Shown here in pieces: positions 1 through 64,000 of a stretch of 64,000 nucleotides of DNA. Origin of the DNA: Chthoniobacterales bacterium. GTDB lineage: Bacteria > Verrucomicrobiota > Verrucomicrobiia > Chthoniobacterales > JACTMZ01. The first letter of the stretch is position 1. The number at the start of each line of letters is the position of its first letter. The position numbers and the translations under genes are program-made. The stretch lies in contig JBGSSV010000194.1 in the NCBI GenBank assembly GCA_041736875.1, positions 1,993 to 65,992 on the forward strand, read 5' to 3'. The notes below the pieces were generated by a model. The model did not search any database, was not told where the DNA came from, and was given only the letters and a program-made list of their open reading frames with translations.

Positions 1-2
1 CA

Positions 3-1658
3 TGGTGGAGCGAAGCCCGCTTCGGCCTCTTCATCCACTGGGGCGTTTACGCCGTGCCAGCGGGCATCCACCGCGGAAAGCGCACCCGCGGAGCCAGCGA
101 ATGGCTCATGCACGCCGCGAAAGTTCCCGTCGCGGACTACAAGCAACACGCCGAAGGCTTCACGGCGGAGAACTACGACCCCGAGGCCTGGGTGCAGGCC
201 GCCATCGACGCCGGCATGGGTTACCTCGTCATCACCGCCAAGCACCACGACGGCTTCGCCTTGTTCGACACGGCGGTGAACGACTGGAATGCGGTGCGCG
301 GTGCCAAAGCCGGCCGCGACTTGATCCGCGCCTTGGTTGAGGCCTGCCGCAAGGCCGGGTTGCCGATCGGGTTCTACTATTCGCAGGCGCAGGACTGGGT
401 GAACGGCGGGGCCGCCTTCGGAGACCAGTGGGACTCGGCGCAGGCGCGGGACTTCGACGATTACCTCGACCACACGGCCATTCCGCAGATCCGCGAGCTG
501 CTCACGCTCTACGGCCCCGATGTTCCCGCCCTGCTCTGGTGGGACACACCCGGGGAAATGACGCCAGAGCGGTGCGCCCGTATCGCAGCCGCCGTCGAGG
601 AACTCCGGCCGGGGTTACTGCAGAACGACCGCCTCGGCACGCAAACCGGCGGAGGACTGTTCGACACGCCCGAGCAGCGCATCCCGGCCAACCGCCCGTC
701 GCGCGCCTGGGAAACCTGCATGACCACGAACAACTCGTGGGGCTTCAACCAGCACGACCACGATTGGAAACCTCCGCATCTTCTCATACGGCAGCTGGGC
801 GAAGTCGTCTCCCAGGGCGGCAACTACCTGCTCAACATCGGGCCGCGCGCCGATGGCACCATTCCGCAGGAATCACTCGACGCCCTCCGCGCCATCGGCG
901 CGTGGATGCGCGTGAACGGGGCCGCCGTCCGCGGGGCCGGAGCCGGACCATTCCCCCACCGCATGCCGTGGGGCTTCGCCACCCGCACCGGCAAGACGGT
1001 GCATCTGCTGATCGACGAGTGGCCGCCCGATGGCCGGCTCGAATTGCCCCTGCTTGACGCCCCTCGAGCGATCCGTCTGCCGGCCGCCCCGGAACAGTCC
1101 GTCACAGCGGATATCACTCCCGGGGGCTTGGTCCTCGCACTGCCCTTGGCCGCTCCGGATGAGGCCCTCAGCGTGGTTTCACTCGACTTCGCCGCGGAAC
1201 CCCGGGTCGGACACATCCCCCCGCGTCCGCGTCCGCCGGTCATACCGCAACCCGCGGATGGCGTGGTCACCCTGAAGGCGGCCGACGCGGAAATCATCGG
1301 CGACCACTTGGCCCTCCTCGCCGGCTCCCCCCCGTGGCTCGGTTGCTGGAGCCACGGCGATTCCCACCCGCTCTGGCGCGTCGATCTCCACCGTGCCGGG
1401 ACCTACCGCGTCGAACTGGACTACGCCGTGCCGCCCCACCGTCAGGGGACTTTGCTCGACCTCGCCTGCGGCGAACAACGCCCGCGCGTTTGCATCCACG
1501 GCACCGGGGGGTGGGAGGAATTCGTCCGCCTCGATGCCGGCGAAGTCACCCTCGAACCGGCGGAAGCCCTCGAGATCCGCGTCCTGCCGGTCACCGTTCC
1601 CCTCGGCGCGGTGATGAACCTGCGCACCGTCATCCTGACGCCGGTGGCGCGTCGCTGA
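3..1658 (+). CDS. alpha-L-fucosidase, GH29 family (5' end outside the window) with an extra C-terminal beta-sandwich-like region
   Basis: Frame 3 is open from the window edge. Nt 3-53 read WWSEARFGLFIHWGVYAVPAG and run into tracked ORF 54..1658 (ITAKHHDGFALFDT). The RFGLFIHWG and KHHDGF blocks are GH29 signatures. The last ~130 aa (GWEEFVRLDAGEVTLEP...) look like an appended binding module. Confidence 0.9.
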   Translation, partial: WWSEARFGLFIHWGVYAVPAGIHRGKRTRGASEWLMHAAKVPVADYKQHAEGFTAENYDPEAWVQAAIDAGMGYLVITAKHHDGFALFDTAVNDWNAVRGAKAGRDLIRALVEACRKAGLPIGFYYSQAQDWVNGGAAFGDQWDSAQARDFDDYLDHTAIPQIRELLTLYGPDVPALLWWDTPGEMTPERCARIAAAVEELRPGLLQNDRLGTQTGGGLFDTPEQRIPANRPSRAWETCMTTNNSWGFNQHDHDWKPPHLLIRQLGEVVSQGGNYLLNIGPRADGTIPQESLDALRAIGAWMRVNGAAVRGAGAGPFPHRMPWGFATRTGKTVHLLIDEWPPDGRLELPLLDAPRAIRLPAAPEQSVTADITPGGLVLALPLAAPDEALSVVSLDFAAEPRVGHIPPRPRPPVIPQPADGVVTLKAADAEIIGDHLALLAGSPPWLGCWSHGDSHPLWRVDLHRAGTYRVELDYAVPPHRQGTLLDLACGEQRPRVCIHGTGGWEEFVRLDAGEVTLEPAEALEIRVLPVTVPLGAVMNLRTVILTPVARR

Positions 1659-1663
1659 ATCGC

Positions 1664-4021
1664 ATGATCGGCCTCCGCACCCCCTCGGCGTTCCTGGTGG
1701 TCGGCACGGTCTTGGGCTTCGCCGCAGCGACGGCTCGCGCCGAGGGGAATTCCTCGCACGGCGTCACCGTTGCGGTGGATTGGCCGTCGTTCCTCGGCCG
1801 CCACGACCTCGTTTGGGAACAGCTTCCGCGGCAGTGGAACGAGGGGGCCTTCACCGGCAACGGCCAACTCGGGACCATGTTCCACATGACGCCCGAAGGC
1901 GACGGCCTCGTGTTCCACCTCGGTCGGGCCGATGTGACCGACCACCGCAAGGCCCCCGACCGCAAAACCTCGATGGGCACGCCGGGCGCGGGCGTGATGT
2001 ATGACCATTGCCGGCTCGATGTCGGCCGCCTGATCTTGCGCCCCGCCGGCCGCATCCTCGAGGGCACGGTGCGTCAGGACCTTTGGAACGCCGAAGTGAC
2101 CGCCGAGGTGAAAACCGATCGCGGCGCGCTGCGCTTGCGCTTCCTCACGCCGCGCACGCGCATGATGCAGGTTTACGAGGTGTCCTCGACGGAGCAGGAC
2201 GAGGCCGGGAAGCCCTTGCCGTGGCGATGGGAATTCCATCCGGGCAATCCCGATTCGCCCCGCGCCCAGATCGAGGCGGCGCAGGGCAACCCGCGCGGCG
2301 ACTACACGCCGAACCCCGACCCGGTGCTGACGGAGATCGACGGCACCGCGGTCTGCGTCCAACCCCTTCTCGCCGGCGGCGACTACGCCACCGCCTGGCG
2401 GTCCGTGCGCGGGGAAGACGCGCGCAGCGGCCGCCTCATCGTCAGCACCGCCAACGAAGTCCCCGCGACGGACCGCTCCGGTGCCATGGCCGCGGAGGAG
2501 GTGCAGCGTGCAGCCGGCGAACCATTCGAGGGCATCCTGCGGGAGCACCGCGCGTGGTGGCATGATTACTACCAGCGGACTTTTCTGAGCATCCCGGACG
2601 TGCGGTTGGAGGCGTTCTATTGGATCCAGATGCACAAGCTGGCCTCAGCTTGGCGCGAGGACGCACCGGCTATTGATCTGAACGGTCCGTGGTTCCGCGT
2701 CACCCAATGGCCCGGCGTGTGGTGGAACCTCAACATCCAACTCACCTACTGGCCGGTCTATGCCGGCAACCGCTTGGAGATCGGCCGGAACTACCTCGAC
2801 CTTGTGGACGGACTCTTCGACACGACCTTCGTCGGCGCGGCCAAGGGCAAGACGTTCGGCGACTACGTCTGGGCCCTGCACAACTACTGGTGGCAGCTCC
2901 GTTTCGCAGGTGACCGCGAAGGACTCCGGGAACGCTGGGTGCCGAAGGCCCGTCAACTCGCCGACGCCTTCACCGCCCGCCTCGTCCGCAACCACGCAGG
3001 CAAACTCGGACTGCCCGCCATGGGCTCTCCAGAATACAAGGGCTTCCAGGCCTTCGACGACACCAACTACAACCTCGGACTGCTGCGATGGCTGCTCGGT
3101 GCCCTGATCGAGGAGGCCGAACACGACGGGAGGGGCGACAGTGCCGACGTGGACGGCTGGAGGCGCGTGCTCGCCGAGATAGTTGATTTTCCGACCGATG
3201 CAAACGGCCTGAAGATCGGCCGCGATCAGCCGGTGGACATGTCGCACCGCCACTACTCGCACCTCCTGCCGCTCTACCCACTCTACGTCATGGACCCTGA
3301 TGACGCGGCCACCCGCGAACTCTTGATCCGCAGCGCAAAGCACTGGCACGGCATTGAAAACGGCAAGGCCCTGGCCGGCTACTCGTTCACCGGGGGCGCT
3401 TCGATCTACGCGTCGCTCGGTCTGGGTGAGGAGGCGCACGGACTGCTCAACGACTTCCTCGACAATGCCCGCGGCGGAGGCAAGGTCCTGCCCAACACCT
3501 TCTACGTCGAGACCGCCGGGAGGAACCCGGTCATCGAAACACCGCTGAGCGCGGCCTCGGCCACGATGGACCTCCTCATTCAGAGCTGGCGGGGCAAAAT
3601 TCGCATCTTCCCCGCCGTGCCGCCCACATGGCGCGACGCGGTGTTCCACCAACTGCGGGCGATGGACGGCTTTGTCGTCAGCGCCCGCCGCCGCGAGGGT
3701 CGCACCGACTGGGTCCACTTGCGCAGCGAAGCCGGGGAGCCGTGCGTCATCCGCGTCGCAGATTGGAGCGGCCCGCTGAGTGCTCGCAGCTCGTCGCCCG
3801 TGGAGATCACGGAGATCACACCGGGCGAGTATCGGCTGGATCTGGCCAAGGGCAACGATGTGCTGCTTTTCCCGGCCGGACGCGATCAGCCCACCGCCAT
3901 CGTTGAGCCCGTGCCCGCCGCGAACTCAAACCCCTACGGAGTGAAGAAGGGCCACGGCCTCAAGGAAGACCAGACCTGGCCGGTGCCGGCCCGCGCATTA
4001 CCCACCGCCGCCATCCCTTGA
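1664..4021 (+). CDS. secreted six-hairpin glycoside hydrolase, GH95-like (family uncertain)
   Basis: Tracked ORF 1334..4021 overlaps the upstream gene. An in-frame ATG at 1664, 5 nt after that gene's stop, gives the signal peptide MIGLRTPSAFLVVGTVLGFAAATARAEG. WWHDYYQRTF, FYWIQMHKLA and WWNLNIQLTYWPVYAGNRLE resemble the NxNxQMNYW block of GH95-type enzymes. The match is from motif memory only. Confidence 0.6.
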   Translation: MIGLRTPSAFLVVGTVLGFAAATARAEGNSSHGVTVAVDWPSFLGRHDLVWEQLPRQWNEGAFTGNGQLGTMFHMTPEGDGLVFHLGRADVTDHRKAPDRKTSMGTPGAGVMYDHCRLDVGRLILRPAGRILEGTVRQDLWNAEVTAEVKTDRGALRLRFLTPRTRMMQVYEVSSTEQDEAGKPLPWRWEFHPGNPDSPRAQIEAAQGNPRGDYTPNPDPVLTEIDGTAVCVQPLLAGGDYATAWRSVRGEDARSGRLIVSTANEVPATDRSGAMAAEEVQRAAGEPFEGILREHRAWWHDYYQRTFLSIPDVRLEAFYWIQMHKLASAWREDAPAIDLNGPWFRVTQWPGVWWNLNIQLTYWPVYAGNRLEIGRNYLDLVDGLFDTTFVGAAKGKTFGDYVWALHNYWWQLRFAGDREGLRERWVPKARQLADAFTARLVRNHAGKLGLPAMGSPEYKGFQAFDDTNYNLGLLRWLLGALIEEAEHDGRGDSADVDGWRRVLAEIVDFPTDANGLKIGRDQPVDMSHRHYSHLLPLYPLYVMDPDDAATRELLIRSAKHWHGIENGKALAGYSFTGGASIYASLGLGEEAHGLLNDFLDNARGGGKVLPNTFYVETAGRNPVIETPLSAASATMDLLIQSWRGKIRIFPAVPPTWRDAVFHQLRAMDGFVVSARRREGRTDWVHLRSEAGEPCVIRVADWSGPLSARSSSPVEITEITPGEYRLDLAKGNDVLLFPAGRDQPTAIVEPVPAANSNPYGVKKGHGLKEDQTWPVPARALPTAAIP

Positions 4022-4141
4022 AAAGGTCCGTGAAGAGGAATCCCCGCCCCGCAAACTTTCGCGGAAGTTGCGATAAGTTTGCAAAGAAATTCCCGGCGAA
4101 AAATTCGCCCGCGGCTCCGACGCGTGTATTTTGACGGTCAC

Positions 4142-6334
4142 ATGAAGCCCCCCACCTGCGCCCGCGGGCCGCTCTTCGCCGCGGCTGTTCTGCTTTCCAT
4201 CGCCCTCACGCCCGTTCGCGCCACCACGATCTACGTCTCGCCTGAGGGGGCCGGGGCGGCGGATGGCAAGTCACCGGAATCGGCCTTCGCCGGCGTGCCG
4301 ACAGCGCGCGACGCGATCCGCCAGCGGAAATCCGCAGGGGAGACCGGTCCTTTCACCGTCGAGTTGCTGCCCGGCACCTATCCTGTGAAGGAAACCATCC
4401 GTTTCGGCCCGGAGGACTCCGGCACGAAGGACGCTCCCGTGACCTACCGCGCCCGCGAACCGCGGACCGCCCGGCTCACCGGCGCGCGCGCGTTCAGGAT
4501 TTCGGACTTCACGAAACCGGACGAGGACCTGCTGGGCCGGCTTGACCCCGCCGCCCGGCACCGCGTTGTCGTGCTCGACCTCGACGCCAAGAGCGTTTCC
4601 CACGCCGATCCTTTCCCGCCCATGTTTTCGGACCGCGGCGGCATCTTCGAATTGTTCGACACCGACGGCCGCTTACCCCTCTCCCGCTGGCCGAACGAGG
4701 GCTACACCACCATGGGGGAGACGCTCGACATCGGGGACAAGAACACGCCGGGCACGTTCAAGTTCAAGGACGACCGCCCGCTCCGCTGGCTCAAGAACCC
4801 CAGTGTCTGGCTCAAGGGCCAATGGCGCGTCGGGTGGGAAGACCCGGCCATCCGGGTCGACACGATCGATCCCGAGGCGCGCACGATCAAGTTCGCCGCC
4901 GGCATCCCCGGCGGCATCGGCTCGAAATACCATAGGCCGAAGGACAACTCGCCCATCGGATCGGGCCAGGAGCCCTGGGCCGCGATCAACCTCCCCGAGG
5001 AGATCGACCAACCCGGCGAATGGGCCATCGACTTCGCCAAGCGCAGCCTCATCCTCTGGCCGCGCCACGCCGCGCCGGACGACGAGATCATCATCACGCA
5101 GTTCGACCAGCCGGTCATCGCCGTGGAAGGCGCGACCGACCTCGTCTTCGAGAACCTCGTCATCCAGCACTCGCTCGGCGAGGGCATCGTGCTCGAGGAC
5201 GTGGACCGCTGCCTCGTCGTCGGTTGCATCATCCGCGACATCGCCGGACGCGGCGTCGTGCTGCACGGCATGAACTCCGGCATCCGGAGTTGCGACATCC
5301 ACGACATCGGGGAGGGTGCAGTCTACGTGAGCGGCGGGGACCGGAAGACGATCACGAAGTCGAACAATTTCGTCCTCAACAACCACCTCCACCACTTCGG
5401 CATCCTCAAGCGGCAGTATTCCCCCGGCATCGGGGTCGGCGTCCTCGCCAACCCGGCCGACCCCAAAGCCGTCCGCGACGCCGTGGGCATCCGCTGCGCG
5501 AACAACGTCATCCACCACTCGCCGCGCGACGCCTTCCTCTACTCGGGCAACGACAACCTCTACGAACTCAACGAGGTCTACTATTGCGGCTTCGACACCA
5601 AGGACACCGGCGTCTTCTACTCATGGCTCGACTGGACGATGCGCGGGAACGTCATCCGTCACAACTTCATGCACAGCACCATCGGCGGCGTGAATCCGGA
5701 CGACGGTGCCTCCGGCAACATCACCACGGGCAATGTCTTCGCCGGTCCGCGCATCGGCGTCTGGATCGCCTCGGGGCCGGACAACATCACCCGCCACAAC
5801 ATCTTCGTGAAGGACGAGGGCTCGGTCTTCGGCATCGACGACCGAGGCGTCAGCCGCGGCTACGCCACGAACCAGCGCCTGACCAAGCGCGTGGAGGAGA
5901 TCAACCCGACGCAGGAGCCGTGGAAAAGCGCGCACCCCGAGGTCGCCACCATGCTGACTAACCGTCCGGAACTCCCGTGGCGCACGGAATTCTCGGGCAA
6001 CCTCATCGTCTCGAAGAACCCCGCGCCCTCGGAACTCAAGATGAAGCCTGAGTTCCGCACGAACCCCGCGATCCTCCTCGAGACGAACAACGTCACGGTC
6101 ACCAATGACCCCGGCTTCGCCAACCCGTCCGCGTTCGACTACTCGCTTGCCGTGGACAATCCCATCGTCCAGCAGATCCCCGGCTTCCAGCCGATCCCGT
6201 TCGACAAGATCGGGCTGCAGGTGGATCAATACCGCACCAACCTCCCCACCGAGGCCCAACGAATGCGCGCCCCCGAATTCTCGCCCTACAAGGAGGACAA
6301 GGAGAAGAAGTTCGGCACGCAGGAACCAGCGTAA
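4142..6334 (+). CDS. secreted right-handed parallel beta-helix repeat protein (pectin-lyase fold; GH141-like or lyase-like)
   Basis: An in-frame ATG at 4142 gives the signal peptide MKPPTCARGPLFAAAVLLSIALTPVRA. TIYVSPEGAGAADGKSPESAF is a typical start for beta-helix CAZymes. The body has repeated short turns rich in N/G/I/H (NNHLHHFG, CANNVIHHSPRDA, GNVIRHNFMH, NITRHNIF). Confidence 0.6.
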   Translation: MKPPTCARGPLFAAAVLLSIALTPVRATTIYVSPEGAGAADGKSPESAFAGVPTARDAIRQRKSAGETGPFTVELLPGTYPVKETIRFGPEDSGTKDAPVTYRAREPRTARLTGARAFRISDFTKPDEDLLGRLDPAARHRVVVLDLDAKSVSHADPFPPMFSDRGGIFELFDTDGRLPLSRWPNEGYTTMGETLDIGDKNTPGTFKFKDDRPLRWLKNPSVWLKGQWRVGWEDPAIRVDTIDPEARTIKFAAGIPGGIGSKYHRPKDNSPIGSGQEPWAAINLPEEIDQPGEWAIDFAKRSLILWPRHAAPDDEIIITQFDQPVIAVEGATDLVFENLVIQHSLGEGIVLEDVDRCLVVGCIIRDIAGRGVVLHGMNSGIRSCDIHDIGEGAVYVSGGDRKTITKSNNFVLNNHLHHFGILKRQYSPGIGVGVLANPADPKAVRDAVGIRCANNVIHHSPRDAFLYSGNDNLYELNEVYYCGFDTKDTGVFYSWLDWTMRGNVIRHNFMHSTIGGVNPDDGASGNITTGNVFAGPRIGVWIASGPDNITRHNIFVKDEGSVFGIDDRGVSRGYATNQRLTKRVEEINPTQEPWKSAHPEVATMLTNRPELPWRTEFSGNLIVSKNPAPSELKMKPEFRTNPAILLETNNVTVTNDPGFANPSAFDYSLAVDNPIVQQIPGFQPIPFDKIGLQVDQYRTNLPTEAQRMRAPEFSPYKEDKEKKFGTQEPA

Positions 6335-6385
6335 AGAAAGTAGGAAGGCTGAAGTATGAATGCCTGCCCAAGCCCAAACTCCCCT

Positions 6386-6406
6386 CACTGAAAACTGAAC
6401 ACTGAA
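6386..6406 (+). repeat. three tandem heptamers NACTGAA (CACTGAA AACTGAA CACTGAA) ending 14 nt before the ATG at 6420
   Basis: Read directly from cactgaaaactgaacactgaaaacc in the 85-nt intergenic gap. Confidence 0.5.
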
Positions 6407-6419
6407 AACCCTCCCGCCC

Positions 6420-8087
6420 ATGCTCCGCTCCCTCATCCTTCGCACTTCATCCTTCATCCTTCTCACCTCGGCGCCTTTCGCCTACGCCGAGGTGGCGCTC
6501 CATCCGCTCTTCACGGACGGCATGGTCCTCCAACGTGAGAGCGTCGTGCCGGTCTGGGGCACGACCGCCCCCGGTGAGAAGGTCACGGTCGAATTCGCCG
6601 GGCAGACCGCCGAAGCCACGGCGGATGGCGACGGACGGTGGATGGCCAAGCTCAAAGGCCTACCGCCCTCGTCCGAGTCGCGCATCCTCACGGTCATGGG
6701 CGCGAACACTCTCACAGTCAATGATGTCGTGGTCGGAGACGTCTTCCTCGCCGGCGGCCAGTCGAACATGGACTCCCCGCTCAGCTCGGGTTCCGCCGCC
6801 GAGGCGCTGCCCACGGCGAACGACCCGCTCCTGCGCTTCCTCACCGTGAAGAAATCCGTTGCCGCGGAACCGCAGACTGCCGTCCAGGGCGAATGGCTCG
6901 CCACCACCCCGGACAACGCCAAGGGCTTCTCCGCCATTGCTTACTTCTTCGCCAGGGACGTCCGCGAGACCCAGAAGGTTCCTGTCGGCGTGATCCGTTC
7001 GGCCTGGGGAGGCACGCCGATCAAGACATGGATGAGCCTCGACAGCCTCCGCAAGGATCCGCCCGTCGCCGCCACGCTCAAGGAATGGGACGACGCTTTT
7101 GCCAAATATCAGGCCGTGAAAGACCAACCCGAAGTCATGGAGGCCTACTACAAGGACATGAAGGACTGGGAAACGAACGTCGAGCCCGCCTTCAAGGCAG
7201 CGAAGAAGACCCACCCCGAAGCGGTCGCCGCCGCCAAGGCCGCCGGACAGGCCCCGCCGCCCGCCCCCACCCCATCCCGCCCGGAGCCCGTCATGCCGAA
7301 CCCCATTGCCATGCCCTCGGCCAGCAAGCGCCCGTCGGTCCCGTCGATCAGCTACAACGCCATGATAGCCCCGCTCGCGCCCTACGGACTGCGCGGCATC
7401 CTCTGGTATCAGGGCGAAGCGGACGGCAGCCGCGGTCCCGAATACCGCGTCCTCTTCCCGCGCCTGATCGAGGGATGGCGGGCCGACTTCGACCAGCCCG
7501 CCCTGCCCTTCCTCTTCGTCCAGCTCCCGGCCAGCGGGACCGACCCCGCCATCGTGGCGGACAAAGGCATGCCCGTCCTCCGCGCCGCCCAAGCCTCCGC
7601 CCTCGCGCTGCCCGCCACCGGCATGGCGGTCACGCTCGACATCGGCGAGGCCAAGGACGCCCACCCGGACAATAAACTCCACGTCGGCCACCGCCTCGCC
7701 CTCGCCGGACGCAAGGTCGTTTACGGCGAGGATATCGTGGCCGCGGGCCCTACCTACGCCTCGCACGAGATCCGCGAGGGCAAGGTTGCGATCAAGTTCA
7801 CCAACACCGGCGGCGGACTGATCATCGGACAAGCCCCGTGGCGGGCGAAATCCATGCCTGAGGTTCCGACCGGCAAACTTGCCGGTTTTGCCCTCGCGGG
7901 AGCGGACGGCCAATGGTCCGCCGCCGAGGCGAGCATCGAGGGCGACACTGTCGTCGTCTCCAGCCCGTCCGTCCCCCAGCCCGCCGACGTCGCCTACGGC
8001 TGGGCCGACTCGCCTTCGGTCAACCTTTACAACAAGGAGAACCTCCCTGCCGCGCCGTTCCGCACGGACGCTGTGCATGGCAGGTGA
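6420..8087 (+). CDS. sialate O-acetylesterase-family (SASA/DUF303) carbohydrate esterase
   Basis: Signal peptide MLRSLILRTSSFILLTSAPFAYA. The VFLAGGQSNM catalytic-serine block and GILWYQGEADG block are typical of this family. Confidence 0.85.
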   Translation: MLRSLILRTSSFILLTSAPFAYAEVALHPLFTDGMVLQRESVVPVWGTTAPGEKVTVEFAGQTAEATADGDGRWMAKLKGLPPSSESRILTVMGANTLTVNDVVVGDVFLAGGQSNMDSPLSSGSAAEALPTANDPLLRFLTVKKSVAAEPQTAVQGEWLATTPDNAKGFSAIAYFFARDVRETQKVPVGVIRSAWGGTPIKTWMSLDSLRKDPPVAATLKEWDDAFAKYQAVKDQPEVMEAYYKDMKDWETNVEPAFKAAKKTHPEAVAAAKAAGQAPPPAPTPSRPEPVMPNPIAMPSASKRPSVPSISYNAMIAPLAPYGLRGILWYQGEADGSRGPEYRVLFPRLIEGWRADFDQPALPFLFVQLPASGTDPAIVADKGMPVLRAAQASALALPATGMAVTLDIGEAKDAHPDNKLHVGHRLALAGRKVVYGEDIVAAGPTYASHEIREGKVAIKFTNTGGGLIIGQAPWRAKSMPEVPTGKLAGFALAGADGQWSAAEASIEGDTVVVSSPSVPQPADVAYGWADSPSVNLYNKENLPAAPFRTDAVHGR

Positions 8088-8259
8088 CGACCGGGCGGGC
8101 GGCGTGGGGGGCACGGGAAGCAGTGCCGGGGCGGCCAGGACCGGGGGGAGCTGGATCGGATTCGTCGTGGTTCGGGGTCGGTCGACCATGTTCCAGGCGA
8201 GGCGCGCCTGCGGACGGAAATCAGTGGATCGGCTGGAGGTTGCGACCGGGTTTGCTTCC

Positions 8260-11200
8260 TCAGGGATTCTGCGTGGCCTCGACCCGGAAGAACGTGCGGC
8301 CGGAGGCGGGCACGGTGAACTGGCGGCGGGTGTAATTGGTCAGCAGGACGCCGCTCTGGTCGGGCGCGTTCGAGATGGTCACGACAACATTGGTCCACGA
8401 CGGCGTGGCGAGATTGGTCCGGCCTTGGACCTGGTAGGTCAGGGCGTTGGTGTCGGTGATGAAGGAAATGTTCGCGTTCGTGCCGACCTTCGTCGCCTGC
8501 AGGAGGGCCGGAGAGCCCTTCGTCGGGTCGCCACCGAAGGCGAACTCCTCCTGGTTGTCGAAACCGTCAGCATCCGGGTCCGCAGCCGGCAGGGCGTTGG
8601 TGCCGGTGAGCGAGGGGTAGTTGGTGAGCCAGATGGCGAAGGGGTTGGTCGGCGGGGGCGGCACAGTGCCGACGGAGAGCACCGAGTTGCTTTGGGTGAA
8701 CAGGTAGGTCACGCCGTTCTCGCCGCGATACCACGTGCCGCCGCTGTTGGTGAAGCCAGCGACGCTGAAACCGCCGTCGTAGGTCTTGGTCGTGCCGGAG
8801 GCCACGATGGTCCAACTGTCGCTGGCGTTGGTCGAGGCGTTGGCGAGGTTGAAGACGAAGGTGCCGCGGAGGAAGGCGCTGCCGCTGCCGGTGACGGTGT
8901 TGTTCACGCCGGAGTTGCCGATGTTGAAGGTGAGGGAGCCGGAAGGTCCGAGTTCGAGCAGCCCGTTGTTGATCGTGGTGTTACCGCCGTAGGTGTTGGC
9001 GCCATTGAGCACCTGGGTGCCGGCACCGGTCTTGGTGAGAGCCATGATGCCGTTCGTCGCCGTCGTGCCGATGAGGCTGTTGAGGCTGGAGCCGGTCACG
9101 ATCTGGCCGCTGAACGTGTTGTAGTCGCCCGCTTCGTTGCTGATGGTGAGCGTTGCCGTCGCGTTCGAGGCGAGCGTGGCCAAGGTGGTCACGTAGCCGG
9201 CCGATCCCGACAGCGACCGGATGGTCTGGCTGTTGACGCCGTTGGTCGTGCCGAGGCTGAAGACGCCCCCCGATTCCACAGTGACGTGGGGAAGAGCACC
9301 CGCCGCATTGGTGAACGCATTGCCGGGAGCGAAGGTGGTGATGATGTTGGTGCCGACAGTGAACCCGCCGCCGCCCGCGAACTGAATGCCGGTCACCCCG
9401 AAGTTGACCGAAGCGAAATCGGAGGAACCGCCATCGGGGTCCCGCACGAAGCGGAGGCTGCCATTGGTGATGACCGGAGTGAAGAACGTGGCATTGGTGA
9501 TGAAACGGAGGCTCTCGATGCCGCCCTGCAGGGCGCCGGCAGCGTTGGTGTAGGCGCCTAGCGCCACCGTCCGGGTAGCTCCGCCGAGGTTGATGAGGTT
9601 GGCCCCCAAGGAAACGCGGCCGTTGAGACCGCCGCGGGGCCCTTTGTTCACGCCGAAGTCGCCATTCACGGAAATGTTCGTAGCGTTCAGGGTCTGGCCG
9701 CTGCCGCCGAGGAGTCCGCCACCGTTGATGGTAAGGCCACCGACGCCGAAGGGACTGGCGATGATGTCGCTGCCCGAAAGGACGGTGGAGGAGCGCAGCT
9801 GCATCCAGCCTCCGTTGATCGCAGCCCCGCCGGAGAAGTCATTGGGCCCGAGCAGTGCCAGTGTTCCCGCCCCCGTCTTCGTGAGCCCCCCGGGTCCGGT
9901 GAGTTGGGCCACCGAATTGGTGATGGAGACAGTGATTCCGGCTCCAACCTCAAGCCCAGCGCCGCCGCTCCCGAGGGTCAGGCCGCGGTTGGGATTGAAC
10001 GTGATGTTGTTGGTCCCAGTGAAGATGATTTTGCTGCCGTTGGAAACAATGAGGGCGTCGGACGTGAATACGCCGGGCGCCGCCCCGATGCGGTTGTCTC
10101 CGACACTGATCGAAACCGCCCCCGCTTCAAGGGTCGCTCCTCCCGTGAAAGTGTTGTTCGTATTGAGGGTGAGCGTGCCCGCGCCTGTCTTGACCAACCG
10201 GCCGCTGCCGCTGATGGCGTTGGAGGCGAAGGACACTCCCTGCACGAGATCGTCGCTGCGATTGAAGATGAGGACACCGTTGTTGGCAATGGCTCCCGAG
10301 CCGACGTTGCCAGTGGTGCCGCCCTCGCCGACCTGAAGGACGCCGCCGCTGATCGTCGTGGTCCCGGTGTAGGAGTTGGAGCCGGTGAGGATCTGCGTGC
10401 CCGCACCGGCCTTGACCAGCGAGATGGCGACGTTGGTGTTGGACGTGCCGAGGGTGGCGTTGAGCAAGGTGCCGGTGAGGATGCTGCCGGAGAAAGTGGC
10501 GGCGTCCGAGGCGCTGGCATTGGAAATCGTGAGCGTGCTGGTCACGCTGGAGGTCGAGTTGGCCAAGCTGGTAACGAGACCGTCTCCGGAGAGGGTGCGG
10601 ACGCGGATGTTGCGCGCGTTGACGTCGGTCGACATGTTGAAGATGCCATTGGTCTCGACGGTGAATGAAGGAGGAGCGTTGGTCTCCCAAGCATCGGAGG
10701 TGGCGAACGTGGTGATGATGTTGCTGCCAACCGTGATGGCGGCATCCGCAGAAACGATCATGCCCGCGGAGAAGTTGACCGAGGCGTAGTTGGTGGGATC
10801 GCCGGTCTCGTCACGCACGAAGCGGATGGTGCCGTTGGTCAGGGTGGCGGGCACGAGGCTGTTGGAGAGGAAGCGGAAGCTTTCCTGGCCGCCGGCGAGG
10901 GAACCTATTGCGTTCGTCCACCTCCCGAGGGTCACCGTGCGGGTGCCGCCTTGGAGGTTGATCAATCCCGCGACGCTCAGCCGGCCATTGTCGGTCGCGC
11001 TGTAGGCGCCGAGATTGACGGCAAAGTTGCTGTTGACCAGGAACGTCGGAGGGTAAAGCGCACCGGCGCCGCCCGGCATGATGCGGCCGCCGTTGATCGT
11101 GATGGTGCCGGTGCCGAAGGATCCGCCAAAGTTGGTGCCGTTGGTGACAGCGGAATTCGCGCCCGGACGGATGGTGCCCTCGTTGAGGGTGACACCACCT

Positions 11201-11700
11201 TGGAAGGTGTTCGTCGTGCCGAGGTTCAACGTGCCCGACCCGCTTTTTACGATGCTGCCGGTGCCATTTATGGCGCCGTTGAGGAAAAGACGACCCGGGG
11301 CGGTGGAGATGGTGGTGGCTCCGTTGATGGTCAGCGCGCTGGTGATCGTGGCGGAGTTGGAACCGGCATTGGTGAGGCCGCCCGTGAGCGTGAAGGCGTT
11401 GCCCGTGATCGTGTAGGCGCCCGCGTTGGTGGCGAAGGACACGCCGCCAACATTGTAAGAGGAGAACCCGTTGGTCAGCGTGATGATGCTGCTATTGGCG
11501 AAGGCCCACGAGGTGCCGTCGGACGGAGCCACCCCACCTTGCCAGTTTGCACCATTCGTGGTCTGCCCGTCGGCGGGCGCGGTGCTCCAAGTGGTTTGGG
11601 CTTGGACACCGGGTGGCCAGGACAAGGCAGCGGCGAAGACAGCGGCGAGGAGGAAATTCGGGGTCGAAGGACGGATGGAGGAGAGGGGGGAGGTTTTCAT
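8260..11700 (-). CDS. giant secreted autotransporter-associated beta-strand repeat protein (1146 aa), no PEP-CTERM tail
   Basis: Signal peptide MKTSPLSSIRPSTPNFLLAAVFAAALSWPPGVQA. There are many G/T/N-rich repeats of the type GAGTLTLNTNNTFTGGATLEAG and GTQILTGSNSYTGTTTISGGVLQVG. The C-terminus carries DPDADGFDNQEEFAFGGDP followed by a beta-sandwich ending FFRVEATQNP. Confidence 0.85.
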   Translation of the reverse strand: MKTSPLSSIRPSTPNFLLAAVFAAALSWPPGVQAQTTWSTAPADGQTTNGANWQGGVAPSDGTSWAFANSSIITLTNGFSSYNVGGVSFATNAGAYTITGNAFTLTGGLTNAGSNSATITSALTINGATTISTAPGRLFLNGAINGTGSIVKSGSGTLNLGTTNTFQGGVTLNEGTIRPGANSAVTNGTNFGGSFGTGTITINGGRIMPGGAGALYPPTFLVNSNFAVNLGAYSATDNGRLSVAGLINLQGGTRTVTLGRWTNAIGSLAGGQESFRFLSNSLVPATLTNGTIRFVRDETGDPTNYASVNFSAGMIVSADAAITVGSNIITTFATSDAWETNAPPSFTVETNGIFNMSTDVNARNIRVRTLSGDGLVTSLANSTSSVTSTLTISNASASDAATFSGSILTGTLLNATLGTSNTNVAISLVKAGAGTQILTGSNSYTGTTTISGGVLQVGEGGTTGNVGSGAIANNGVLIFNRSDDLVQGVSFASNAISGSGRLVKTGAGTLTLNTNNTFTGGATLEAGAVSISVGDNRIGAAPGVFTSDALIVSNGSKIIFTGTNNITFNPNRGLTLGSGGAGLEVGAGITVSITNSVAQLTGPGGLTKTGAGTLALLGPNDFSGGAAINGGWMQLRSSTVLSGSDIIASPFGVGGLTINGGGLLGGSGQTLNATNISVNGDFGVNKGPRGGLNGRVSLGANLINLGGATRTVALGAYTNAAGALQGGIESLRFITNATFFTPVITNGSLRFVRDPDGGSSDFASVNFGVTGIQFAGGGGFTVGTNIITTFAPGNAFTNAAGALPHVTVESGGVFSLGTTNGVNSQTIRSLSGSAGYVTTLATLASNATATLTISNEAGDYNTFSGQIVTGSSLNSLIGTTATNGIMALTKTGAGTQVLNGANTYGGNTTINNGLLELGPSGSLTFNIGNSGVNNTVTGSGSAFLRGTFVFNLANASTNASDSWTIVASGTTKTYDGGFSVAGFTNSGGTWYRGENGVTYLFTQSNSVLSVGTVPPPPTNPFAIWLTNYPSLTGTNALPAADPDADGFDNQEEFAFGGDPTKGSPALLQATKVGTNANISFITDTNALTYQVQGRTNLATPSWTNVVVTISNAPDQSGVLLTNYTRRQFTVPASGRTFFRVEATQNP

Positions 11701-11752
11701 GAGGGTTATGGCTTTACAAAATAGCTTCGTTCGCGGGCAATCCCAGCAGACA

Positions 11753-11766
11753 GGTCATATATGTCC
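11753..11766. promoter_or_regulatory. near-perfect palindrome GGTCATATATGTCC upstream of the 8260..11700 gene
   Basis: The CATATATG core is a perfect palindrome and the GG/CC ends match. It lies 53-66 nt upstream of the ATG at 11700 in an unusually AT-rich 100-nt gap. Confidence 0.25.
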
Positions 11767-11800
11767 GAGATTTAATGATAATTTTGCGCAGGCTCGGGAC

Positions 11801-14254
11801 TCACCATCCCCGCGCCATGATCTCGGCGGCGAGGACTTCGGCGATGATCTGCTGGCCGGCATCGTTGAAGTGGACGTTGTCCGAGCGCAGGCTGCGCGGC
11901 GGGATGTCGGCTGCGCGGTCGATCTGATCGTTGACATCAACCGTGGCGTTGCGGATGAGTGCGGTGCGGACGTCGACAAAATTGTCGGGAAATTCGAGGC
12001 GGAGAAGGTGGTTGAGGTTGATCGAGCCGTAATAGTAACCGCTCCCGAGGGACTCTCCGCCACCATTGGTCACCGAGACGATGAGAAAACGGGCGTCGAG
12101 CGCTTTGATCTGCCGCACGGCGGCGCGGATATCCGCGTAGACCTCGTGGGGGCGGGCATTGTTATTCCGCCCCATCCAGAGGATGAACGTGTCCGCATCG
12201 CGGTCGGTATGCGTCCGCAGTCTAAGCGAAGTCGGGCCGCCGGGATGGGTCCAATCGAGCACAAACGGCCCTTGCACCGCGGTGGCCCCGGCAAAGTCAG
12301 CGCCGAGCGAAACCGGCGTGAGGCCCGGCTTGCCCAAGACCGCGCCGGTGTAGTTGTAGACCATCGAAATGGCATTGCCGCCGGGCGTCGCGGCGAGGGA
12401 GAAGCCGCCGGAGTCCACATCGCGCACGTGGTAAAGCTGTCCGGAAAAAAGACCCGGGGGAGCGGCCCCGCGGCGGAACCAGACGGTGTCGCCGGCAACG
12501 AAAGGGTGCCCCGGCGAGTCGAATCGCGCACTCGGGGCAGCGGATGAGGCGGCGACCGTGAAGGCCACATCCGCCTCGACGAGGGAAAAACCGCCGGCAT
12601 CCGCACCGCGCACGAAGTAGGTCTTAGCGACAACGAGCGGCGAAGGGAGAGGCCCGGCGGGAAACTGGACGACATCACCGTCGGCGAACGGGTGGCCCGG
12701 AGCGAGGAGGCGCGAAGAGTTGGCGGCGCGGCTGGAGGTGACGGACGCGGCGAGCGGCGTGCTCGATTCGCCGATCTTCACCCCGCGATTGAAGAACTCG
12801 ACTTTCGAGACCTTGGCAAGGGTGGCAGCGTAGGCAGCCCAGTTGCTGCGCTGGCTGGTGCTCATGATGCGCGCGTGGGTGGTGCGTGAGGCCACAATGC
12901 GCAACGGCGTCCCGGCGGGCGTGGAGGCAGCCTGGGCCGGGTAGGGCGAGGTGATGGTGACTCCGGCCATGCGCTCCGCGATTTGCATCGAGTTGTCGCC
13001 ACCGATGCCGCAATTCTGCGTGGCGCGACTGCCGGGAAGGAGTGCCGGGAGTTTGCTCACATAGGTGCCGGGGTTACCCGTCAGGCTGTCGCCCCAGCAG
13101 GTGATGAGGGAGGATGGAACGGTCGGCACCCTCGGGACGGACTTCAGACGGTAAAGTCGCATGGGACCTCCGCGCTGATCGAGGGCCTGGCGCAGACCGG
13201 CCATGTTGGTGGAAGCGAGCACGGAAGTCTGCCAGCCAGCCGGAGCAGTCCGATCCTCGAGCGCGGAGCCGACATCGAGGAGCGAAGGGTTTTCCGGCCA
13301 CGCGAGCCGGATACCCCCGGGTGCCGGTGTCAGGGCCAGACCGGTGCGATCGGGCACAAGCGGATTGCCGGCGGTCAGGTATTCCCAAAGGTTACTCCGC
13401 CCGTCCGCATCCGGATCGTGCGCCGTTCCACCGGATGTCCCGCGCAGCCTCCCGGCGAGACCGGAAAGGGCACGCCACTCCTCGAATGTGCTGAACGCGG
13501 GAGCGGACGGATCCGGCAGGAGAGGAACTCCGCGGACGGGGTTCGGGGTCTGCGAACTGGTGGTGTTGTGGAACGCGACCGCGCGACACTCATAGGGCTG
13601 CCCGGTGACGAGTCCGGTGATCGTGTGGGTCGTAGTATTGGGCGGCAGATTGTCGATCGTGACCCAGGCTGTGACTCCCTCGGCGCGGTATTGGACCCGG
13701 TAGCGCGTCTCGGTCTCGAACAGATCGAGCCAGCGCAGGGTGAGAGATGTCGCATCGGTCGATTCGATCGTGTGAAGGAACGGGGCAGTGAGGCTCAAGG
13801 TCTCGTCTTCCGCGATGGTGATGGTCGCCGAGGCCGGCAAGCCGACCGTGTAGGCCGGATCAGGCGCGACGGTGGCCACCACCGTCTCAAGGACATCGGC
13901 TTCGGCCACCGCGTCGTTGATCGGGTGCAGCGGCAGATCAAGGAAGGCCTCGCCCGCAGGGATGACCACGCTCGCGGGCAGCGTCTCGTAGTCAACGCCT
14001 GCCGTGGCAGTGCCACCGAAGGTCAGCCGGACGGTCAGGGGCTGACCCAAGTCCCCCCCCGCCCGACCGAGCCGCAGTAGTCCCTCATAGCTTCCCGCCT
14101 CGGAGGCAGCTCCATCCGGCGCCGTGATGCTGACCGTCTGCGCGCCCCCCCAACTGACCGTTGATGCAAGCAGCAAAGCCACAAGCAGAACGGGGAACGA
14201 GGGGGGGGAAACGGGAAGGCCGGAAGTCATGGGGGGACTCGGAGGATGACCCAT
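11801..14254 (-). CDS. secreted Calx-beta + fibronectin-III + SGNH/GDSL hydrolase (esterase)
   Basis: Likely start is ATG 14254 (MGHPPSPPMTSGLPVSPPSFPVLLVALLLAS); ATG 14230 is an alternative. TFGGTATAGVDYE is a Calx-beta motif. SLTLRWLD...YRVQYRA is FN3-like. ITCWGDSLTG is SGNH block I and DNVHFNDAGQQIIA is block V (DxxH). Confidence 0.8.
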   Translation of the reverse strand: MGHPPSPPMTSGLPVSPPSFPVLLVALLLASTVSWGGAQTVSITAPDGAASEAGSYEGLLRLGRAGGDLGQPLTVRLTFGGTATAGVDYETLPASVVIPAGEAFLDLPLHPINDAVAEADVLETVVATVAPDPAYTVGLPASATITIAEDETLSLTAPFLHTIESTDATSLTLRWLDLFETETRYRVQYRAEGVTAWVTIDNLPPNTTTHTITGLVTGQPYECRAVAFHNTTSSQTPNPVRGVPLLPDPSAPAFSTFEEWRALSGLAGRLRGTSGGTAHDPDADGRSNLWEYLTAGNPLVPDRTGLALTPAPGGIRLAWPENPSLLDVGSALEDRTAPAGWQTSVLASTNMAGLRQALDQRGGPMRLYRLKSVPRVPTVPSSLITCWGDSLTGNPGTYVSKLPALLPGSRATQNCGIGGDNSMQIAERMAGVTITSPYPAQAASTPAGTPLRIVASRTTHARIMSTSQRSNWAAYAATLAKVSKVEFFNRGVKIGESSTPLAASVTSSRAANSSRLLAPGHPFADGDVVQFPAGPLPSPLVVAKTYFVRGADAGGFSLVEADVAFTVAASSAAPSARFDSPGHPFVAGDTVWFRRGAAPPGLFSGQLYHVRDVDSGGFSLAATPGGNAISMVYNYTGAVLGKPGLTPVSLGADFAGATAVQGPFVLDWTHPGGPTSLRLRTHTDRDADTFILWMGRNNNARPHEVYADIRAAVRQIKALDARFLIVSVTNGGGESLGSGYYYGSINLNHLLRLEFPDNFVDVRTALIRNATVDVNDQIDRAADIPPRSLRSDNVHFNDAGQQIIAEVLAAEIMARGW

Positions 14255-14465
14255 CAAATTAAAACAGAATCCGCCACGCGCAAACTCCACCAATGGCAGG
14301 TAATGGCAGAGATTGCAGGAGCGGGGAAAGCTGACGCGGCAGATTGCACACGGCGACTTCTGTTTGTAGCGGCTCCGTGAGCGCCGGCCTTGCGGACGTT
14401 TCTTTAGCACCGACGCACATGGAGCGCCGCTACACGCGAAACCATCGGGAAGATGCGCGGTAGGA

Positions 14466-14491
14466 GCGCGGACGACCCCCATCGTCCGCGC
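14466..14491 (-). terminator. perfect 10-bp GC-rich stem-loop 10 nt after the stop of the PEP-CTERM giant
   Basis: GCGCGGACGA (14466-14475), loop ccccca, TCGTCCGCGC (14482-14491). No U-tract follows on the minus strand, so it may be an RNA-stabilising hairpin rather than a classical intrinsic terminator. Confidence 0.4.
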
Positions 14492-14500
14492 CCCTCCGCA

Positions 14501-17500
14501 CTACCCCAAATCAAAGGGTGCCCCGGCGGCTTTGGACCAGCGCGTCAAGTGGCGGCGCAGGGGCCAGAGGCAGAGGCCGAGCAGGCCGATGGCGGCCAAG
14601 ACCGTCGAGGGCTCGGGAATGGCGGTGATGGTGAAGGTGCTGCTGCCGCTGTCCCAACCGGAGTTGAACGCGCTGCTGAATGAGAACAAGCTAGTGTTGT
14701 TCACTGTGCTGGTCAGGTCGCTGCCGACGAACTTCAGCACGTTGCCGGCGAGGAAGTTGTTGACCGTCAGCTTGAGCGTCGGCGAGTAGGTGCCGAAGGT
14801 CAGGGTGCCGATCTCGCCGGTGCCGTAGTCGAGGAACGAGGCCTCGGTGAGGGTGAGGTCGCCCATGACTTCGTTCACGCCGCTACCGCGGGCGATCGTG
14901 CCGCCCGAGAGGGTGATGGTGGCGGTATCGTTCACCTGATCGTTCTTTGCGATCAAGAGGGTGGCTCCGGTGCGAACGGTAATGCCTGAGGTGCCGCCGG
15001 CGGCTTGGCCGCTGGTGGCGTTGAGTTGCAGCGTGCCGCCCGTGACAGCCGTGGCGCCCGTGCGACCGCTACCCGCCGTAAGCGTGAGGGTGTTTGCACC
15101 GAGCTTCCAGAGCTCGCGGGAATTGGCGATACCGGTGCCGTAGCTGAAATTGCCGGCTGTAGTGTCGATGCCGACGATCGAGCCGACGTTCATCGTGTAG
15201 CCCGTGGCGGTATTGCTGATGATGGTGTCGATCGTGGCTTCATCGTAGCCGCCCGAGCCGCCGACGCCCAAGCCGATGACGGCGTTGGACTGAACGGTAA
15301 CCTGAGAGTTGACGGACTTCGCATTGGTGTTGGCGAAGGTGAGCACGCCTGCGGCAACGGTCGTCGCCCCGCCGTAGGTGTTGTTGCCCGAGAGGACCTG
15401 GGTGCCGGCACCCGTCTTGGTGATCGCGATGGCCGCGTTGGTGGCGGTGGTGCCGATGGTCGCGTTCAGCTCCGAGCCCGTGACGATCCGGCCCCCGTAG
15501 TTGAAGTTGTCACCCGCTTGGTTGCTGATGGTCAGGATGGCGGTGTTGGTGGAGGCCGCGTTTGCCAACGTGGTGACAAAGCCGGCCGTGCCCGCGAGCG
15601 AGCGGATGGTTTGGCTATTCACGCCGTTGCTTGTGCCGAGATTGAAGATGCCTCCGTCCTCGGTGGCCACATGCGGCAACACTCCGTTCGTGTTAACGAA
15701 AGCGTTGCCGGGACCGAAGGTCGTGATGATGTTTGTCCCAACGATGAACCCGCTGCCTCCGGCAAACTGAATGTTAGTTACACCGAAGTTCACTGAGGCG
15801 AAGTCCGAGGATGAGCCACCGGCGTCGCGCACGAACCGCATGGTGCCATTGGTGATCGTCGGGGTGTAAAACGTGGCGTTGGTGATGAAACGGAGGCTTT
15901 CGATGCCACCCTGCAAGGAGCCTGCTGCATTGGTGTAACCACCGACGCTCACGGTGCGGGTTGCGCCGCTAAGGTTGATCAAGTTTGCCCCCAAGCTGAG
16001 ACGACCATTCAAACCCCCTCGAGCACCCTGGTTGACAGCGAAGTCGCCGTTGACGGTGATGTTGGTGGCGTTCAGGGTCTGGCCGGCGCCAAGGATGCCG
16101 CCGCCGCTGATGGTGATGTCACCGACGCCCAGCGGGCCGGAGACAATGTTGCTGCCGGACAAGATTGAGCTGGATTGCAGGCGGATGAAGCCCTCGCTGA
16201 TGAGGGTGCCACCGGAGTAAGTGCTGGCGGAACCCAAACTGAGCGTGCCAGCGCCAGTTTTGGTCAGGCTACCTCCACCAGCGATGACCTGGCCGGCTCC
16301 GACCGAGGCGGTTTGACCTGAGGAGACTTCCAAGCCGCCACCGCCGGTGCCGAGCGTGATGCCGCGATTGGCGTTGAAGGTGAAGCCCGTGGTGGTGACG
16401 AGTTTGCCGCCGTTAGTCAGCGTGATTGAGTCCGACGTGAAGGCGCCCGGGGCCGCGCCGAGGCGCGTGTCACCAGCTATGGCAACTGCACCCCCGCCGA
16501 TGAGGGTCTTCCCAGTGAAGCCGGTGCTAGCTGCGCTAAGGGTGAGGGTGCCCGTGCCGATCTTGCGGAGGGTGCCGCTGTTGCTCAGGGAGCCGCTGAC
16601 TGTAGGGTTGAACCCCGCAGTGTCGAAGGTGCCGGTGACCCCGGCGTTGATGGCGATACCGCGGTTTGCGCCCAGTGTGGGTGCGCCGAAGAAGGAAAGC
16701 GTGCTGTTGCCCCCGAAGGTGAATTGGTTGGTCGCCGATCCAGGCAGCGCGCCCCAGGCCGCGCCGTTGTCGATGGAGATCGCTCCGGCGTTGATGGTGA
16801 CGCCGCCAGTGTAGCTGTTGACTCCGGTGAGCGTGAGGGTGCCCGCCCCGTTCTTGATCACGTTACCGGAACCGCTGATGCCCGAACTGGTGAAGTCGGT
16901 GCCTTGGGCGATGTTGTCGCTGCGGTTGAAGATAAGTGTGCCGTTGTTCACGAAGGCACCGCTGGTGCCGAGGCTGCCGGTGGTTCCGCCGTTGCCGATT
17001 TGGAGCGCACCCCCGCTGATGGTGGTCGTGCCCGTGTAGTTGTTTGATCCGGCGAGCGTAAGGGTGCCTGCTCCGGCCTTGGTCAGAGCCAAGGTGACGT
17101 TGGTGGCGGACGTGCCGAGAGTTTCGTTGAGCAGATTGCCTTGAACGAGCCGTCCGGAGAACGTGGAACTGTCGGAGGCGGAAGTGTTCGAGACAGTGAG
17201 GGTGCTGGACTGTGCTGCTGCGGCGTTGGCCAAGCTGGTCACGATGCCGGCACCGGAGAGGCTCTGGACGCGGGCGTTGCGGGCGTTGACGTCGGTGGAG
17301 AGGTTGAAGTAGCCGCCCTCCTCCACGGAAACGAGGGGATTGGTGGTGGTGCCCCACGGGTCGCTTGAAGCGAAGGTGGTGATCACGTTCGAGCCGATCG
17401 TGATGCCGACGTTGGTGCCGATGGCCATGCCGCCGGAGAAGTTGACGCTGACGAAGTCGGAAGCGGTGCCGGCCGCATCGCGGGCGAAGCGCACAGTGCC

Positions 17501-18529
17501 GTTGGTGATGGTGGCGGCAAGGAGGTTGTTCGAGAAGAAGCGGAAACTTTCCTGTCCGCCCAACAGAGTGCCGAGCGCATTGGTCCACCGGCCGAGGGTG
17601 ATCGTGCGGGTGCCCCCGGCAAGGTTCATGATACCGGCGAAGCTGGCGCGGCCGTTGTCGCTGCCGTTGTAGATGCCCGCGTTGATGGCGAAATTGCTAT
17701 TGACCAGCATGGTGGGCACGTATAGGGCGCCGGCGCCACCGGGCATGATGCGGCCGCCGTTGATGGTGAGCGTGCCCGTTCCGAAAGAACCGCCCGTGAC
17801 AGTGCCGGAGGAAACGACCGAGTTGGCGCCCATGCGGATGGTGCCGTCGTTCAGCGTGACGCCCCCAGTGAAAGTATTGGTAGCCTGGAGGGTCAGCGAA
17901 CCGGCGCCATTTTTGACGATGCTGCCGCCCGAACCACCGACCACACCGTTAAGAACGAAACGATGGTTAGTTGAGGTTCCGCCGAAATCCGCAACGTTGC
18001 CGTTCAAGTAGAAATTGGTGTTGAAGATATTCTGGCTGGCCGCATTGGCACGGAAGAGCACGGTGGCGGCATCGATGCCAACTTCCACGTTCACGTTTTG
18101 GCTGCCGGTGCTGTTGTTGGTGAAGCCCTCGCCGCTGGTGCGGAAGCTCCAACCACCACCCGACGAGGAGTTGTAGGTGCGGGTCGAGGAGGCGGAACTT
18201 TGGATCTCGAGGCTGGCGAGCCAGAAGAACGTCCCGTTGACCGTCATCGTGAGGTTGCTGTTGTGACCGATCTTGACGAAGTTCGCGGTGTTGACCGGAT
18301 TGTCCGGGCGGTTTTGGCTGTTGCCGTCGGTGGCATAAAACCAAGGCAAATTCCCCGGGCTATCGTCCCACCAAAGTCCACTCGTGTTCTCGCTGCGGCT
18401 GAAGACGGTCTGTTGGGCGGAGGCGTCGTTGGTGGGCCAGCACGCTGCGATGGCGAGGGTTGCGGCGATGGTCAAACGTCCGGCGGAGCGGAATCCGCGG
18501 AAGGTGGAGGAGGTTGGGGGTTTTTTCAT
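14501..18529 (-). CDS. giant autotransporter-associated beta-strand repeat protein with PEP-CTERM sorting tail (1343 aa)
   Basis: ATG at 18529 gives MKKPPTSSTFRGFRSAGRLTIAATLAIAACWPTNDASA. The body is a paralog of 8260..11700. The C-terminus TITAIPEPSTVLAAIGLLGLCLWPLRRHL has the PEP motif, a hydrophobic helix and a basic cluster. Confidence 0.88.
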   Translation of the reverse strand: MKKPPTSSTFRGFRSAGRLTIAATLAIAACWPTNDASAQQTVFSRSENTSGLWWDDSPGNLPWFYATDGNSQNRPDNPVNTANFVKIGHNSNLTMTVNGTFFWLASLEIQSSASSTRTYNSSSGGGWSFRTSGEGFTNNSTGSQNVNVEVGIDAATVLFRANAASQNIFNTNFYLNGNVADFGGTSTNHRFVLNGVVGGSGGSIVKNGAGSLTLQATNTFTGGVTLNDGTIRMGANSVVSSGTVTGGSFGTGTLTINGGRIMPGGAGALYVPTMLVNSNFAINAGIYNGSDNGRASFAGIMNLAGGTRTITLGRWTNALGTLLGGQESFRFFSNNLLAATITNGTVRFARDAAGTASDFVSVNFSGGMAIGTNVGITIGSNVITTFASSDPWGTTTNPLVSVEEGGYFNLSTDVNARNARVQSLSGAGIVTSLANAAAAQSSTLTVSNTSASDSSTFSGRLVQGNLLNETLGTSATNVTLALTKAGAGTLTLAGSNNYTGTTTISGGALQIGNGGTTGSLGTSGAFVNNGTLIFNRSDNIAQGTDFTSSGISGSGNVIKNGAGTLTLTGVNSYTGGVTINAGAISIDNGAAWGALPGSATNQFTFGGNSTLSFFGAPTLGANRGIAINAGVTGTFDTAGFNPTVSGSLSNSGTLRKIGTGTLTLSAASTGFTGKTLIGGGAVAIAGDTRLGAAPGAFTSDSITLTNGGKLVTTTGFTFNANRGITLGTGGGGLEVSSGQTASVGAGQVIAGGGSLTKTGAGTLSLGSASTYSGGTLISEGFIRLQSSSILSGSNIVSGPLGVGDITISGGGILGAGQTLNATNITVNGDFAVNQGARGGLNGRLSLGANLINLSGATRTVSVGGYTNAAGSLQGGIESLRFITNATFYTPTITNGTMRFVRDAGGSSSDFASVNFGVTNIQFAGGSGFIVGTNIITTFGPGNAFVNTNGVLPHVATEDGGIFNLGTSNGVNSQTIRSLAGTAGFVTTLANAASTNTAILTISNQAGDNFNYGGRIVTGSELNATIGTTATNAAIAITKTGAGTQVLSGNNTYGGATTVAAGVLTFANTNAKSVNSQVTVQSNAVIGLGVGGSGGYDEATIDTIISNTATGYTMNVGSIVGIDTTAGNFSYGTGIANSRELWKLGANTLTLTAGSGRTGATAVTGGTLQLNATSGQAAGGTSGITVRTGATLLIAKNDQVNDTATITLSGGTIARGSGVNEVMGDLTLTEASFLDYGTGEIGTLTFGTYSPTLKLTVNNFLAGNVLKFVGSDLTSTVNNTSLFSFSSAFNSGWDSGSSTFTITAIPEPSTVLAAIGLLGLCLWPLRRHLTRWSKAAGAPFDLG

Positions 18530-18659
18530 GGTTGTGGTCGGGGTGTGTGGGGAGTGGATGGGAAGAATAGGACGATCCGTTAGGCCGGTGGCCTTGCGCA
18601 ATAACGGCTTCAGGCAAAGAAAGAGAGGGTTTGCAAAGGATTGCTGATTTTTGTGTCTG

Positions 18660-18679
18660 CCGCGGGGTCCGGCCCGCGG
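18660..18679 (-). terminator. 7-bp GC stem-loop (CCGCGGG gtccgg CCCGCGG) 6 nt after the pseudopilin-like gene stop
   Basis: Read directly. No U-tract follows on the transcribed strand. Confidence 0.3.
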
Positions 18680-18685
18680 TCAGTG

Positions 18686-19438
18686 TCACCAGCGGTAGTA
18701 AAGTTGGTTGGTCGGGCTGTAGGCGTTGTATTGCGGGTTGGCCGCGGAGGATTGGTCGCCGGCGATGGACTCGATGTGGTAGTCGCCGAAAAGGTAATAG
18801 GCTTTGTTGTTGCGGGAGATCCGGTAGGAGGACTCGACGTCGCGGGCGAAGGTCGGGGCTTGCGAGGGAATGAAGTCATGGCCGCCCGCGCGGTTCTTCT
18901 CGCCGACGATGACCAGCTTGCTGAGGTTCGGGGCGCGCAGAAGAAAACCCTGGAAATTGTTCATGTTCGCCGAACCCGAGTTGTAATAGAGGTGGTTGTT
19001 CATGCCCCAGGCGGTGCCCCAGTAATATTGGCTGTTGGGATTGAAACTCCGTCCGGGAGGCATCTGGGCGAAGCGCTTCGAATACCAAAGGGGGCGCTTG
19101 TTCCAGTTGTAGATGGAGTTCTTGCTGAAACTCGAAAGCGGCTCAAGGTAGCGGTCCACACTCTCCATGAAACTGTCCCGCTCCTGCGAGTCGCCCGGCA
19201 CAGGGGCGTTGCGGTTGGGGATGCGCCCGTTGTTTTCGCCCGCATAAATGGCGATGGCCGAACCGATCTGCCGCAGGTTGCTCAGGTCGGCCGCGTCGCC
19301 CCCCCGGTCCAACGCGGCTCCGGTGACGGGAATGGCGATGGCGGCCAGAATCGCGGTGATCGCGACGACGACCAGCACCTCGATGAGGGTGAAGGCCGGC
19401 GCCTGACCGGCCGGAGTGGTGCGGAAGTTGGCTTTCAC
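18686..19438 (-). CDS. prepilin-type N-terminal cleavage/methylation domain protein (pseudopilin-like)
   Basis: AFTLIEVLVVVAITAILAAIAIP is the canonical class III signal with the methylated F and E+5 helix. The globular part is rich in N, Y and W and ends LFGDYHIESI..., as in the expanded PVC pilin-like families. Confidence 0.85.
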   Translation of the reverse strand: MKANFRTTPAGQAPAFTLIEVLVVVAITAILAAIAIPVTGAALDRGGDAADLSNLRQIGSAIAIYAGENNGRIPNRNAPVPGDSQERDSFMESVDRYLEPLSSFSKNSIYNWNKRPLWYSKRFAQMPPGRSFNPNSQYYWGTAWGMNNHLYYNSGSANMNNFQGFLLRAPNLSKLVIVGEKNRAGGHDFIPSQAPTFARDVESSYRISRNNKAYYLFGDYHIESIAGDQSSAANPQYNAYSPTNQLYYRW

Positions 19439-19459
19439 CGGGGGCAGAGGAAAAAGGCG

Positions 19460-20134
19460 TCAGTTCTGCAGAATCGTGATCTTGCCGATCTTGCCCTTGA
19501 ACGGACGGCCGGCGTTGCCTTTGAGGCCAACGAAAACGGCCGATGGCTCGGTGATGATCGGGCGGTCGAATTGAACGCGGGACGTCTGGCCGTTGCCCTC
19601 GACCACAAGCTCGCCTTCGCTGATGTTGACCGTCACCTTGGTCCAACTCTCCGGCTTCGCTTCCACCCGGGCCGCGACGTAGTTGCCCTTGTTCACCTCC
19701 GTATCGAAGTAAAGGATGATGTCCAGTTTCTGCGTGGCGGCAATGTAGCGCACCTCCAAGCCGGCCGTGCTGAAGGCCGTCATGTCCTCGGTTGTAGGGT
19801 CAGGACAGACGCTCAATTCCACTCCCGTGCCGGCATTGATCCGGACCTTGGATTCCCCCGTGCTGCGCACCGCCTTGGTCTGCTGCCCGCCAAAAACCAG
19901 GGCCCCACCCTCAGGAAACTCCGCGGATCGCTCGATCGCCGCATCGGACTCCGCGGTGCCCTGCAGGTTCATCCCGCCTACGGTGTCAGGGATGGTCACC
20001 GTGCCACCGGAACTCGTGCCATCGGCGGGATTCCATTCTGCGATGGGCGCGGCGTGGAGATTGGTGGCCACGGTCAACAAGGTGGCCAGAACGAGGAAAC
20101 ACGCAGGGAACGCAGATTTGATGATGAGGGGCAT
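19460..20134 (-). CDS. secreted concanavalin-A/LamG-like lectin-fold protein (hypothetical)
   Basis: Signal peptide MPLIIKSAFPACFLVLATLLTVATNLHA. The single ~190-aa domain has an alternating beta pattern and the tail RPFKGKIGKITILQN, typical of LamG_3-type domains. The fold call is tentative. Confidence 0.5.
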   Translation of the reverse strand: MPLIIKSAFPACFLVLATLLTVATNLHAAPIAEWNPADGTSSGGTVTIPDTVGGMNLQGTAESDAAIERSAEFPEGGALVFGGQQTKAVRSTGESKVRINAGTGVELSVCPDPTTEDMTAFSTAGLEVRYIAATQKLDIILYFDTEVNKGNYVAARVEAKPESWTKVTVNISEGELVVEGNGQTSRVQFDRPIITEPSAVFVGLKGNAGRPFKGKIGKITILQN

Positions 20135-20269
20135 GGGATGGAGGGGATTTGAGCGACTTCAGGCAGTCGGCGGAGTTAACCTCCACGAGAACCTGACGAG
20201 TCGCTGGCTGGCAACATTGCACCGAACGTCCCGCACGCCAACCGGGATTACCGGCAAGAGCCAGAGAAT

Positions 20270-21343
20270 CTATGACGTTTCTCGCAATTTATTGCGCTGA
20301 ACCTTCCGGGTAGTTTCGCCCATGACGAACTCCGGAGGCAGGAGGACCGAGCGGGAAACCTCCCGCGGGGTCTGCAACCGGTTGACCAACCGGCGCAGGG
20401 CGGCCGCACCCAACTCCTCGCTGACCACATGCATCATGGTCAGCGGCGGAAGATGGTTGCGGTCTTGATAGCGCTCGCTGCAACTGGCCACTGCCACGTC
20501 CCGCGGCACCTTGAGCCCCTTCTGGAGCAGAAAATCCAGGAGGCTGGAAGCGGTGCCCGCCGAGGAACAAATCCATGCATCAACCCCCTGTTTGATCCGG
20601 CCCAGCACCTTGGCGCCCCAACCATCGTCAGCGAACTCTCGGTTGGTCAGCGATTGCTGCAAACTCACCGGGCAGATATCGCGGGGATCCTGCGGCATCC
20701 CCAAGCGGAGCAGGCTTTCAAAATAGGCGGCCAAGCGCGAGCGCGACCAGGTCACTTGGCGACAATAGCCGAAGAAGCCGATCTTGCTGTGCCCGCCCGC
20801 CACTAAGTGATCGAGCAAGGCATCCACGCTGCGGCGATCATCGACCCCCACGTGATCCGCCTCGGTGGAAGAGTATTGGTAGACGATCGAGACGGTGGGA
20901 AAACGTTCGGCGATCCGCGCGGCCACCTCGACCGGCCAGTAGTGGATGAGCACCACCCCGTCAACCATGCCGGCCCTCATGGCCACCGGCTGGCGTTCGT
21001 GATCGAGCACGGAACTGCAGTCGTCCGGCTGCACATGATGGGACAGGACCGCGAGGTTCATGGCGATGGAGGTGCGGCTCATCCCGGTGAGGAAACCCTG
21101 ATCGGTGCCGGGCGCCACCGAGGTGGCGAGGGCGAGGATCTGGTGCGGGCGGGCGTGGATATCGGGCCCTTGGAGGCCCGGCAGGACGTAACCCAGTTCC
21201 CCGGCTTTCTCCAAAACAAGGCGTCGGGTCTCCGGATGGATTCCGTCGGCATTGCGGATCGCCCTCGACGCGGTTGAAACGGAAAGCCCGAGCGAGCTGG
21301 CAATGGTGGTGAGGTTGGCTCCGGGGGAGGGTTTTCTGGCCAT
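20270..21343 (-). CDS. LacI-family transcriptional regulator
   Basis: The N-terminal helix-turn-helix is ANLTTIASSLGLSVSTASRAIRNADGIHPETRRLVLEKAGELGY, followed by a periplasmic-binding-protein-like sugar sensor domain. The start is probably ATG 21343 (MARKPSPG), although the tracked ORF reaches 21397. Confidence 0.88.
   Translation of the reverse strand: MARKPSPGANLTTIASSLGLSVSTASRAIRNADGIHPETRRLVLEKAGELGYVLPGLQGPDIHARPHQILALATSVAPGTDQGFLTGMSRTSIAMNLAVLSHHVQPDDCSSVLDHERQPVAMRAGMVDGVVLIHYWPVEVAARIAERFPTVSIVYQYSSTEADHVGVDDRRSVDALLDHLVAGGHSKIGFFGYCRQVTWSRSRLAAYFESLLRLGMPQDPRDICPVSLQQSLTNREFADDGWGAKVLGRIKQGVDAWICSSAGTASSLLDFLLQKGLKVPRDVAVASCSERYQDRNHLPPLTMMHVVSEELGAAALRRLVNRLQTPREVSRSVLLPPEFVMGETTRKVQRNKLRETS
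20284..20297. promoter_or_regulatory. 14-bp palindrome CGCAATTTATTGCG (candidate LacI-type operator)
   Basis: The 6+6 arms are perfect with a central TT mismatch. The GCAA..TTGC half-sites resemble LacI/PurR-type boxes. It lies in the last codons of the LacI gene, 150 nt upstream of the LamG-like gene start. Confidence 0.3.
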
Positions 21344-21499
21344 AGGGGATAGGGGTTGAATGTCACTATGCGCCATCATTGTTTCCCGGCAAGCCAAAGA
21401 TATTTTGCGAAAAGAAGCGCTAGCGAGTGGCCAAAACTCAGGACAAGGCGTTGCGCCAAATGCCGAAGGTGTAAGCCACTCGTCCTACAGCCTGACATG

Positions 21500-22120
21500 G
21501 AGGCATGGGCGTGAGCAAAGCTGCCGCGTCCGTCCGGGACCATCTGAGAAATCAAACCAGAGCAAGCGGCGTGCCCTTTGCTGCTCTGCTTGAGCGGATT
21601 GTGGTCGGGCGACGGCTGTGGCGGTTGATCCGGTTGGGTCCGGGCTCGTCTCGCCCGCCCCGTGATCTGGAACTACTTGGAACCCGGAGTCCGTCGATGG
21701 AAGGGCTGCGCAGCCGAGGAAAGCAGCAGGCGGAACTGGTTGGCCCACCAACCGTGGCAACTGGTGCGGCCGGCAAAGAGTCCGAGTTGCTGCTCCTTGA
21801 TCCTATTCTCCATCTCTCCTCGTGCGCAGTAGATCTCGTCGTAGATCTTGCGGGGTTCGCCCTCCAGGCTGGTGAGAATGAAGCGCGGGTTGGCCCCCTT
21901 CTCGGTGTGCTCGGCTTTGGCCATGACCTGGCGCGACCGATCCCGACTCGCCGCCGCGTAGTCCAAGCGCGTGAAGTGACGTTGCTTCCCCTTGGTCGCG
22001 GCGAAGGCCGCGGCCGCTTGCCTCATGGGCTCCTGGAGCAGGGCCAGCAACCGCGCGTTCTTGGCCAAGCCCACCACGTATCCGGCCAACGACTTCCCCG
22101 ACATCCATGCCGCGACCGAA
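21500..22120 (-). mobile_element. IS1380-family transposase remnant (C-terminal part only, degraded 3' end)
   Basis: ORF 21673..22152 reads GYVVGLAKNARL...VMAKAEHTEKGANPRFILTSL...IYCARGEMENRIKEQQLGLFAGRTSCHGWWANQFRLLLSS, which are hallmark IS1380 DDE transposase blocks. The N-terminal half is missing. Downstream of 21673 the homology only continues by hopping frames (TTIR..., ARRLLWFDFSDG). Confidence 0.7.
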
Positions 22121-22972
22121 GCCATGTTCGAGGCGGCGGGGAAGAACGGCATGAGTTTCGCCGCCTGCTACGAGGACCGGACGCTCAAGATCATGCTCGA
22201 CCAGGGCAAGATCACGCCCGACCAGGTGCCGGACCTGCTGCGCGCCGACCTCAAATGGGCAGCCGACCATTGGTTCCCCGCCGGGCATCACCAACGTTTC
22301 CGGGACAAGCCCCTGCTGCTCACCTTCGGGCCGCTGGAGGTCAAAGACCGGGAGACGTGGAGCCAAGCCCTGGACCTCCCCAGCGGCCGCCCCGCTTTCT
22401 TCGCCCTGCACCACCTGTGGCAGGGCGTGGGTGCCGATGGCGGCTTCTCCTGGGTTCACACCGAACCGTTCGACGGCGAACCTTTGCCCGACGTCATCCA
22501 GCGCCGGCTCGCCGCGACCCACGAATTCCGCTCCAAGAACCCCGACGAATCCATCCCTTCCGCCTACCCGGGATGGCGGGACATCTACGAGGTAAGCTAC
22601 CACGAACCGCTCGACCGCCGCGACGGCCGAACGATGCGCGAGACCCTGCAGGCCGCAATGGATGGCCCGTGGCCCATGGTGCAGCTCGTGACGTGGAACG
22701 ATTACGGCGAAGGCACGGTGATCGAGCCGACCCACGAATAGGGCTACGACGCCCTCGAAGCGATCCAAGAAGCACGCCGGAGGGAGATCGGCGAGGCGTT
22801 CACCTTCACCGCCGACGACCTCCGCCTCCCCACCCGACTGCTCGCCCTCCGGCGAACACCCGGCGCTTCCGCCGGCGAGGTTGACCGGATCTCCGACCTG
22901 CTGGTCGCCGGCCGAACCGAGGAAGCGCGGGCCCTGCTCGACGCCATTTCGGCAAAGACGAGCACACCTTGA
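22120..22972 (+). pseudogene. 5'-truncated GH71/GH99-like glycoside hydrolase with an in-frame TAG
   Basis: Coding sense appears only from about 22110-22125 (EAMFEAAGKNGMSFAACYEDR...) and runs to VQLVTWNDYGEGTVIEPTHE. TAG at 22739-22741 is followed by 76 more in-frame coding-like codons (GYDALEAIQEARRREIGEAF...) up to TGA at 22970-22972. There is no plausible N-terminus or start codon. Confidence 0.6.
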
Positions 22973-23295
22973 GCACCTCGCCCGATGAGGGATCGGATTG
23001 AGCCGCAGCGAGGCACCGTGCTCGCATGCCCGGATATTGCGAAAATCATGAGAAAGGTCCGGATACCGCGCGAAACCTTGCCCGGGGGGCCGCTTCGAGG
23101 TAACGTCGTAAGTCGCATGGGCACGCCGACTTCCGCAGGATCGACGATGCTTGGTTGCCATTCGGATCCCGCGCGCGCAGCCACCCCCAACGGACCCTCC
23201 GGCCTTGGTTGGCCAGTTTAGTTCTTGGCTCGTTTGGTTTGTTTGGCTTTTGTCTGGCATGGATTTCTGGGGGTGGTCTACTGGTGTTACCTCCT

Positions 23296-24798
23296 GTGAA
23301 GACGAAACGCCTCATCGCGATCCTGCTACTTATGATCTTGCACCAGCAGCCCGCCCATTCGACCGAGTCCCCCTACACGGTGGACCAAGCCGATCCGACG
23401 ACGATCGAGAAGAACGAGAAAAATTGGATGGCCGACACCCGCTTCGGCATGTTCATCCATTTCGGCCTTTATTCGATCCCCGCGGGCGTCTGGCAGGGCG
23501 AGGAAATGGGGCGAAATCACTACGCCGAATGGATCCGCACCCAATGGCGGTGGCCGCAGCCATCGGGCGGCATTCCCAAAAAGGATTACGACACCCTGCT
23601 GGCTCAATTCAACCCCACCAAGTTTGATGCCGACGAATGGATCGGCCAGGCCGCCAAAGCCGGGATGCGTTACTTCGTCATCACGAGCAAGCACCATGAC
23701 GGCTTCGCGCTGTGGGATTCCGCGGTCTCCGACTACGACATCGCCTCAACCCCTTTCGGCAAAAACGGACGTGATCCGCTGGCCGAACTCGCCGCCGCCT
23801 GCCGCAAACAAGGCGTCAAGCTCGGCTTCTATTACTCGCATTGGCAGGATTGGGAGCATCCGGGCGGGGCCCTGCCCCCGTGGCCCGAGATCAAAAACGA
23901 CCCGCCCCTCAAACAGCCCTCCGATGAGGAGTTCGGAAAATACTGGGAGGAAAAATGCCTGCCGCAAGTTGCCGAGCTCATCGAGCGCTACCAGCCCGAC
24001 ATGTTCTGGTTCGACACCTGGGGCAAGGGCGCGAAAAATCAAGTAACGGCTCCGCGCCGCGATCAGCTCATCAATCTCATCCGCGACAAGGCTCCGAACT
24101 GCATGATCAACGGACGCATCGCGTCGCACGATCCGGCGGGAGCCGATTTCATCTCCATGGGCGACAACCAGTTTCCCGATGCCAGCAACGCGCCCAAGGT
24201 CCCGTGGGAGACACCCGGCACGATGAACCACGCCTGGGGCTATCACCGCCTCGACTTTCAATGGCGCTCCTTCGGTCAACTCCTTGATGCACTCATCAAC
24301 AACGCGCACCACGGCGGCGCGGTTACGTTGAATGTCGGACCTCTGCCGGACGGCTCGTTCCAGCAGGCCGCCACGCGCCGGTTGAAGGAATTTGCCGCGT
24401 GGATGGAAATCAACGAATCGGCGCTCCAGCCAACGGGGCGAAGTCCGTTTGCGAAGGATGCCTTGCCGGAAAACGTCCGCGCCACGGTGGGCACCGATGC
24501 ATCCGAGCCCCATTTCAACCTCTTCCTGCTCAAGCCGCTGCCAGCCGGTGACCTTGTTCTGCCCCAGCCGCTCAAGTTGGAAAAACCCTCCACCAAGTTC
24601 CGTGCCCAAGTGCTCGAAACCCACGAACTGCTGCCGGTCAAAATCGACGACGAAGGAAAACTCGTCATCAGCATCCCGAAGGACCTTGCTGGTGTCGATC
24701 ACCCAGTTATCCGCGTCGGTCCCGCTTCATCCATCCCCGCCCTCTACGAAGACGGAACTCCGGTGGGGCCGGTCAAACCGGGGACAATGCAGAAGTAA
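23296..24798 (+). CDS. secreted alpha-L-fucosidase, GH29
   Basis: GTG at 23296 gives VKTKRLIAILLLMILHQQPAHS. The GH29 blocks are RFGMFIHFGLYSIPAGVW and ITSKHHDGFALWDS. Confidence 0.9.
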   Translation: MKTKRLIAILLLMILHQQPAHSTESPYTVDQADPTTIEKNEKNWMADTRFGMFIHFGLYSIPAGVWQGEEMGRNHYAEWIRTQWRWPQPSGGIPKKDYDTLLAQFNPTKFDADEWIGQAAKAGMRYFVITSKHHDGFALWDSAVSDYDIASTPFGKNGRDPLAELAAACRKQGVKLGFYYSHWQDWEHPGGALPPWPEIKNDPPLKQPSDEEFGKYWEEKCLPQVAELIERYQPDMFWFDTWGKGAKNQVTAPRRDQLINLIRDKAPNCMINGRIASHDPAGADFISMGDNQFPDASNAPKVPWETPGTMNHAWGYHRLDFQWRSFGQLLDALINNAHHGGAVTLNVGPLPDGSFQQAATRRLKEFAAWMEINESALQPTGRSPFAKDALPENVRATVGTDASEPHFNLFLLKPLPAGDLVLPQPLKLEKPSTKFRAQVLETHELLPVKIDDEGKLVISIPKDLAGVDHPVIRVGPASSIPALYEDGTPVGPVKPGTMQK

Positions 24799-24810
24799 TC
24801 CACTCCTGAG

Positions 24811-24838
24811 AAAAAGCCCCTCAAGCCGGCGTTTTTTT
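24811..24838 (+). terminator. weak A/T-flanked hairpin plus T7 run after the GH29 stop
   Basis: aaaaagcc-N9-ggcgttttttt. The stem is short and bulged. The T7 run stands out in this G+C-rich sequence. Confidence 0.3.
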
Positions 24839-24893
24839 GGTGTTTTTCCAATAAACTGCTAGTTTGAAAGTTGTCTGTCCCCCTCCCCCGGAG

Positions 24894-27800
24894 ATGTCGG
24901 CTCTTACCCCCATCAGCTCTTGTCGGCTCCGCCGTGCGATTGTCGCGCCGGCGACCTTGGCATTGGCGCTGTCCGCCCCGATTTCGCTGAACGCAGCGAT
25001 CATCCAGGCCACCAACGTCACGGAAGTCCTCGGGCCGACGTTTTTCATCGACGATGCCGCGAATGGCGGCACGGACACGGACATCAACCAGCCGGGCACG
25101 GCCGTGCTCGAGCGCTCTTTCACCGGGCTGCTGGCCCGCAACCAAGGGCCCGCCCGGGTGACGTTGACCGGCTTCGGCTTCGCCACGCACACCAGTGCGA
25201 CAGCCAACGACGCCACCTCGGTGTCGGTCGCCTTCACCTATCTCGGAGCTGACGAGGCCCTCGGTGGTGGTGACGACGTGGTCATCGGCAATACCACGGG
25301 CAGTTTTACCTTCGTTGACCCATTGGTGAACACAAATGCGGAATACGCCTTGGCTTTCAACACCCCTCTGTCGAGCGATCTCGCGATCACCGGCACGCGT
25401 TTCCGCATCGTGGTAACCCCGTCCAACCCGACAACCAACGGATCGTTGAAGCTCAAGGCCGTCGCACCCGCCTACAGCCCAGCCACCGGTCCCAAGGTTA
25501 GCGTCGCGGGCGTGGTTGCCCCCGTGATCAACCCGAACAGGGTGAACCTCGCAAAGTTTCAGGCCGTCTCGGCCACCAGTTCGGCGGGTCAGCGCCTCGC
25601 CACTTATCTCAACGACGGGGTAGCGGGGAACGACAACCGCTGGCAGGGCAGCAATTCGACTTGGCAGTGGATCCGCGTGGATTTCCCCTTCCCGGTGGAA
25701 GTCGGAAGCGCCCATGTTTTCACCGGGGTGGATGACGGCTTGGCCATCACCAATTACGGCCTCCAGTTCTGGAACGGAACCACTTGGTCCAACATCCCCG
25801 GAGGCTCGGTCACGGGAAACACCAACGTGGAAAGGAACCTTGTTTTCTCCAACGCGGTGACCGCCGCATCCTTCCGGTTCATGAGCGCGGAGAGTTCACT
25901 CCGCGTGCGCGAACTGGCCTTTTTCCCGACCAACGGCCCCGCCGGCTTCCCGCTCGGCACCGATGTCACGGTCAATCTTGCCCACCAGCGCCCCGTGCTC
26001 GCCTCGACCAACAGCGCCGGAAATTTCCCCCTGTATGCCGTGGACGGACGGGCCACGTCCTTCAGTTGGCAAACCACCACGGCAGGCACCAACACGCTTG
26101 ACCTAGATCTGCGGGTGACCACGAAAATCGGCAGCGTCCACCTGTATTCGGGTTCGGCCGGCGTCGCCCCGCTGGCCGATTTCACGCTGAAATACTGGGA
26201 TGGTGCGTCGTGGGTGAACATCCCCGGCGGCACGATCACGGCGAACGCGGCGGCCGACCGCGTTGTCACTTTCAGCATGCCCGTCACCACCAGCATGGTC
26301 CGTCTCGAGTTCAACAATCCCGGCACGACATCCATCCGAGAAATCTGCGTTTTCCCGGCGAACTCCGGAAACGTCGGCTACCCGCTCGGCACGAACATCA
26401 ACCCGTCCGGGAGAATCGCGAAGCAGGAAGATTTCAACGATTCCTTCTACCGCGTCAGCAATCCTTCGTCCGGCCGCTTCGCCGCCGTGACGAGCGGCAA
26501 CCCGCCCGCCCTCGACCAAGCCGGAGCCACCACCGCCCAAGGCCAATACCAGGTCCTGCTCAACCACTCCACCGGCACCTACCGCCTGCGCAACCGCGAC
26601 ACCGGCAACTGCCTCTCGGGCGCGCAATTGTCCAAGACCCCCGGCCAACCCCTCACCGATGCTCCCTACACCGCGCTGCCTCACCAGGACTGGATCCTCA
26701 TCCCCCTGGGTGGCGGAACCTATCAGTTGATCAACCAGTGGAGCGGCCTCGCCGTTGACACGCAGGGCGGAGCCACTGCGCAGGGCACCGCCCTCGTGCA
26801 AAACACTCCGGGCAACGCCACGACCCAACGCTGGCAATTCACCAATAAGGTCGGATACCCCAAGAAAGGCATCGGCGGGACCAGCGCTTCGAATCTCTTC
26901 AAGGCGAACTGGGTTTACAACTGGGGCCAGAGGTTCACGGAGAGCCTCGCCTCCGGAACGATCTTCATGCCCATGCAATGGGGAGACTTCAACTGGGTCA
27001 TCGGCAGCAACGCCGGCCCTTTGTGGCAATACTATCCCAACTGGCGCGACGCTTCGGAAGCCATCCATCTGCTGGGCTTCAACGAGCCGGATCGGACGGA
27101 TCAGTCGAACATGACGCTGGGCAAGACGATCGAATTCTGGCCCCGGCTGCTGGAACTCGACCTTCCGTTGGTCAGCCCCGCCCCGGCCGACCCCGCCTGG
27201 CTCGATGCCTTCTACGTCGAGGCGAATCGACTGGGCTACCGGGTCGACTACACCGCGATCCACCTCTACCCGGGCCCGAGCAGCGGATCATCCAATGGCT
27301 TGATCGGCAGCGTCCTTGACGCCTACGCCGACGGCGGAAACCGGCCGGTCTGGCTCACCGAGTTCTCGTTTGTGGACTGGGGAGGAAACCAATCGTGGAG
27401 CGAGGAGGACAACTACAACGCCCTCGCCGAATTCATCTGGCGGGCGGAGAGCGTGCCCGAACTCCGCAAATACGCCCTCTTCGTCTTCACCGAGGACGCA
27501 GAATACCCGCAGCCGGCGAACCCGTGGCAGAGCTTCACCCCCGCCCCACGATCAAATTCCCGCGACAAATTCGGTAACCTCACCGCCTTCGGCAAGCTTT
27601 ACACGGCCTGGGACAATGACGCCACGGTGAGGACGGACAAAACCTATCACCTCCACAACAAGGGCACCCGCAAACGCATGGCCAACCTCACAAGCCAGAC
27701 CAACGTCGCCGGGAGAGACATCCGGACCGATGGCGATCTCGTCCACTGGACGCTGGTCTCGGCGGGAGGCTCCAATCTCTACTACTTGGTTTCCTCGCTG

Positions 27801-30086
27801 GACGGACGCCGACTCAGCACGACCGCCACCTCCGGCGCGGCCGGCACCGTCAGTCTCGTGGCCGCCGGCACGACGGGCACCGCGGTGCAATGGTCGCTCA
27901 CCCAAAGCACCCATGGCTGGTATTACCTCGTCCACCCCGCTTCGACCCGGAGACTGCAACTCGCCTTCAACAACTCGACCCAGAGTGCGACCTACACCAT
28001 GGCAGCGAGTTCCACCGTTGCGGATGCCGTCCAATGGCGCTTCATCGTTCCCGCCACGACGGCCGGCAACACCGGGCCGACCCTCGCGTCCAACCCGTCA
28101 CAGGCCGTCAACGAAGGCGTCCGACTCAATTTCACCGCCAGCGCCACGGATGCCGACCTTCCCCCTGCCACGCTTTTCTACAGTCTGGTCAACGCCCCGA
28201 CCGGAGCCTCGATCAACCCGACCAGCGGTGTCTTTTCCTGGACCCCAGCGGAAAATCAGGGTCCGGGCACCTTCAACTTCTCCGTGCGGGTCAGCGACGG
28301 ATACCTCACCGCCGACCAACCGGTTTCCGTCACGGTCAGCGAGGTCAATGTGGCACCCGTCCTTGAAGCCATCACGTCCCCCACGGTCAACGAAGGCAGC
28401 CCGGTCACCTTCACCGCGACCGCGACCGATGCCGACCTCCCGGCCAACACGCTGACCTACAGCCTCGTGGGGGCGCCCGCCGGCGCGGCCATCAATTCTG
28501 CCAACGGCAACTTCACCTGGACGCCCAGCGAGGCCCAAGGTCCGGGCACGTTTAATTTCTCCGTCCGGGTCAGCGACGGCAGCCTGACCCATCAGTTGCC
28601 GGTTTCCATCACGGTCAATGAGGTCAACACCGCGCCGGCCCTCGCGTCCATCCCCGGCCAGACGGTGGATGAAGGCGTCTTGCTGAACTTCACGGCAAGC
28701 GCCACGGATGCCGACCTCCCCGCCAACACGTTGACCTATGCGCTGCTCGGTGCCCCCGGCGGTGCGACGATCAACGCTTCCAGCGGAGCCTTCTCATGGA
28801 CCCCCAACGAGACTCAGGGCCCGGGCACGTTCAATTTCACCGTGCGGGTCAGCGACGGCAGCCTCTTCACGGACCGATCGGTTGCCGTGACCGCCAACGA
28901 GGTCAACACCGCGCCGACCCTCGCCGCCGTTGCGGCGCAGACTGTGGACGAAGGCGTGCAGCTGACCTTCACCGCAAGCGCCACGGATGCCGACCTCCCC
29001 GCCAACGCCCTGACCTACGGTCTGATCGGCGCGCCGACCGGCGCAGCCATCAACCCCGCCACCGGCGTCTTCACTTGGACAGCCGACGAAGAACAGGGCC
29101 CCGGCACCTTCAATTTCACCGTCCGGGTCAGCGATGGCAATCTGACGGCTGACCGATCGGCCACCGTCACCGTCAATGAAGTCAACTCGGCCCCGGTTCT
29201 CGCCGGCATCCCACCGCAGACCGTGGACGAAGGCGTCGTGCTCAACTTTGCCGCCAGCGCCGCCGATCCCGACCTCCCCGCCAATCCTCTGAGTTTCAGC
29301 CTCCTCAACGCACCCAGCGGCGCGTCGATCGATCCGGGCACGGGAGCATTCACCTGGACACCCACCGAAGAACAGGGCCCCGGCACCTTCAATTTCGCCG
29401 TCCGCGTCAGCGATGGCTCCGTGTTCCGAGATCAGCCGGTGGCCGCCACCGTCAACGAGGTCAACGTGGCGCCGGTCCTCGAGCCCATCCCACCCCAGAG
29501 CGTCAACACGGATGCGCTCCTCACCTTCACCGCCACTGCCGCCGATGCCGACCTCCCTGCCAACGCTCTGACTTACACGTTGGTCGGCGCGCCCGACGGC
29601 GCGGCGATCGACTCCAGCACCGGAGTCTTCACCTGGACGCCCGCCGAGGCCCAAGGCCCCGGGACTTACAATTTCACCGCCCAAGTCAGTGACGGAATTC
29701 TGACCCATGATCAACCAGTCTCCGTCACCGTAGCGAGCCTGGCCCCGAGTCCCCACGAAACCGACACCGATGGGGACGGACTGTCCGACTTTATGGAGTA
29801 TGCCTTCGGAACCAACCCGGGGACGCCCAATCAAAGCCCGTTCCGGGTCGTCAGCGCCAACGGCGCTGGCACCATCACCCTCCAGTTGCAATGGAACTGG
29901 CAGGCGGCCGGGCTCAGCTGGCAAATCCGCCACGGGCGCGAGTTGGCCAACGTTCCGGCTTGGCCGATCGTGGCGCCCGGCGCGACCACGGTCGTGCGCG
30001 ACGGCGGCATTGACCACATCACGATCTCGCCAGCCAAGGCGGTTCCCGAGGGCGGATTCTACATTTTGGAAGTCATCGAAAACTGA
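24894..30086 (+). CDS. 1730-aa secreted multidomain protein: 2x discoidin (F5/8 type C)-like, ricin-type lectin, GH128-like (Glyco_hydro_cc) catalytic core, second beta-trefoil, 6x cadherin-like repeats, DxDxDG C-terminal module
   Basis: ATG at 24894 gives MSALTPISSCRLRRAIVAPATLALALSAPISLNA. The discoidin-like stretches are NDGVAGNDNRWQG...WIRVDF and YAVDGRATSFSWQT. QDWILIP and QRWQF are ricin QxW motifs. KKGIGG...WVYNWG...LLGFNEPD...PVWLTEFSFVDW matches the two small enzymes at 60.5-62.3 kb. The C-terminus carries DTDGDGLSDFMEYAFGTNPG. Confidence 0.85.
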   Translation: MSALTPISSCRLRRAIVAPATLALALSAPISLNAAIIQATNVTEVLGPTFFIDDAANGGTDTDINQPGTAVLERSFTGLLARNQGPARVTLTGFGFATHTSATANDATSVSVAFTYLGADEALGGGDDVVIGNTTGSFTFVDPLVNTNAEYALAFNTPLSSDLAITGTRFRIVVTPSNPTTNGSLKLKAVAPAYSPATGPKVSVAGVVAPVINPNRVNLAKFQAVSATSSAGQRLATYLNDGVAGNDNRWQGSNSTWQWIRVDFPFPVEVGSAHVFTGVDDGLAITNYGLQFWNGTTWSNIPGGSVTGNTNVERNLVFSNAVTAASFRFMSAESSLRVRELAFFPTNGPAGFPLGTDVTVNLAHQRPVLASTNSAGNFPLYAVDGRATSFSWQTTTAGTNTLDLDLRVTTKIGSVHLYSGSAGVAPLADFTLKYWDGASWVNIPGGTITANAAADRVVTFSMPVTTSMVRLEFNNPGTTSIREICVFPANSGNVGYPLGTNINPSGRIAKQEDFNDSFYRVSNPSSGRFAAVTSGNPPALDQAGATTAQGQYQVLLNHSTGTYRLRNRDTGNCLSGAQLSKTPGQPLTDAPYTALPHQDWILIPLGGGTYQLINQWSGLAVDTQGGATAQGTALVQNTPGNATTQRWQFTNKVGYPKKGIGGTSASNLFKANWVYNWGQRFTESLASGTIFMPMQWGDFNWVIGSNAGPLWQYYPNWRDASEAIHLLGFNEPDRTDQSNMTLGKTIEFWPRLLELDLPLVSPAPADPAWLDAFYVEANRLGYRVDYTAIHLYPGPSSGSSNGLIGSVLDAYADGGNRPVWLTEFSFVDWGGNQSWSEEDNYNALAEFIWRAESVPELRKYALFVFTEDAEYPQPANPWQSFTPAPRSNSRDKFGNLTAFGKLYTAWDNDATVRTDKTYHLHNKGTRKRMANLTSQTNVAGRDIRTDGDLVHWTLVSAGGSNLYYLVSSLDGRRLSTTATSGAAGTVSLVAAGTTGTAVQWSLTQSTHGWYYLVHPASTRRLQLAFNNSTQSATYTMAASSTVADAVQWRFIVPATTAGNTGPTLASNPSQAVNEGVRLNFTASATDADLPPATLFYSLVNAPTGASINPTSGVFSWTPAENQGPGTFNFSVRVSDGYLTADQPVSVTVSEVNVAPVLEAITSPTVNEGSPVTFTATATDADLPANTLTYSLVGAPAGAAINSANGNFTWTPSEAQGPGTFNFSVRVSDGSLTHQLPVSITVNEVNTAPALASIPGQTVDEGVLLNFTASATDADLPANTLTYALLGAPGGATINASSGAFSWTPNETQGPGTFNFTVRVSDGSLFTDRSVAVTANEVNTAPTLAAVAAQTVDEGVQLTFTASATDADLPANALTYGLIGAPTGAAINPATGVFTWTADEEQGPGTFNFTVRVSDGNLTADRSATVTVNEVNSAPVLAGIPPQTVDEGVVLNFAASAADPDLPANPLSFSLLNAPSGASIDPGTGAFTWTPTEEQGPGTFNFAVRVSDGSVFRDQPVAATVNEVNVAPVLEPIPPQSVNTDALLTFTATAADADLPANALTYTLVGAPDGAAIDSSTGVFTWTPAEAQGPGTYNFTAQVSDGILTHDQPVSVTVASLAPSPHETDTDGDGLSDFMEYAFGTNPGTPNQSPFRVVSANGAGTITLQLQWNWQAAGLSWQIRHGRELANVPAWPIVAPGATTVVRDGGIDHITISPAKAVPEGGFYILEVIEN
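28068..29741 (+). repeat. six in-frame tandem repeats of 279 bp (93 aa) encoding cadherin-like/Ig-like domains
   Basis: The units start at 28068, 28347, 28626, 28905, 29184 and 29463. Each reads N(T/V/S)AP.L..I..Q.V.EG..L.FTASATDADLPAN.LTY.L.GAP.GA.I....G.F.WTP.E.QGPGTFNF.VRVSDG.L......V.V.EV. Confidence 0.95.
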
Positions 30087-30121
30087 TGACCCCACGAGGC
30101 TCCGGCGGAGCCGGTGAAAGC

Positions 30122-30144
30122 ACAGACCTTTCGGCGAGGTCTGT
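30122..30144 (+). terminator. perfect 8-bp stem-loop (ACAGACCT ttcggcg AGGTCTGT) 36 nt after the stop of the 1730-aa gene
   Basis: Read directly. It is preceded by a second small hairpin, GGCTCC ggc GGAGCC (30098-30112). No clean U-tract follows. Confidence 0.35.
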
Positions 30145-30272
30145 CCCTGTCGTCCCTCTGTTTCGTCGTCATCTGCAGCTTCTAGCGCGCCCGCCGGGCG
30201 GCCTTGCGCAAAGAAGCCTGAATGCGAAGAACAAACGATGCTTGTCTGTGAAGAATCAGATTGAGCGTTTGC

Positions 30273-32312
30273 TCAAAGGCTCGGGCTCACACCGGCGGAG
30301 AACCTGAGGCGCGGGGCGGCCGCGCCGGAGTGGCGCGAATACACCCGAAGCGGATGCCAGCCTGCCGCGAGGCGGAGCCTCCCGCGATGCTCGCCGGCCG
30401 CACCGTGCAGAGGCTCGGTGATCACGCGAATGTCGTGGAGAAACAGCGTTGCGCCGGTGTCGCTCGCGAGGATGAATTCGTAGTCACCCTCTTCCGCAGC
30501 ATGAAAGTATCCGTTGAAGGCAACCCCGAAGGGGACGACGGTTGGAACTTCGGGCAGCAAGAGGGCGGAGGACTTGCCTTCGGCCACAGGCCGCAAAGTG
30601 CGGAAATCGGGCACCCATGGCAATTCACCTTGGAAGAAGGACCAGGCAAACTCGTTGGCCTCATCCGGCTTCGCCGCGAGGGAGGGCACCGGCGTCTGAT
30701 CGTAGGGTCGAGGCGCGGAAGCGTCGGGAATTCTCACCTGGAGCACGCGGGCCTTCATGGCCGCCTGCACCTCGGGGAGACCACCGTCTTGCGCAAGATT
30801 CTCGGCCTCCTGCGGGTCTGCGGAGAGATCGTAAATCTCGAAGTCGTCGTCTGCTGACCTCACGTCATAACGGATGCCTTTGTAACCATCGTGGTGGATG
30901 ACCTGCATCTGCCCGCGCTTGCGGCCCTGGCGGGCGGGCAGGAAATCCGGGATGTGCGGGGTTCTACCCGCGTGGAAATACTCGACGTAAACGAGGCCGG
31001 GCAGCCTCTGACCGCTGCCGCTCAAAGTGGGCACGAGGGAGACGCCGTCGGAGGCTGACGGCGCGGTCAGACCGGCCAGTTCGGCAAAGGTGGTCAGCCA
31101 ATCCCACTGGCCGGAGGCTTGGGCATCGGTGCGGCCGGCGGGAATGCCGGCGGGCCAGCGCGCGAGGGTGGGCACGCGGATGCCGCCCTCCCAAGTGTCG
31201 CGTTTGATGCCGTCGAAGGGGCCGAAGCTTTGAAAAAAACCCGGGGCGTGCGGCTCCGAGAGGTAGGACTCATCGGAAGGACCGTTGTCGGAGGTGAAAA
31301 TAACCAGCGTGTTGTCATCGATCCCGAGGTCCTTGAGCAGGTGAAGAAGGTCACCCACGCCGTCGTCGATGCGCCGAATGCTGTTGGCGTGGCGTTTCTC
31401 GACGTCCGGCCACGGGACTTCCGGCGTGGCCGGGTCGCGGTCGTGGTCCCACGTGGCATCGGCCAAGTCGGGATGCATCCATGCGTCTTTTTGGCCGGTC
31501 GCGGTGTTGAGCATCGCGTGGGGCCGGCCAGTCCACTGCATGCCGCCGTCGCGTCCGCCGCCGTCAGGATATGCGCAAGGGGGATTCTGCAACTTGGCGT
31601 GGGGAGTGTCGTAGGCGAGGTAGAGAAAGAAGGGCTGGGCGGGATGCGCGGCCGTGTGCTCCACGATCCATTGCTTGGTCCGCGCCGTGAAAAGATCTGT
31701 TGTGTAGCAGAGGTCGAGATCCGCTGAGATTTCGCGCTCGTTTTCCCAAACCTCACGACCGTCCTCCTTCGGGTAATGGTAGTGGCCATCTCGATGACGC
31801 ACGTAGCCAAAGAAAAAATCGAAACCACGGCAGGTCGGATAACCGGCCCAGACGGCAGGCGTGCCGGCGGGATTTTTCTCATCGCCGCCCTGCAAACCCC
31901 ATTTGCCCACGGCGGCAGTGGCGTAGCCGGCTTGGCGGAGCACGGTCGCAAGGGTGTGGGTATCGGCGAGGGCCTTGTCGAAATGGTTGTCGCGCACACT
32001 GGCATGACCTTGGGTGAGACCGGTCAGCAGCGAGGCGCGGGCCGGGGCGCACACCGAGGCGGCGGCGTAGTGCTGGGTCATCTTGAGCCCGTCGCGCGCC
32101 AAGGTATCAAGGTGCGGAGTGGCAAAGGAGGGCTGAGTGCGATCCTGCCGCGCGGCCCGCTGATTTTGCACAAACACACCCACATCCCCGTAGCCGAGAT
32201 CATCGCAGAGAATGTAAAGGATATTGGGCCGGGGCGCCGAGGCTGGCGGCTCGCCGGGGAGAGGTGTGGTGGTCAAGGCAGTCATGATGGATAAACCGCG
32301 GATAAGTCTCAC
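30273..32312 (-). CDS. Cys-type (formylglycine) arylsulfatase with C-terminal PA14-like domain
   Basis: PNILYILCDDLGYGDVG and SVCAPARASLLTG (CxPxR) are the sulfatase signatures. The C-terminus FNGYFHAAEEGDYEFILASDTGATLFLHDIRV...LAAGWHPLRVY fits the PA14 pattern. No hydrophobic signal peptide is visible at either candidate start. Confidence 0.88.
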   Translation of the reverse strand: MRLIRGLSIMTALTTTPLPGEPPASAPRPNILYILCDDLGYGDVGVFVQNQRAARQDRTQPSFATPHLDTLARDGLKMTQHYAAASVCAPARASLLTGLTQGHASVRDNHFDKALADTHTLATVLRQAGYATAAVGKWGLQGGDEKNPAGTPAVWAGYPTCRGFDFFFGYVRHRDGHYHYPKEDGREVWENEREISADLDLCYTTDLFTARTKQWIVEHTAAHPAQPFFLYLAYDTPHAKLQNPPCAYPDGGGRDGGMQWTGRPHAMLNTATGQKDAWMHPDLADATWDHDRDPATPEVPWPDVEKRHANSIRRIDDGVGDLLHLLKDLGIDDNTLVIFTSDNGPSDESYLSEPHAPGFFQSFGPFDGIKRDTWEGGIRVPTLARWPAGIPAGRTDAQASGQWDWLTTFAELAGLTAPSASDGVSLVPTLSGSGQRLPGLVYVEYFHAGRTPHIPDFLPARQGRKRGQMQVIHHDGYKGIRYDVRSADDDFEIYDLSADPQEAENLAQDGGLPEVQAAMKARVLQVRIPDASAPRPYDQTPVPSLAAKPDEANEFAWSFFQGELPWVPDFRTLRPVAEGKSSALLLPEVPTVVPFGVAFNGYFHAAEEGDYEFILASDTGATLFLHDIRVITEPLHGAAGEHRGRLRLAAGWHPLRVYSRHSGAAAPRLRFSAGVSPSL

Positions 32313-32317
32313 GTTGC

Positions 32318-34633
32318 TTACGGCGCCGGCTCAAGCGCAGAGCCCACGTAGGCTTGGAAAGACTTGATGCGGCCCGCCGCCTCCTCGGCGGTTCCTTGAC
32401 GGGGCACATAAATGAAGCCACTGAGTTGCTCTTCGCGCCCCAGATCGATGACGATCCAGTGCGGGTGGGAGGATTTGGATCCACTGAGCCAATGGTTGGA
32501 GATCTGGCCGTCGATGGCGTTGCCCGCGCCCGAGGCCTCGGCGGCCGTCTCCTCGCTGCTCACGCTGACGATGGTCCAGAGTTGGGAGCTGAGAGGGTGG
32601 CCGTCGGGGCCCAGAAGCGTGAGGTCGCCGATGGAGGCGCGCTGTCCTCCGTCATGGGCGTCGAGGGCCTCGAGTGCAAAGTAGCGGCCCCGCAGCGGGT
32701 GGTCGAAAGCGATCCGCTGGGACTCTCCGCCGCTCGGGAAGAGCCCGCGATGTGCGGCCTCGCCTTCGAGGCGAAGGCGCTTGAGTTCGGACTTCTGACC
32801 GAGGAGGTCGAGTTCCGGGCGGAGCGCGTCGAGGATCGGTTTTTCGAGTCCGGCCAGTTCTGCGTCGGCGTCACCGACGTAGTCGAGCACGATGAATTCA
32901 TTACAGCCGGGCTTGAGCCAAGGTGCGGGGACAAACATCGTCTGTTGGGGCCCGATGTTCCAATAGTAGCCGAGGTTGCGGCCGTTGACCCAGACCATGC
33001 CTTTGCCCCAGGGCCGCATGTCGAGGAAGGTGTCGCCGACTTCCTTGAGATCAACCTCAAAGCGGTGGAATCCGGGGCGCAAGCACTCGAAGGGCGTGTC
33101 GGATGCTGGAGCGACCGCAGCAGGTTGGAAGCGGAGCCTGTTCAAGTGGCCGCTGTCGAGCGGAAGGGAAAACATCTCCCAGTCGCGGAGTTCCTCATCA
33201 CCCACGCGCACCGGGCCGTGCAGACCCTTGCGGTCATGGACCTCGACGCCGAAGTTGACCCGGCCCATGGCCTCGACAAGCACTTCGAGCACGGCGGGTT
33301 TTTCGCGGGCGGGAAGCTCGGCGAGGAAGACGCGGTTGCGGCGGTCGAAGGTGGCCACGCGCACACCATCGAGAAAAAGCTGGCCGATGTCGTGCACGCC
33401 AGCGGCATGGAAGACGGCCTCGGGTCCGGCAGGCAGCATAGTGCGGTAGAGCACGGCACCATGGGCTTGATCGAGTTTTTCCAGGTTGAGCGGCTGCTCG
33501 GAGCGGACGGAGTCGGGCAAATCCGCAAGCAGCGGCGCGAACCCGGTGGATCGGGTCGGAGGAAACGATATGACCGGCGGCGCGGCGGGCGGCTCTGGGA
33601 TGGACTCGCCGGGCTGGAGATAACGGGCGAAGAGGTCACGGGTCTGGAAAAACTTGTCCGTGGTCCAACCGGCCTCGCTAATCGGCGCATCGTAGTCGTA
33701 GGAGGACGTGTCGGGCTTGAACGGGCGATCCGCGCCCGTGCTGAAACCGAAGGACGTGCCCCCATGCGCCATATAGATGCTGAACGAAGCGTTCATCTTC
33801 AGCATGGTCTCAAGGTCGCGGAGGTAGCGCTCAACCTTGCCCCGGTGATGGGGCTGCCCCCACGTATCGAACCAACCGGGATAGAACTCGCCGCACATGA
33901 GCGGCCCCTTCGGGAGAATCTCGCGCAGCTTCTTGAAGGCGCCCTCGGGATCGGAGCCGAAGTTGACCACCGGAAACAGGTCTTTGCGGTAGCCGTTGCG
34001 CAGATGCCAGACAGGATTGCAGGCAAAGAGCGGAACATCGAAACCGGCATCGACAAGGGCTCGGCGGATCTCGCCCATGTATTCGGCGTCCTTGCCAAAA
34101 AAACCATATTCGTTTTCCGCCTGCACCATCAGGATCGGACCCCCGCGCGTCACCTGCAGGGGCGCGAGCTGGCGTCCGACCTCTGTGAAATAGTTCCGCA
34201 CGGCGGCGAGGAAGCGTGGATCGCGAGTGCGCAACTGAATGTCGTCGTGCTTGAGCAACCACCACGGCAGTCCGCCCATCTCCCACTCGGCACAGGCGTA
34301 TGGGCCGGGACGCAACACGATCCAAAGACCCTCGGCCTGGGCCAGTCGGCAGAACTCGGCGATGCCGGCGCTTCCGGACCAATCAAACTGACCCTCGCGA
34401 GGCTCGATCTGGTTCCAGAAAAGATATGCACACACCGCATTCAAGCCCATGGCCTTGGCCATCTGCAGCCGATGTTTCCAGTATTCGCGCGGCACGCGGG
34501 CCGAATGGATTTCGCCGATGCGCATTACGAACGGTTGGCCGTTGAGCAAGAAGGCGTCCGGGCCGAGCTCAAACGTGTTGGTGGCGGCGGACAGGTTCAT
34601 GGAGAGGAGGAGGCTGAGCAGGATGGACCGCAT
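32318..34633 (-). CDS. secreted beta-galactosidase, GH35, with C-terminal discoidin-like domain
   Basis: ATG at 34633 gives MRSILLSLLLSMNLSAA. FLLNGQPFVMRIGEIHSARVPREYWKHRLQMAKAMGLNAVCAYLFWNQIEPREGQFDW is the classic GH35 N-terminus, and QAENEYG is also present. The tail reads NAIDGQISNHWLSG...HWIVIDLG. Confidence 0.9.
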   Translation of the reverse strand: MRSILLSLLLSMNLSAATNTFELGPDAFLLNGQPFVMRIGEIHSARVPREYWKHRLQMAKAMGLNAVCAYLFWNQIEPREGQFDWSGSAGIAEFCRLAQAEGLWIVLRPGPYACAEWEMGGLPWWLLKHDDIQLRTRDPRFLAAVRNYFTEVGRQLAPLQVTRGGPILMVQAENEYGFFGKDAEYMGEIRRALVDAGFDVPLFACNPVWHLRNGYRKDLFPVVNFGSDPEGAFKKLREILPKGPLMCGEFYPGWFDTWGQPHHRGKVERYLRDLETMLKMNASFSIYMAHGGTSFGFSTGADRPFKPDTSSYDYDAPISEAGWTTDKFFQTRDLFARYLQPGESIPEPPAAPPVISFPPTRSTGFAPLLADLPDSVRSEQPLNLEKLDQAHGAVLYRTMLPAGPEAVFHAAGVHDIGQLFLDGVRVATFDRRNRVFLAELPAREKPAVLEVLVEAMGRVNFGVEVHDRKGLHGPVRVGDEELRDWEMFSLPLDSGHLNRLRFQPAAVAPASDTPFECLRPGFHRFEVDLKEVGDTFLDMRPWGKGMVWVNGRNLGYYWNIGPQQTMFVPAPWLKPGCNEFIVLDYVGDADAELAGLEKPILDALRPELDLLGQKSELKRLRLEGEAAHRGLFPSGGESQRIAFDHPLRGRYFALEALDAHDGGQRASIGDLTLLGPDGHPLSSQLWTIVSVSSEETAAEASGAGNAIDGQISNHWLSGSKSSHPHWIVIDLGREEQLSGFIYVPRQGTAEEAAGRIKSFQAYVGSALEPAP

Positions 34634-34634
34634 A

Positions 34635-35756
34635 TCATGGCGCTGGAGTTTGAGTCGTCCCGGCCGACGCCTTGGGGGGGAGCACGCGTGGAGAAAACAC
34701 GGGGGCATCGAGGAAGCTCGTCTCGCCGGTGTTGGCGTCAATCGTCCAAGGGCGGGGTTCGGGCAGCCAGAGTTTGCCGCCGCCGATCTCGAGAGGCATC
34801 CAGAGATAGCGACTGTCGTCCAGGGCGGGCGGCCACCACATGTCGCCCATGTAGATGACGGATGTTTTTTTCGAACCCACGACCTTGAGGATGTAAGAGG
34901 ACTGGGAGCCGTAGGTCTTCTTCCCGGGCGGCGCGATGTCCTTGAATTCCGACCATGGGCCGGCGAGCGAGGTGGCCGTGGCGTATTGGTTGTTGTTGGG
35001 CGTCCACCCGCTCATGAACGACGCGATGAGGTAATAGAGGCCGTCGTGTTTCACGAGCGAGCCACCCTCGAGGGGAGATTTGATGAAACAAACCTCGCGC
35101 ACGACATCCAGGTAGTCGTCGGAAAGGGCGGCGATGAAGAAGCCCTGTGTCGGGCGCGACTCGAAGATGAGGTAAGGCGTGCCATCATCGTCGATGAACT
35201 GGCCGATGTCGCGGCTCTCCTGCCCGAGTGGACGGAAGCTGCGAATGTAGGTGTAGTCGCCGTCGATGGTGTCGGAGACGGCAACACCGACGCGGGCGAG
35301 GCTGTAGGCGCTCCCTTTGTCCGTGCCATCCCGCGTGCCGTCGATGTGCATATACATGACGTATTTTCCGGTCTTCGGGTTGTGGAAGACTTTGGGCCGC
35401 TCGAGAACCCAGCGGGGGCCGAGCTTCTCGGGGTCGGCGGACTTGAAAACCTGGCGGCGGAATTCCCAATTGATGAGATCTTTTGAGCTATAGCAGGAGA
35501 CGAAGCGCCAGCCCGGGGTATTGTCCGCCGCGCGATCCTCACCGAACCAGTAATAGGTATCGCCTTTCTTAAGGATGCCGCTGCCGTGCGCTTGAATGTG
35601 GCGTCCGCGGTCGTCGGGCCAGATTTCGCCCGGCATGATATGGGTGCGCGGCGAGGACGTGGCGTGAGCCGAGGTGGCAAGGAGAGCTGACATGAGAATG
35701 GTGAGGGGCACTTTGATAACAACGGTCGTCAAAGATCGGGAGGCGGTAAGGTGCAA
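34635..35756 (-). CDS. secreted GH43 hydrolase, exo-beta-1,3-galactanase-like (GH43_24-like)
   Basis: HIQAHGSGILKKGDTYYWFGEDR and GKYVMYMHID resemble the QAHGGG/YYWFGE blocks of GH43 exo-1,3-galactanases. The N-terminus is hydrophobic (LTILMSALLATSAHA). The stop is 1 nt from the GH35 start. Confidence 0.75.
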   Translation of the reverse strand: MHLTASRSLTTVVIKVPLTILMSALLATSAHATSSPRTHIMPGEIWPDDRGRHIQAHGSGILKKGDTYYWFGEDRAADNTPGWRFVSCYSSKDLINWEFRRQVFKSADPEKLGPRWVLERPKVFHNPKTGKYVMYMHIDGTRDGTDKGSAYSLARVGVAVSDTIDGDYTYIRSFRPLGQESRDIGQFIDDDGTPYLIFESRPTQGFFIAALSDDYLDVVREVCFIKSPLEGGSLVKHDGLYYLIASFMSGWTPNNNQYATATSLAGPWSEFKDIAPPGKKTYGSQSSYILKVVGSKKTSVIYMGDMWWPPALDDSRYLWMPLEIGGGKLWLPEPRPWTIDANTGETSFLDAPVFSPRVLPPKASAGTTQTPAP

Positions 35757-35770
35757 AGCCGAGAGCGCAC

Positions 35771-37120
35771 TTAGGGCCGCGCCGATTCCGACTTGGAGGC
35801 GGATCCTTCGCCGCTTGACTCCAAAACCTGGAACGGCAGCACGCTGGCAGAAGTGCCACCTTTGTTGTCATTGGCATAGACCATGACGAGATATTCGCCC
35901 GGAGTTTCGGGTGCGTTGACGACGGCGTTCTCGCCGGAGGCATGCTTGAAGGGGCCGGCGATGTTGGTGACCTTGCGGGCCTTGGACCGCAGGATCCATG
36001 TGACAAACTCGACCATGTCGCCATTCGAGTCGTCCGCGGCGAAGTTCATGGACAGGGCTTCACCTGGCGCAGCGGCTCTTGATTTCGCGCCGCCTGCGAA
36101 CTCCAGCTTGGAGAGCACCGGCGCGCGGTTGCCGACCATGGTCTGGCCGGTGAAATGTTCGGTCATCGCATCGGCTTGCGGAGTCCGCAGCAAACCGTCG
36201 AACGACTCACCTTCCTTCGGACCTTCCGGATCGGGGGAGAGAAGCGTGCTGAAGTAAGTCGGCCGGTCGTCTGTCGCGTAGTGCCCCCAGACGAAGATCG
36301 TCGAACCCAAGCAGAGCGGTGATTCATCGATCGCGACATAGCAATCCTTGAGGTCGCTCACCTTGCGGGTCACGGGCTCGTCCAGCGGCACGTCCCACTC
36401 GGTTTTGTTGAAGTTCCATGGCCCGTTGGCGTTGAACTCCGACACGTAGAAGGGTTTGCCCCAGTGTTGCTCGGCGTTCTTGATCCCACCTCGGACCGCG
36501 CCCCGGCTGTAGGCTTGGATCCCCAAGACATCGAGATCGGGCGCAAATTTCTTGATCTTTTCGATGTGCTCGGGCTTCGCGTTGATCATGGTCAGGCTGG
36601 TGAGGTGGTGGGGAAAACGTTTGTGAATCTCCTCCGACATCCGGTTGACCACGCGCAGGTAGGGTTCGTCGAGGTGGACTTCGTTGCCCAGGCCCCACAT
36701 GAGGAGGGCCGGATGGTCGCCGATCCCTTCGATCTTCTTGATCAGGTTCTCCACCGTCAGATCACCCTTCGCGTTGTAGTCGAAATCCCACAGGTGCCCC
36801 TCCTTGCTTTTGTTCTCGCCGTGGTGCGGCATCCACTCGCTGACGATCATCTTCATGCCGAGGCGTTCGGCATGATCGAGTTTCTTCTTCATGACCTCGG
36901 GTTCTTCGATAGTGTAGCCGCGCACGGTGTTGACCCCGAGCGTGGCCAGGCGGCCCAGATCACGATCGCCGCACACGCCCTTGATCTGGAAGTTTTCGAA
37001 GCGTTCGAAACGGTCGCGGTCGGTTGCGGACATGCCTTCGGGGATGGTGAAGGGCCGGGCAGGCGCGGAGGAGGCGAGGAGGAACAAGCCAAGCGAGGCG
37101 ATGCGGATGGTGGTTTTCAT
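35771..37120 (-). CDS. secreted clan GH-A (beta/alpha)8 glycoside hydrolase, family unresolved, with C-terminal Ig-like domain (paralog A)
   Basis: Signal peptide MKTTIRIASLGLFLLASSAPA. FQIKGVCGD...GVNTVRGYTI, LLMWGLGNEVH (NE acid/base) and PFYVSEFN (nucleophile Glu) are present. The tail NRAPVLSKLEF...EYLVMVYANDNKGG is Ig-like. Confidence 0.7.
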   Translation of the reverse strand: MKTTIRIASLGLFLLASSAPARPFTIPEGMSATDRDRFERFENFQIKGVCGDRDLGRLATLGVNTVRGYTIEEPEVMKKKLDHAERLGMKMIVSEWMPHHGENKSKEGHLWDFDYNAKGDLTVENLIKKIEGIGDHPALLMWGLGNEVHLDEPYLRVVNRMSEEIHKRFPHHLTSLTMINAKPEHIEKIKKFAPDLDVLGIQAYSRGAVRGGIKNAEQHWGKPFYVSEFNANGPWNFNKTEWDVPLDEPVTRKVSDLKDCYVAIDESPLCLGSTIFVWGHYATDDRPTYFSTLLSPDPEGPKEGESFDGLLRTPQADAMTEHFTGQTMVGNRAPVLSKLEFAGGAKSRAAAPGEALSMNFAADDSNGDMVEFVTWILRSKARKVTNIAGPFKHASGENAVVNAPETPGEYLVMVYANDNKGGTSASVLPFQVLESSGEGSASKSESARP

Positions 37121-37155
37121 AAAGATTGAGTGATTAGTCTATGCAGTTGTTGGTG

Positions 37156-38985
37156 TTATTGGCCGAAGATTCTGACGGCCCGGAGGTGCAGAGCATCGGG
37201 CTTTTCCAAGCGACGCTCGAGCTTCACGTAGCGGGCATCCCGGCCGGGGATGTGCGCCCCGGCCACGAAGCTGGTCACAGGAATCTCCCAAGTGTCGGAG
37301 ACGTCGGATGAGGTCCAGATCTCCTCCCATGTCTCACCGTCCACCGAGAGGGAGACGACCACGCCGGCCTTCCGCTCGGGATACCCTTCCCGGTTTTGGA
37401 TCAGGATGCCACGGAGACTGCGCTTTTCGCCGAGGTCAATGATGGCGTGAGGATTGGTTTCTTCGCCGGTGTGGAAAGCGAACTGCTCGCCCGCCAGAGA
37501 CCCCTTGAACAGGTGCGCGTGGTTGGCACGGTTGTCCCATTTTGAGGCGGAACTGAGTTCGAGCGTGGCTTGGTCGGAAATCACGCCGCCATACTCGGGC
37601 GCGTCAAACATGGATTTCCACCTCTTGGGATGGATGATCTGTGTGCTCGGTGCATCGAGCGTCAACTCGACCACGGTGCAGAGCGGGTCCTCGGCCCCGG
37701 CGGGAACTGTGATTTCCAATTGCTCGCCGGTTTGCCGGAAGGGAACTTCCAGGCCGCCGTGGATCTGCGCTTTGAGGACTTTGGGCTCCAAGCCTTCAAG
37801 CTGCAGTTTGTTGCCCTGCGGCATGCTCTTGATGTGCAGGTAGACCGACTTGCCCCGGCGGACGCTGCCGCCCCACTGGTCAGGAGTCCAAGGACCGCCG
37901 CGCGTTCCGTAGATGGCTTGGGCGTTTTTCTTCATCCAATCGCCCACGGCCGCGAGCGAAGCGATTTGATCCGGAGCAAATGCACCGCTCCATTTCGGCC
38001 CCCAGCTCATGAGCATGTTGCCGTCACCGCAGAGTGTGCTGACCAGCATGTCCACCAGCTGCTTGGGTGATTTGGTCGGGGTCTCGCTGTAGGACCACGT
38101 GGCGCACAGGCACATGCAGCTTTCCCAAGGACGATGGCTCTGGAAGCTCCCGATCTTCTGCTCGGGGGTGTCGAAATCGCCCGGCAGGCTGGCCCGGTTG
38201 TTGATAATGATGCCGGGCTGCAGCTCGCGGATCATTCGGGTGAGGTGTTCGGCGTCCCACATCTCGGGCGTGAACATGCCGCCCCATGTCAAGGCATCGA
38301 ACCAGAAGATATCCACCTTGCCGTAGTTCGTGCAGAGTTCGCGGACGGCTTCGTTTTGATATTTGATGTAGCTTTGGTGCTTCTCGCCCTGCCAGTTGGT
38401 CGGTTCGTAATCCGGGTGAACCCAGTCGCGTTGTGAGTAGTAGATGCCTAACTTCATTCCTGCCTCATGACAGGCCTCCGCGACCTCCTTGAGGAAATCG
38501 CGGCCAAACGGCGTGTTCGTCACCTTGAAGTCGGAGAGCTTTGTGTCCCACAGGTGGAAGCCATCATGGTGCTTGGCGATGACCACGATGTATTTCATCC
38601 CGGCCTCCTGGGCGTGCTTCACAAGCCGCTTCGCATCGAAGCCGGGCAGACGGAATTCCTCCTTCCAAGTCATCCACTCCGAGGCTGGATAGGGTCCGGC
38701 GCCCTTGTCCGGCGCCTTGCGCACCTGGCAGACGCCCCAGCTTAACTCGGCATTCTTGTAGGTGGAGAGTCCGAAGTGGACGAACATCCCGTATTTTGCA
38801 TCACGGAACCACTGGATTTCCTCAGGTGGGGCGAAGTTGCTTTTGTTCCAGTCCTCCTCCGAAAACACTTCGAAGGCATGACTCGGATTCCTCGGGCGGG
38901 GATCATCTTCTAAAACAGACCACATGGCAGACAGTGAGGAGTTGAGGACTACGAATGCGACCGTGGCGGGAAGAAGTCTTTTCAT
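37156..38985 (-). CDS. secreted alpha-L-fucosidase, GH29, with C-terminal discoidin-like domain
   Basis: AKYGMFVHFGLSTY and VIAKHHDGFHLWDT are the GH29 blocks. The tail reads HAIIDLGEKRSLRGILIQNREGYPERKAGVVVSLSVDGETWEEIW. Confidence 0.9.
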   Translation of the reverse strand: MKRLLPATVAFVVLNSSLSAMWSVLEDDPRPRNPSHAFEVFSEEDWNKSNFAPPEEIQWFRDAKYGMFVHFGLSTYKNAELSWGVCQVRKAPDKGAGPYPASEWMTWKEEFRLPGFDAKRLVKHAQEAGMKYIVVIAKHHDGFHLWDTKLSDFKVTNTPFGRDFLKEVAEACHEAGMKLGIYYSQRDWVHPDYEPTNWQGEKHQSYIKYQNEAVRELCTNYGKVDIFWFDALTWGGMFTPEMWDAEHLTRMIRELQPGIIINNRASLPGDFDTPEQKIGSFQSHRPWESCMCLCATWSYSETPTKSPKQLVDMLVSTLCGDGNMLMSWGPKWSGAFAPDQIASLAAVGDWMKKNAQAIYGTRGGPWTPDQWGGSVRRGKSVYLHIKSMPQGNKLQLEGLEPKVLKAQIHGGLEVPFRQTGEQLEITVPAGAEDPLCTVVELTLDAPSTQIIHPKRWKSMFDAPEYGGVISDQATLELSSASKWDNRANHAHLFKGSLAGEQFAFHTGEETNPHAIIDLGEKRSLRGILIQNREGYPERKAGVVVSLSVDGETWEEIWTSSDVSDTWEIPVTSFVAGAHIPGRDARYVKLERRLEKPDALHLRAVRIFGQ

Positions 38986-38997
38986 CGGGTCGTTCTC

Positions 38998-41225
38998 TCA
39001 AGGCGCAGTCATGAAAGTCCACTTCACGTCCCCGTAGCTCCATTTCTTGCCGTTGGCATCAGGGGTGACAGTGCCGACCCACTTTCCAGCAGAGTCCTTG
39101 GCGACGGCCAGGCCGGTCCAGGAGTGATCGCCCTTCTCGAAGTTGAAGGTCTCGCCGTCGTCGTCGTAGAGATTGAGTTGGCCGGGGGTCTCACCGTAGT
39201 GACGGACCTCAAGCGCGACGGTCTCGCCGGCGGCGGGGGTCCTGAAGCGAGGCTCAATCATCGGGATAAGTGCTCCATCTTTGACAAAAACCGGAATGTG
39301 GTCGAGCGAAGGCGTCACCTCGATGCTCTCGTTGGCCCCGGCGAACTTACCGGTGTAAAGGTCATACCATTTGCCAGCGGGAAGGAGGACCGAGCGGGTC
39401 GTCACACCCGGTGCGATGGGAGCGACGAGGAGGGAGTCGCCAAACATATACTGATCCTTGATCTCACGGGCAGCGGGCGGGACTTCGTAGGGGTTGGCCG
39501 TGGCGTCTAACTTACCGACCTTGGCCTCTGGTGCGTCGGCGGTGATAACAGCGGCCAGTTGCATCGGCCGGATGGGCGGCGTGCCCTCGTAACGATACTG
39601 GGCGAAGGTGTTATAGAGATAGGGCAGCAAACGGCCCCGCAGCACGATGGCCTCGCGGACGTAATCCTTCACCTCGGGGTGCGACCAGAGCTTCTCATCG
39701 GACGCCCAGCCGTTGTAGAGGGCGAGCGGGGAGAAGCACACGGCTTGCGTCCGGCGAAGCATGTCCTCGCCGTTCTTGCTGCCGCGGACTTCGGGCGACC
39801 AGAGCACGCCGGCGAAGCCGCTGTTCACGAGGGCGGTGATGTATTCGCCAAACTCATAGTTGTCGTTGTAGATGACAAACGGATACGGCGAAGCCCCCGC
39901 GTTGGTGCCGCGGACCTGCCCCAAGGTGCGGCGGTTGGCCTCATGGAAAAGATCAAAGACGATCTTTTGGAGAAGCAGGCCGTAGGTCTGACGCAGTTGC
40001 TCGCCGTCGCGACCCGAGGGGAAGAGCGAGGCATCGGGCCAGAGATATCTGTCGAAGCCGTCAACCTCGTCGATTTTGAATCCGCCGATGGCGGCGGGAT
40101 TCAGGTCAATGACGGCGCGCTTGAGATGGTCGGCGAAAATCTTTTGTGCCTCGGGCATGGTGAAGTCGGACACGAGGCCATTCCAAACCAAATGCGTGCC
40201 GGCGTAGGGGAGCAGCTTCTGGTAAAGCGGAGTCGAAGGCGGACCGACGTAGGGATTGAACCACAGGTTTGCACGAATGCCGGATGCGGCGAGTTGGTCG
40301 AGAAAGCCCTTGGGGTCAGGGAAGCGGGTTTTATCCCACTCGAAAGAGCACGGGTAGGCGTGATCCATCCAACCGGGCTCGAGGCCGATCATGTCGAGCG
40401 GGATGCCGTGTTGTTTGAATTCGGCAATGTCGGCGAGCACCTGATCCGCCGTGTAATTGGTGCGGACGCGATTCATGAACCCAAGGCCCCACTTGGGCGG
40501 GAGGGCGCCACCGCCGGAATAAAGATTGTAGCGGCGGACGGCATCCAGCGGGCTCGGCCCGGCGAAGACGTAAACGTCCATGCCGGGGGCATTGGCCAGC
40601 ACTTCAATCGAGTCGGAACGGGGGTGCGCGTCCCACTGAGCGTTCGTCCATGCGCCTTCTGGCGAGGAGGGCATGATCTTGTTGCTCGTGCGGTCAACGA
40701 CGGGCGGCTTGTCTTTGGCGGCAAGGCGGACGCCATGGCCGACGGTGACCTTGAGGTAGCGGGCCGTGTCGAACAGGACGGCGCAAAGCCCTTGGTTGAA
40801 ACGTAGAGCGGCACCGGGGCATGCGTGCGGCCCGTGATGGCGCGCTTGCTGTCCCAGTGATCCACGTGGAGTTCAAACACGCCTCCATTGCGGCGCATGG
40901 AGGAAAAGTCCACGCCGAGGCCATAAATGTCTTCGTTGCCACCAAAAGGAAAACGAACGGCGGTCTTGGAGTTGAAGTTGCGGCCCTCGATCTCCGCGGG
41001 GTCGAGCGGGAAACCGGCCTGAGGCATCCGAGCCAGGGCCTGGCGCAACGGCGTGCTGCCGGCGGCACCGAGCAGGGTGAGCGAGTCGGCCTGACCGATG
41101 GTTGTCTTCCATACGCCGGGCGCGACTTCGTCCCAAGCCGGGGTGATCGGTGTCGGGATGGCAGCTTGCATGGTCGCGGCGAGCAGAAGATTGAGCAGAG
41201 CGGCAGGCAGAAGGGGTGGTTTCAT
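38998..41225 (-). pseudogene. GH31 alpha-glycosidase split by a 1-nt frameshift near 40782-40790 (true pseudogene or assembly error)
   Basis: ORF 40473..41225 makes sense (signal peptide plus N-domain) up to HAPVPLYVSTKGF and then becomes A/P/S/R junk. The adjacent frame is open from there. It reads CAVLFDTARYLKVTVGHGVRLAAKDKPPVV...IMPSSPEG and continues into ORF 38998..40674 (KWGLGFMNRV, GIPLDMIGLEPGWMD, GGFKIDEVDG). Loss of one G in an ancestral GGC TTT GGC GCC would explain the split. Confidence 0.75.
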
Positions 41226-41250
41226 ACAGGTTCAGCCCACGACGGGAATA

Positions 41251-42597
41251 CTACGGCTGCGCTCCTTCGATGGTGGTTGGAGGACTTTTGGCGGCGGAAT
41301 CTGGCACCTTGAGGGCGATGGTGCTCGCAGATGCCCCACCTTTGTTGTCCTGGGCATAGACCATGAGGAGGTATTCGCCGGGGGTCTCCGGCGCTCTAAG
41401 CACCGCGTGTTCCGGGGACGCCTGCAGGAATGGACCGGCCACGGATTTGGTCGGGCGGGCTTTGGCGTCAAGAATCCAGGTGACGAATTCCACCGTGTCG
41501 TCGTTCGGATCCAGCGCCTCGAAGCGCACGGTCATCGGCTCACCGGGGGCGGCCAATCTTGAGGCCAAGCCGCCCTCAAACTCTAGTTTGACGAGGACAG
41601 GGGCGCGGTTGCCTGCGGGGGGATGGCCGGTGAAATTCTCGAACATGACCTCGGCCTGGGGCGTGATCATAAGGTCGTCGTAGGAGGCGTTCTTCGCAAT
41701 TCCGTTGGGATGGGAATTGAGCAACAGGCTGAAATAGGTCGGGCGGTAGCTGGTGGCGTGCCCCCACAAAAAAATCGTGGATCCCAAGCACAAGGGCGAG
41801 GCATCGATGGCAGCGTAACATCCGATCAGGTCGTTTACTTTCCGGTTCACCGGCTCGTCAAGCTCCACGCCCCAGTCGGTTTTCCCGAAGTTCCAGGGTC
41901 CCTTGGTATTGAACTCGGACATGTAGAATGGTTTGCCCCAGACGGCTTCGGCCTTCTTGATCGAGCCGCCGACCGCACCAAGGCTGTAGCTCTGCACCCC
42001 AAGGACGTCGATGTCCGGGGCGTATTCCTTGATCGCCGCAACACCCTCTTCCTTGACATTGATCACCGTCAGGCTGGTGAGGTGATGAGGGAAGCGCTTG
42101 TGAATCTCCTCCGACATGCGGTTGGCGACGCGCAGGTAGGGCTCATCGAGGGGAACCTCATTGCCGAGGCCCCACATGAGAAGCGCAGGATGGTCCCCGA
42201 TGCCCTCAACCTTGGTGATGAGGTCTGCGATCATTTTCTCCCCCCGGACCGCATAATCGAAATCCCACGAGGAGCCGTTGCGGCTTTTGTTTTCGCCTTG
42301 GTGCGGCATCCATTCACTGACAATCATCTTCATGCCGAGACGGTGGGCGTGATCAAGTTTCTCACGCATGGCCTCGACCGATGGGATGGTATAGCCCCGC
42401 ACCGTGTTGACGCCGAACGAGGCGAGCCGGTCCAGATCGGTATCCCCGCAAACGCCCTTGATTTGGAAGTTCTGGAAGCGGTCGAACCTTTTTCGCTCAA
42501 TTTCAGACATTCCCTCAGGGAGGACGAATGATTGGGCAAAGGCTGATCCCATCAGGAGCAACGCGATGAGTGGGGTGAGTCGAATGATTTGATTCAT
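41251..42597 (-). CDS. secreted clan GH-A glycoside hydrolase, family unresolved (paralog B of 35771..37120)
   Basis: ATG at 42597 gives MNQIIRLTPLIALLLMGSAFA. It is collinear with paralog A: FQIKGVCGDTDLDRLASFGVNTVRGYTI, LLMWGLGNEVPLDEPYLRV, PFYMSEFNTKGPWNF and NRAPVLVKLEFEGG. Confidence 0.7.
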   Translation of the reverse strand: MNQIIRLTPLIALLLMGSAFAQSFVLPEGMSEIERKRFDRFQNFQIKGVCGDTDLDRLASFGVNTVRGYTIPSVEAMREKLDHAHRLGMKMIVSEWMPHQGENKSRNGSSWDFDYAVRGEKMIADLITKVEGIGDHPALLMWGLGNEVPLDEPYLRVANRMSEEIHKRFPHHLTSLTVINVKEEGVAAIKEYAPDIDVLGVQSYSLGAVGGSIKKAEAVWGKPFYMSEFNTKGPWNFGKTDWGVELDEPVNRKVNDLIGCYAAIDASPLCLGSTIFLWGHATSYRPTYFSLLLNSHPNGIAKNASYDDLMITPQAEVMFENFTGHPPAGNRAPVLVKLEFEGGLASRLAAPGEPMTVRFEALDPNDDTVEFVTWILDAKARPTKSVAGPFLQASPEHAVLRAPETPGEYLLMVYAQDNKGGASASTIALKVPDSAAKSPPTTIEGAQP

Positions 42598-42668
42598 AAA
42601 CACTTTGGCTAATCCGGAAAATCCGTGCAGTTTGAGGTTGGTGATGGGGTTGCCAAAGGAGGGGCGAC

Positions 42669-44030
42669 TCATGACTCCGGCGGACGGACCGGAGTCAACG
42701 CCTCAGCGCGTGCCCTCAATTCGGGCTCGCGCTCAATGTTGCGCTCGATGGCCCGGTTGATTTCCGAGGCCAGCTGCCGTGCGGCCTCCTCGGGGGTGAC
42801 CACGCGATTTTCCAGACGCCCAAGGCTTTCTTGGATCCAGCGTTGCACTTGGGCCGCATCGATGAAGGGGCTTGTTCCGGGAGGAACAGCATCACGGATG
42901 GCATCGACGAATACCTGGTGGAAGGCGGGGTCGGGGATGCCGCTGTTGGCCAGTGCGGTGCCATCCTGAGCCAACTCCGGGCTGGGTGGAAGCGCATCAC
43001 CATCGTCGACAATCGAACGGCCATACTCGGGACTGGTGAGGTGCACGAGGAACTTCACCGCGGCCTCGGGGTGGGCGGTCTTCGCATTGACGGCGACTCC
43101 CCTCGCGCGGGTGAACCCCCGCGAGGGCTGACCCGGCAGACGTGGCAGACGTGCAGCGGCGAGGTTGCCTTTGAGGTTGGGAAAACTGTCTACCTGCACC
43201 GTGAACCAACGCCCGATAATGATCATGGCCGCCTCGCCCGAGGAAAACCAGTTGATGCCGCCGGCGCCGAACCCACCCTGGCTGGACATGGCCGCGGTTT
43301 GCTCGGGCGGCGGGAGGACACCGTCCACGAACATCAAGTCATGGTAGTGCTTGAAGGCGGCGACCGCTGCGGGCGAATCCAGCCGGCTGGTCCGTCCGTC
43401 TTCACTGAAGAAACGCCCGCCATGGGCCACCAGCAATTCGGTGAACATGTCGGGAGGGGCGTAGTGCGCTACGGCAATATGCTCCTTGCCGCTCTTCGAG
43501 GGCGCATCCTTGATTGCTTTGGCCGATGCCACGAAATCGTCCCAAGTCCAGTCGGCCCTCGGATAAGCAACCCCGTGGTCGTCGAAAATCGCCTTGTTAT
43601 AGAGCACAGCCTGCACGTTCACGTTGGCAGGGAAACGGTATTGTCGCCCGTCCATCATCAGCGCCTCACGAATCGCCGGAAACGTTTTCGACGGATCAAA
43701 TCCGTGTTCCTTGGCCAAGTCGGTCAAGTCGAGCAAGAGCCCGGCCTGCACCATGCTGTTCATCACGGATTCCGAGACGTCCATGAGGTCGGGTCCGACC
43801 CCTGTTGCGCATTGCACAAGGAGCTTGGTGGAGTCCCCCGTCTCGGTGACGACTTGCAAGCCGGGATTGGATTGCGCAAACCCCGCGGTTTGACGGTCGC
43901 GGGCCGGGTTGGGGTCAGTTGCCCATCGCAGGACGACCTCGCTTTCCCCGGCCTGCGGCTTGAGCGTGCCGACAGCGAGGGCGTAGAAGCCGAGAAAGAC
44001 GATGAAGGCCGCAGCAAAGATGTATTTCAT
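42669..44030 (-). CDS. ABC-transporter extracellular solute-binding protein (family 1, sugar type), N-terminally anchored
   Basis: MKYIFAAAFIVFLGFYALAV is the anchor. VVLRWATDPNPARDRQTAGF...GPDLMDV and the overall ~450-aa pattern are typical of carbohydrate binding proteins. No intact permease or ATPase gene lies nearby. Confidence 0.75.
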   Translation of the reverse strand: MKYIFAAAFIVFLGFYALAVGTLKPQAGESEVVLRWATDPNPARDRQTAGFAQSNPGLQVVTETGDSTKLLVQCATGVGPDLMDVSESVMNSMVQAGLLLDLTDLAKEHGFDPSKTFPAIREALMMDGRQYRFPANVNVQAVLYNKAIFDDHGVAYPRADWTWDDFVASAKAIKDAPSKSGKEHIAVAHYAPPDMFTELLVAHGGRFFSEDGRTSRLDSPAAVAAFKHYHDLMFVDGVLPPPEQTAAMSSQGGFGAGGINWFSSGEAAMIIIGRWFTVQVDSFPNLKGNLAAARLPRLPGQPSRGFTRARGVAVNAKTAHPEAAVKFLVHLTSPEYGRSIVDDGDALPPSPELAQDGTALANSGIPDPAFHQVFVDAIRDAVPPGTSPFIDAAQVQRWIQESLGRLENRVVTPEEAARQLASEINRAIERNIEREPELRARAEALTPVRPPES

Positions 44031-44132
44031 CGCCTGACGCCCCGGAATTGCCGTCCCTTGACGACGAACCTCTGGAATACGACGCAGGTCACGATGAGCG
44101 GCGCAATCTTCATGACGGCCAAAAAGCCAAGA
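44027..44132 (-). pseudogene. vestigial 3' end of an ABC sugar-permease gene
   Basis: The minus-strand frame reads ...LGFLAVMKIAPLIVTCVVFQRFVVKGRQFRGVRR*. The P-L-I-V-x-x-V-F-Q-R-F-V-x-G stretch matches the conserved C-terminal helix of MalF/MalG-type permeases. Its TGA overlaps the binding-protein ATG as ATGA. Upstream it is cut off by the stop of the 44133 gene. Confidence 0.45.
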
Positions 44133-46226
44133 TCAGTTCTCTCTCGCAGCCGCAGCTTCCGGCGGAGCGGCAGTAGCGTCCCCAATGCGGCCTTGGGCAT
44201 CGCCAAGCCGCCAGGCATGCAGCCCGCGAGAAACGTTGCGCAGGGCGTCATTCAACGTCTTCACCGGGCGGTCCACAACCGTGACCAAGCCGACGCCGAA
44301 ATTTTCCCCGTCGCCCCGTCCGGTGACCCCCTGATCGCCCCATTGGAACCAATGAGCACCCACGAAATTTGGGTGGCGCAGCGCATCCGACAAAAAGGCC
44401 TGCACAACATCGGCCTGGTTGCGCGCATCGGCCGCCCACGTCAACCCCGTGCCCAGATTGCCGTGATCCCGCATGCCGAAGTGGAATTCACTGATCAGCC
44501 ACGGCCGGTCCACCTCGGCACCCATGGAGAACCCATCGAGGTCGTGTTGGTAGATGTTGATAGAGAGGACGTCGCAATACCGCGAGGCAACCTTTCTGAC
44601 CATGGTGTTACGGACGTTGAATCGGTTGCCGAGATAGAGATGGTGGGGAAAAAATCGGTCCATGGCTGCACGGCAAAGCCCGAAATACTTGTCGGCAAAC
44701 GAAGCCAAAAAGTCCTCGAGATCCTGCTGGTAGGCTTTCTCGCCGCCCGGCCCCGGATTGGGCGTGATGGCGGTGAGATCAGCAAAGCTTGTGCCCCAGG
44801 CCTTGTTGAGCGCGGCGACATCTCCGTGACGCTCGCGCAAGAACTCGATCAAGGCGACGCGCGCGGGTGTCTGCTCGGAACTCTTGATGATCTCCTGCAC
44901 CAGTTTGGTGTCTCCCGTCCAATTGAGCTCGTTGTCCACAAAGATGCCGACCAGCCACGGGCTCGCCGCGTGGTCGGCGGCAAGAGACGCCATGCTTCTC
45001 TCCAGCGAGTCGGTGAAAGACTTGGAAAATGGATCGGCAATCTTATCGAGCGAACCCAACCGCGCCATCGCTGTGTGAATGATCAGGGTGTAGGGGACGC
45101 GTTGGGTCTGCAAAAGCTCCCTTCTCGACCATGCCCCGGCAGTGTTCACGCCCCAGTCCAACATCCGCGCCACCGTGACGTCGACGTGCTGCTTGAGCCA
45201 ATCGTCCCCGCCATACTTGCGCTTCAGATTATCCTCGTAGATCTCGACTTTCGGCTGACCTCGCATCGATTCGGGGAACAAGTGCTCGCGCCCTCGGACG
45301 ATCGATTCCGCCCCGTAGGACGCGCCGTTGACGCCGACGGACCAGAATAAGTCGCCCTCCGGATCGACGAACCACCACTTGCCATTCACTTTCTCGACCC
45401 GGAAAAAGCCTGTTGCCTCCAACTTGGGGCCACCGATCAGGCCCCCGAAGCGGCTGCGCTTGTCACCAAAGTTGGTCACGGTGGACGCGAAAGCGACATC
45501 CCTCCGGCCATCTTCCCGCAGTTCCTCCGCGCTGCGCACCTTGCCGGGCCAATCCAACCACCGCGCCTGGCCGAACTCGTCCACCATGGGAAGCTCGAAA
45601 GTGTCAAGCAACGCAGGATCCGTGCTGTAGTCACCAGAGCCCCGCGGACCCCCGATCTCGATGGTCTGACCGGCTTTTGCATTCCGCCAAGTGATCCGCA
45701 CAGTGACCCGCCGGATCGCGGCCGGATCCGCGGCAGCCCAATGAGAGCTATGTCCCCACGGGAAGGCGAAAAGCTGTCCGAGACGTTTCACGTGCGGGTG
45801 CTCGGAGGGCAGAGTCTGCCGAGCCAGGAGCGCGGTCATGTCCAGCTCTTCGTGTGCCCGGACCAGGAAACGGCCACTGGTGCCATAGCGCCATGCCTCT
45901 TCGGGGTTGCTCGTGGCCGCGATGAGCACATCAAGCTCTACAGCAGCGCCGTTCTTGATCGGAATCGCGATGTCCCGGAACGCTGATAAATCGAGCGGAG
46001 CGTCCTTGTAGGAAAATGTCACTGTCGCCCGCCCCGAAGGCTGAGTGGTCTCAAGGGCAACCGTTCCGCGAGGATCGTCTCCCGCAGTCGCGTCCATAGA
46101 AATTCGAGCCTCACCCGTCACTGCGGGCGCCAAGGCACTGACGGGCCCGGTGCTCACGAGTGCGATGACGAGCCCGCAGAGGAGAGGGCGGCTCAGTTTG
46201 GCGGTTGGGTCATTCCTCATAACCAT
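44133..46226 (-). CDS. secreted beta-sandwich + clan GH-A glycoside hydrolase, GH50/GH42-like (single-module paralog of 53152..57312)
   Basis: [53 protein letters not shown] and [26 protein letters not shown] are present. The family guess is from motif memory only. The start (46226 or 46220) overlaps the galE stop. Confidence 0.7.
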
Positions 46227-47187
46227 CCGGATGTGCCCTGTGCCAGTCCCACGCGCTCTGCACGATCATTTTCAAATCCGCGTAGCGCGGCGTCCAACCC
46301 AACTCCCGCCGGATCTTGTCGCTGCCAGCCACCAGCGTGGCCACATCGCCGGGACGGCGCTCCCCCATTTCCACGGGGATCGGGTGACCGCTGATCGCCC
46401 GTGCGGCATCAATGACTTCCTTGACCGAAAAGCCCAGCCCGTTGCCCAGATTGTAGACGCGGCTGCCGGAGTCAAGCGCCTCCAGCGCGAGAATATGGGC
46501 CTGCGCGAGGTCCACCACGTGGATGTAATCCCGCACACAGGTTCCATCCGGTGTGGCATAATCGCTGCCGAAGACCGTGACGTGCTCGCGCTGTCCGAGC
46601 GCCACCTGCAGGACGATGGGGATCAAATGTGTTTCCGGGTCGTGGTCCTCGCCTCGCTCAGGGGTTCCGCCGGCGGCATTGAAGTAGCGGAGACACGCGG
46701 AGTGCAGGCCGTGAGTTCTTTCCAACCAGTAGAGCATGCGCTCGATGATGAATTTCGACTCACCGTAGGGGCTTCCCGGGATGATCTTGGCCGTTTCATC
46801 GATCGGAATTTTTTCCGGATTGTCGAAGAGATTGGCCGTGGACGAAAAAATGAACCGCTTCACGCTCCGGTCGGCCGTCACCTGCAGGAGGTTCAATGCG
46901 TTGGTGATGTTCTCGCCGAGATAGAGGAAGGGCTTCTGCATGGACTCGCCCACCAGACTGCGTGCGGCAAAGTGCATGACCGCCTCGGGTTTGTGTTGCG
47001 CAAACACCTGCTCGACCTCGCCGATGTTGGCCAGATCCCCCTCCACGAATGCCGCCTTCGGATGCACCGCGGCGCGGTGACCCTGGCTCAAGTTGTCGAA
47101 CACCACGACATCGTGCCCGGCGCGGATGAGTTCAGCCGTTGCCGTGCTTCCGACATAACCAGCTCCGCCTGTGACCAAGACTTTCAT
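46210..47187 (-). CDS. galE: UDP-glucose 4-epimerase
   Basis: [14 protein letters not shown] is the Rossmann motif. The gene also has PYGESK (YxxxK), the typical ~325-aa length and a position next to galT. Confidence 0.92.
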
Positions 47188-47206
47188 AGGAAATCCTGTT
47201 TGTTGT

Positions 47207-48247
47207 TTATTTGTGCCGGTAATGTGTGGCCGGCAGTTCGCGCAGGCGTTGGGCCGCCTGCTCCGCTGTGAGATCGCGCTGGGCCTCCGCCAACATCTCG
47301 TAACCGACCATGAATTTCTTCACGGTGGCCGAGCGCAGCAGGGGCGGATAAAAATGCGCGTGCAACTGCCAGTGGGCGAGATCCCCCGCCTCATTCGGCG
47401 CACCGTGCCAGCCCATGGAATAGGGAAACGAGGTCTCGAAGAGGTTGTCGTAGCGGATGAGCAGCGCCTGGAGCACTTCGGCCAAGCTGGTGCGCTCCGC
47501 CTCCGTCAAGTCCGGCAGACGCAGAACATGACGGGTCGGCAGCAGCAGGATTTCATACGGCCAGAGTGCCCAAAATGGAACCACCGCGACCCAGTGCTCG
47601 TTGCTCACGACGACGCGGGTCTGATCTGCCATCTCGCGTTGCACGTAATCAAGCAGCAAGACAGATCCGTGCTCGTTCCGGTAAATCCGCTGCTCGCGGT
47701 CCTCGATCGCGATCTCGTTCGGCAGGAAATTGCCGGCCCACACCTGGCCGTGCGGGTGCGGGTTGGAGCATCCCATCACCCCGCCCTTGTTCTCGAAGAC
47801 CTGCACCCAGCGGTAACGCCCACCGAGTTCGGCGGTTTGCTCCGCCCAAACGTCCACCACCTTGCGGATGTCCGGCACGGCCATTTCGGCCACCGTCAAA
47901 TCGTGGCGCGGGGAAAAGCAGATGACGCGACACTCGCCCCGCACCGGATCGACGCGCAGCAGGTTGTCTTCCGCCCCCCTTGCTTCCGGCGTGTCGGGGA
48001 GCAAGGCCGAAAAGTCGTTCGTAAAGACAAAGGTGGATTCGTAATTCGGATTCACATCATCGCCCGAACGCTTGTTGCCCGGGCAGAGGTAGCAGGTGGG
48101 ATCGTAGGCCGGACGCCCGTCGTTGGCCGCCTTCTCCGTCTGGCCCTGCCACGGGCGCTTGGTGCGATGTGGTGAAACCAGGATCCACTCGCCGCGCAAG
48201 GGATTGAAGCGGCGATGCGGATGTTCATCCGAATGAAAGGTTGTCAT
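47207..48247 (-). CDS. galT: galactose-1-phosphate uridylyltransferase (class I)
   Basis: [30 protein letters not shown] (zinc site) and [10 protein letters not shown] (HPH active site) are present. Confidence 0.92.
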
Positions 48248-48272
48248 GGATATTTAACGTTTGCGGTTTGGA

Positions 48273-50459
48273 TCAGATCTCACTCCCGGCGAAATCGAAC
48301 CACATGGAAGCGTTAGCCGCCAATTCGACGGTGCGCTCCCGGCCCTCGCCGTCAGTGATCTGCGTGGTCTGGGGTCCGTTGGAGTTGTTGATCACGATGT
48401 ATTTGCCTGTCTTCGGGTAGGCGGCAATTTCCGTGTGGATATTCGTGGAGAACCAGCGCCTGGCCATCTCGTCTTCCCGACCCGAGGCGAACCAGATCGC
48501 GCGTTGCAACAGGCGGCTTTGCTCCGCGCCAAGTTTGAATCCGGCCAGATACACACCGCGTCCCTTCCCGTAACTGTTGGCAGCGATGGTGACGCTGCCC
48601 TCGCCATCCTTCGCCACAATCTCCGTCGTCCCGACGCAGGGATAGATCCGCTGCACATGTTTGCCCAGATCCGGCGCGGTGCCGTTGGAATCGGCCAGGA
48701 TGAAATGACTTTCCCTCACCTCTGTGGGGATCACCTTCTTGGTGTCGTTGGAGAGGCCGTATTCTTTTTGCACGCCGAGAACATCCCACATTTGGTAGAA
48801 AGCACCGCCGTTTTCCGCCGCCGTGGGGTCTAGGACACCCAAGAGGCCGCCCCCATTGTCCACAAACTCGCGGATGGCCGCGACGACGCGGGGGTCTTTC
48901 CAATTCTCGCCGCCGCTCCACGAGGTGCCAGCGTGGCCGAGATTGATGATGACACCCACATCCGCGGGAATGCCGTTCCGGATGTCGTCGAAATTGATCC
49001 ACAAGAGATCGAACGGCTGTCCCGAGAGCGACTCAATGATCGCGCCTTCCGGCCAGGATTGATCGTAACCCCAGGAACGGTCGCGGCCCCAGGCATTGAG
49101 GATCGCCACCTTGAAGGGCGCATTCTCGACGGGGGTGAAATCCGTGTGCTCGCAAATCCCGTAGAACTCCTTGGTTTGATGCTCGATGTAGTCGATGAAG
49201 TCCGGGAACTTGACGGCCAGATCCAAATACCCGCCGTAGCCGATGCGATGGACGAGTTTGCGGAGCATGGCCCGGCGGATCCACATCCAGTATTTCTTGC
49301 AGTCGGCCACCGGATCGCCACCCTCCTGAAACGTGGGTCGGTTGAGCAGATCGACCGCGAAGAAGTAGGGGTAAAGGCGGAGCTCTTTGACCAACTCGCC
49401 CGGCACGTCGGCGATGCGACGAACTTCGCGGCCATTGATGCAGGGCCCGATGATTCCGTCGAAGCCGATCTGCTGGAACTTCGGCTTGTAGGGTTCCGTG
49501 CCGATCCAGTGGTCGCAGTAGAAGAGCACCGCCTTCTTGCCGACCGCGTGAACCTGCTGAACGCACTGCTTGGCCCAATCGACCATGAACTCGTGGACGA
49601 ACTCGATCCAATCGAGGTAAGCCTTGCTGGGCACGCGGTCGGTCGAGCAGAGGTAGCCGTTGTCGATGATGTCATTCGGGCGCAAGCGATATCCCTTCTT
49701 CGCCTCGAATTCGTCAAGAGCCTGGGCGGACATGCAGTCGAGGTAGCCATACCAATCCTGATAGAGCGTCTCGTGCGCCGGGTTGGTGATGATGGGAAAT
49801 TGGTAGGCCATCGAGGTGAAGCGCACGTAGTCCGTGCCGGGATGGGTTTCCAGCCACTTGTCGAGGAACTTGGCCAGATGCTCCCGGGTCGCCTTCTTGC
49901 GCGGATCCACCCCGGACTGGTGCGGCTTGTCGCCCCAGTTGTTGGTGAGGTGATTATACATCGAGGTCGTTTCCCAGATCTGGAAGACGAGGAAATTGAC
50001 GCTGTAAACATTCCACTTGGCGCAGTTGCGCACCGTGACGATGCCGCGGGCGTAATCCCAGTCGGAGGTCGGCACGACCTCGCCGGTCGTGCGGTTGATC
50101 ACCTCCCAATACTTCTTGGCGTCGTTGATCTCATCGATCCGGTATTGCTGCGGCGAATACCGTGCGAGGATGTCGATCTGCATGGTGGCCTCCCGGGCCA
50201 CCTGCGGCGTGGAGAAGAGATACTTCTGCTGGTTGTCCTCGGGATGGGCACGGTTCCACTCCTGGTCCGCCCGGATCAGGCAAAGCGTGGAATAAATGTC
50301 ATAGCCGAGGCGGGTGATCGAGTCCGACAGGACGGTTCCATCCGAGTCGCGGATGGCATCCGCGCCCCAGCGCTTCGCGAGGTCCACGACCACGTCGTCC
50401 ATTCCTGCTTGGGCCGGCAGGGTGAACCCCCCTCGCTTTGCGTGTGTTTTTTCAGGCAT
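48273..50459 (-). CDS. GH112 beta-galactoside phosphorylase (1,3-beta-galactosyl-N-acetylhexosamine phosphorylase family)
   Basis: ATG at 50459 gives MPEKTHAKRGGFTLPAQAGMDDVVVDLAKRWGADAIRDSDGTVL. This matches the conserved N-terminus of lacto-N-biose/galacto-N-biose phosphorylases (G.FTLP...WGADAIR.SDGT). The length is ~728 aa. The tracked 808-aa ORF carries a spurious extension. Confidence 0.85.
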   Translation of the reverse strand: MPEKTHAKRGGFTLPAQAGMDDVVVDLAKRWGADAIRDSDGTVLSDSITRLGYDIYSTLCLIRADQEWNRAHPEDNQQKYLFSTPQVAREATMQIDILARYSPQQYRIDEINDAKKYWEVINRTTGEVVPTSDWDYARGIVTVRNCAKWNVYSVNFLVFQIWETTSMYNHLTNNWGDKPHQSGVDPRKKATREHLAKFLDKWLETHPGTDYVRFTSMAYQFPIITNPAHETLYQDWYGYLDCMSAQALDEFEAKKGYRLRPNDIIDNGYLCSTDRVPSKAYLDWIEFVHEFMVDWAKQCVQQVHAVGKKAVLFYCDHWIGTEPYKPKFQQIGFDGIIGPCINGREVRRIADVPGELVKELRLYPYFFAVDLLNRPTFQEGGDPVADCKKYWMWIRRAMLRKLVHRIGYGGYLDLAVKFPDFIDYIEHQTKEFYGICEHTDFTPVENAPFKVAILNAWGRDRSWGYDQSWPEGAIIESLSGQPFDLLWINFDDIRNGIPADVGVIINLGHAGTSWSGGENWKDPRVVAAIREFVDNGGGLLGVLDPTAAENGGAFYQMWDVLGVQKEYGLSNDTKKVIPTEVRESHFILADSNGTAPDLGKHVQRIYPCVGTTEIVAKDGEGSVTIAANSYGKGRGVYLAGFKLGAEQSRLLQRAIWFASGREDEMARRWFSTNIHTEIAAYPKTGKYIVINNSNGPQTTQITDGEGRERTVELAANASMWFDFAGSEI

Positions 50460-51582
50460 GTTGGTTTTCTGATTCCGGGTGATTTCGCTTTTCAAAAACG
50501 GTGAGATCCCAACCATCGTGCCAGTGAATCGTGAAGCCTCGGTCTGCTTGCCACGAAACCGGAAGCCACACATAACGACCGTCGATCGCATTGGCGGGGG
50601 TCCAAATATCGAACAGGGCGATGAACGCATCGGCGAGGCCATGGACCTTCTGCACGTAAGTGCTCTGCGCTCCGAAGGTCTTCTCCGGGCCGAACCCATT
50701 CTGCGGGTTCACCCCCCGGCAAGGGTTCTCCATCTCGTGCCAGGGGCCCATGATGTTTTGCGCGATGGCGCAGCGGGCCGCGTTGGGGTCCCAACCGGTG
50801 CAACCGCTGGCAATCAGGTAGTAAAATCCATCACGCTTGAAGACCGCCGCGGCTTCCATGTAGCGGCCCTCGAAGAGGCGGACGAAGCGCCCGGCCGGGG
50901 AAAGATAATCTGCCTCAAGTTCCGAGATGTGAAGAGTGCTATTCTCCTCGGAGGAAAAGATATGATACGCCTTGCCGTCCTCATCCACAAAGAGGTTCAT
51001 GTCGCGGGCCATCTGGCCGTGGGGCAGGTCGCGGGCGAAGATGTTACTTTGGATGACGTTCAGTCGCGGCAGCGGATGGTCGCCAGTGAACCCATCGCCG
51101 ACCAAGCCCGGGGAATGTAGCGTAGGGGAATCATTCAGCGGATAGGCCCCCGCGTTGGGACGAAAGGCGCGAAGGTAGGTGAACGGTCCGGTCGGCCGGT
51201 CAGCCACGGCAACCCCGCTGCTGGCGGTGTCATAGCCGCAGCCCTTTTTTTCCAGGTGAAACCACATGACAAACTTCCCGGTGGACGAGTTGAAAATCAC
51301 CTTGGGGCGTTCGAGAATGCAGCCGACTTCGATGTCATGGCCGGGCTCCGTGCTGACCGCGAGGGCAATGCCTTCGTCCTTCCAATCGTAAAGATCCGGG
51401 GAGGAATAAGCATGCACGCCGACCATGGCCCGATTGCCCGCGTCGCCTTCGATCTTGTGCTCCCCGAACCAGTAGTAAGTCCCCTCGTGGAAAAGCAGCC
51501 CACCCCCGTGGGCGTTGATGGGGACACCGTTGGTGTCATTCCAGGTTTTTCCCGGCTCAAACATGCGAAGCGACGTGCTCAT
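50452..51582 (-). CDS. cytoplasmic GH43 hydrolase, exo-beta-1,3-galactanase-like
   Basis: PINAHGGGLLFHEGTYYWFGEHK and GKFVMWFHLE are the GH43 blocks. No signal peptide is present (MSTSLRMFEPGKTWND). The 3' end overlaps the GH112 start by 8 nt. Confidence 0.75.
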   Translation of the reverse strand: MSTSLRMFEPGKTWNDTNGVPINAHGGGLLFHEGTYYWFGEHKIEGDAGNRAMVGVHAYSSPDLYDWKDEGIALAVSTEPGHDIEVGCILERPKVIFNSSTGKFVMWFHLEKKGCGYDTASSGVAVADRPTGPFTYLRAFRPNAGAYPLNDSPTLHSPGLVGDGFTGDHPLPRLNVIQSNIFARDLPHGQMARDMNLFVDEDGKAYHIFSSEENSTLHISELEADYLSPAGRFVRLFEGRYMEAAAVFKRDGFYYLIASGCTGWDPNAARCAIAQNIMGPWHEMENPCRGVNPQNGFGPEKTFGAQSTYVQKVHGLADAFIALFDIWTPANAIDGRYVWLPVSWQADRGFTIHWHDGWDLTVFEKRNHPESENQHA

Positions 51583-51641
51583 ACTTTTTCCTGATCTTCG
51601 GCTTCTTGGACGATGGTGAATGGTGTTTCCGCTTGGGGTTC

Positions 51642-53162
51642 TCAGATTCCAGCCCGCAAGCGCTCGAGCTCCCTGCGGTTATTCTCCGCCTTTTCCCTCG
51701 TGAGGGGATAGAACTTGAGAAGGACGAAACACAGGATGGCCGGACCGGCAGCGCCCAGGCACATGGCCAGGCGCATGTTAAGGTAGGTTTCCGGGCTCTG
51801 CGATGACGCACCGGGATCGAAGCCGATGGCGTTGAGGAAAACGCCGATCATGACGAAGCTGATGGCAAACGAGGCTTTCATGAACCAGCCGTAGATCGCC
51901 CCGAACATGCCTTCTCGCCGACAGCCATTCTTGATCTCGTCATCGTCACACACGTCGGCAATCAGCGACTGGCCAAGAACACCCACGCCGATCCAGAACA
52001 GGCCGCCAGTCAAAGGATCGAGCCAAATGAGCGACTGAAAGACCGCGACGAGCGAACCGCCCACAGCCTCCAGACTCGACCAGCTCAGCGCGGTGTCGAA
52101 GCGACCGGGGCGATAGACAAACCAGCGGATGGCCGCGTTGAGGATCATCATGCCGTAGATGAACATGAAGCCGCGGATCTTGGTCATTTTCCCGGTCAAC
52201 CAGACGATCAAGGGGATGCCGAGAACGCCGACCAAAGCATAGCCGACGGTCACAATCAGCTTCCACTGCGTTCCCACCGCTACGTCGCCATTCGAGAGGT
52301 AGTAGATCAGAAGATACCAGTCCATGTTGCTGGCAAACATGCCGGCAATGATGGTGAAGACGGCGATGGCACAGAGAATCGCGAACGCCCGGTTTTGCAG
52401 GCACATCCGGACGGATGACCAGAAACGATCCCTCTTCCCGTGGTGTTCCTTGATGTTGATTTCATAGTTGCGCTCTCTGCCGAAGAAGGCGGGGAGCATG
52501 CCGAAGAGCGTCATGCCGATTCCGCCGTAAACGGCTGCGGACATGCGGATGCCTTCCATTTTCTCCGCCGTGGTCAGGTCGCCGGATTCGGCGTAGCCGT
52601 ATTTCCAGGCGATGAACATCAACGAGAAGGGAATCAGGCCCATGTAGGTCATCTCGCCCAAGCGGTTCCAGAATGTGACGTAGCCCTGCACGATGGTGCG
52701 CTCGTCGTAGTCCGGCGTCATCTCGTAGGTCAGGGCGATGAAGGGCACCGAGAAGATCGTGTAGGCGGTATAGAACAGAATGCTGGTCGTAAGGAACCAA
52801 GCCAGCTTTCCGGCATCGCTCCACTCCATCGGGATCATCCAGATTGATGCAAAGGTCAGGCCCATGAGAATGGCGCCGCAGAAAATGAACGGTCGACGGC
52901 GACCGAAGCGCGATCTGAAGTTGTCCGAGATATTCCCCATGATGGGGTCGGTGATGGCATCCCACAGGAGCGGGATGGCCAGCACGATGCCCACCCAGAA
53001 GGCATTGATGCCCAGAATCATGTTCAGCACCGCCTGTCCGGTCGTGCGAACGCTTTGGTTGCCCAGTGAGACGGTGAATCCCCCAGTGCCTACCGACAAC
53101 TTCTCGGCGATGCTCAGTTTCCCGCTGTTTGGCGCCGGTGGCTGATGTGGGCTATTGTCCAT
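51642..53162 (-). CDS. glycoside-pentoside-hexuronide (GPH):cation symporter, MFS
   Basis: ATG at 53162 gives MDNSPHQPPAPNSGKLSIAEK. DAITDPIMGNISDNFRSRFGRRRPFI is the GPH signature, and about 12 hydrophobic segments follow. Confidence 0.85.
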   Translation of the reverse strand: MDNSPHQPPAPNSGKLSIAEKLSVGTGGFTVSLGNQSVRTTGQAVLNMILGINAFWVGIVLAIPLLWDAITDPIMGNISDNFRSRFGRRRPFIFCGAILMGLTFASIWMIPMEWSDAGKLAWFLTTSILFYTAYTIFSVPFIALTYEMTPDYDERTIVQGYVTFWNRLGEMTYMGLIPFSLMFIAWKYGYAESGDLTTAEKMEGIRMSAAVYGGIGMTLFGMLPAFFGRERNYEINIKEHHGKRDRFWSSVRMCLQNRAFAILCAIAVFTIIAGMFASNMDWYLLIYYLSNGDVAVGTQWKLIVTVGYALVGVLGIPLIVWLTGKMTKIRGFMFIYGMMILNAAIRWFVYRPGRFDTALSWSSLEAVGGSLVAVFQSLIWLDPLTGGLFWIGVGVLGQSLIADVCDDDEIKNGCRREGMFGAIYGWFMKASFAISFVMIGVFLNAIGFDPGASSQSPETYLNMRLAMCLGAAGPAILCFVLLKFYPLTREKAENNRRELERLRAGI

Positions 53163-56100
53163 AAAGATTTCTTCCGCAGGCCGCCATGGCGCGGACCAGT
53201 TCGGCGTTGGGGCCGTCCGCGACATCATAGAGGCCGACGTCGAAATTCTCGCCATCGTAACGACCGGCGGCGCTCTGGTCACGCCACTGGAACCAGTGGG
53301 CGCCGACAAGTTTGGGATTTTTCACGGCTTCAGCGATGAATTCCTTGAGCAACCGCCCCTGCTGCACCGCATCTTGCGCGCTGCGCAAGCCGCCGCCGAG
53401 GTTGTTGCCCGAGACGTCGGCGAAATGGAATTCCGAGATGAGGACGGGCTTGTCGGTTGCGCCATACTGTTTGAGCTCGGGATGATAGGAGTAAATGTTG
53501 GCGCTGATCACATCGGCATGCCGGGCCAGCGCGGCGATGACCTCGGATGGACCGGAGTTCATCCGGCAACCGAGATATAGCACGTTGGGCGAGTAGGCGG
53601 TGAGTTCTTCCCGGACCATGCTGAACATGGTGTCGGCAAACAATGTGGCCAAGGCCGAGCAATCGGCGGCATCGGCCTCCGAAAACAAATCGGGGTCGGT
53701 TGTTTTCAACAGATCATCCCAACTCCCCAGCGTCGTCTTCCACGCTCGGTTCAGCGCCGCGATGTCGCCGTGCTTTTTCTTGAGCCATCCGATGAAAACC
53801 TTCCGCGCCTTCGAACCGGTGGTGCTGTGACCGAAGATGGCGCCGACCAGAAGCCGGGCGTCGTTCTTCCAATGCAGCTCGTTGTCCACGAACGCGCCGA
53901 GGCACCAGGGGTCGTTGGCAAACTTGACGGGATAACCTGCCAACGCCTTGCGCAAACTGAGGCGGGTTTCCGGGTTGAACGGGTCGGGCAGTTTAGGAGC
54001 AGCCTCGGGATACACGTAATGTAGCATGGCCACATAGGGCACTTCCCGGCGCTCGATGATGGCGTTGTCCGACCACGCACCGATGGTGTTGAGGTGGGTG
54101 TATTTGAGACGCTCGACATCCTGGTCGACCTGCTGCTTTTCCCAGCCCTCGCCGTATTTTCGCCATAGGTTGGCCCTCGTGAAATCGAAATGGGGCACGT
54201 CGGGCCGGGCAAGAAAGTTTTCCTCCACCTCGAGCTTCGTGTGGAAGCGCCCGAATACCGGGTCGTCCGCCGCAGGCAGATCTTGGAAGACCGCCTGATC
54301 CCGCTCGGTGGGCGTCTGGCCGGCGAAGTCAATGCCGATGCAGTTGGCGCCAAACGACCAGAAAAGCCGCCCCTCCGGATCCACAAACCACCATTTACCT
54401 TTCACCTTCTCCGAGCGGAAAAAGCCGGTCGCCTTGAGCTGGGGACCGGCCTGCCAGCCGCCATACTTATTGAGGTCGCGGGCCGGTCCGATTTCCCGGA
54501 CCAGCGCGTCTTCGACCTTTGCTTTCGCTTTGATGTCGTCATCGGAGAGGACCTTCCCCGGCCAGGTGCGGTGGAGGTATTGACCGTAACGATCAAGGAT
54601 CGGGAGGACATCGGCCAGGCTCTCATCCGTTTCTTGCAGTGGAGCCATGGGGCCGAGTTCGAACGCATGCTCCTCGGGAGTGGAGCAGGTGATGACAAGA
54701 TCCCTCACATCCGCCGGATCGAAGGTGTGCCAGTGGCGGAAGTAACCGTTCGGCCGACCGGACATGCGGAGGTAAGCCGGATGCTTCGCGCGATAGTCGG
54801 CCGTGCGTTGGAAGGCCACGCCCAGCGGCAGCGTCTCCCCAGATTTGATCACGGTGCGGCCAAGGGCGGACTTCGAAAACGTGGTCGCGCCGTCGTTGCG
54901 AGCCATCACGTCCAGAACAAGCTCCGTTGGTCCCGTGTTTTTCACTATCAGGCCGAGCACGCGGATATTCTGCATGTTCCAGGCCTCGCCGTGGGCCGGC
55001 TCCAGCACGAGGCGAAACGGACCTTGGCCGCGGATCTCCTGAACTTCCTTGCCTGGGGAGACTTTCACTCCCTCGCTTTTTTCAATGCGGTAGGGAATCG
55101 ACTCTGAGCCCGGGGCGCCAACTTCACCGCGCCAGAGCTTCTCGAGCGATTCCAGCAGGGTGGACGACTTGTCCGTTCCGAGCTCATACATGCGCTCGGA
55201 CATCGCGCGCGAGGCGCGGGTGATTTCCGGATACGGCGTGTCGGTCACATCCACGAAGCCTATCTGGTAGTTCTCCCCCGAGCTTCCTCCGGGTGACACC
55301 GGGCGGGCGGCGGCCGATTGGTCGGGGAAGGCGAACCAGTGCGTGCCGACGATATTCGGGTGCTTGAGGCCCGACAGCACGTAGGCCACGTAGGCACGAC
55401 TGCGCTGGATCTGGTCGCCGACCGGCCACAACCCCACGCCGGGCACCCCTCGGTCCGGAGCCCCGAAGTGGAATTCGGTTTCCATGCAGGGCATGTCGCC
55501 TGCCTTGGAAACCTTGGAGCCGGAGAGTGGTTCGTAGCTGTTGCCGCTGAGGACATCCACATACTTGGCCGATTCTTCGTAAACTTCTTGGTCGGCCTTG
55601 TGCTTGCGGGACCCGAGGTAGAGGTGGTTCGGCAAGGCCTCGCGCATGGCTTCGCGACAAAGCCGGTAGTAGGTGCCAGAGATGAGGCGCTTCAGGTCCG
55701 AGAGGTCGGCTTTGAAACCCTCGGTCTCGTTTTCGGCATCCGGCAGCGCCCCGATCGCTTGCCACGAGTCATAGGATGTTCCCCACGCGCTGTTGAGTTT
55801 TTTGATCGTCCCGTGCTTGTTTTTGAGCCATTCCACGGAAGCGATTCGTGCGGGCTGTTCGGGGCCGCGGAGGAAGGCATTCTGCACGAAGGGTTCGTTC
55901 CAATAGATCTCGTTGTCGATGAAGACGCCGAGAACCCACGGGTTGTCCTTGTCCGGAACGATCCGGCGCAGTCCCTCGACCACGCCGGCTTTGAAGTCCT
56001 TGGCGAACGGATCGACCACCTTGTTGCCGAGGGGCGAACCTTTGCCACCCAGATGGAGAATGGGGGTGAACGGCGTGCGTTGGTCCGCCATCAGCCCGGC

Positions 56101-57312
56101 ATCCGACCACGCACCGATGGTGTTCATGCCCCACTGACGAAGCCTGCGATGGACGCGGTCGCGCGCCGGCTCCTGCCACGAGGGACCGAAGGTGCGGGCA
56201 AGGTTCGCAACCATGAATTGCATCTGGTTGTTCTTGATGGCCCCGCCGAAGAGCGGATCACCCTCCGCGGGCAGCCAGGCGAAGAGGGATTCGCGGCCCG
56301 GGATCGGCGTGACCTGTTCGAAGCCGATGCTGTTTGCACCGTGCGAGAAGAAGAGCCGCCCCTCGGGATCGATCAGCCACCATTTGCCGTCCACCTTCTC
56401 CACGCGGAAGAACCCGGTGGCCTGCAACTGCGGACCGTTAGCCCATCCTCCGAAACGATTGAACGAGCGGGGACCTTGGTCATTTCTGGCTGCGGCCAAC
56501 TCGGCCTCGTGCCGCTGCTTCAGTTCGCCTTCGTCATGCAGTTTCCCCGGCCAGTCCACTTTGCGGACCTGGCCGAACTCGTCAAGGTAGGGCAACTCCA
56601 ACCGGTCCGCATTCGCCTCGGCACCGTAAGGGTAGGCGAGGCTGATCACGAAGTCGTCCAGCGCCAAGGTGGAGGACGTGGACTGGATGACCAACCGGCA
56701 GGCGATGACCTTCGAGGGATCGAACGGTTTCCAGTGGTCCCGGTGGCCGTTGGGCTTGCCGCTTTGCTGGTTGAAGATCGGCGGCGTATCGTTCAGGTCC
56801 TTCGCGCGCTGGAAGGGAAAACCCAGCGTGGCCCGCTCGCCCGGCATGACGAACGCCTGCGACGGAGCGCTGTTGGCCCAGTCGAGCGCGCCCTTGTTGT
56901 CCAAACGGCCACGAATCCAGACCAAGCCCGGGCCGTTGTTGACGAAATCAATGCGGACAAAGCTGTAAGCTGAAACATCCCAGGAGCCCGAGGTCGGCGA
57001 CAGGATGACGTTCGCCCCCTGCTTCGGCATCTCGCCGGACAGCCGGAACGAGTCCTTGTCGCCCGGAGCGAAGCTCAAACCATCCGGACCTTTGCCCGTG
57101 ACATCCGTCAAGGCGCGCACCGGCGCGAGAAGATCCTCGATGGGTGTGGCGGAGGCTTGGCCGGATACCGCACCCGCAGCTCCCTCCCCGCTCGCCTCCT
57201 TCGGAGTGACCGCTTGGGAGGCAAGGACGAAACAAAAGCAACAGCCAAGAACAACGAGGAAGATGACGGCGGAAATGCGGAAGACAGACAGACGGAGGAA
57301 CGGATAGAACAT
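53152..57312 (-). CDS. membrane-anchored or secreted tandem double glycosidase: two complete beta-sandwich + GH-A (GH50/GH42-like) modules in one ~1386-aa chain
   Basis: ATG at 57312 gives MFYPFLRLSVFRISAVIFLVVLGCCFCFVLASQA; the tracked TTG at 57351 is an alternative. Module 1 has [37 protein letters not shown] and METEFHFGAPDRG. Module 2 has [50 protein letters not shown] and GAHWFQWRDQSAAGRYDGENFDVGLY. Confidence 0.8.
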   Translation of the reverse strand: MFYPFLRLSVFRISAVIFLVVLGCCFCFVLASQAVTPKEASGEGAAGAVSGQASATPIEDLLAPVRALTDVTGKGPDGLSFAPGDKDSFRLSGEMPKQGANVILSPTSGSWDVSAYSFVRIDFVNNGPGLVWIRGRLDNKGALDWANSAPSQAFVMPGERATLGFPFQRAKDLNDTPPIFNQQSGKPNGHRDHWKPFDPSKVIACRLVIQSTSSTLALDDFVISLAYPYGAEANADRLELPYLDEFGQVRKVDWPGKLHDEGELKQRHEAELAAARNDQGPRSFNRFGGWANGPQLQATGFFRVEKVDGKWWLIDPEGRLFFSHGANSIGFEQVTPIPGRESLFAWLPAEGDPLFGGAIKNNQMQFMVANLARTFGPSWQEPARDRVHRRLRQWGMNTIGAWSDAGLMADQRTPFTPILHLGGKGSPLGNKVVDPFAKDFKAGVVEGLRRIVPDKDNPWVLGVFIDNEIYWNEPFVQNAFLRGPEQPARIASVEWLKNKHGTIKKLNSAWGTSYDSWQAIGALPDAENETEGFKADLSDLKRLISGTYYRLCREAMREALPNHLYLGSRKHKADQEVYEESAKYVDVLSGNSYEPLSGSKVSKAGDMPCMETEFHFGAPDRGVPGVGLWPVGDQIQRSRAYVAYVLSGLKHPNIVGTHWFAFPDQSAAARPVSPGGSSGENYQIGFVDVTDTPYPEITRASRAMSERMYELGTDKSSTLLESLEKLWRGEVGAPGSESIPYRIEKSEGVKVSPGKEVQEIRGQGPFRLVLEPAHGEAWNMQNIRVLGLIVKNTGPTELVLDVMARNDGATTFSKSALGRTVIKSGETLPLGVAFQRTADYRAKHPAYLRMSGRPNGYFRHWHTFDPADVRDLVITCSTPEEHAFELGPMAPLQETDESLADVLPILDRYGQYLHRTWPGKVLSDDDIKAKAKVEDALVREIGPARDLNKYGGWQAGPQLKATGFFRSEKVKGKWWFVDPEGRLFWSFGANCIGIDFAGQTPTERDQAVFQDLPAADDPVFGRFHTKLEVEENFLARPDVPHFDFTRANLWRKYGEGWEKQQVDQDVERLKYTHLNTIGAWSDNAIIERREVPYVAMLHYVYPEAAPKLPDPFNPETRLSLRKALAGYPVKFANDPWCLGAFVDNELHWKNDARLLVGAIFGHSTTGSKARKVFIGWLKKKHGDIAALNRAWKTTLGSWDDLLKTTDPDLFSEADAADCSALATLFADTMFSMVREELTAYSPNVLYLGCRMNSGPSEVIAALARHADVISANIYSYHPELKQYGATDKPVLISEFHFADVSGNNLGGGLRSAQDAVQQGRLLKEFIAEAVKNPKLVGAHWFQWRDQSAAGRYDGENFDVGLYDVADGPNAELVRAMAACGRNLYGQ

Positions 57313-57474
57313 CAGCTTCGAGGGGACGAGGGGGGCTTTCGCAGTTGACAATGGAACATAATGTCAGACAAATATCAAACAGATTGTAGCAGCTTCGTTT
57401 GCGCCGAAAAAAACCGTCACCGAGGCCTGTTGCAGTTAGTGTTCTAAAGCCCCCCCTTCGATTGAACCACGCTC

Positions 57475-60400
57475 ATGATTGAAGTTCAAAACCAACGGCG
57501 CCCCCTTTTTTCGGCGGGCGCCCTCCTCGGAGCGTCTCTCCACTGCTTCGCAACCCACACTGCATTCGCTGAAATGTCCAACGCCGAAACCACCGCCTCC
57601 CCCACCCGGCCGAACATCATCATCATCAACGCCGACGACCTCGGATTCGGCGACCTGGGCTGCTACGGGGCGGACGGCATTCCGACGCCCAACCTCGACC
57701 GCATGGCGGCGGAAGGCGTCCGCTTCACCGATTTCTACGCCACGGCCGCGACGTGCACACCCTCGCGCTACAGCCTCCTGACCGGCCGCTATCCGTGGCG
57801 GAACCCGAAGGCCAAGATCTTGGCCGGCGATGCCCCGATGATCATCGGCAAAGACGAACTCACCCTCCCTGCCGCGCTGAAACGCGCCGGCTACACCACG
57901 TCCGTCATCGGCAAATGGCACATCGGCCTCGGCGACGGCACAATCGATTGGAACGGCGACATCCGCCCCTCCCCGAATGACGTCGGCTTCGACGAATCGT
58001 TCATCATGGCCGCGACGGCCGACCGTGTGCCTTCGGTGTATATCCAAAACGGACGGGTAGTGAACCTTGACCCCGCCGATCCGCTCGAAGTGTCTTACGC
58101 CAAAAGCAACCCGTTCCCCGACATGCCCACTGGGCTCACGCATCCGGAGTTGCTCACCATGCGCCACAGCGACGAACAGCACGCGGAAACGATCGTCAAC
58201 GGCGTCCCACGCATCGGGTTCAGCCGTGGCGGCAAATCGGCCACCTGGGACGACGCGACCATGACTGATGTGTTCCTGCAACAGACAAAGGACTTCATCA
58301 CCCGCCAGAAGGATTCTCCGTTTTTCCTCTACATGGCCCTGCACCAACCGCATGTCCCGAGGCTTCCATCGAAGCGCTTTGCGGGCACCTCGGAGAAAGG
58401 ACCTCGCGGCGATGTGATCATGGAGATGGATTGGATGGTCGGCGAAGTGCTCGACCACCTGAAGAAGTCCGGGCTCGATAAAAACACGATCGTCGTCTTC
58501 ACCAGCGACAATGGGCCGGTCTTGGATGACGGCTACGTGGACGGATCGGAGGAGCGCAACGGATCCCACCGCCCCGCTGGCCCGCTCCGCGGCGGAAAAT
58601 ACAGCTTCTTCGACGCAGGTGCCCGTGTCCCGACGATTGTGTGGGCGCCCGGCATGGCCAAGCCCGGCGAGTCCGATGCACTTCTCAGCCAAGTGGATTT
58701 CCTCGCCAGCTTCGCGCACCTTGTCGGCCAGGACCTCAAGCCTTCGGAAACAGCCGACAGCCAGCAACTGGCCGACGCCCTGCTCGGGAAATCCGAGAAG
58801 GGCCGCGACAACCTCGTCACCGAGGGATTCGGTGCGAAGACGCTCCTGCGCGAGGGACCCTGGGTTTACATTCCCCCCTACCCCGGTCCCCGTCTCTTTG
58901 GCGACAAGAACGTCGAGTCCGGCAATTCAAAGGTCCCACAGCTCTACGATCTTTCCTCCGACATCGGGCAAACCAAGAACGTTGCCCCCGAACACCCGGA
59001 AAAAGTCGCGGCCATGAAGGCCCTGCTGCAATCGATCCGCGCGCAGCCCACCAAGCCCGCGCCGGAAGCCAGCGCCGCCCGACCGCCGAACATCCTCTTC
59101 ATCCTGTGCGACGACCTTGGGATCAACGACCTGCATTGCTACGGGCGCAAGGACCACCATACGCCCCACCTCGACCGTTTGGCCGCGCAGGGAACGCGCT
59201 TCACGTCCGCCTACGCCTCCCAGGCTATTTGCTCGGCCTCACGTGCCGGCCTTCTCACGGGGCTCAACCCGGCGCGACTGCACCTTACGGACTGGTTGCC
59301 CGGACGCTCCGATGCGGTATCACAGCGGGTGCTCCATCCGGAGATCATGATGAACGTGCCGCTTTCGGTCAAAACCCTGCCGCGCTATTTCCGGGAGGCC
59401 GGCTACGCCACGGGAATGGTCGGAAAATGGCACATCGGCAAAAGCCCGGGGCCGGCCGAGCACGGGTTCGACTTTGTTTATCATCCCAGCGACGGCAAAA
59501 ACACCACGCCCTCGGAAACGGAAGGCGGCAAGGCGGAATACGAACTGACCCGCGAGACGATCGGGTTCATCGAAGCGAACAAGGACCGCCCGTTCGTGGC
59601 CTATCTCGCCCATTACACACCCCACATTTCCTACACCGCCAAACAGGACCTGATCGACAAGAACGCGCAGGCCTTCGAGCCGGTTTATGCGGCGCTGATC
59701 GAGACCTTGGACGATTCGGTGGGGCTCCTGCTCAACAAGCTCGACGAACTAGGACTGGCCGATAACACCATCGTCGTCTTCACCTCGGACAACGGCGGCC
59801 TCCATGTGCCCGAAGGCGGCCACGTCCGCGTGACCCACAACACTCCCTTCCGGGCCGGCAAAGGCCACACCTACGAGGGCGGCCAGCGGATTCCGCTCAT
59901 CGTGCGCTGGCCCGGCCATGTGCCAGCCGGCCGCGTGGTTGATGCGCCCGTCAACAATGTGGACTGGATCCCCACGCTGCTGGAAATGGCCGGAACGACC
60001 CCGCCAGACGGCTTCGACGGCGTCAGCTTCGCCCATGGGCTCACGGGAGGAGCGTTCCCGACAAGGCCGCTTTTCTGGCATTATCCGCACTACACCAACC
60101 AAGGCGGACGCCCCAGCGGCGTCATGCGGGATGGGCGGTGGCTGCTGGTGGAATACTACGACGAGGACAGAACGGAACTCTACGACCTCTCGGCGGAGTT
60201 GGAGCAAAAACAAGACCTGGCCGCCCGCGAACCAGCGCGCGTGGCCACCATGAAGACTGCACTCGCGGACTGGCGCCGGGCCAACGATGCCCAGCTCAAT
60301 ACGCCCAACCCCGAAAACGACGAGGAGGCCTTCCGCAAACTTTACATCACCGTCGACTCCAGCACATTCGATCCCACAACGGCTGACGAGGCCGCGTGGG

Positions 60401-60495
60401 CGAAGATGCAGGATTGGCGCCGGGAGATGAATCGTATGGCCTCGGAGAAGCGAAAGCATGATCAGCCGGAGGGCGGCTCTGCCGGCGCGCCATAG
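57475..60495 (+). CDS. tandem double sulfatase (two complete Cys-type sulfatase domains, 1006 aa)
   Basis: Signal-like N-terminus LFSAGALLGASLHCFATHTAFA. Domain 1 has PNIIIINADDLGFGDLGCYG and ATCTPSRYSLLTGRYP. After the linker QPTKPAPEASAARP, domain 2 has PNILFILCDDLGINDLHCYG and AICSASRAGLLTGLNP. Confidence 0.88.
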   Translation: MIEVQNQRRPLFSAGALLGASLHCFATHTAFAEMSNAETTASPTRPNIIIINADDLGFGDLGCYGADGIPTPNLDRMAAEGVRFTDFYATAATCTPSRYSLLTGRYPWRNPKAKILAGDAPMIIGKDELTLPAALKRAGYTTSVIGKWHIGLGDGTIDWNGDIRPSPNDVGFDESFIMAATADRVPSVYIQNGRVVNLDPADPLEVSYAKSNPFPDMPTGLTHPELLTMRHSDEQHAETIVNGVPRIGFSRGGKSATWDDATMTDVFLQQTKDFITRQKDSPFFLYMALHQPHVPRLPSKRFAGTSEKGPRGDVIMEMDWMVGEVLDHLKKSGLDKNTIVVFTSDNGPVLDDGYVDGSEERNGSHRPAGPLRGGKYSFFDAGARVPTIVWAPGMAKPGESDALLSQVDFLASFAHLVGQDLKPSETADSQQLADALLGKSEKGRDNLVTEGFGAKTLLREGPWVYIPPYPGPRLFGDKNVESGNSKVPQLYDLSSDIGQTKNVAPEHPEKVAAMKALLQSIRAQPTKPAPEASAARPPNILFILCDDLGINDLHCYGRKDHHTPHLDRLAAQGTRFTSAYASQAICSASRAGLLTGLNPARLHLTDWLPGRSDAVSQRVLHPEIMMNVPLSVKTLPRYFREAGYATGMVGKWHIGKSPGPAEHGFDFVYHPSDGKNTTPSETEGGKAEYELTRETIGFIEANKDRPFVAYLAHYTPHISYTAKQDLIDKNAQAFEPVYAALIETLDDSVGLLLNKLDELGLADNTIVVFTSDNGGLHVPEGGHVRVTHNTPFRAGKGHTYEGGQRIPLIVRWPGHVPAGRVVDAPVNNVDWIPTLLEMAGTTPPDGFDGVSFAHGLTGGAFPTRPLFWHYPHYTNQGGRPSGVMRDGRWLLVEYYDEDRTELYDLSAELEQKQDLAAREPARVATMKTALADWRRANDAQLNTPNPENDEEAFRKLYITVDSSTFDPTTADEAAWAKMQDWRREMNRMASEKRKHDQPEGGSAGAP

Positions 60496-60506
60496 GCATT
60501 CCTCTC

Positions 60507-61346
60507 ATGAACCTCACCCGAAGAAAGTTCCTTGGTCTTTCCGCTGCAGCCGCCGCCGCAATTCCGATACACGCGTTGGCTCAAGAGTCCGGCCAGGCCG
60601 GACCGTCGGGCTCGAAGAAAAAGGGCCTCGGCCTCGGGGCGAAAAATCCGTTCTGGCCCGGCATACTCACGGACCTCCGCTGCCGCTGGGTTTACACCTG
60701 GATGGGCAACGTGCCGCCCGACCTGCCCGAGGGGACAGGCTTCATTCCCATGATCCGCAGCGGCGGCATCACCAATACTGCCGCGATCGCCAAGGTCGCG
60801 GATCAAGCCAAGGCGAACAACATCACCGAGCTGCTTGGCCTCAACGAACCCGACGCAGCGAAGCAGGACGACATGACGGTCGAAGGCGCCCTCGAGGCCT
60901 GGCCGCTGCTGATGGAGACGGGTCTGCGACTCGGCAGTCCGGGCTGCGTCCATCCCGACAAGGATTGGATGGTCGAGTTCATGGCCGGCGTGAAAGAGCG
61001 AGATCTTCGGGTCGATTTCGTCTGCGTGCATTCGTATGGCGGCCCGAATCCGGAGGCGCTGGTCCAGCGGCTGGAGAAAGTGCACAAGATGTATGATCGC
61101 CCGCTCTGGATCACGGAGTTCGGTGTGGGCGACTGGGCGGCCAAGAGCGTCGAGGAGAACCAGCACTCGCCGGAGACGGTCCAGCGTTTCATGGAAAAAG
61201 TCCTGCCCATGCTCGACGACCTCGATTTCCTCGAGCGCTACGCGTGGTTTCCGTCCATGCCCGACAGCGGCCCTCTCGGCACCAGCGCGCTTTTCGACCA
61301 CAATGGAGAGTTGACCCCGCTGGGCGAAATCTACCGCGACGCATGA
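60507..61346 (+). CDS. Tat-signal GH128-like (Glyco_hydro_cc) glycoside hydrolase
   Basis: MNLTRRKFLGLSAAAAAAIPIHALA is a twin-arginine signal. KKKGLG...WVYTWMG, LLGLNEPD and PLWITEFGVGDW are the catalytic-core blocks. Confidence 0.75.
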   Translation: MNLTRRKFLGLSAAAAAAIPIHALAQESGQAGPSGSKKKGLGLGAKNPFWPGILTDLRCRWVYTWMGNVPPDLPEGTGFIPMIRSGGITNTAAIAKVADQAKANNITELLGLNEPDAAKQDDMTVEGALEAWPLLMETGLRLGSPGCVHPDKDWMVEFMAGVKERDLRVDFVCVHSYGGPNPEALVQRLEKVHKMYDRPLWITEFGVGDWAAKSVEENQHSPETVQRFMEKVLPMLDDLDFLERYAWFPSMPDSGPLGTSALFDHNGELTPLGEIYRDA

Positions 61347-61439
61347 TGCCGACCCCTTCGCGCATTTTGTGGCACCGGCACGAAACGCATCCCGCTTGAT
61401 CAGCCCTCTCTCCACCCTCCAACCCACCAACACACCCCC

Positions 61440-62285
61440 ATGATGACCCGCCGCAAATTCCTCAACCTCGCCGCCGCATCCGCCGCCGCGCTCTCCATCA
61501 CCGCCTGCCAACGTCAACCGGGATTCCTGGATGGAATCTTTGCCCGGGGTTCAAAGAAGAAGGGTCTTGGTCAGACCGTGAAAGTGCCTGAGTGGGCCCA
61601 GCGGCTGAGTGACCTTCGCTGCAAATGGTTCTACTCCTGGAACTCCGCCATCCCCGAGGGCATTCCCCGGGGCATGGAATTCATACCCATGATCTATCGC
61701 TACGGCGGAAAACCGGAGACGATCTCGGCCCCCGCCGCGGCGGCCAAGCAGGCGGGCATCACCGAGTTGCTTGGCTTCAACGAGCCGGACGTCAAGAAGC
61801 AGGGCAATATGACGTTGGATGAAACGCTGAACGCGTGGCCGCTGCTGATGGAAACAGGGATGCGCCTCGGCAGCCCCGGCTGCGTGCATCCCGACAAGGA
61901 GTGGATGATCAACTTCATGAACGGCGTGAAGGAGCGCGGCCTGCGGGTGGACTTTGTCAACGTGCACTCCTATGGCGGCCCGAGCGCCGAAGCGCTGGTC
62001 AAGCGGTTGGAGAGCGTCCACAAGATGTTCGATGAGCGGCCGGTCTGGATCACTGAGTTCGCGGTGGGCGACTGGGAGGCGAAAAGCGTCGAGCAGAATC
62101 GCCACAAGCCGGAGGCGGTGATGCGCTTCATGGAGAGCGTTGTCCCCATGCTCGACAAGCTGGACTTCGTCGAGCGCTACGCGTGGTTCCCGGCCAAGAA
62201 CACGAGCATTCCCCTCGGCACCAGCGCGCTCTTCGACGCGAACGGGGCACTCACCCCGCTGGGAGAGATCTACCGCGATGCGTGA
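61440..62285 (+). CDS. Tat-signal lipoprotein, GH128-like glycoside hydrolase (tandem paralog)
   Basis: MMTRRKFLNLAAASAAALSITAC has an RR motif plus a lipobox-like ITAC. It is collinear with 60507..61346 (KKKGLG, WFYSWNS, LLGFNEPD, PVWITEFAVGDW). Confidence 0.75.
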   Translation: MMTRRKFLNLAAASAAALSITACQRQPGFLDGIFARGSKKKGLGQTVKVPEWAQRLSDLRCKWFYSWNSAIPEGIPRGMEFIPMIYRYGGKPETISAPAAAAKQAGITELLGFNEPDVKKQGNMTLDETLNAWPLLMETGMRLGSPGCVHPDKEWMINFMNGVKERGLRVDFVNVHSYGGPSAEALVKRLESVHKMFDERPVWITEFAVGDWEAKSVEQNRHKPEAVMRFMESVVPMLDKLDFVERYAWFPAKNTSIPLGTSALFDANGALTPLGEIYRDA

Positions 62286-62520
62286 TGCCGGCGACGGGCG
62301 GGATTTGGGTGGCCTGCACCCGCTTCGGCCTGTTTATCACGTTCGGGCTCTACTCGATTCCCGCCGGCGTCTGGCCGCGCGAGAAGATGGGGAGGAATGA
62401 TTACGCGAGCGCAGAGTGGCCCTGGCCAGAGTCATCGGGAGGGATCCCCAGGGCGGATTACGACACGCTGCTCGTGAGATTCTGCCCCGACAAGTCCGAT
62501 GCGGAGGTGGGGGGGTCCGG
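62285..62520 (+). pseudogene. 5' fragment of a GH29 fucosidase paralog
   Basis: [60 protein letters not shown] parallels the 23296 gene ([67 protein letters not shown]). Similarity stops at a G7 run (62509-62515). There is no KHHDGF block and no signal peptide. Confidence 0.65.
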
Positions 62521-62645
62521 TTGGTCTCCGAGGCCAACATGCCCCCACGAGCGACGCGGAATGCATCGCTCGCATAAGCGATTGTGTAAAATAGACACGC
62601 GGCGCCACTGGACAGGCTGTCTGACTTGCGTTTGAGTGGTTGCGG

Positions 62646-64000
62646 ATGATGCCCCCTAAGAGTCTCCGTCGCTTCCTTCCGCTGACCGTGATGGTTACGC
62701 TCGGCCTCACTCCCGGTTCGGCCGCGGAGGATCCGGCGCTGAGCGAGCAGCCGATTGCGGTGAACCAGGTGGGGTATGAAACCGTCAACCCGAAGCGATT
62801 CACGGCGCCGAAAGCAGCGGACGGAACGCGATTTTCGATTCGACCAGCAGCTGGAGGAGACGCCTTGTTTCAAGGGGAGATCCGGGGAAACATCGGCGAT
62901 TTCTCGGGGTTCAAGCCGGAGGATTCGACGGGGCGGTTTGTGGTGGAATTGGAGGGCGCAACGAAGGCCACGAGTGATCCGTTTTTGATTCGTTCGGACC
63001 TGTTTCGCGAGCAGTTCTGGCAGGCGGCGGTGGATTTTCTCATTGATGCACGGTCGGCGGTCGGAAGCCACCCGAGTGCTTTTGGCGGATGTCCGTGGCG
63101 CGATGGAACCTACTACGATGCGATCATTCCGGCGCTGGTCATGTTCTACCTCGCCGATCCAGAAGGCGTGAAGGCCATGCCAAGGCAATTGGATTGGGCG
63201 GCGGACAAGAAGCGCGTAACGGCTCCGGATTTTACCTTCATCGACAAGGACCCCGGCGGGAAGGGTTTCCTGGATGCCGTGAAGGCCTACTACGAACTCG
63301 AACCACCCGGCGCCGATGCGCCCGACGTGGTGAAGCTGATCCATTGGGGCGCAGGCATGTATCTCGTCAATCCCAACACCCAGGACATCATGGGAGATCC
63401 CGCCAAGCTGGGAATCCACCAGCAGACCGTGGAGCAGATGGCTTACGTGATTTGGGCGTGGCCGGTGCTCAAACAATGGCTGCCCCAGTCGTTCCACAAC
63501 CAAGTCCGTGACTTTGTTTTCGCGAACTGGAGCCCTTCCCTCGAGATCAGCCGGTGGTGGGACCCCAAAACCTACCTCACCCCCGAGGATCTCACCGAAA
63601 AGAATCCGATGGGAGGCTTATTGCATCCCTTCAAAGGACGGCACGCGCCGGGTCACTCCATCGTCCCTAATCTGCTCATGCATGAAGTCGCCAAGCGCGA
63701 GGCTCGCGGTGATGCCGCGAGCTATCTTCAGGCCGCCGTGAAGCAGGCCGAGTGGTGCGTGAAGCATCTCGATTGGAACGATCCCCGCACCACCAAGGGC
63801 CACCGCATGAGCGAGCACCGCACCATTCCCAATCTCGTTTGGCTGCTGCAAAAGTATCCGGACCAAGCCCCCGCTGGACTGAAGGAGAAAATCAACGAAT
63901 GGGTGGATGTCGCGCTCAGCGGCACGGAAAACCTCTGGGACTACCGCCGCTACGATAGGGAGAATCACTGGTCGATCCCCAAGGTCAACGACGTCGGCAA
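62646..64000 (+). CDS. secreted putative (alpha/alpha)6-type glycoside hydrolase with GH9-like N-terminal Ig domain (3' end outside the window; ORF absent from the supplied track)
   Basis: My own translation from ATG 62646 is open to the window end. It reads MMPPKSLRRFLPLTVMVTLGLTPGSAAEDP..IAVNQVGYETVNPKRFTAP..DPFLIRSDLFREQFWQAAVDFLIDARS..CPWRDGTYYDAIIPALVMFYLADPEG...HRMSEHRTIPNLVWLLQKYPD. VNQVGY followed by K.FT is the usual start of the CelD-type Ig domain. The family is not confirmed. Confidence 0.6.
   Translation, partial: MMPPKSLRRFLPLTVMVTLGLTPGSAAEDPALSEQPIAVNQVGYETVNPKRFTAPKAADGTRFSIRPAAGGDALFQGEIRGNIGDFSGFKPEDSTGRFVVELEGATKATSDPFLIRSDLFREQFWQAAVDFLIDARSAVGSHPSAFGGCPWRDGTYYDAIIPALVMFYLADPEGVKAMPRQLDWAADKKRVTAPDFTFIDKDPGGKGFLDAVKAYYELEPPGADAPDVVKLIHWGAGMYLVNPNTQDIMGDPAKLGIHQQTVEQMAYVIWAWPVLKQWLPQSFHNQVRDFVFANWSPSLEISRWWDPKTYLTPEDLTEKNPMGGLLHPFKGRHAPGHSIVPNLLMHEVAKREARGDAASYLQAAVKQAEWCVKHLDWNDPRTTKGHRMSEHRTIPNLVWLLQKYPDQAPAGLKEKINEWVDVALSGTENLWDYRRYDRENHWSIPKVNDVG

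Follow-up and report, generated by a model that had tools for sequence, protein, structure and literature searches.

A gene for a predicted exported double sulfatase, with an S1_15 module and a probable S1_16 module, in a glycan-degrading cluster of a Chthoniobacterales bacterium

The window analyzed here is a 64,000-nucleotide stretch of DNA that contains a sugar-degrading gene cluster, the host of which is a Chthoniobacter-like soil or water bacterium. A double sulfatase gene occupies positions 57475..60495 on the + strand. According to the open reading frame list and its translation, the gene begins with ATG and encodes 1006 amino acids plus a stop, and a reading-frame check found no in-frame stop from 57466 to 60492. 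Its public annotation is P0001, a 973-aa product that begins at Met34, and an exact-sequence look-up of the 1006-aa product returned no match. Pfam assigns two stretches of the product to PF00884 (Sulfatase), and the formylglycine (FGly) motifs CTPSR and CSASR lie at 57754-57768 and 59230-59244. These results agree with the initial annotation, which had described two full sulfatase domains carrying these motifs.

Residues 1-32 (57475..57570, +) form a predicted signal peptide, MIEVQNQRRPLFSAGALLGASLHCFATHTAFA followed by EMS, which was judged by eye from the sequence on the basis of a hydrophobic core and an A-x-A site. Homologs possess N-terminal hydrophobic segments at the matching position of the alignment, and the AlphaFold pLDDT of this region is below 50. 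The two modules are joined by an interdomain linker (59041..59085, +, residues 523-537), a Pro/Ala-rich stretch of ~15 residues, AQPTKPAPEASAARP, where the initial annotation had placed a Pro/Ala linker near 59040-59080. The sequence and length of the linker vary among aligned homologs, and its dN/dS is ~1.5, a value obtained from 13 codons only. The gene ends with a C-terminal tail (60325..60492, +) of ~56 residues that has low pLDDT and in which a helix is predicted at 972-996. This tail is common to a 79% identical ortholog and the stand-alone 496-aa S1_16 homolog P0121 and is missing from fusion homologs of 45-49% identity.

In the AlphaFold model, both modules are mostly above pLDDT 90, and the linker is the sole low-confidence stretch between the two well-folded domains, with pLDDT below 50 at residues 528-534. 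Because the pTM is 0.57 and a disordered linker lies between two confident domains, no fixed module-module interface is predicted. Foldseek matched the model to sulfatase structures, with an alpha/beta/alpha core and a C-terminal beta-sheet subdomain. The mutual identity of the halves is only 29-40%, and each half matches solved sulfatases far beyond chance (E = 1e-107 to 1e-159). Read from its sequence, 57475..60495 is truly one gene, which encodes two intact sulfatase modules of different kinds, and the enzyme is predicted to be exported.

Module 1 (57604..59040, +) spans residues ~44-522 and carries the CTPSR motif at residues 94-98. Its metal ligands are D54, D55, D345 and N346, and its sulfate-binding residues are K147, H149 and K375. 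The top eight PDB sequences all belong to S1_15 (E 1.7e-159 to 1.2e-141), with human arylsulfatase A following at 4.5e-53. Against S1_15 structures, Foldseek gave target TM-scores of 0.96-0.98 with an rmsd of 1.1-1.6 A. Both its sequence and its predicted fold place module 1 in S1_15. A galactose triad consists of D183 and R184 in FIMAATADRVP (58000-58032) and H236 in HAETIV (58180-58197), and none of the three varies in alignment A1, which covers eight collinear homologs of 46-79% identity. In S1_15 members active on 6S-Gal/GalNAc, the triad is formed by Asp-Arg in FIMAATGDRVP and His in HDQSIV (bioRxiv 10.1101/2021.07.23.453482), and 95% of S1_15 sequences of terrestrial origin are reported to have it.

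Module 2 (59086..60324, +; residues ~538-950) carries the CSASR motif at residues 586-590, and SGSH_C was found in it by Pfam. The metal ligands are D546, D547, D772 and N773, and the sulfate-binding residues are K651, H653, H717 and K796. Its best PDB match is 9FO1, 'k-carrageenan sulfatase S1_16' (AMOR_S1_16A), at 3.9e-107 with 45% identity over 417 aligned residues, followed by 6UST (8.5e-82), which is an S1_16 enzyme (PMC11760155), and 7STT. AMOR_S1_16A is an exo-acting enzyme that cuts 4-O-sulfate off the non-reducing galactose of kappa-carrageenan oligosaccharides (PMC11760155). W607 (HLTDWLPGR), H653 (GKWH) and H670 (VYHPSD) of module 2 align with W79, H125 and H149 of that enzyme, and N875 and Q876 are the equivalents of N369 and Q370; these AMOR_S1_16A residues are the ones named in PMC11760155, where W79 is the conserved Trp closing the pocket. 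Module 2 is a probable member of S1_16. Subfamilies of both modules were assigned through labelled PDB relatives rather than SulfAtlas HMMs, and on these labels the halves belong to different subfamilies. The S1_16 enzymes BT3796 (1.9e-50) and BT3057 (3.4e-39) match module 2 below the S1_19 enzyme 6PRM (2.5e-61), and S1_16 activities are mixed, comprising 4S-Gal/GalNAc, exo kappa-carrageenan 4S and 6S-GalNAc (PMC11760155). Because S1_16 is heterogeneous and an S1_19 enzyme outranks the B. thetaiotaomicron S1_16 structures, the sulfate position that module 2 attacks is uncertain.

A six-frame phmmer search combined with a motif scan located three sulfatase domains in the window, two in 57475..60495 and one in 30273..32312 (-). 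The initial annotation had miscounted four; a fourth domain was sought in the window by the same search and scan, and none was found. No FGE or radical-SAM maturase occurred among the Pfam matches of the 32 called genes in the window, and a six-frame scan of the window for FGE and radical-SAM motifs hit just two places, both spurious and in off-frame ORFs. The earlier remark that the window lacks a maturase is confirmed. Maturases are usually unlinked, so that a missing one is expected and uninformative. A single unlinked anSME serves organisms with hundreds of sulfatases (PMC6388578). Judged by its motif, the CSASR of module 2 would be of the CxAxR type, which is attributed to anSME only, and the CTPSR of module 1 would be convertible by FGE or anSME.

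Upstream, an intergenic region of 162 nt (57313..57474), read directly, separates the double sulfatase gene from a divergent neighbour, a tandem GH50 glycosidase gene (53152..57312, -) with its Met start at 57312. The distance and opposite orientation are exactly as the initial annotation gave them for the fused sulfatase and the double glycosidase. The glycosidase has 1386 aa in two modules that are 35% identical to each other, and two stretches of it match PDB 4BQ2, the beta-agarase Aga50D, at 3e-73. A scan of 57000-62800 for the sigma-70 consensus found no promoter match in the intergenic region, short repeats and palindromes there were unconvincing, and a scan of the same interval showed terminators to be no more numerous than in shuffles. 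A putative promoter- or operator-like element, TTGACA-N12-GTCAGACAAATATCAAAC, lies at 57345..57380 (+), with 95 nt between its end and the sulfatase ATG. The window contains a single occurrence, where 0.01 are expected. The element is the only conserved upstream block in comparison with the 79% ortholog, the rest having diverged, and it is found at the identical 95-nt distance in L001-L005. This conservation suggests that the element may act as a promoter or operator.

The short distance between the divergent starts raises the idea that the double sulfatase and the tandem GH50 are a dedicated, co-regulated pair under one bidirectional promoter, with the GH50 products as the specific substrates of the sulfatase. 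The 79% ortholog and a 48% homolog each have a GH50-like gene close to their fusion as well. However, the immediate divergent gene of the ortholog is a 177-aa HTH-like (regulator-like) ORF, followed by a single-module GH50, and the block of tandem GH50, MFS, GH43, GH112, GalT and GalE was not found within ~20-23 kb of the ortholog contig. Moreover, the upstream element stays 95 nt from the sulfatase ATG whichever neighbour is present, and around another fusion homolog, P0009, the neighbours are of the GH2, GH29 and SASA types, with no GH50 among them. A dedicated pair is conceivable but doubtful. Two double enzymes facing one intergenic region, as the initial annotation described, are a fact of this window, but the arrangement is lineage-specific and not conserved, and the proposed sharing of a control region is made less likely by an element whose distance is fixed relative to the sulfatase rather than to its divergent neighbour. 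GH50-like genes do recur in a looser association, near three different fusion lineages.

Downstream, two GH128-type (Glyco_hydro_cc) genes follow on the + strand at 60507-61346 and 61440-62285 (Pfam PF11790; PDB 6UAQ at 7e-37). The gap between the double sulfatase stop and the first GH128 gene is 11 nt. No + strand terminator-like match falls in this gap, and the only + strand match of the scan, at 59457-59470, is inside the sulfatase ORF. The order sulfatase-GH128-GH128 is kept in the 79% ortholog, where the overlap is 4 nt. Spacing and gene order suggest that the GH128 pair is probably in one operon with the double sulfatase. GH50-like, GH35, GH43, GH29 and GH95 enzymes are also encoded near the double sulfatase, and glycan-degrading neighbours surround the fusion at every fusion locus examined. 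The GH50 and GH128 families are polyspecific or glucan-acting.

The best explanation overall, which we consider likely, is an exported protein with two independent, competent FGly sulfatase modules on a short flexible linker that desulfates galactose-containing oligosaccharides. A maturase encoded elsewhere in the genome would turn Cys94 and Cys586 into formylglycine, and export would follow. Module 1 is predicted to be an exo-acting galactose/GalNAc-6-O-sulfatase, and module 2 is predicted to take the 4-O-sulfate off non-reducing-end galactose. Since S1_16 contains both activities, the 6-sulfate on GalNAc is the alternative target of module 2. Two kinds of sulfate ester would be stripped from oligosaccharides released by the surrounding glycosidases, namely the GH128 pair of the same putative transcription unit and the nearby GH50-like, GH35, GH43, GH29 and GH95 enzymes. 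This desulfation would unblock exo-glycosidases and permit uptake, while the fusion would secure equal amounts and co-location of both activities. Characterized S1_15 and S1_16 members act on galactose O6 versus O4; therefore, the handling of two sulfate positions by one protein, as proposed in the initial annotation, is a reasonable deduction. A more specific version is a bifunctional 6-O/4-O exo-desulfatase for doubly sulfated galactans, in which linkage is kinetically advantageous and the two active sites differ in their maturation needs. This version is rather unlikely. If true, it would be the first tandem sulfatase characterized, and a single polypeptide in a presumably aerobic verrucomicrobium would need a radical-SAM maturase or an FGE of relaxed specificity.

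It can also be hypothesized that both modules act on the same residue, as a di-desulfatase for 4,6-disulfated galactose or GalNAc in which proximity is mechanistically required. In favour are the activities of characterized S1_15 and S1_16 enzymes, which take O6 and O4 sulfate off galacto-configured sugars, and the recurrence of the S1_15-then-S1_16 order in several lineages. On the other hand, the reverse order is found in P0003 and P0013, and S1_15 is also fused with other subfamilies; the multi-sulfatase architecture is combinatorial, because such variants exist. Furthermore, the AlphaFold model defines no interface, and both modules have exo-type pockets, each of which would need its residue at a chain end. 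Action on one shared residue is improbable.

Both modules look active. The metal, sulfate-binding and FGly-motif residues of both modules are invariant across the eight homologs of alignment A1, and the Cys and Arg of the FGly motifs are invariant in 51 aligned fusions. Comparison with the 79% fused ortholog gave dN/dS values of 0.124 for module 1 and 0.123 for module 2, which shows purifying selection on both. Against this stands the proposal that only one module is an enzyme and the other is a degenerate copy with a binding or scaffold role. Module 2 does have the minority motif CSASR, with Ala replacing the Pro reported in 95% of S1_16 sequences, and AlphaFold modelled the loop 609-625 near its active site at low confidence. 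However, Ala is permitted by the family consensus C/S-X-P/A-S/X-R, and anSME matures CxAxR sulfatases (PMC2459300). In addition, each catalytic and metal-binding residue is retained in both modules, and dN/dS is equally low at 0.12. A single active module is very improbable, and the inactivation of one half was rejected on the invariant catalytic residues and the dN/dS values. The caveat in the initial annotation, that the halves might be of the same subfamily with one inactivated, fails on these grounds and on their low mutual identity.

The fusion is not confined to this window. The identical 973-aa product is present in two independent assemblies, and three more assemblies, one of them a MAG, contain the 79% ortholog, which is likewise fused, so that five independent assemblies of two lineages carry the fusion. 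Collinear fusions of 45-49% identity occur in several other metagenomes. The linker is short, the halves resemble complete stand-alone enzymes, and each has stand-alone homologs (P0121, 60% to the C half; P0123, 53% to the N half), but the notion that two adjacent sulfatase genes were merged by a sequencing or assembly error or a missed stop, the latter a doubt raised in the initial annotation, is effectively refuted by these assemblies, the collinear fusions and the uninterrupted frame, and can practically be dismissed. The neighbourhood of the stand-alone S1_16 homolog P0121 was checked for an S1_15 gene as a sign of the fusion of neighbours, and none was found. Of the 120 best clusters at 90% identity, 66 carry at least two FGly motifs, as do 41 of the best 150 representatives at 50% identity. 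Triple as well as tandem sulfatases are frequent among the homologs. The double sulfatase is a sound and fairly ordinary example of fused sulfatases, which are common in public metagenomes.

Microbes that use sulfated glycans, for example algal galactans, fucoidans or mucins, depend on sulfatases as gatekeepers. The sulfate positions that an organism can remove are usually guessed from subfamily counts. The double sulfatase is a clean, intact case of a common, biochemically untouched architecture, with two subfamilies in one chain. Fusions of this kind may simply fix stoichiometry, or they may allow real substrate channelling. For annotation, sulfatase modules and not genes should be counted, and maturase genes need not adjoin their clients. 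The literature search found no relevant paper on tandem, double or bimodular sulfatases as such, no enzyme assay of any tandem sulfatase and no solved structure spanning two sulfatase modules, and multi-sulfatase proteins are not a topic of the SulfAtlas papers.

Several known systems resemble the double sulfatase in part. Module 1 is like the S1_15 exo Gal/GalNAc-6-O-sulfatases, which include BT1624, BT3109, BT3333 and BT4631 of Bacteroides thetaiotaomicron, Akkermansia Amuc0121 and the S1_15A/B enzymes for lambda-carrageenan. It shares with these enzymes 46-50% identity, a near-identical predicted fold, the CxPxR motif and the D-R / H triad. However, they are single-module proteins of ~500 aa, whereas a second sulfatase directly follows module 1 here. 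AMOR_S1_16A is also a single module, whereas module 2 is half of a fusion. The two differ in the loop that bears E270 in AMOR_S1_16A and in the FGly motif (CSPTR in AMOR_S1_16A, CSASR in module 2), and the 56-residue C-terminal tail is an addition of the double sulfatase. AMOR_S1_16A lies among GH29 and GH95 genes (PMC11760155), a setting that the double sulfatase shares. Among fusions, an S1_15-GH29 protein of Kiritimatiellales strain F1 represents the sulfatase-glycosidase fusions of PVC bacteria (PMC6388578). Like the double sulfatase, these come from PVC hosts rich in sulfatases and couple an S1_15 or S1_16 module to a further catalytic module for glycan processing, but their partner is a glycoside hydrolase and not a second sulfatase. 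A gene with two sulfatase domains was noted in 2016 in Planctomycetes P1 and P2 from Porphyra and was read as a gene fusion (PMC4807772). It comes from a different phylum and is likewise without biochemical characterization, and its architecture is the same as that of the double sulfatase, with two unrelated sulfatase modules in one gene.

The double sulfatase gene is a single open frame in the ORF list (57475..60495, plus strand) that encodes 1006 amino acids from an ATG start, and its translation contains no internal stop. Pfam matches Sulfatase (PF00884) in two stretches of the product (E = 1.5e-117), and the N-terminal module 1 and C-terminal module 2 align over their full length with an identity of only 29-40%. 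The FGly motif of module 1 is CTPSR (residues 94-98, nt 57754-57768, plus strand), that of module 2 is CSASR (residues 586-590, nt 59230-59244, plus strand), and the Pro/Ala linker AQPTKPAPEASAARP (residues 523-537, nt 59041-59085, plus strand) lies where the initial annotation had placed it. The range given in that annotation opens at 57313, which is not the sulfatase start: the divergent glycosidase (1386 aa) has its Met codon at 57310-57312 (minus strand), and 57313 is the first base past it. Because 57313 adjoins this codon, the quoted spacing of 162 nt is exactly the intergenic region 57313-57474 and is borne out. The N-terminus (residues 1-32, MIEVQNQRRPLFSAGALLGASLHCFATHTAFA) resembles a signal peptide and has an A-x-A cleavage site. 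In public data the gene is called from Met34 (P0001, 973 aa), which trims this predicted peptide (window 57475-57573); a hydrophobic N-terminal segment at the matching place in all aligned homologs favours the longer start at 57475. The last 56 residues (window 60325-60492) form a tail with a predicted long helix, which is common to the closest fused relative (the 79% ortholog) and a stand-alone 496-aa S1_16 homolog (P0121, 60% identity) and is lacking in the 45-49% fusion homologs.

For practical purposes, neither a missed stop nor a join made in assembly can explain the fusion, because the identical product occurs on contigs of two independent sequencing runs, the 79% ortholog (991 aa) is likewise one unbroken gene in two further runs and one MAG ('uncultured Chthoniobacter sp.'), and collinear fusions with 45-49% identity are found in several other metagenomes. 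The other alternative, two halves of the same subfamily with one of them dead, was also not what was found. Metal ligands, the sulfate-binding Lys/His, and the Cys/Arg of the FGly motif are all invariant in both modules among eight collinear fusions (46-79% identity), and most catalytic-site residues are still invariant over 51 fusions. Nei-Gojobori estimates against the DNA of the 79% ortholog gave a dN/dS of 0.124 for module 1 and 0.123 for module 2, 0.38 for the C-terminal tail, and about 1.5 for the linker, the last from 13 codons only. AlphaFold predicts two confident domains (629 residues at pLDDT >= 90) with a disordered linker (528-534 below 50). With a pTM of 0.57, the model does not fix how the two modules are oriented to each other.

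Module 1 matched eight solved structures, all S1_15, at E = 1.7e-159 to 1.2e-141, and the next match followed at 4.5e-53. These S1_15 structures include BT3109, BT1624, BT3333, BT4631, the S1_15A/B lambda-carrageenan sulfatases, and Amuc0121, on which the AlphaFold model superposes with target TM-scores of 0.96-0.98 and an rmsd of 1.1-1.6 Å. S1_15 members that act on 6S-Gal/GalNAc are defined by Asp-Arg in FIMAATGDRVP and His in HDQSIV, a triad present in 95% of terrestrial S1_15 sequences (Luis et al., bioRxiv 10.1101/2021.07.23.453482). Module 1 has FIMAATADRVP and HAETIV, and D183, R184, and H236 are invariant among collinear homologs.

The nearest structure to module 2 is 9FO1 (AMOR_S1_16A; 3.9e-107, 45% identity over 417 aligned residues), followed by 6UST, a Hungatella S1_16 6S-GalNAc sulfatase, and then 7STT. 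AMOR_S1_16A cleaves the 4-O-sulfate off the non-reducing galactose of kappa-carrageenan oligosaccharides (PMC11760155), and its residues W79, H125, H149, N369, and Q370, highlighted by its authors, are all conserved in module 2, as W607, H653, H670, N875, and Q876. Module 2 is a probable rather than proven member of S1_16, because the Bacteroides S1_16 enzymes BT3796 and BT3057 rank under an S1_19 enzyme among its matches. Module 2 may attack either Gal at O4 or GalNAc at O6. With one half matching S1_15 and the other probably S1_16, the original reading of a fused enzyme with two predicted specificities was right.

Taken as a whole, the window is a large cluster for glycan degradation. Divergent from the sulfatase lies a tandem GH50 (53152-57312, minus strand), which Aga50D (4BQ2) matched in two stretches at 3e-73; the identity between its halves is 35%, and both have DNE (IDNEIYW / VDNELHW) and EFHF, the putative catalytic-glutamate motifs. 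A single-module GH50 paralog lies 7 kb off (44133-46226, minus strand). GH50 is polyspecific and comprises agarases, beta-1,3-glucanases, a beta-galactosidase, and beta-glucuronidases. The window also carries three GH29, one GH95, one GH35, two GH43, and one GH31 genes, a beta-helix protein, a SASA esterase, and ABC and MFS transporters. A GH112 lacto-N-biose/galacto-N-biose phosphorylase, GalT, and GalE are consecutive (46210-50699, minus strand). Together they form a cytoplasmic route for Gal-beta-1,3-HexNAc that organisms living on mucin or milk glycans typically have, and the row is unexpected for a Chthoniobacter-like genome. Two GH128-type (Glyco_hydro_cc) genes follow the sulfatase on the plus strand after an 11-nt gap (60507-61346 and 61440-62285); they are related paralogs, since either one shares roughly 60-65% identity with the ortholog of the other. 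The family GH128 is known for beta-1,3-glucanases, odd company for enzymes that would desulfate galactose. The window has a G+C of 60-69%, and PATR and N-methyl proteins occur nearby; both features agree with a Chthoniobacter-like verrucomicrobium, the placement given by the MAG that carries the 79% ortholog. Three giant proteins of 1146-1740 aa (8260-11700, minus; 14501-18601, minus; 24864-30086, plus) are probably surface-anchored and glycan-binding or glycan-degrading; two of the three have PATR autotransporter-type repeats, and one has F5/8 type C, ricin, Glyco_hydro_cc, and many He_PIG/Ig domains.

A further sulfatase of 679 aa (30273-32312, minus strand) has the motif CAPAR and a C-terminal PA14 domain. 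With the two modules of the double sulfatase, it brings the number of sulfatase domains in the window to three, not four as first counted. It is very close to the Akkermansia muciniphila S1_20 multidomain enzymes 9S8A (Amuc0451, S1_20-PA14; 8.9e-154) and 9S8X (9.6e-151), which cleave 3-O-sulfate from LacNAc and lacto-N-biose (LNB). Since it resembles a 3-O enzyme, the three sulfatase modules together could plausibly act at galactose positions O3, O4, and O6.

At the 79% ortholog locus (L003), the gene order sulfatase-GH128-GH128 is kept, with a junction that overlaps by 4 nt instead of leaving the 11-nt gap of the window, and a CelD_N protein also lies downstream. Upstream, an HTH-like ORF of 177 aa comes first, followed by a single-module GH50 (62% identical to the 44133-46226 gene) standing where the tandem GH50 is in the window, and then an ABC transporter. 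The tandem GH50-MFS-GH43-GH112-GalT-GalE block was not found in the retrieved ortholog locus (about 20-23 kb of contig). Two double enzymes sharing one control region are thus specific to the window lineage, and the emphasis first laid on this pairing was an over-reading. The 177-aa ORF (L003 7095-7628, minus strand), divergent from the sulfatase, has an HTH similar to that of LuxR-type regulators or to sigma-70 region 4; it lacks a counterpart in the window and may serve as a local regulator. Among more distant fused homologs, P0006 has other sulfatases, a PATR protein, and a SASA esterase as neighbours, with a GH50-like gene at a distance of 5.5 kb; the neighbours of P0009 are GH2, a beta-helix protein, GH29, and SASA; and those of P0003, with reversed module order, are GH16 and more sulfatases. 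The fusion is recurrently, if loosely, linked to GH50-like enzymes, because GH50-type genes lie near it in the window, the ortholog, and P0006.

The sole conserved block upstream of the sulfatase between the window and the 79% ortholog is TTGACA-N12/13-GTCAGACAAATATCAAAC (window 57345-57380, plus strand; L003 7668-7704; L005, another sulfatase contig, 9857-9893); outside it, the two upstream regions have diverged. The block is present a single time in the window, contains a small palindrome (TGTC-A-GACA), and in both lineages leaves exactly 95 nt between its end and the ATG of the sulfatase, although the divergent neighbour differs. This suggests a candidate promoter or operator of the sulfatase operon itself, a role put forward only as an inference because a generic sigma-70 scan did not flag the block.

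No FGE (PF03781) or radical-SAM enzyme was found by Pfam among the 32 called genes of the window, and six-frame scans for their motifs gave two spurious off-frame matches only. The reported lack of a maturase in the window therefore stands, but its significance does not: such absence is expected, because one anSME serves many sulfatases elsewhere, as in Kiritimatiellales strains (about 500 sulfatases, one anSME) and B. thetaiotaomicron (PMC6388578). The FGly motifs differ within one protein, CSASR (CxAxR) in module 2 vs CTPSR in module 1. Pro is reported to occupy that position in 95% of S1_16 sequences, and more distant S1_15-S1_16 fusions have CSPTR at the place of CSASR. Carlson et al. attributed the maturation of CxAxR sulfatases to anSME and that of CxPxR sulfatases to FGE (PMC2459300); on this basis, the CSASR motif predicts that the organism would have an anSME or a tolerant FGE, and the two sites may differ in maturase requirement. 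The mixed motifs would gain significance if this unusual requirement is true, and the fusion if it is kinetically special. Overall, the initial observation holds and was described well except for the number of domains; its interpretation made too much of the absent maturase and of the control region common to the two double enzymes.

Among the best 120 90%-identity clusters, 63 had two FGly motifs and 3 had three; among the best 150 50%-identity representatives (exhaustive HMMER), which reach 3278 aa, the counts were 39 and 2. Every combination is seen: S1_15 followed by S1_16-like, the reversed order, and S1_15 with other subfamilies; a large family of this last type has Vicinamibacterales among its source names. 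No paper characterising a tandem sulfatase was found in the literature, and no PDB chain spans both modules (best Foldseek query TM-score 0.47). A gene with two sulfatase domains was interpreted as a fusion in Planctomycetes in 2016 (PMC4807772), and Kiritimatiellales have sulfatase-glycosidase fusions in S1_15 and S1_16 (PMC6388578). Both subfamilies are already characterised, and the tandem architecture, though unstudied, is common in public data.
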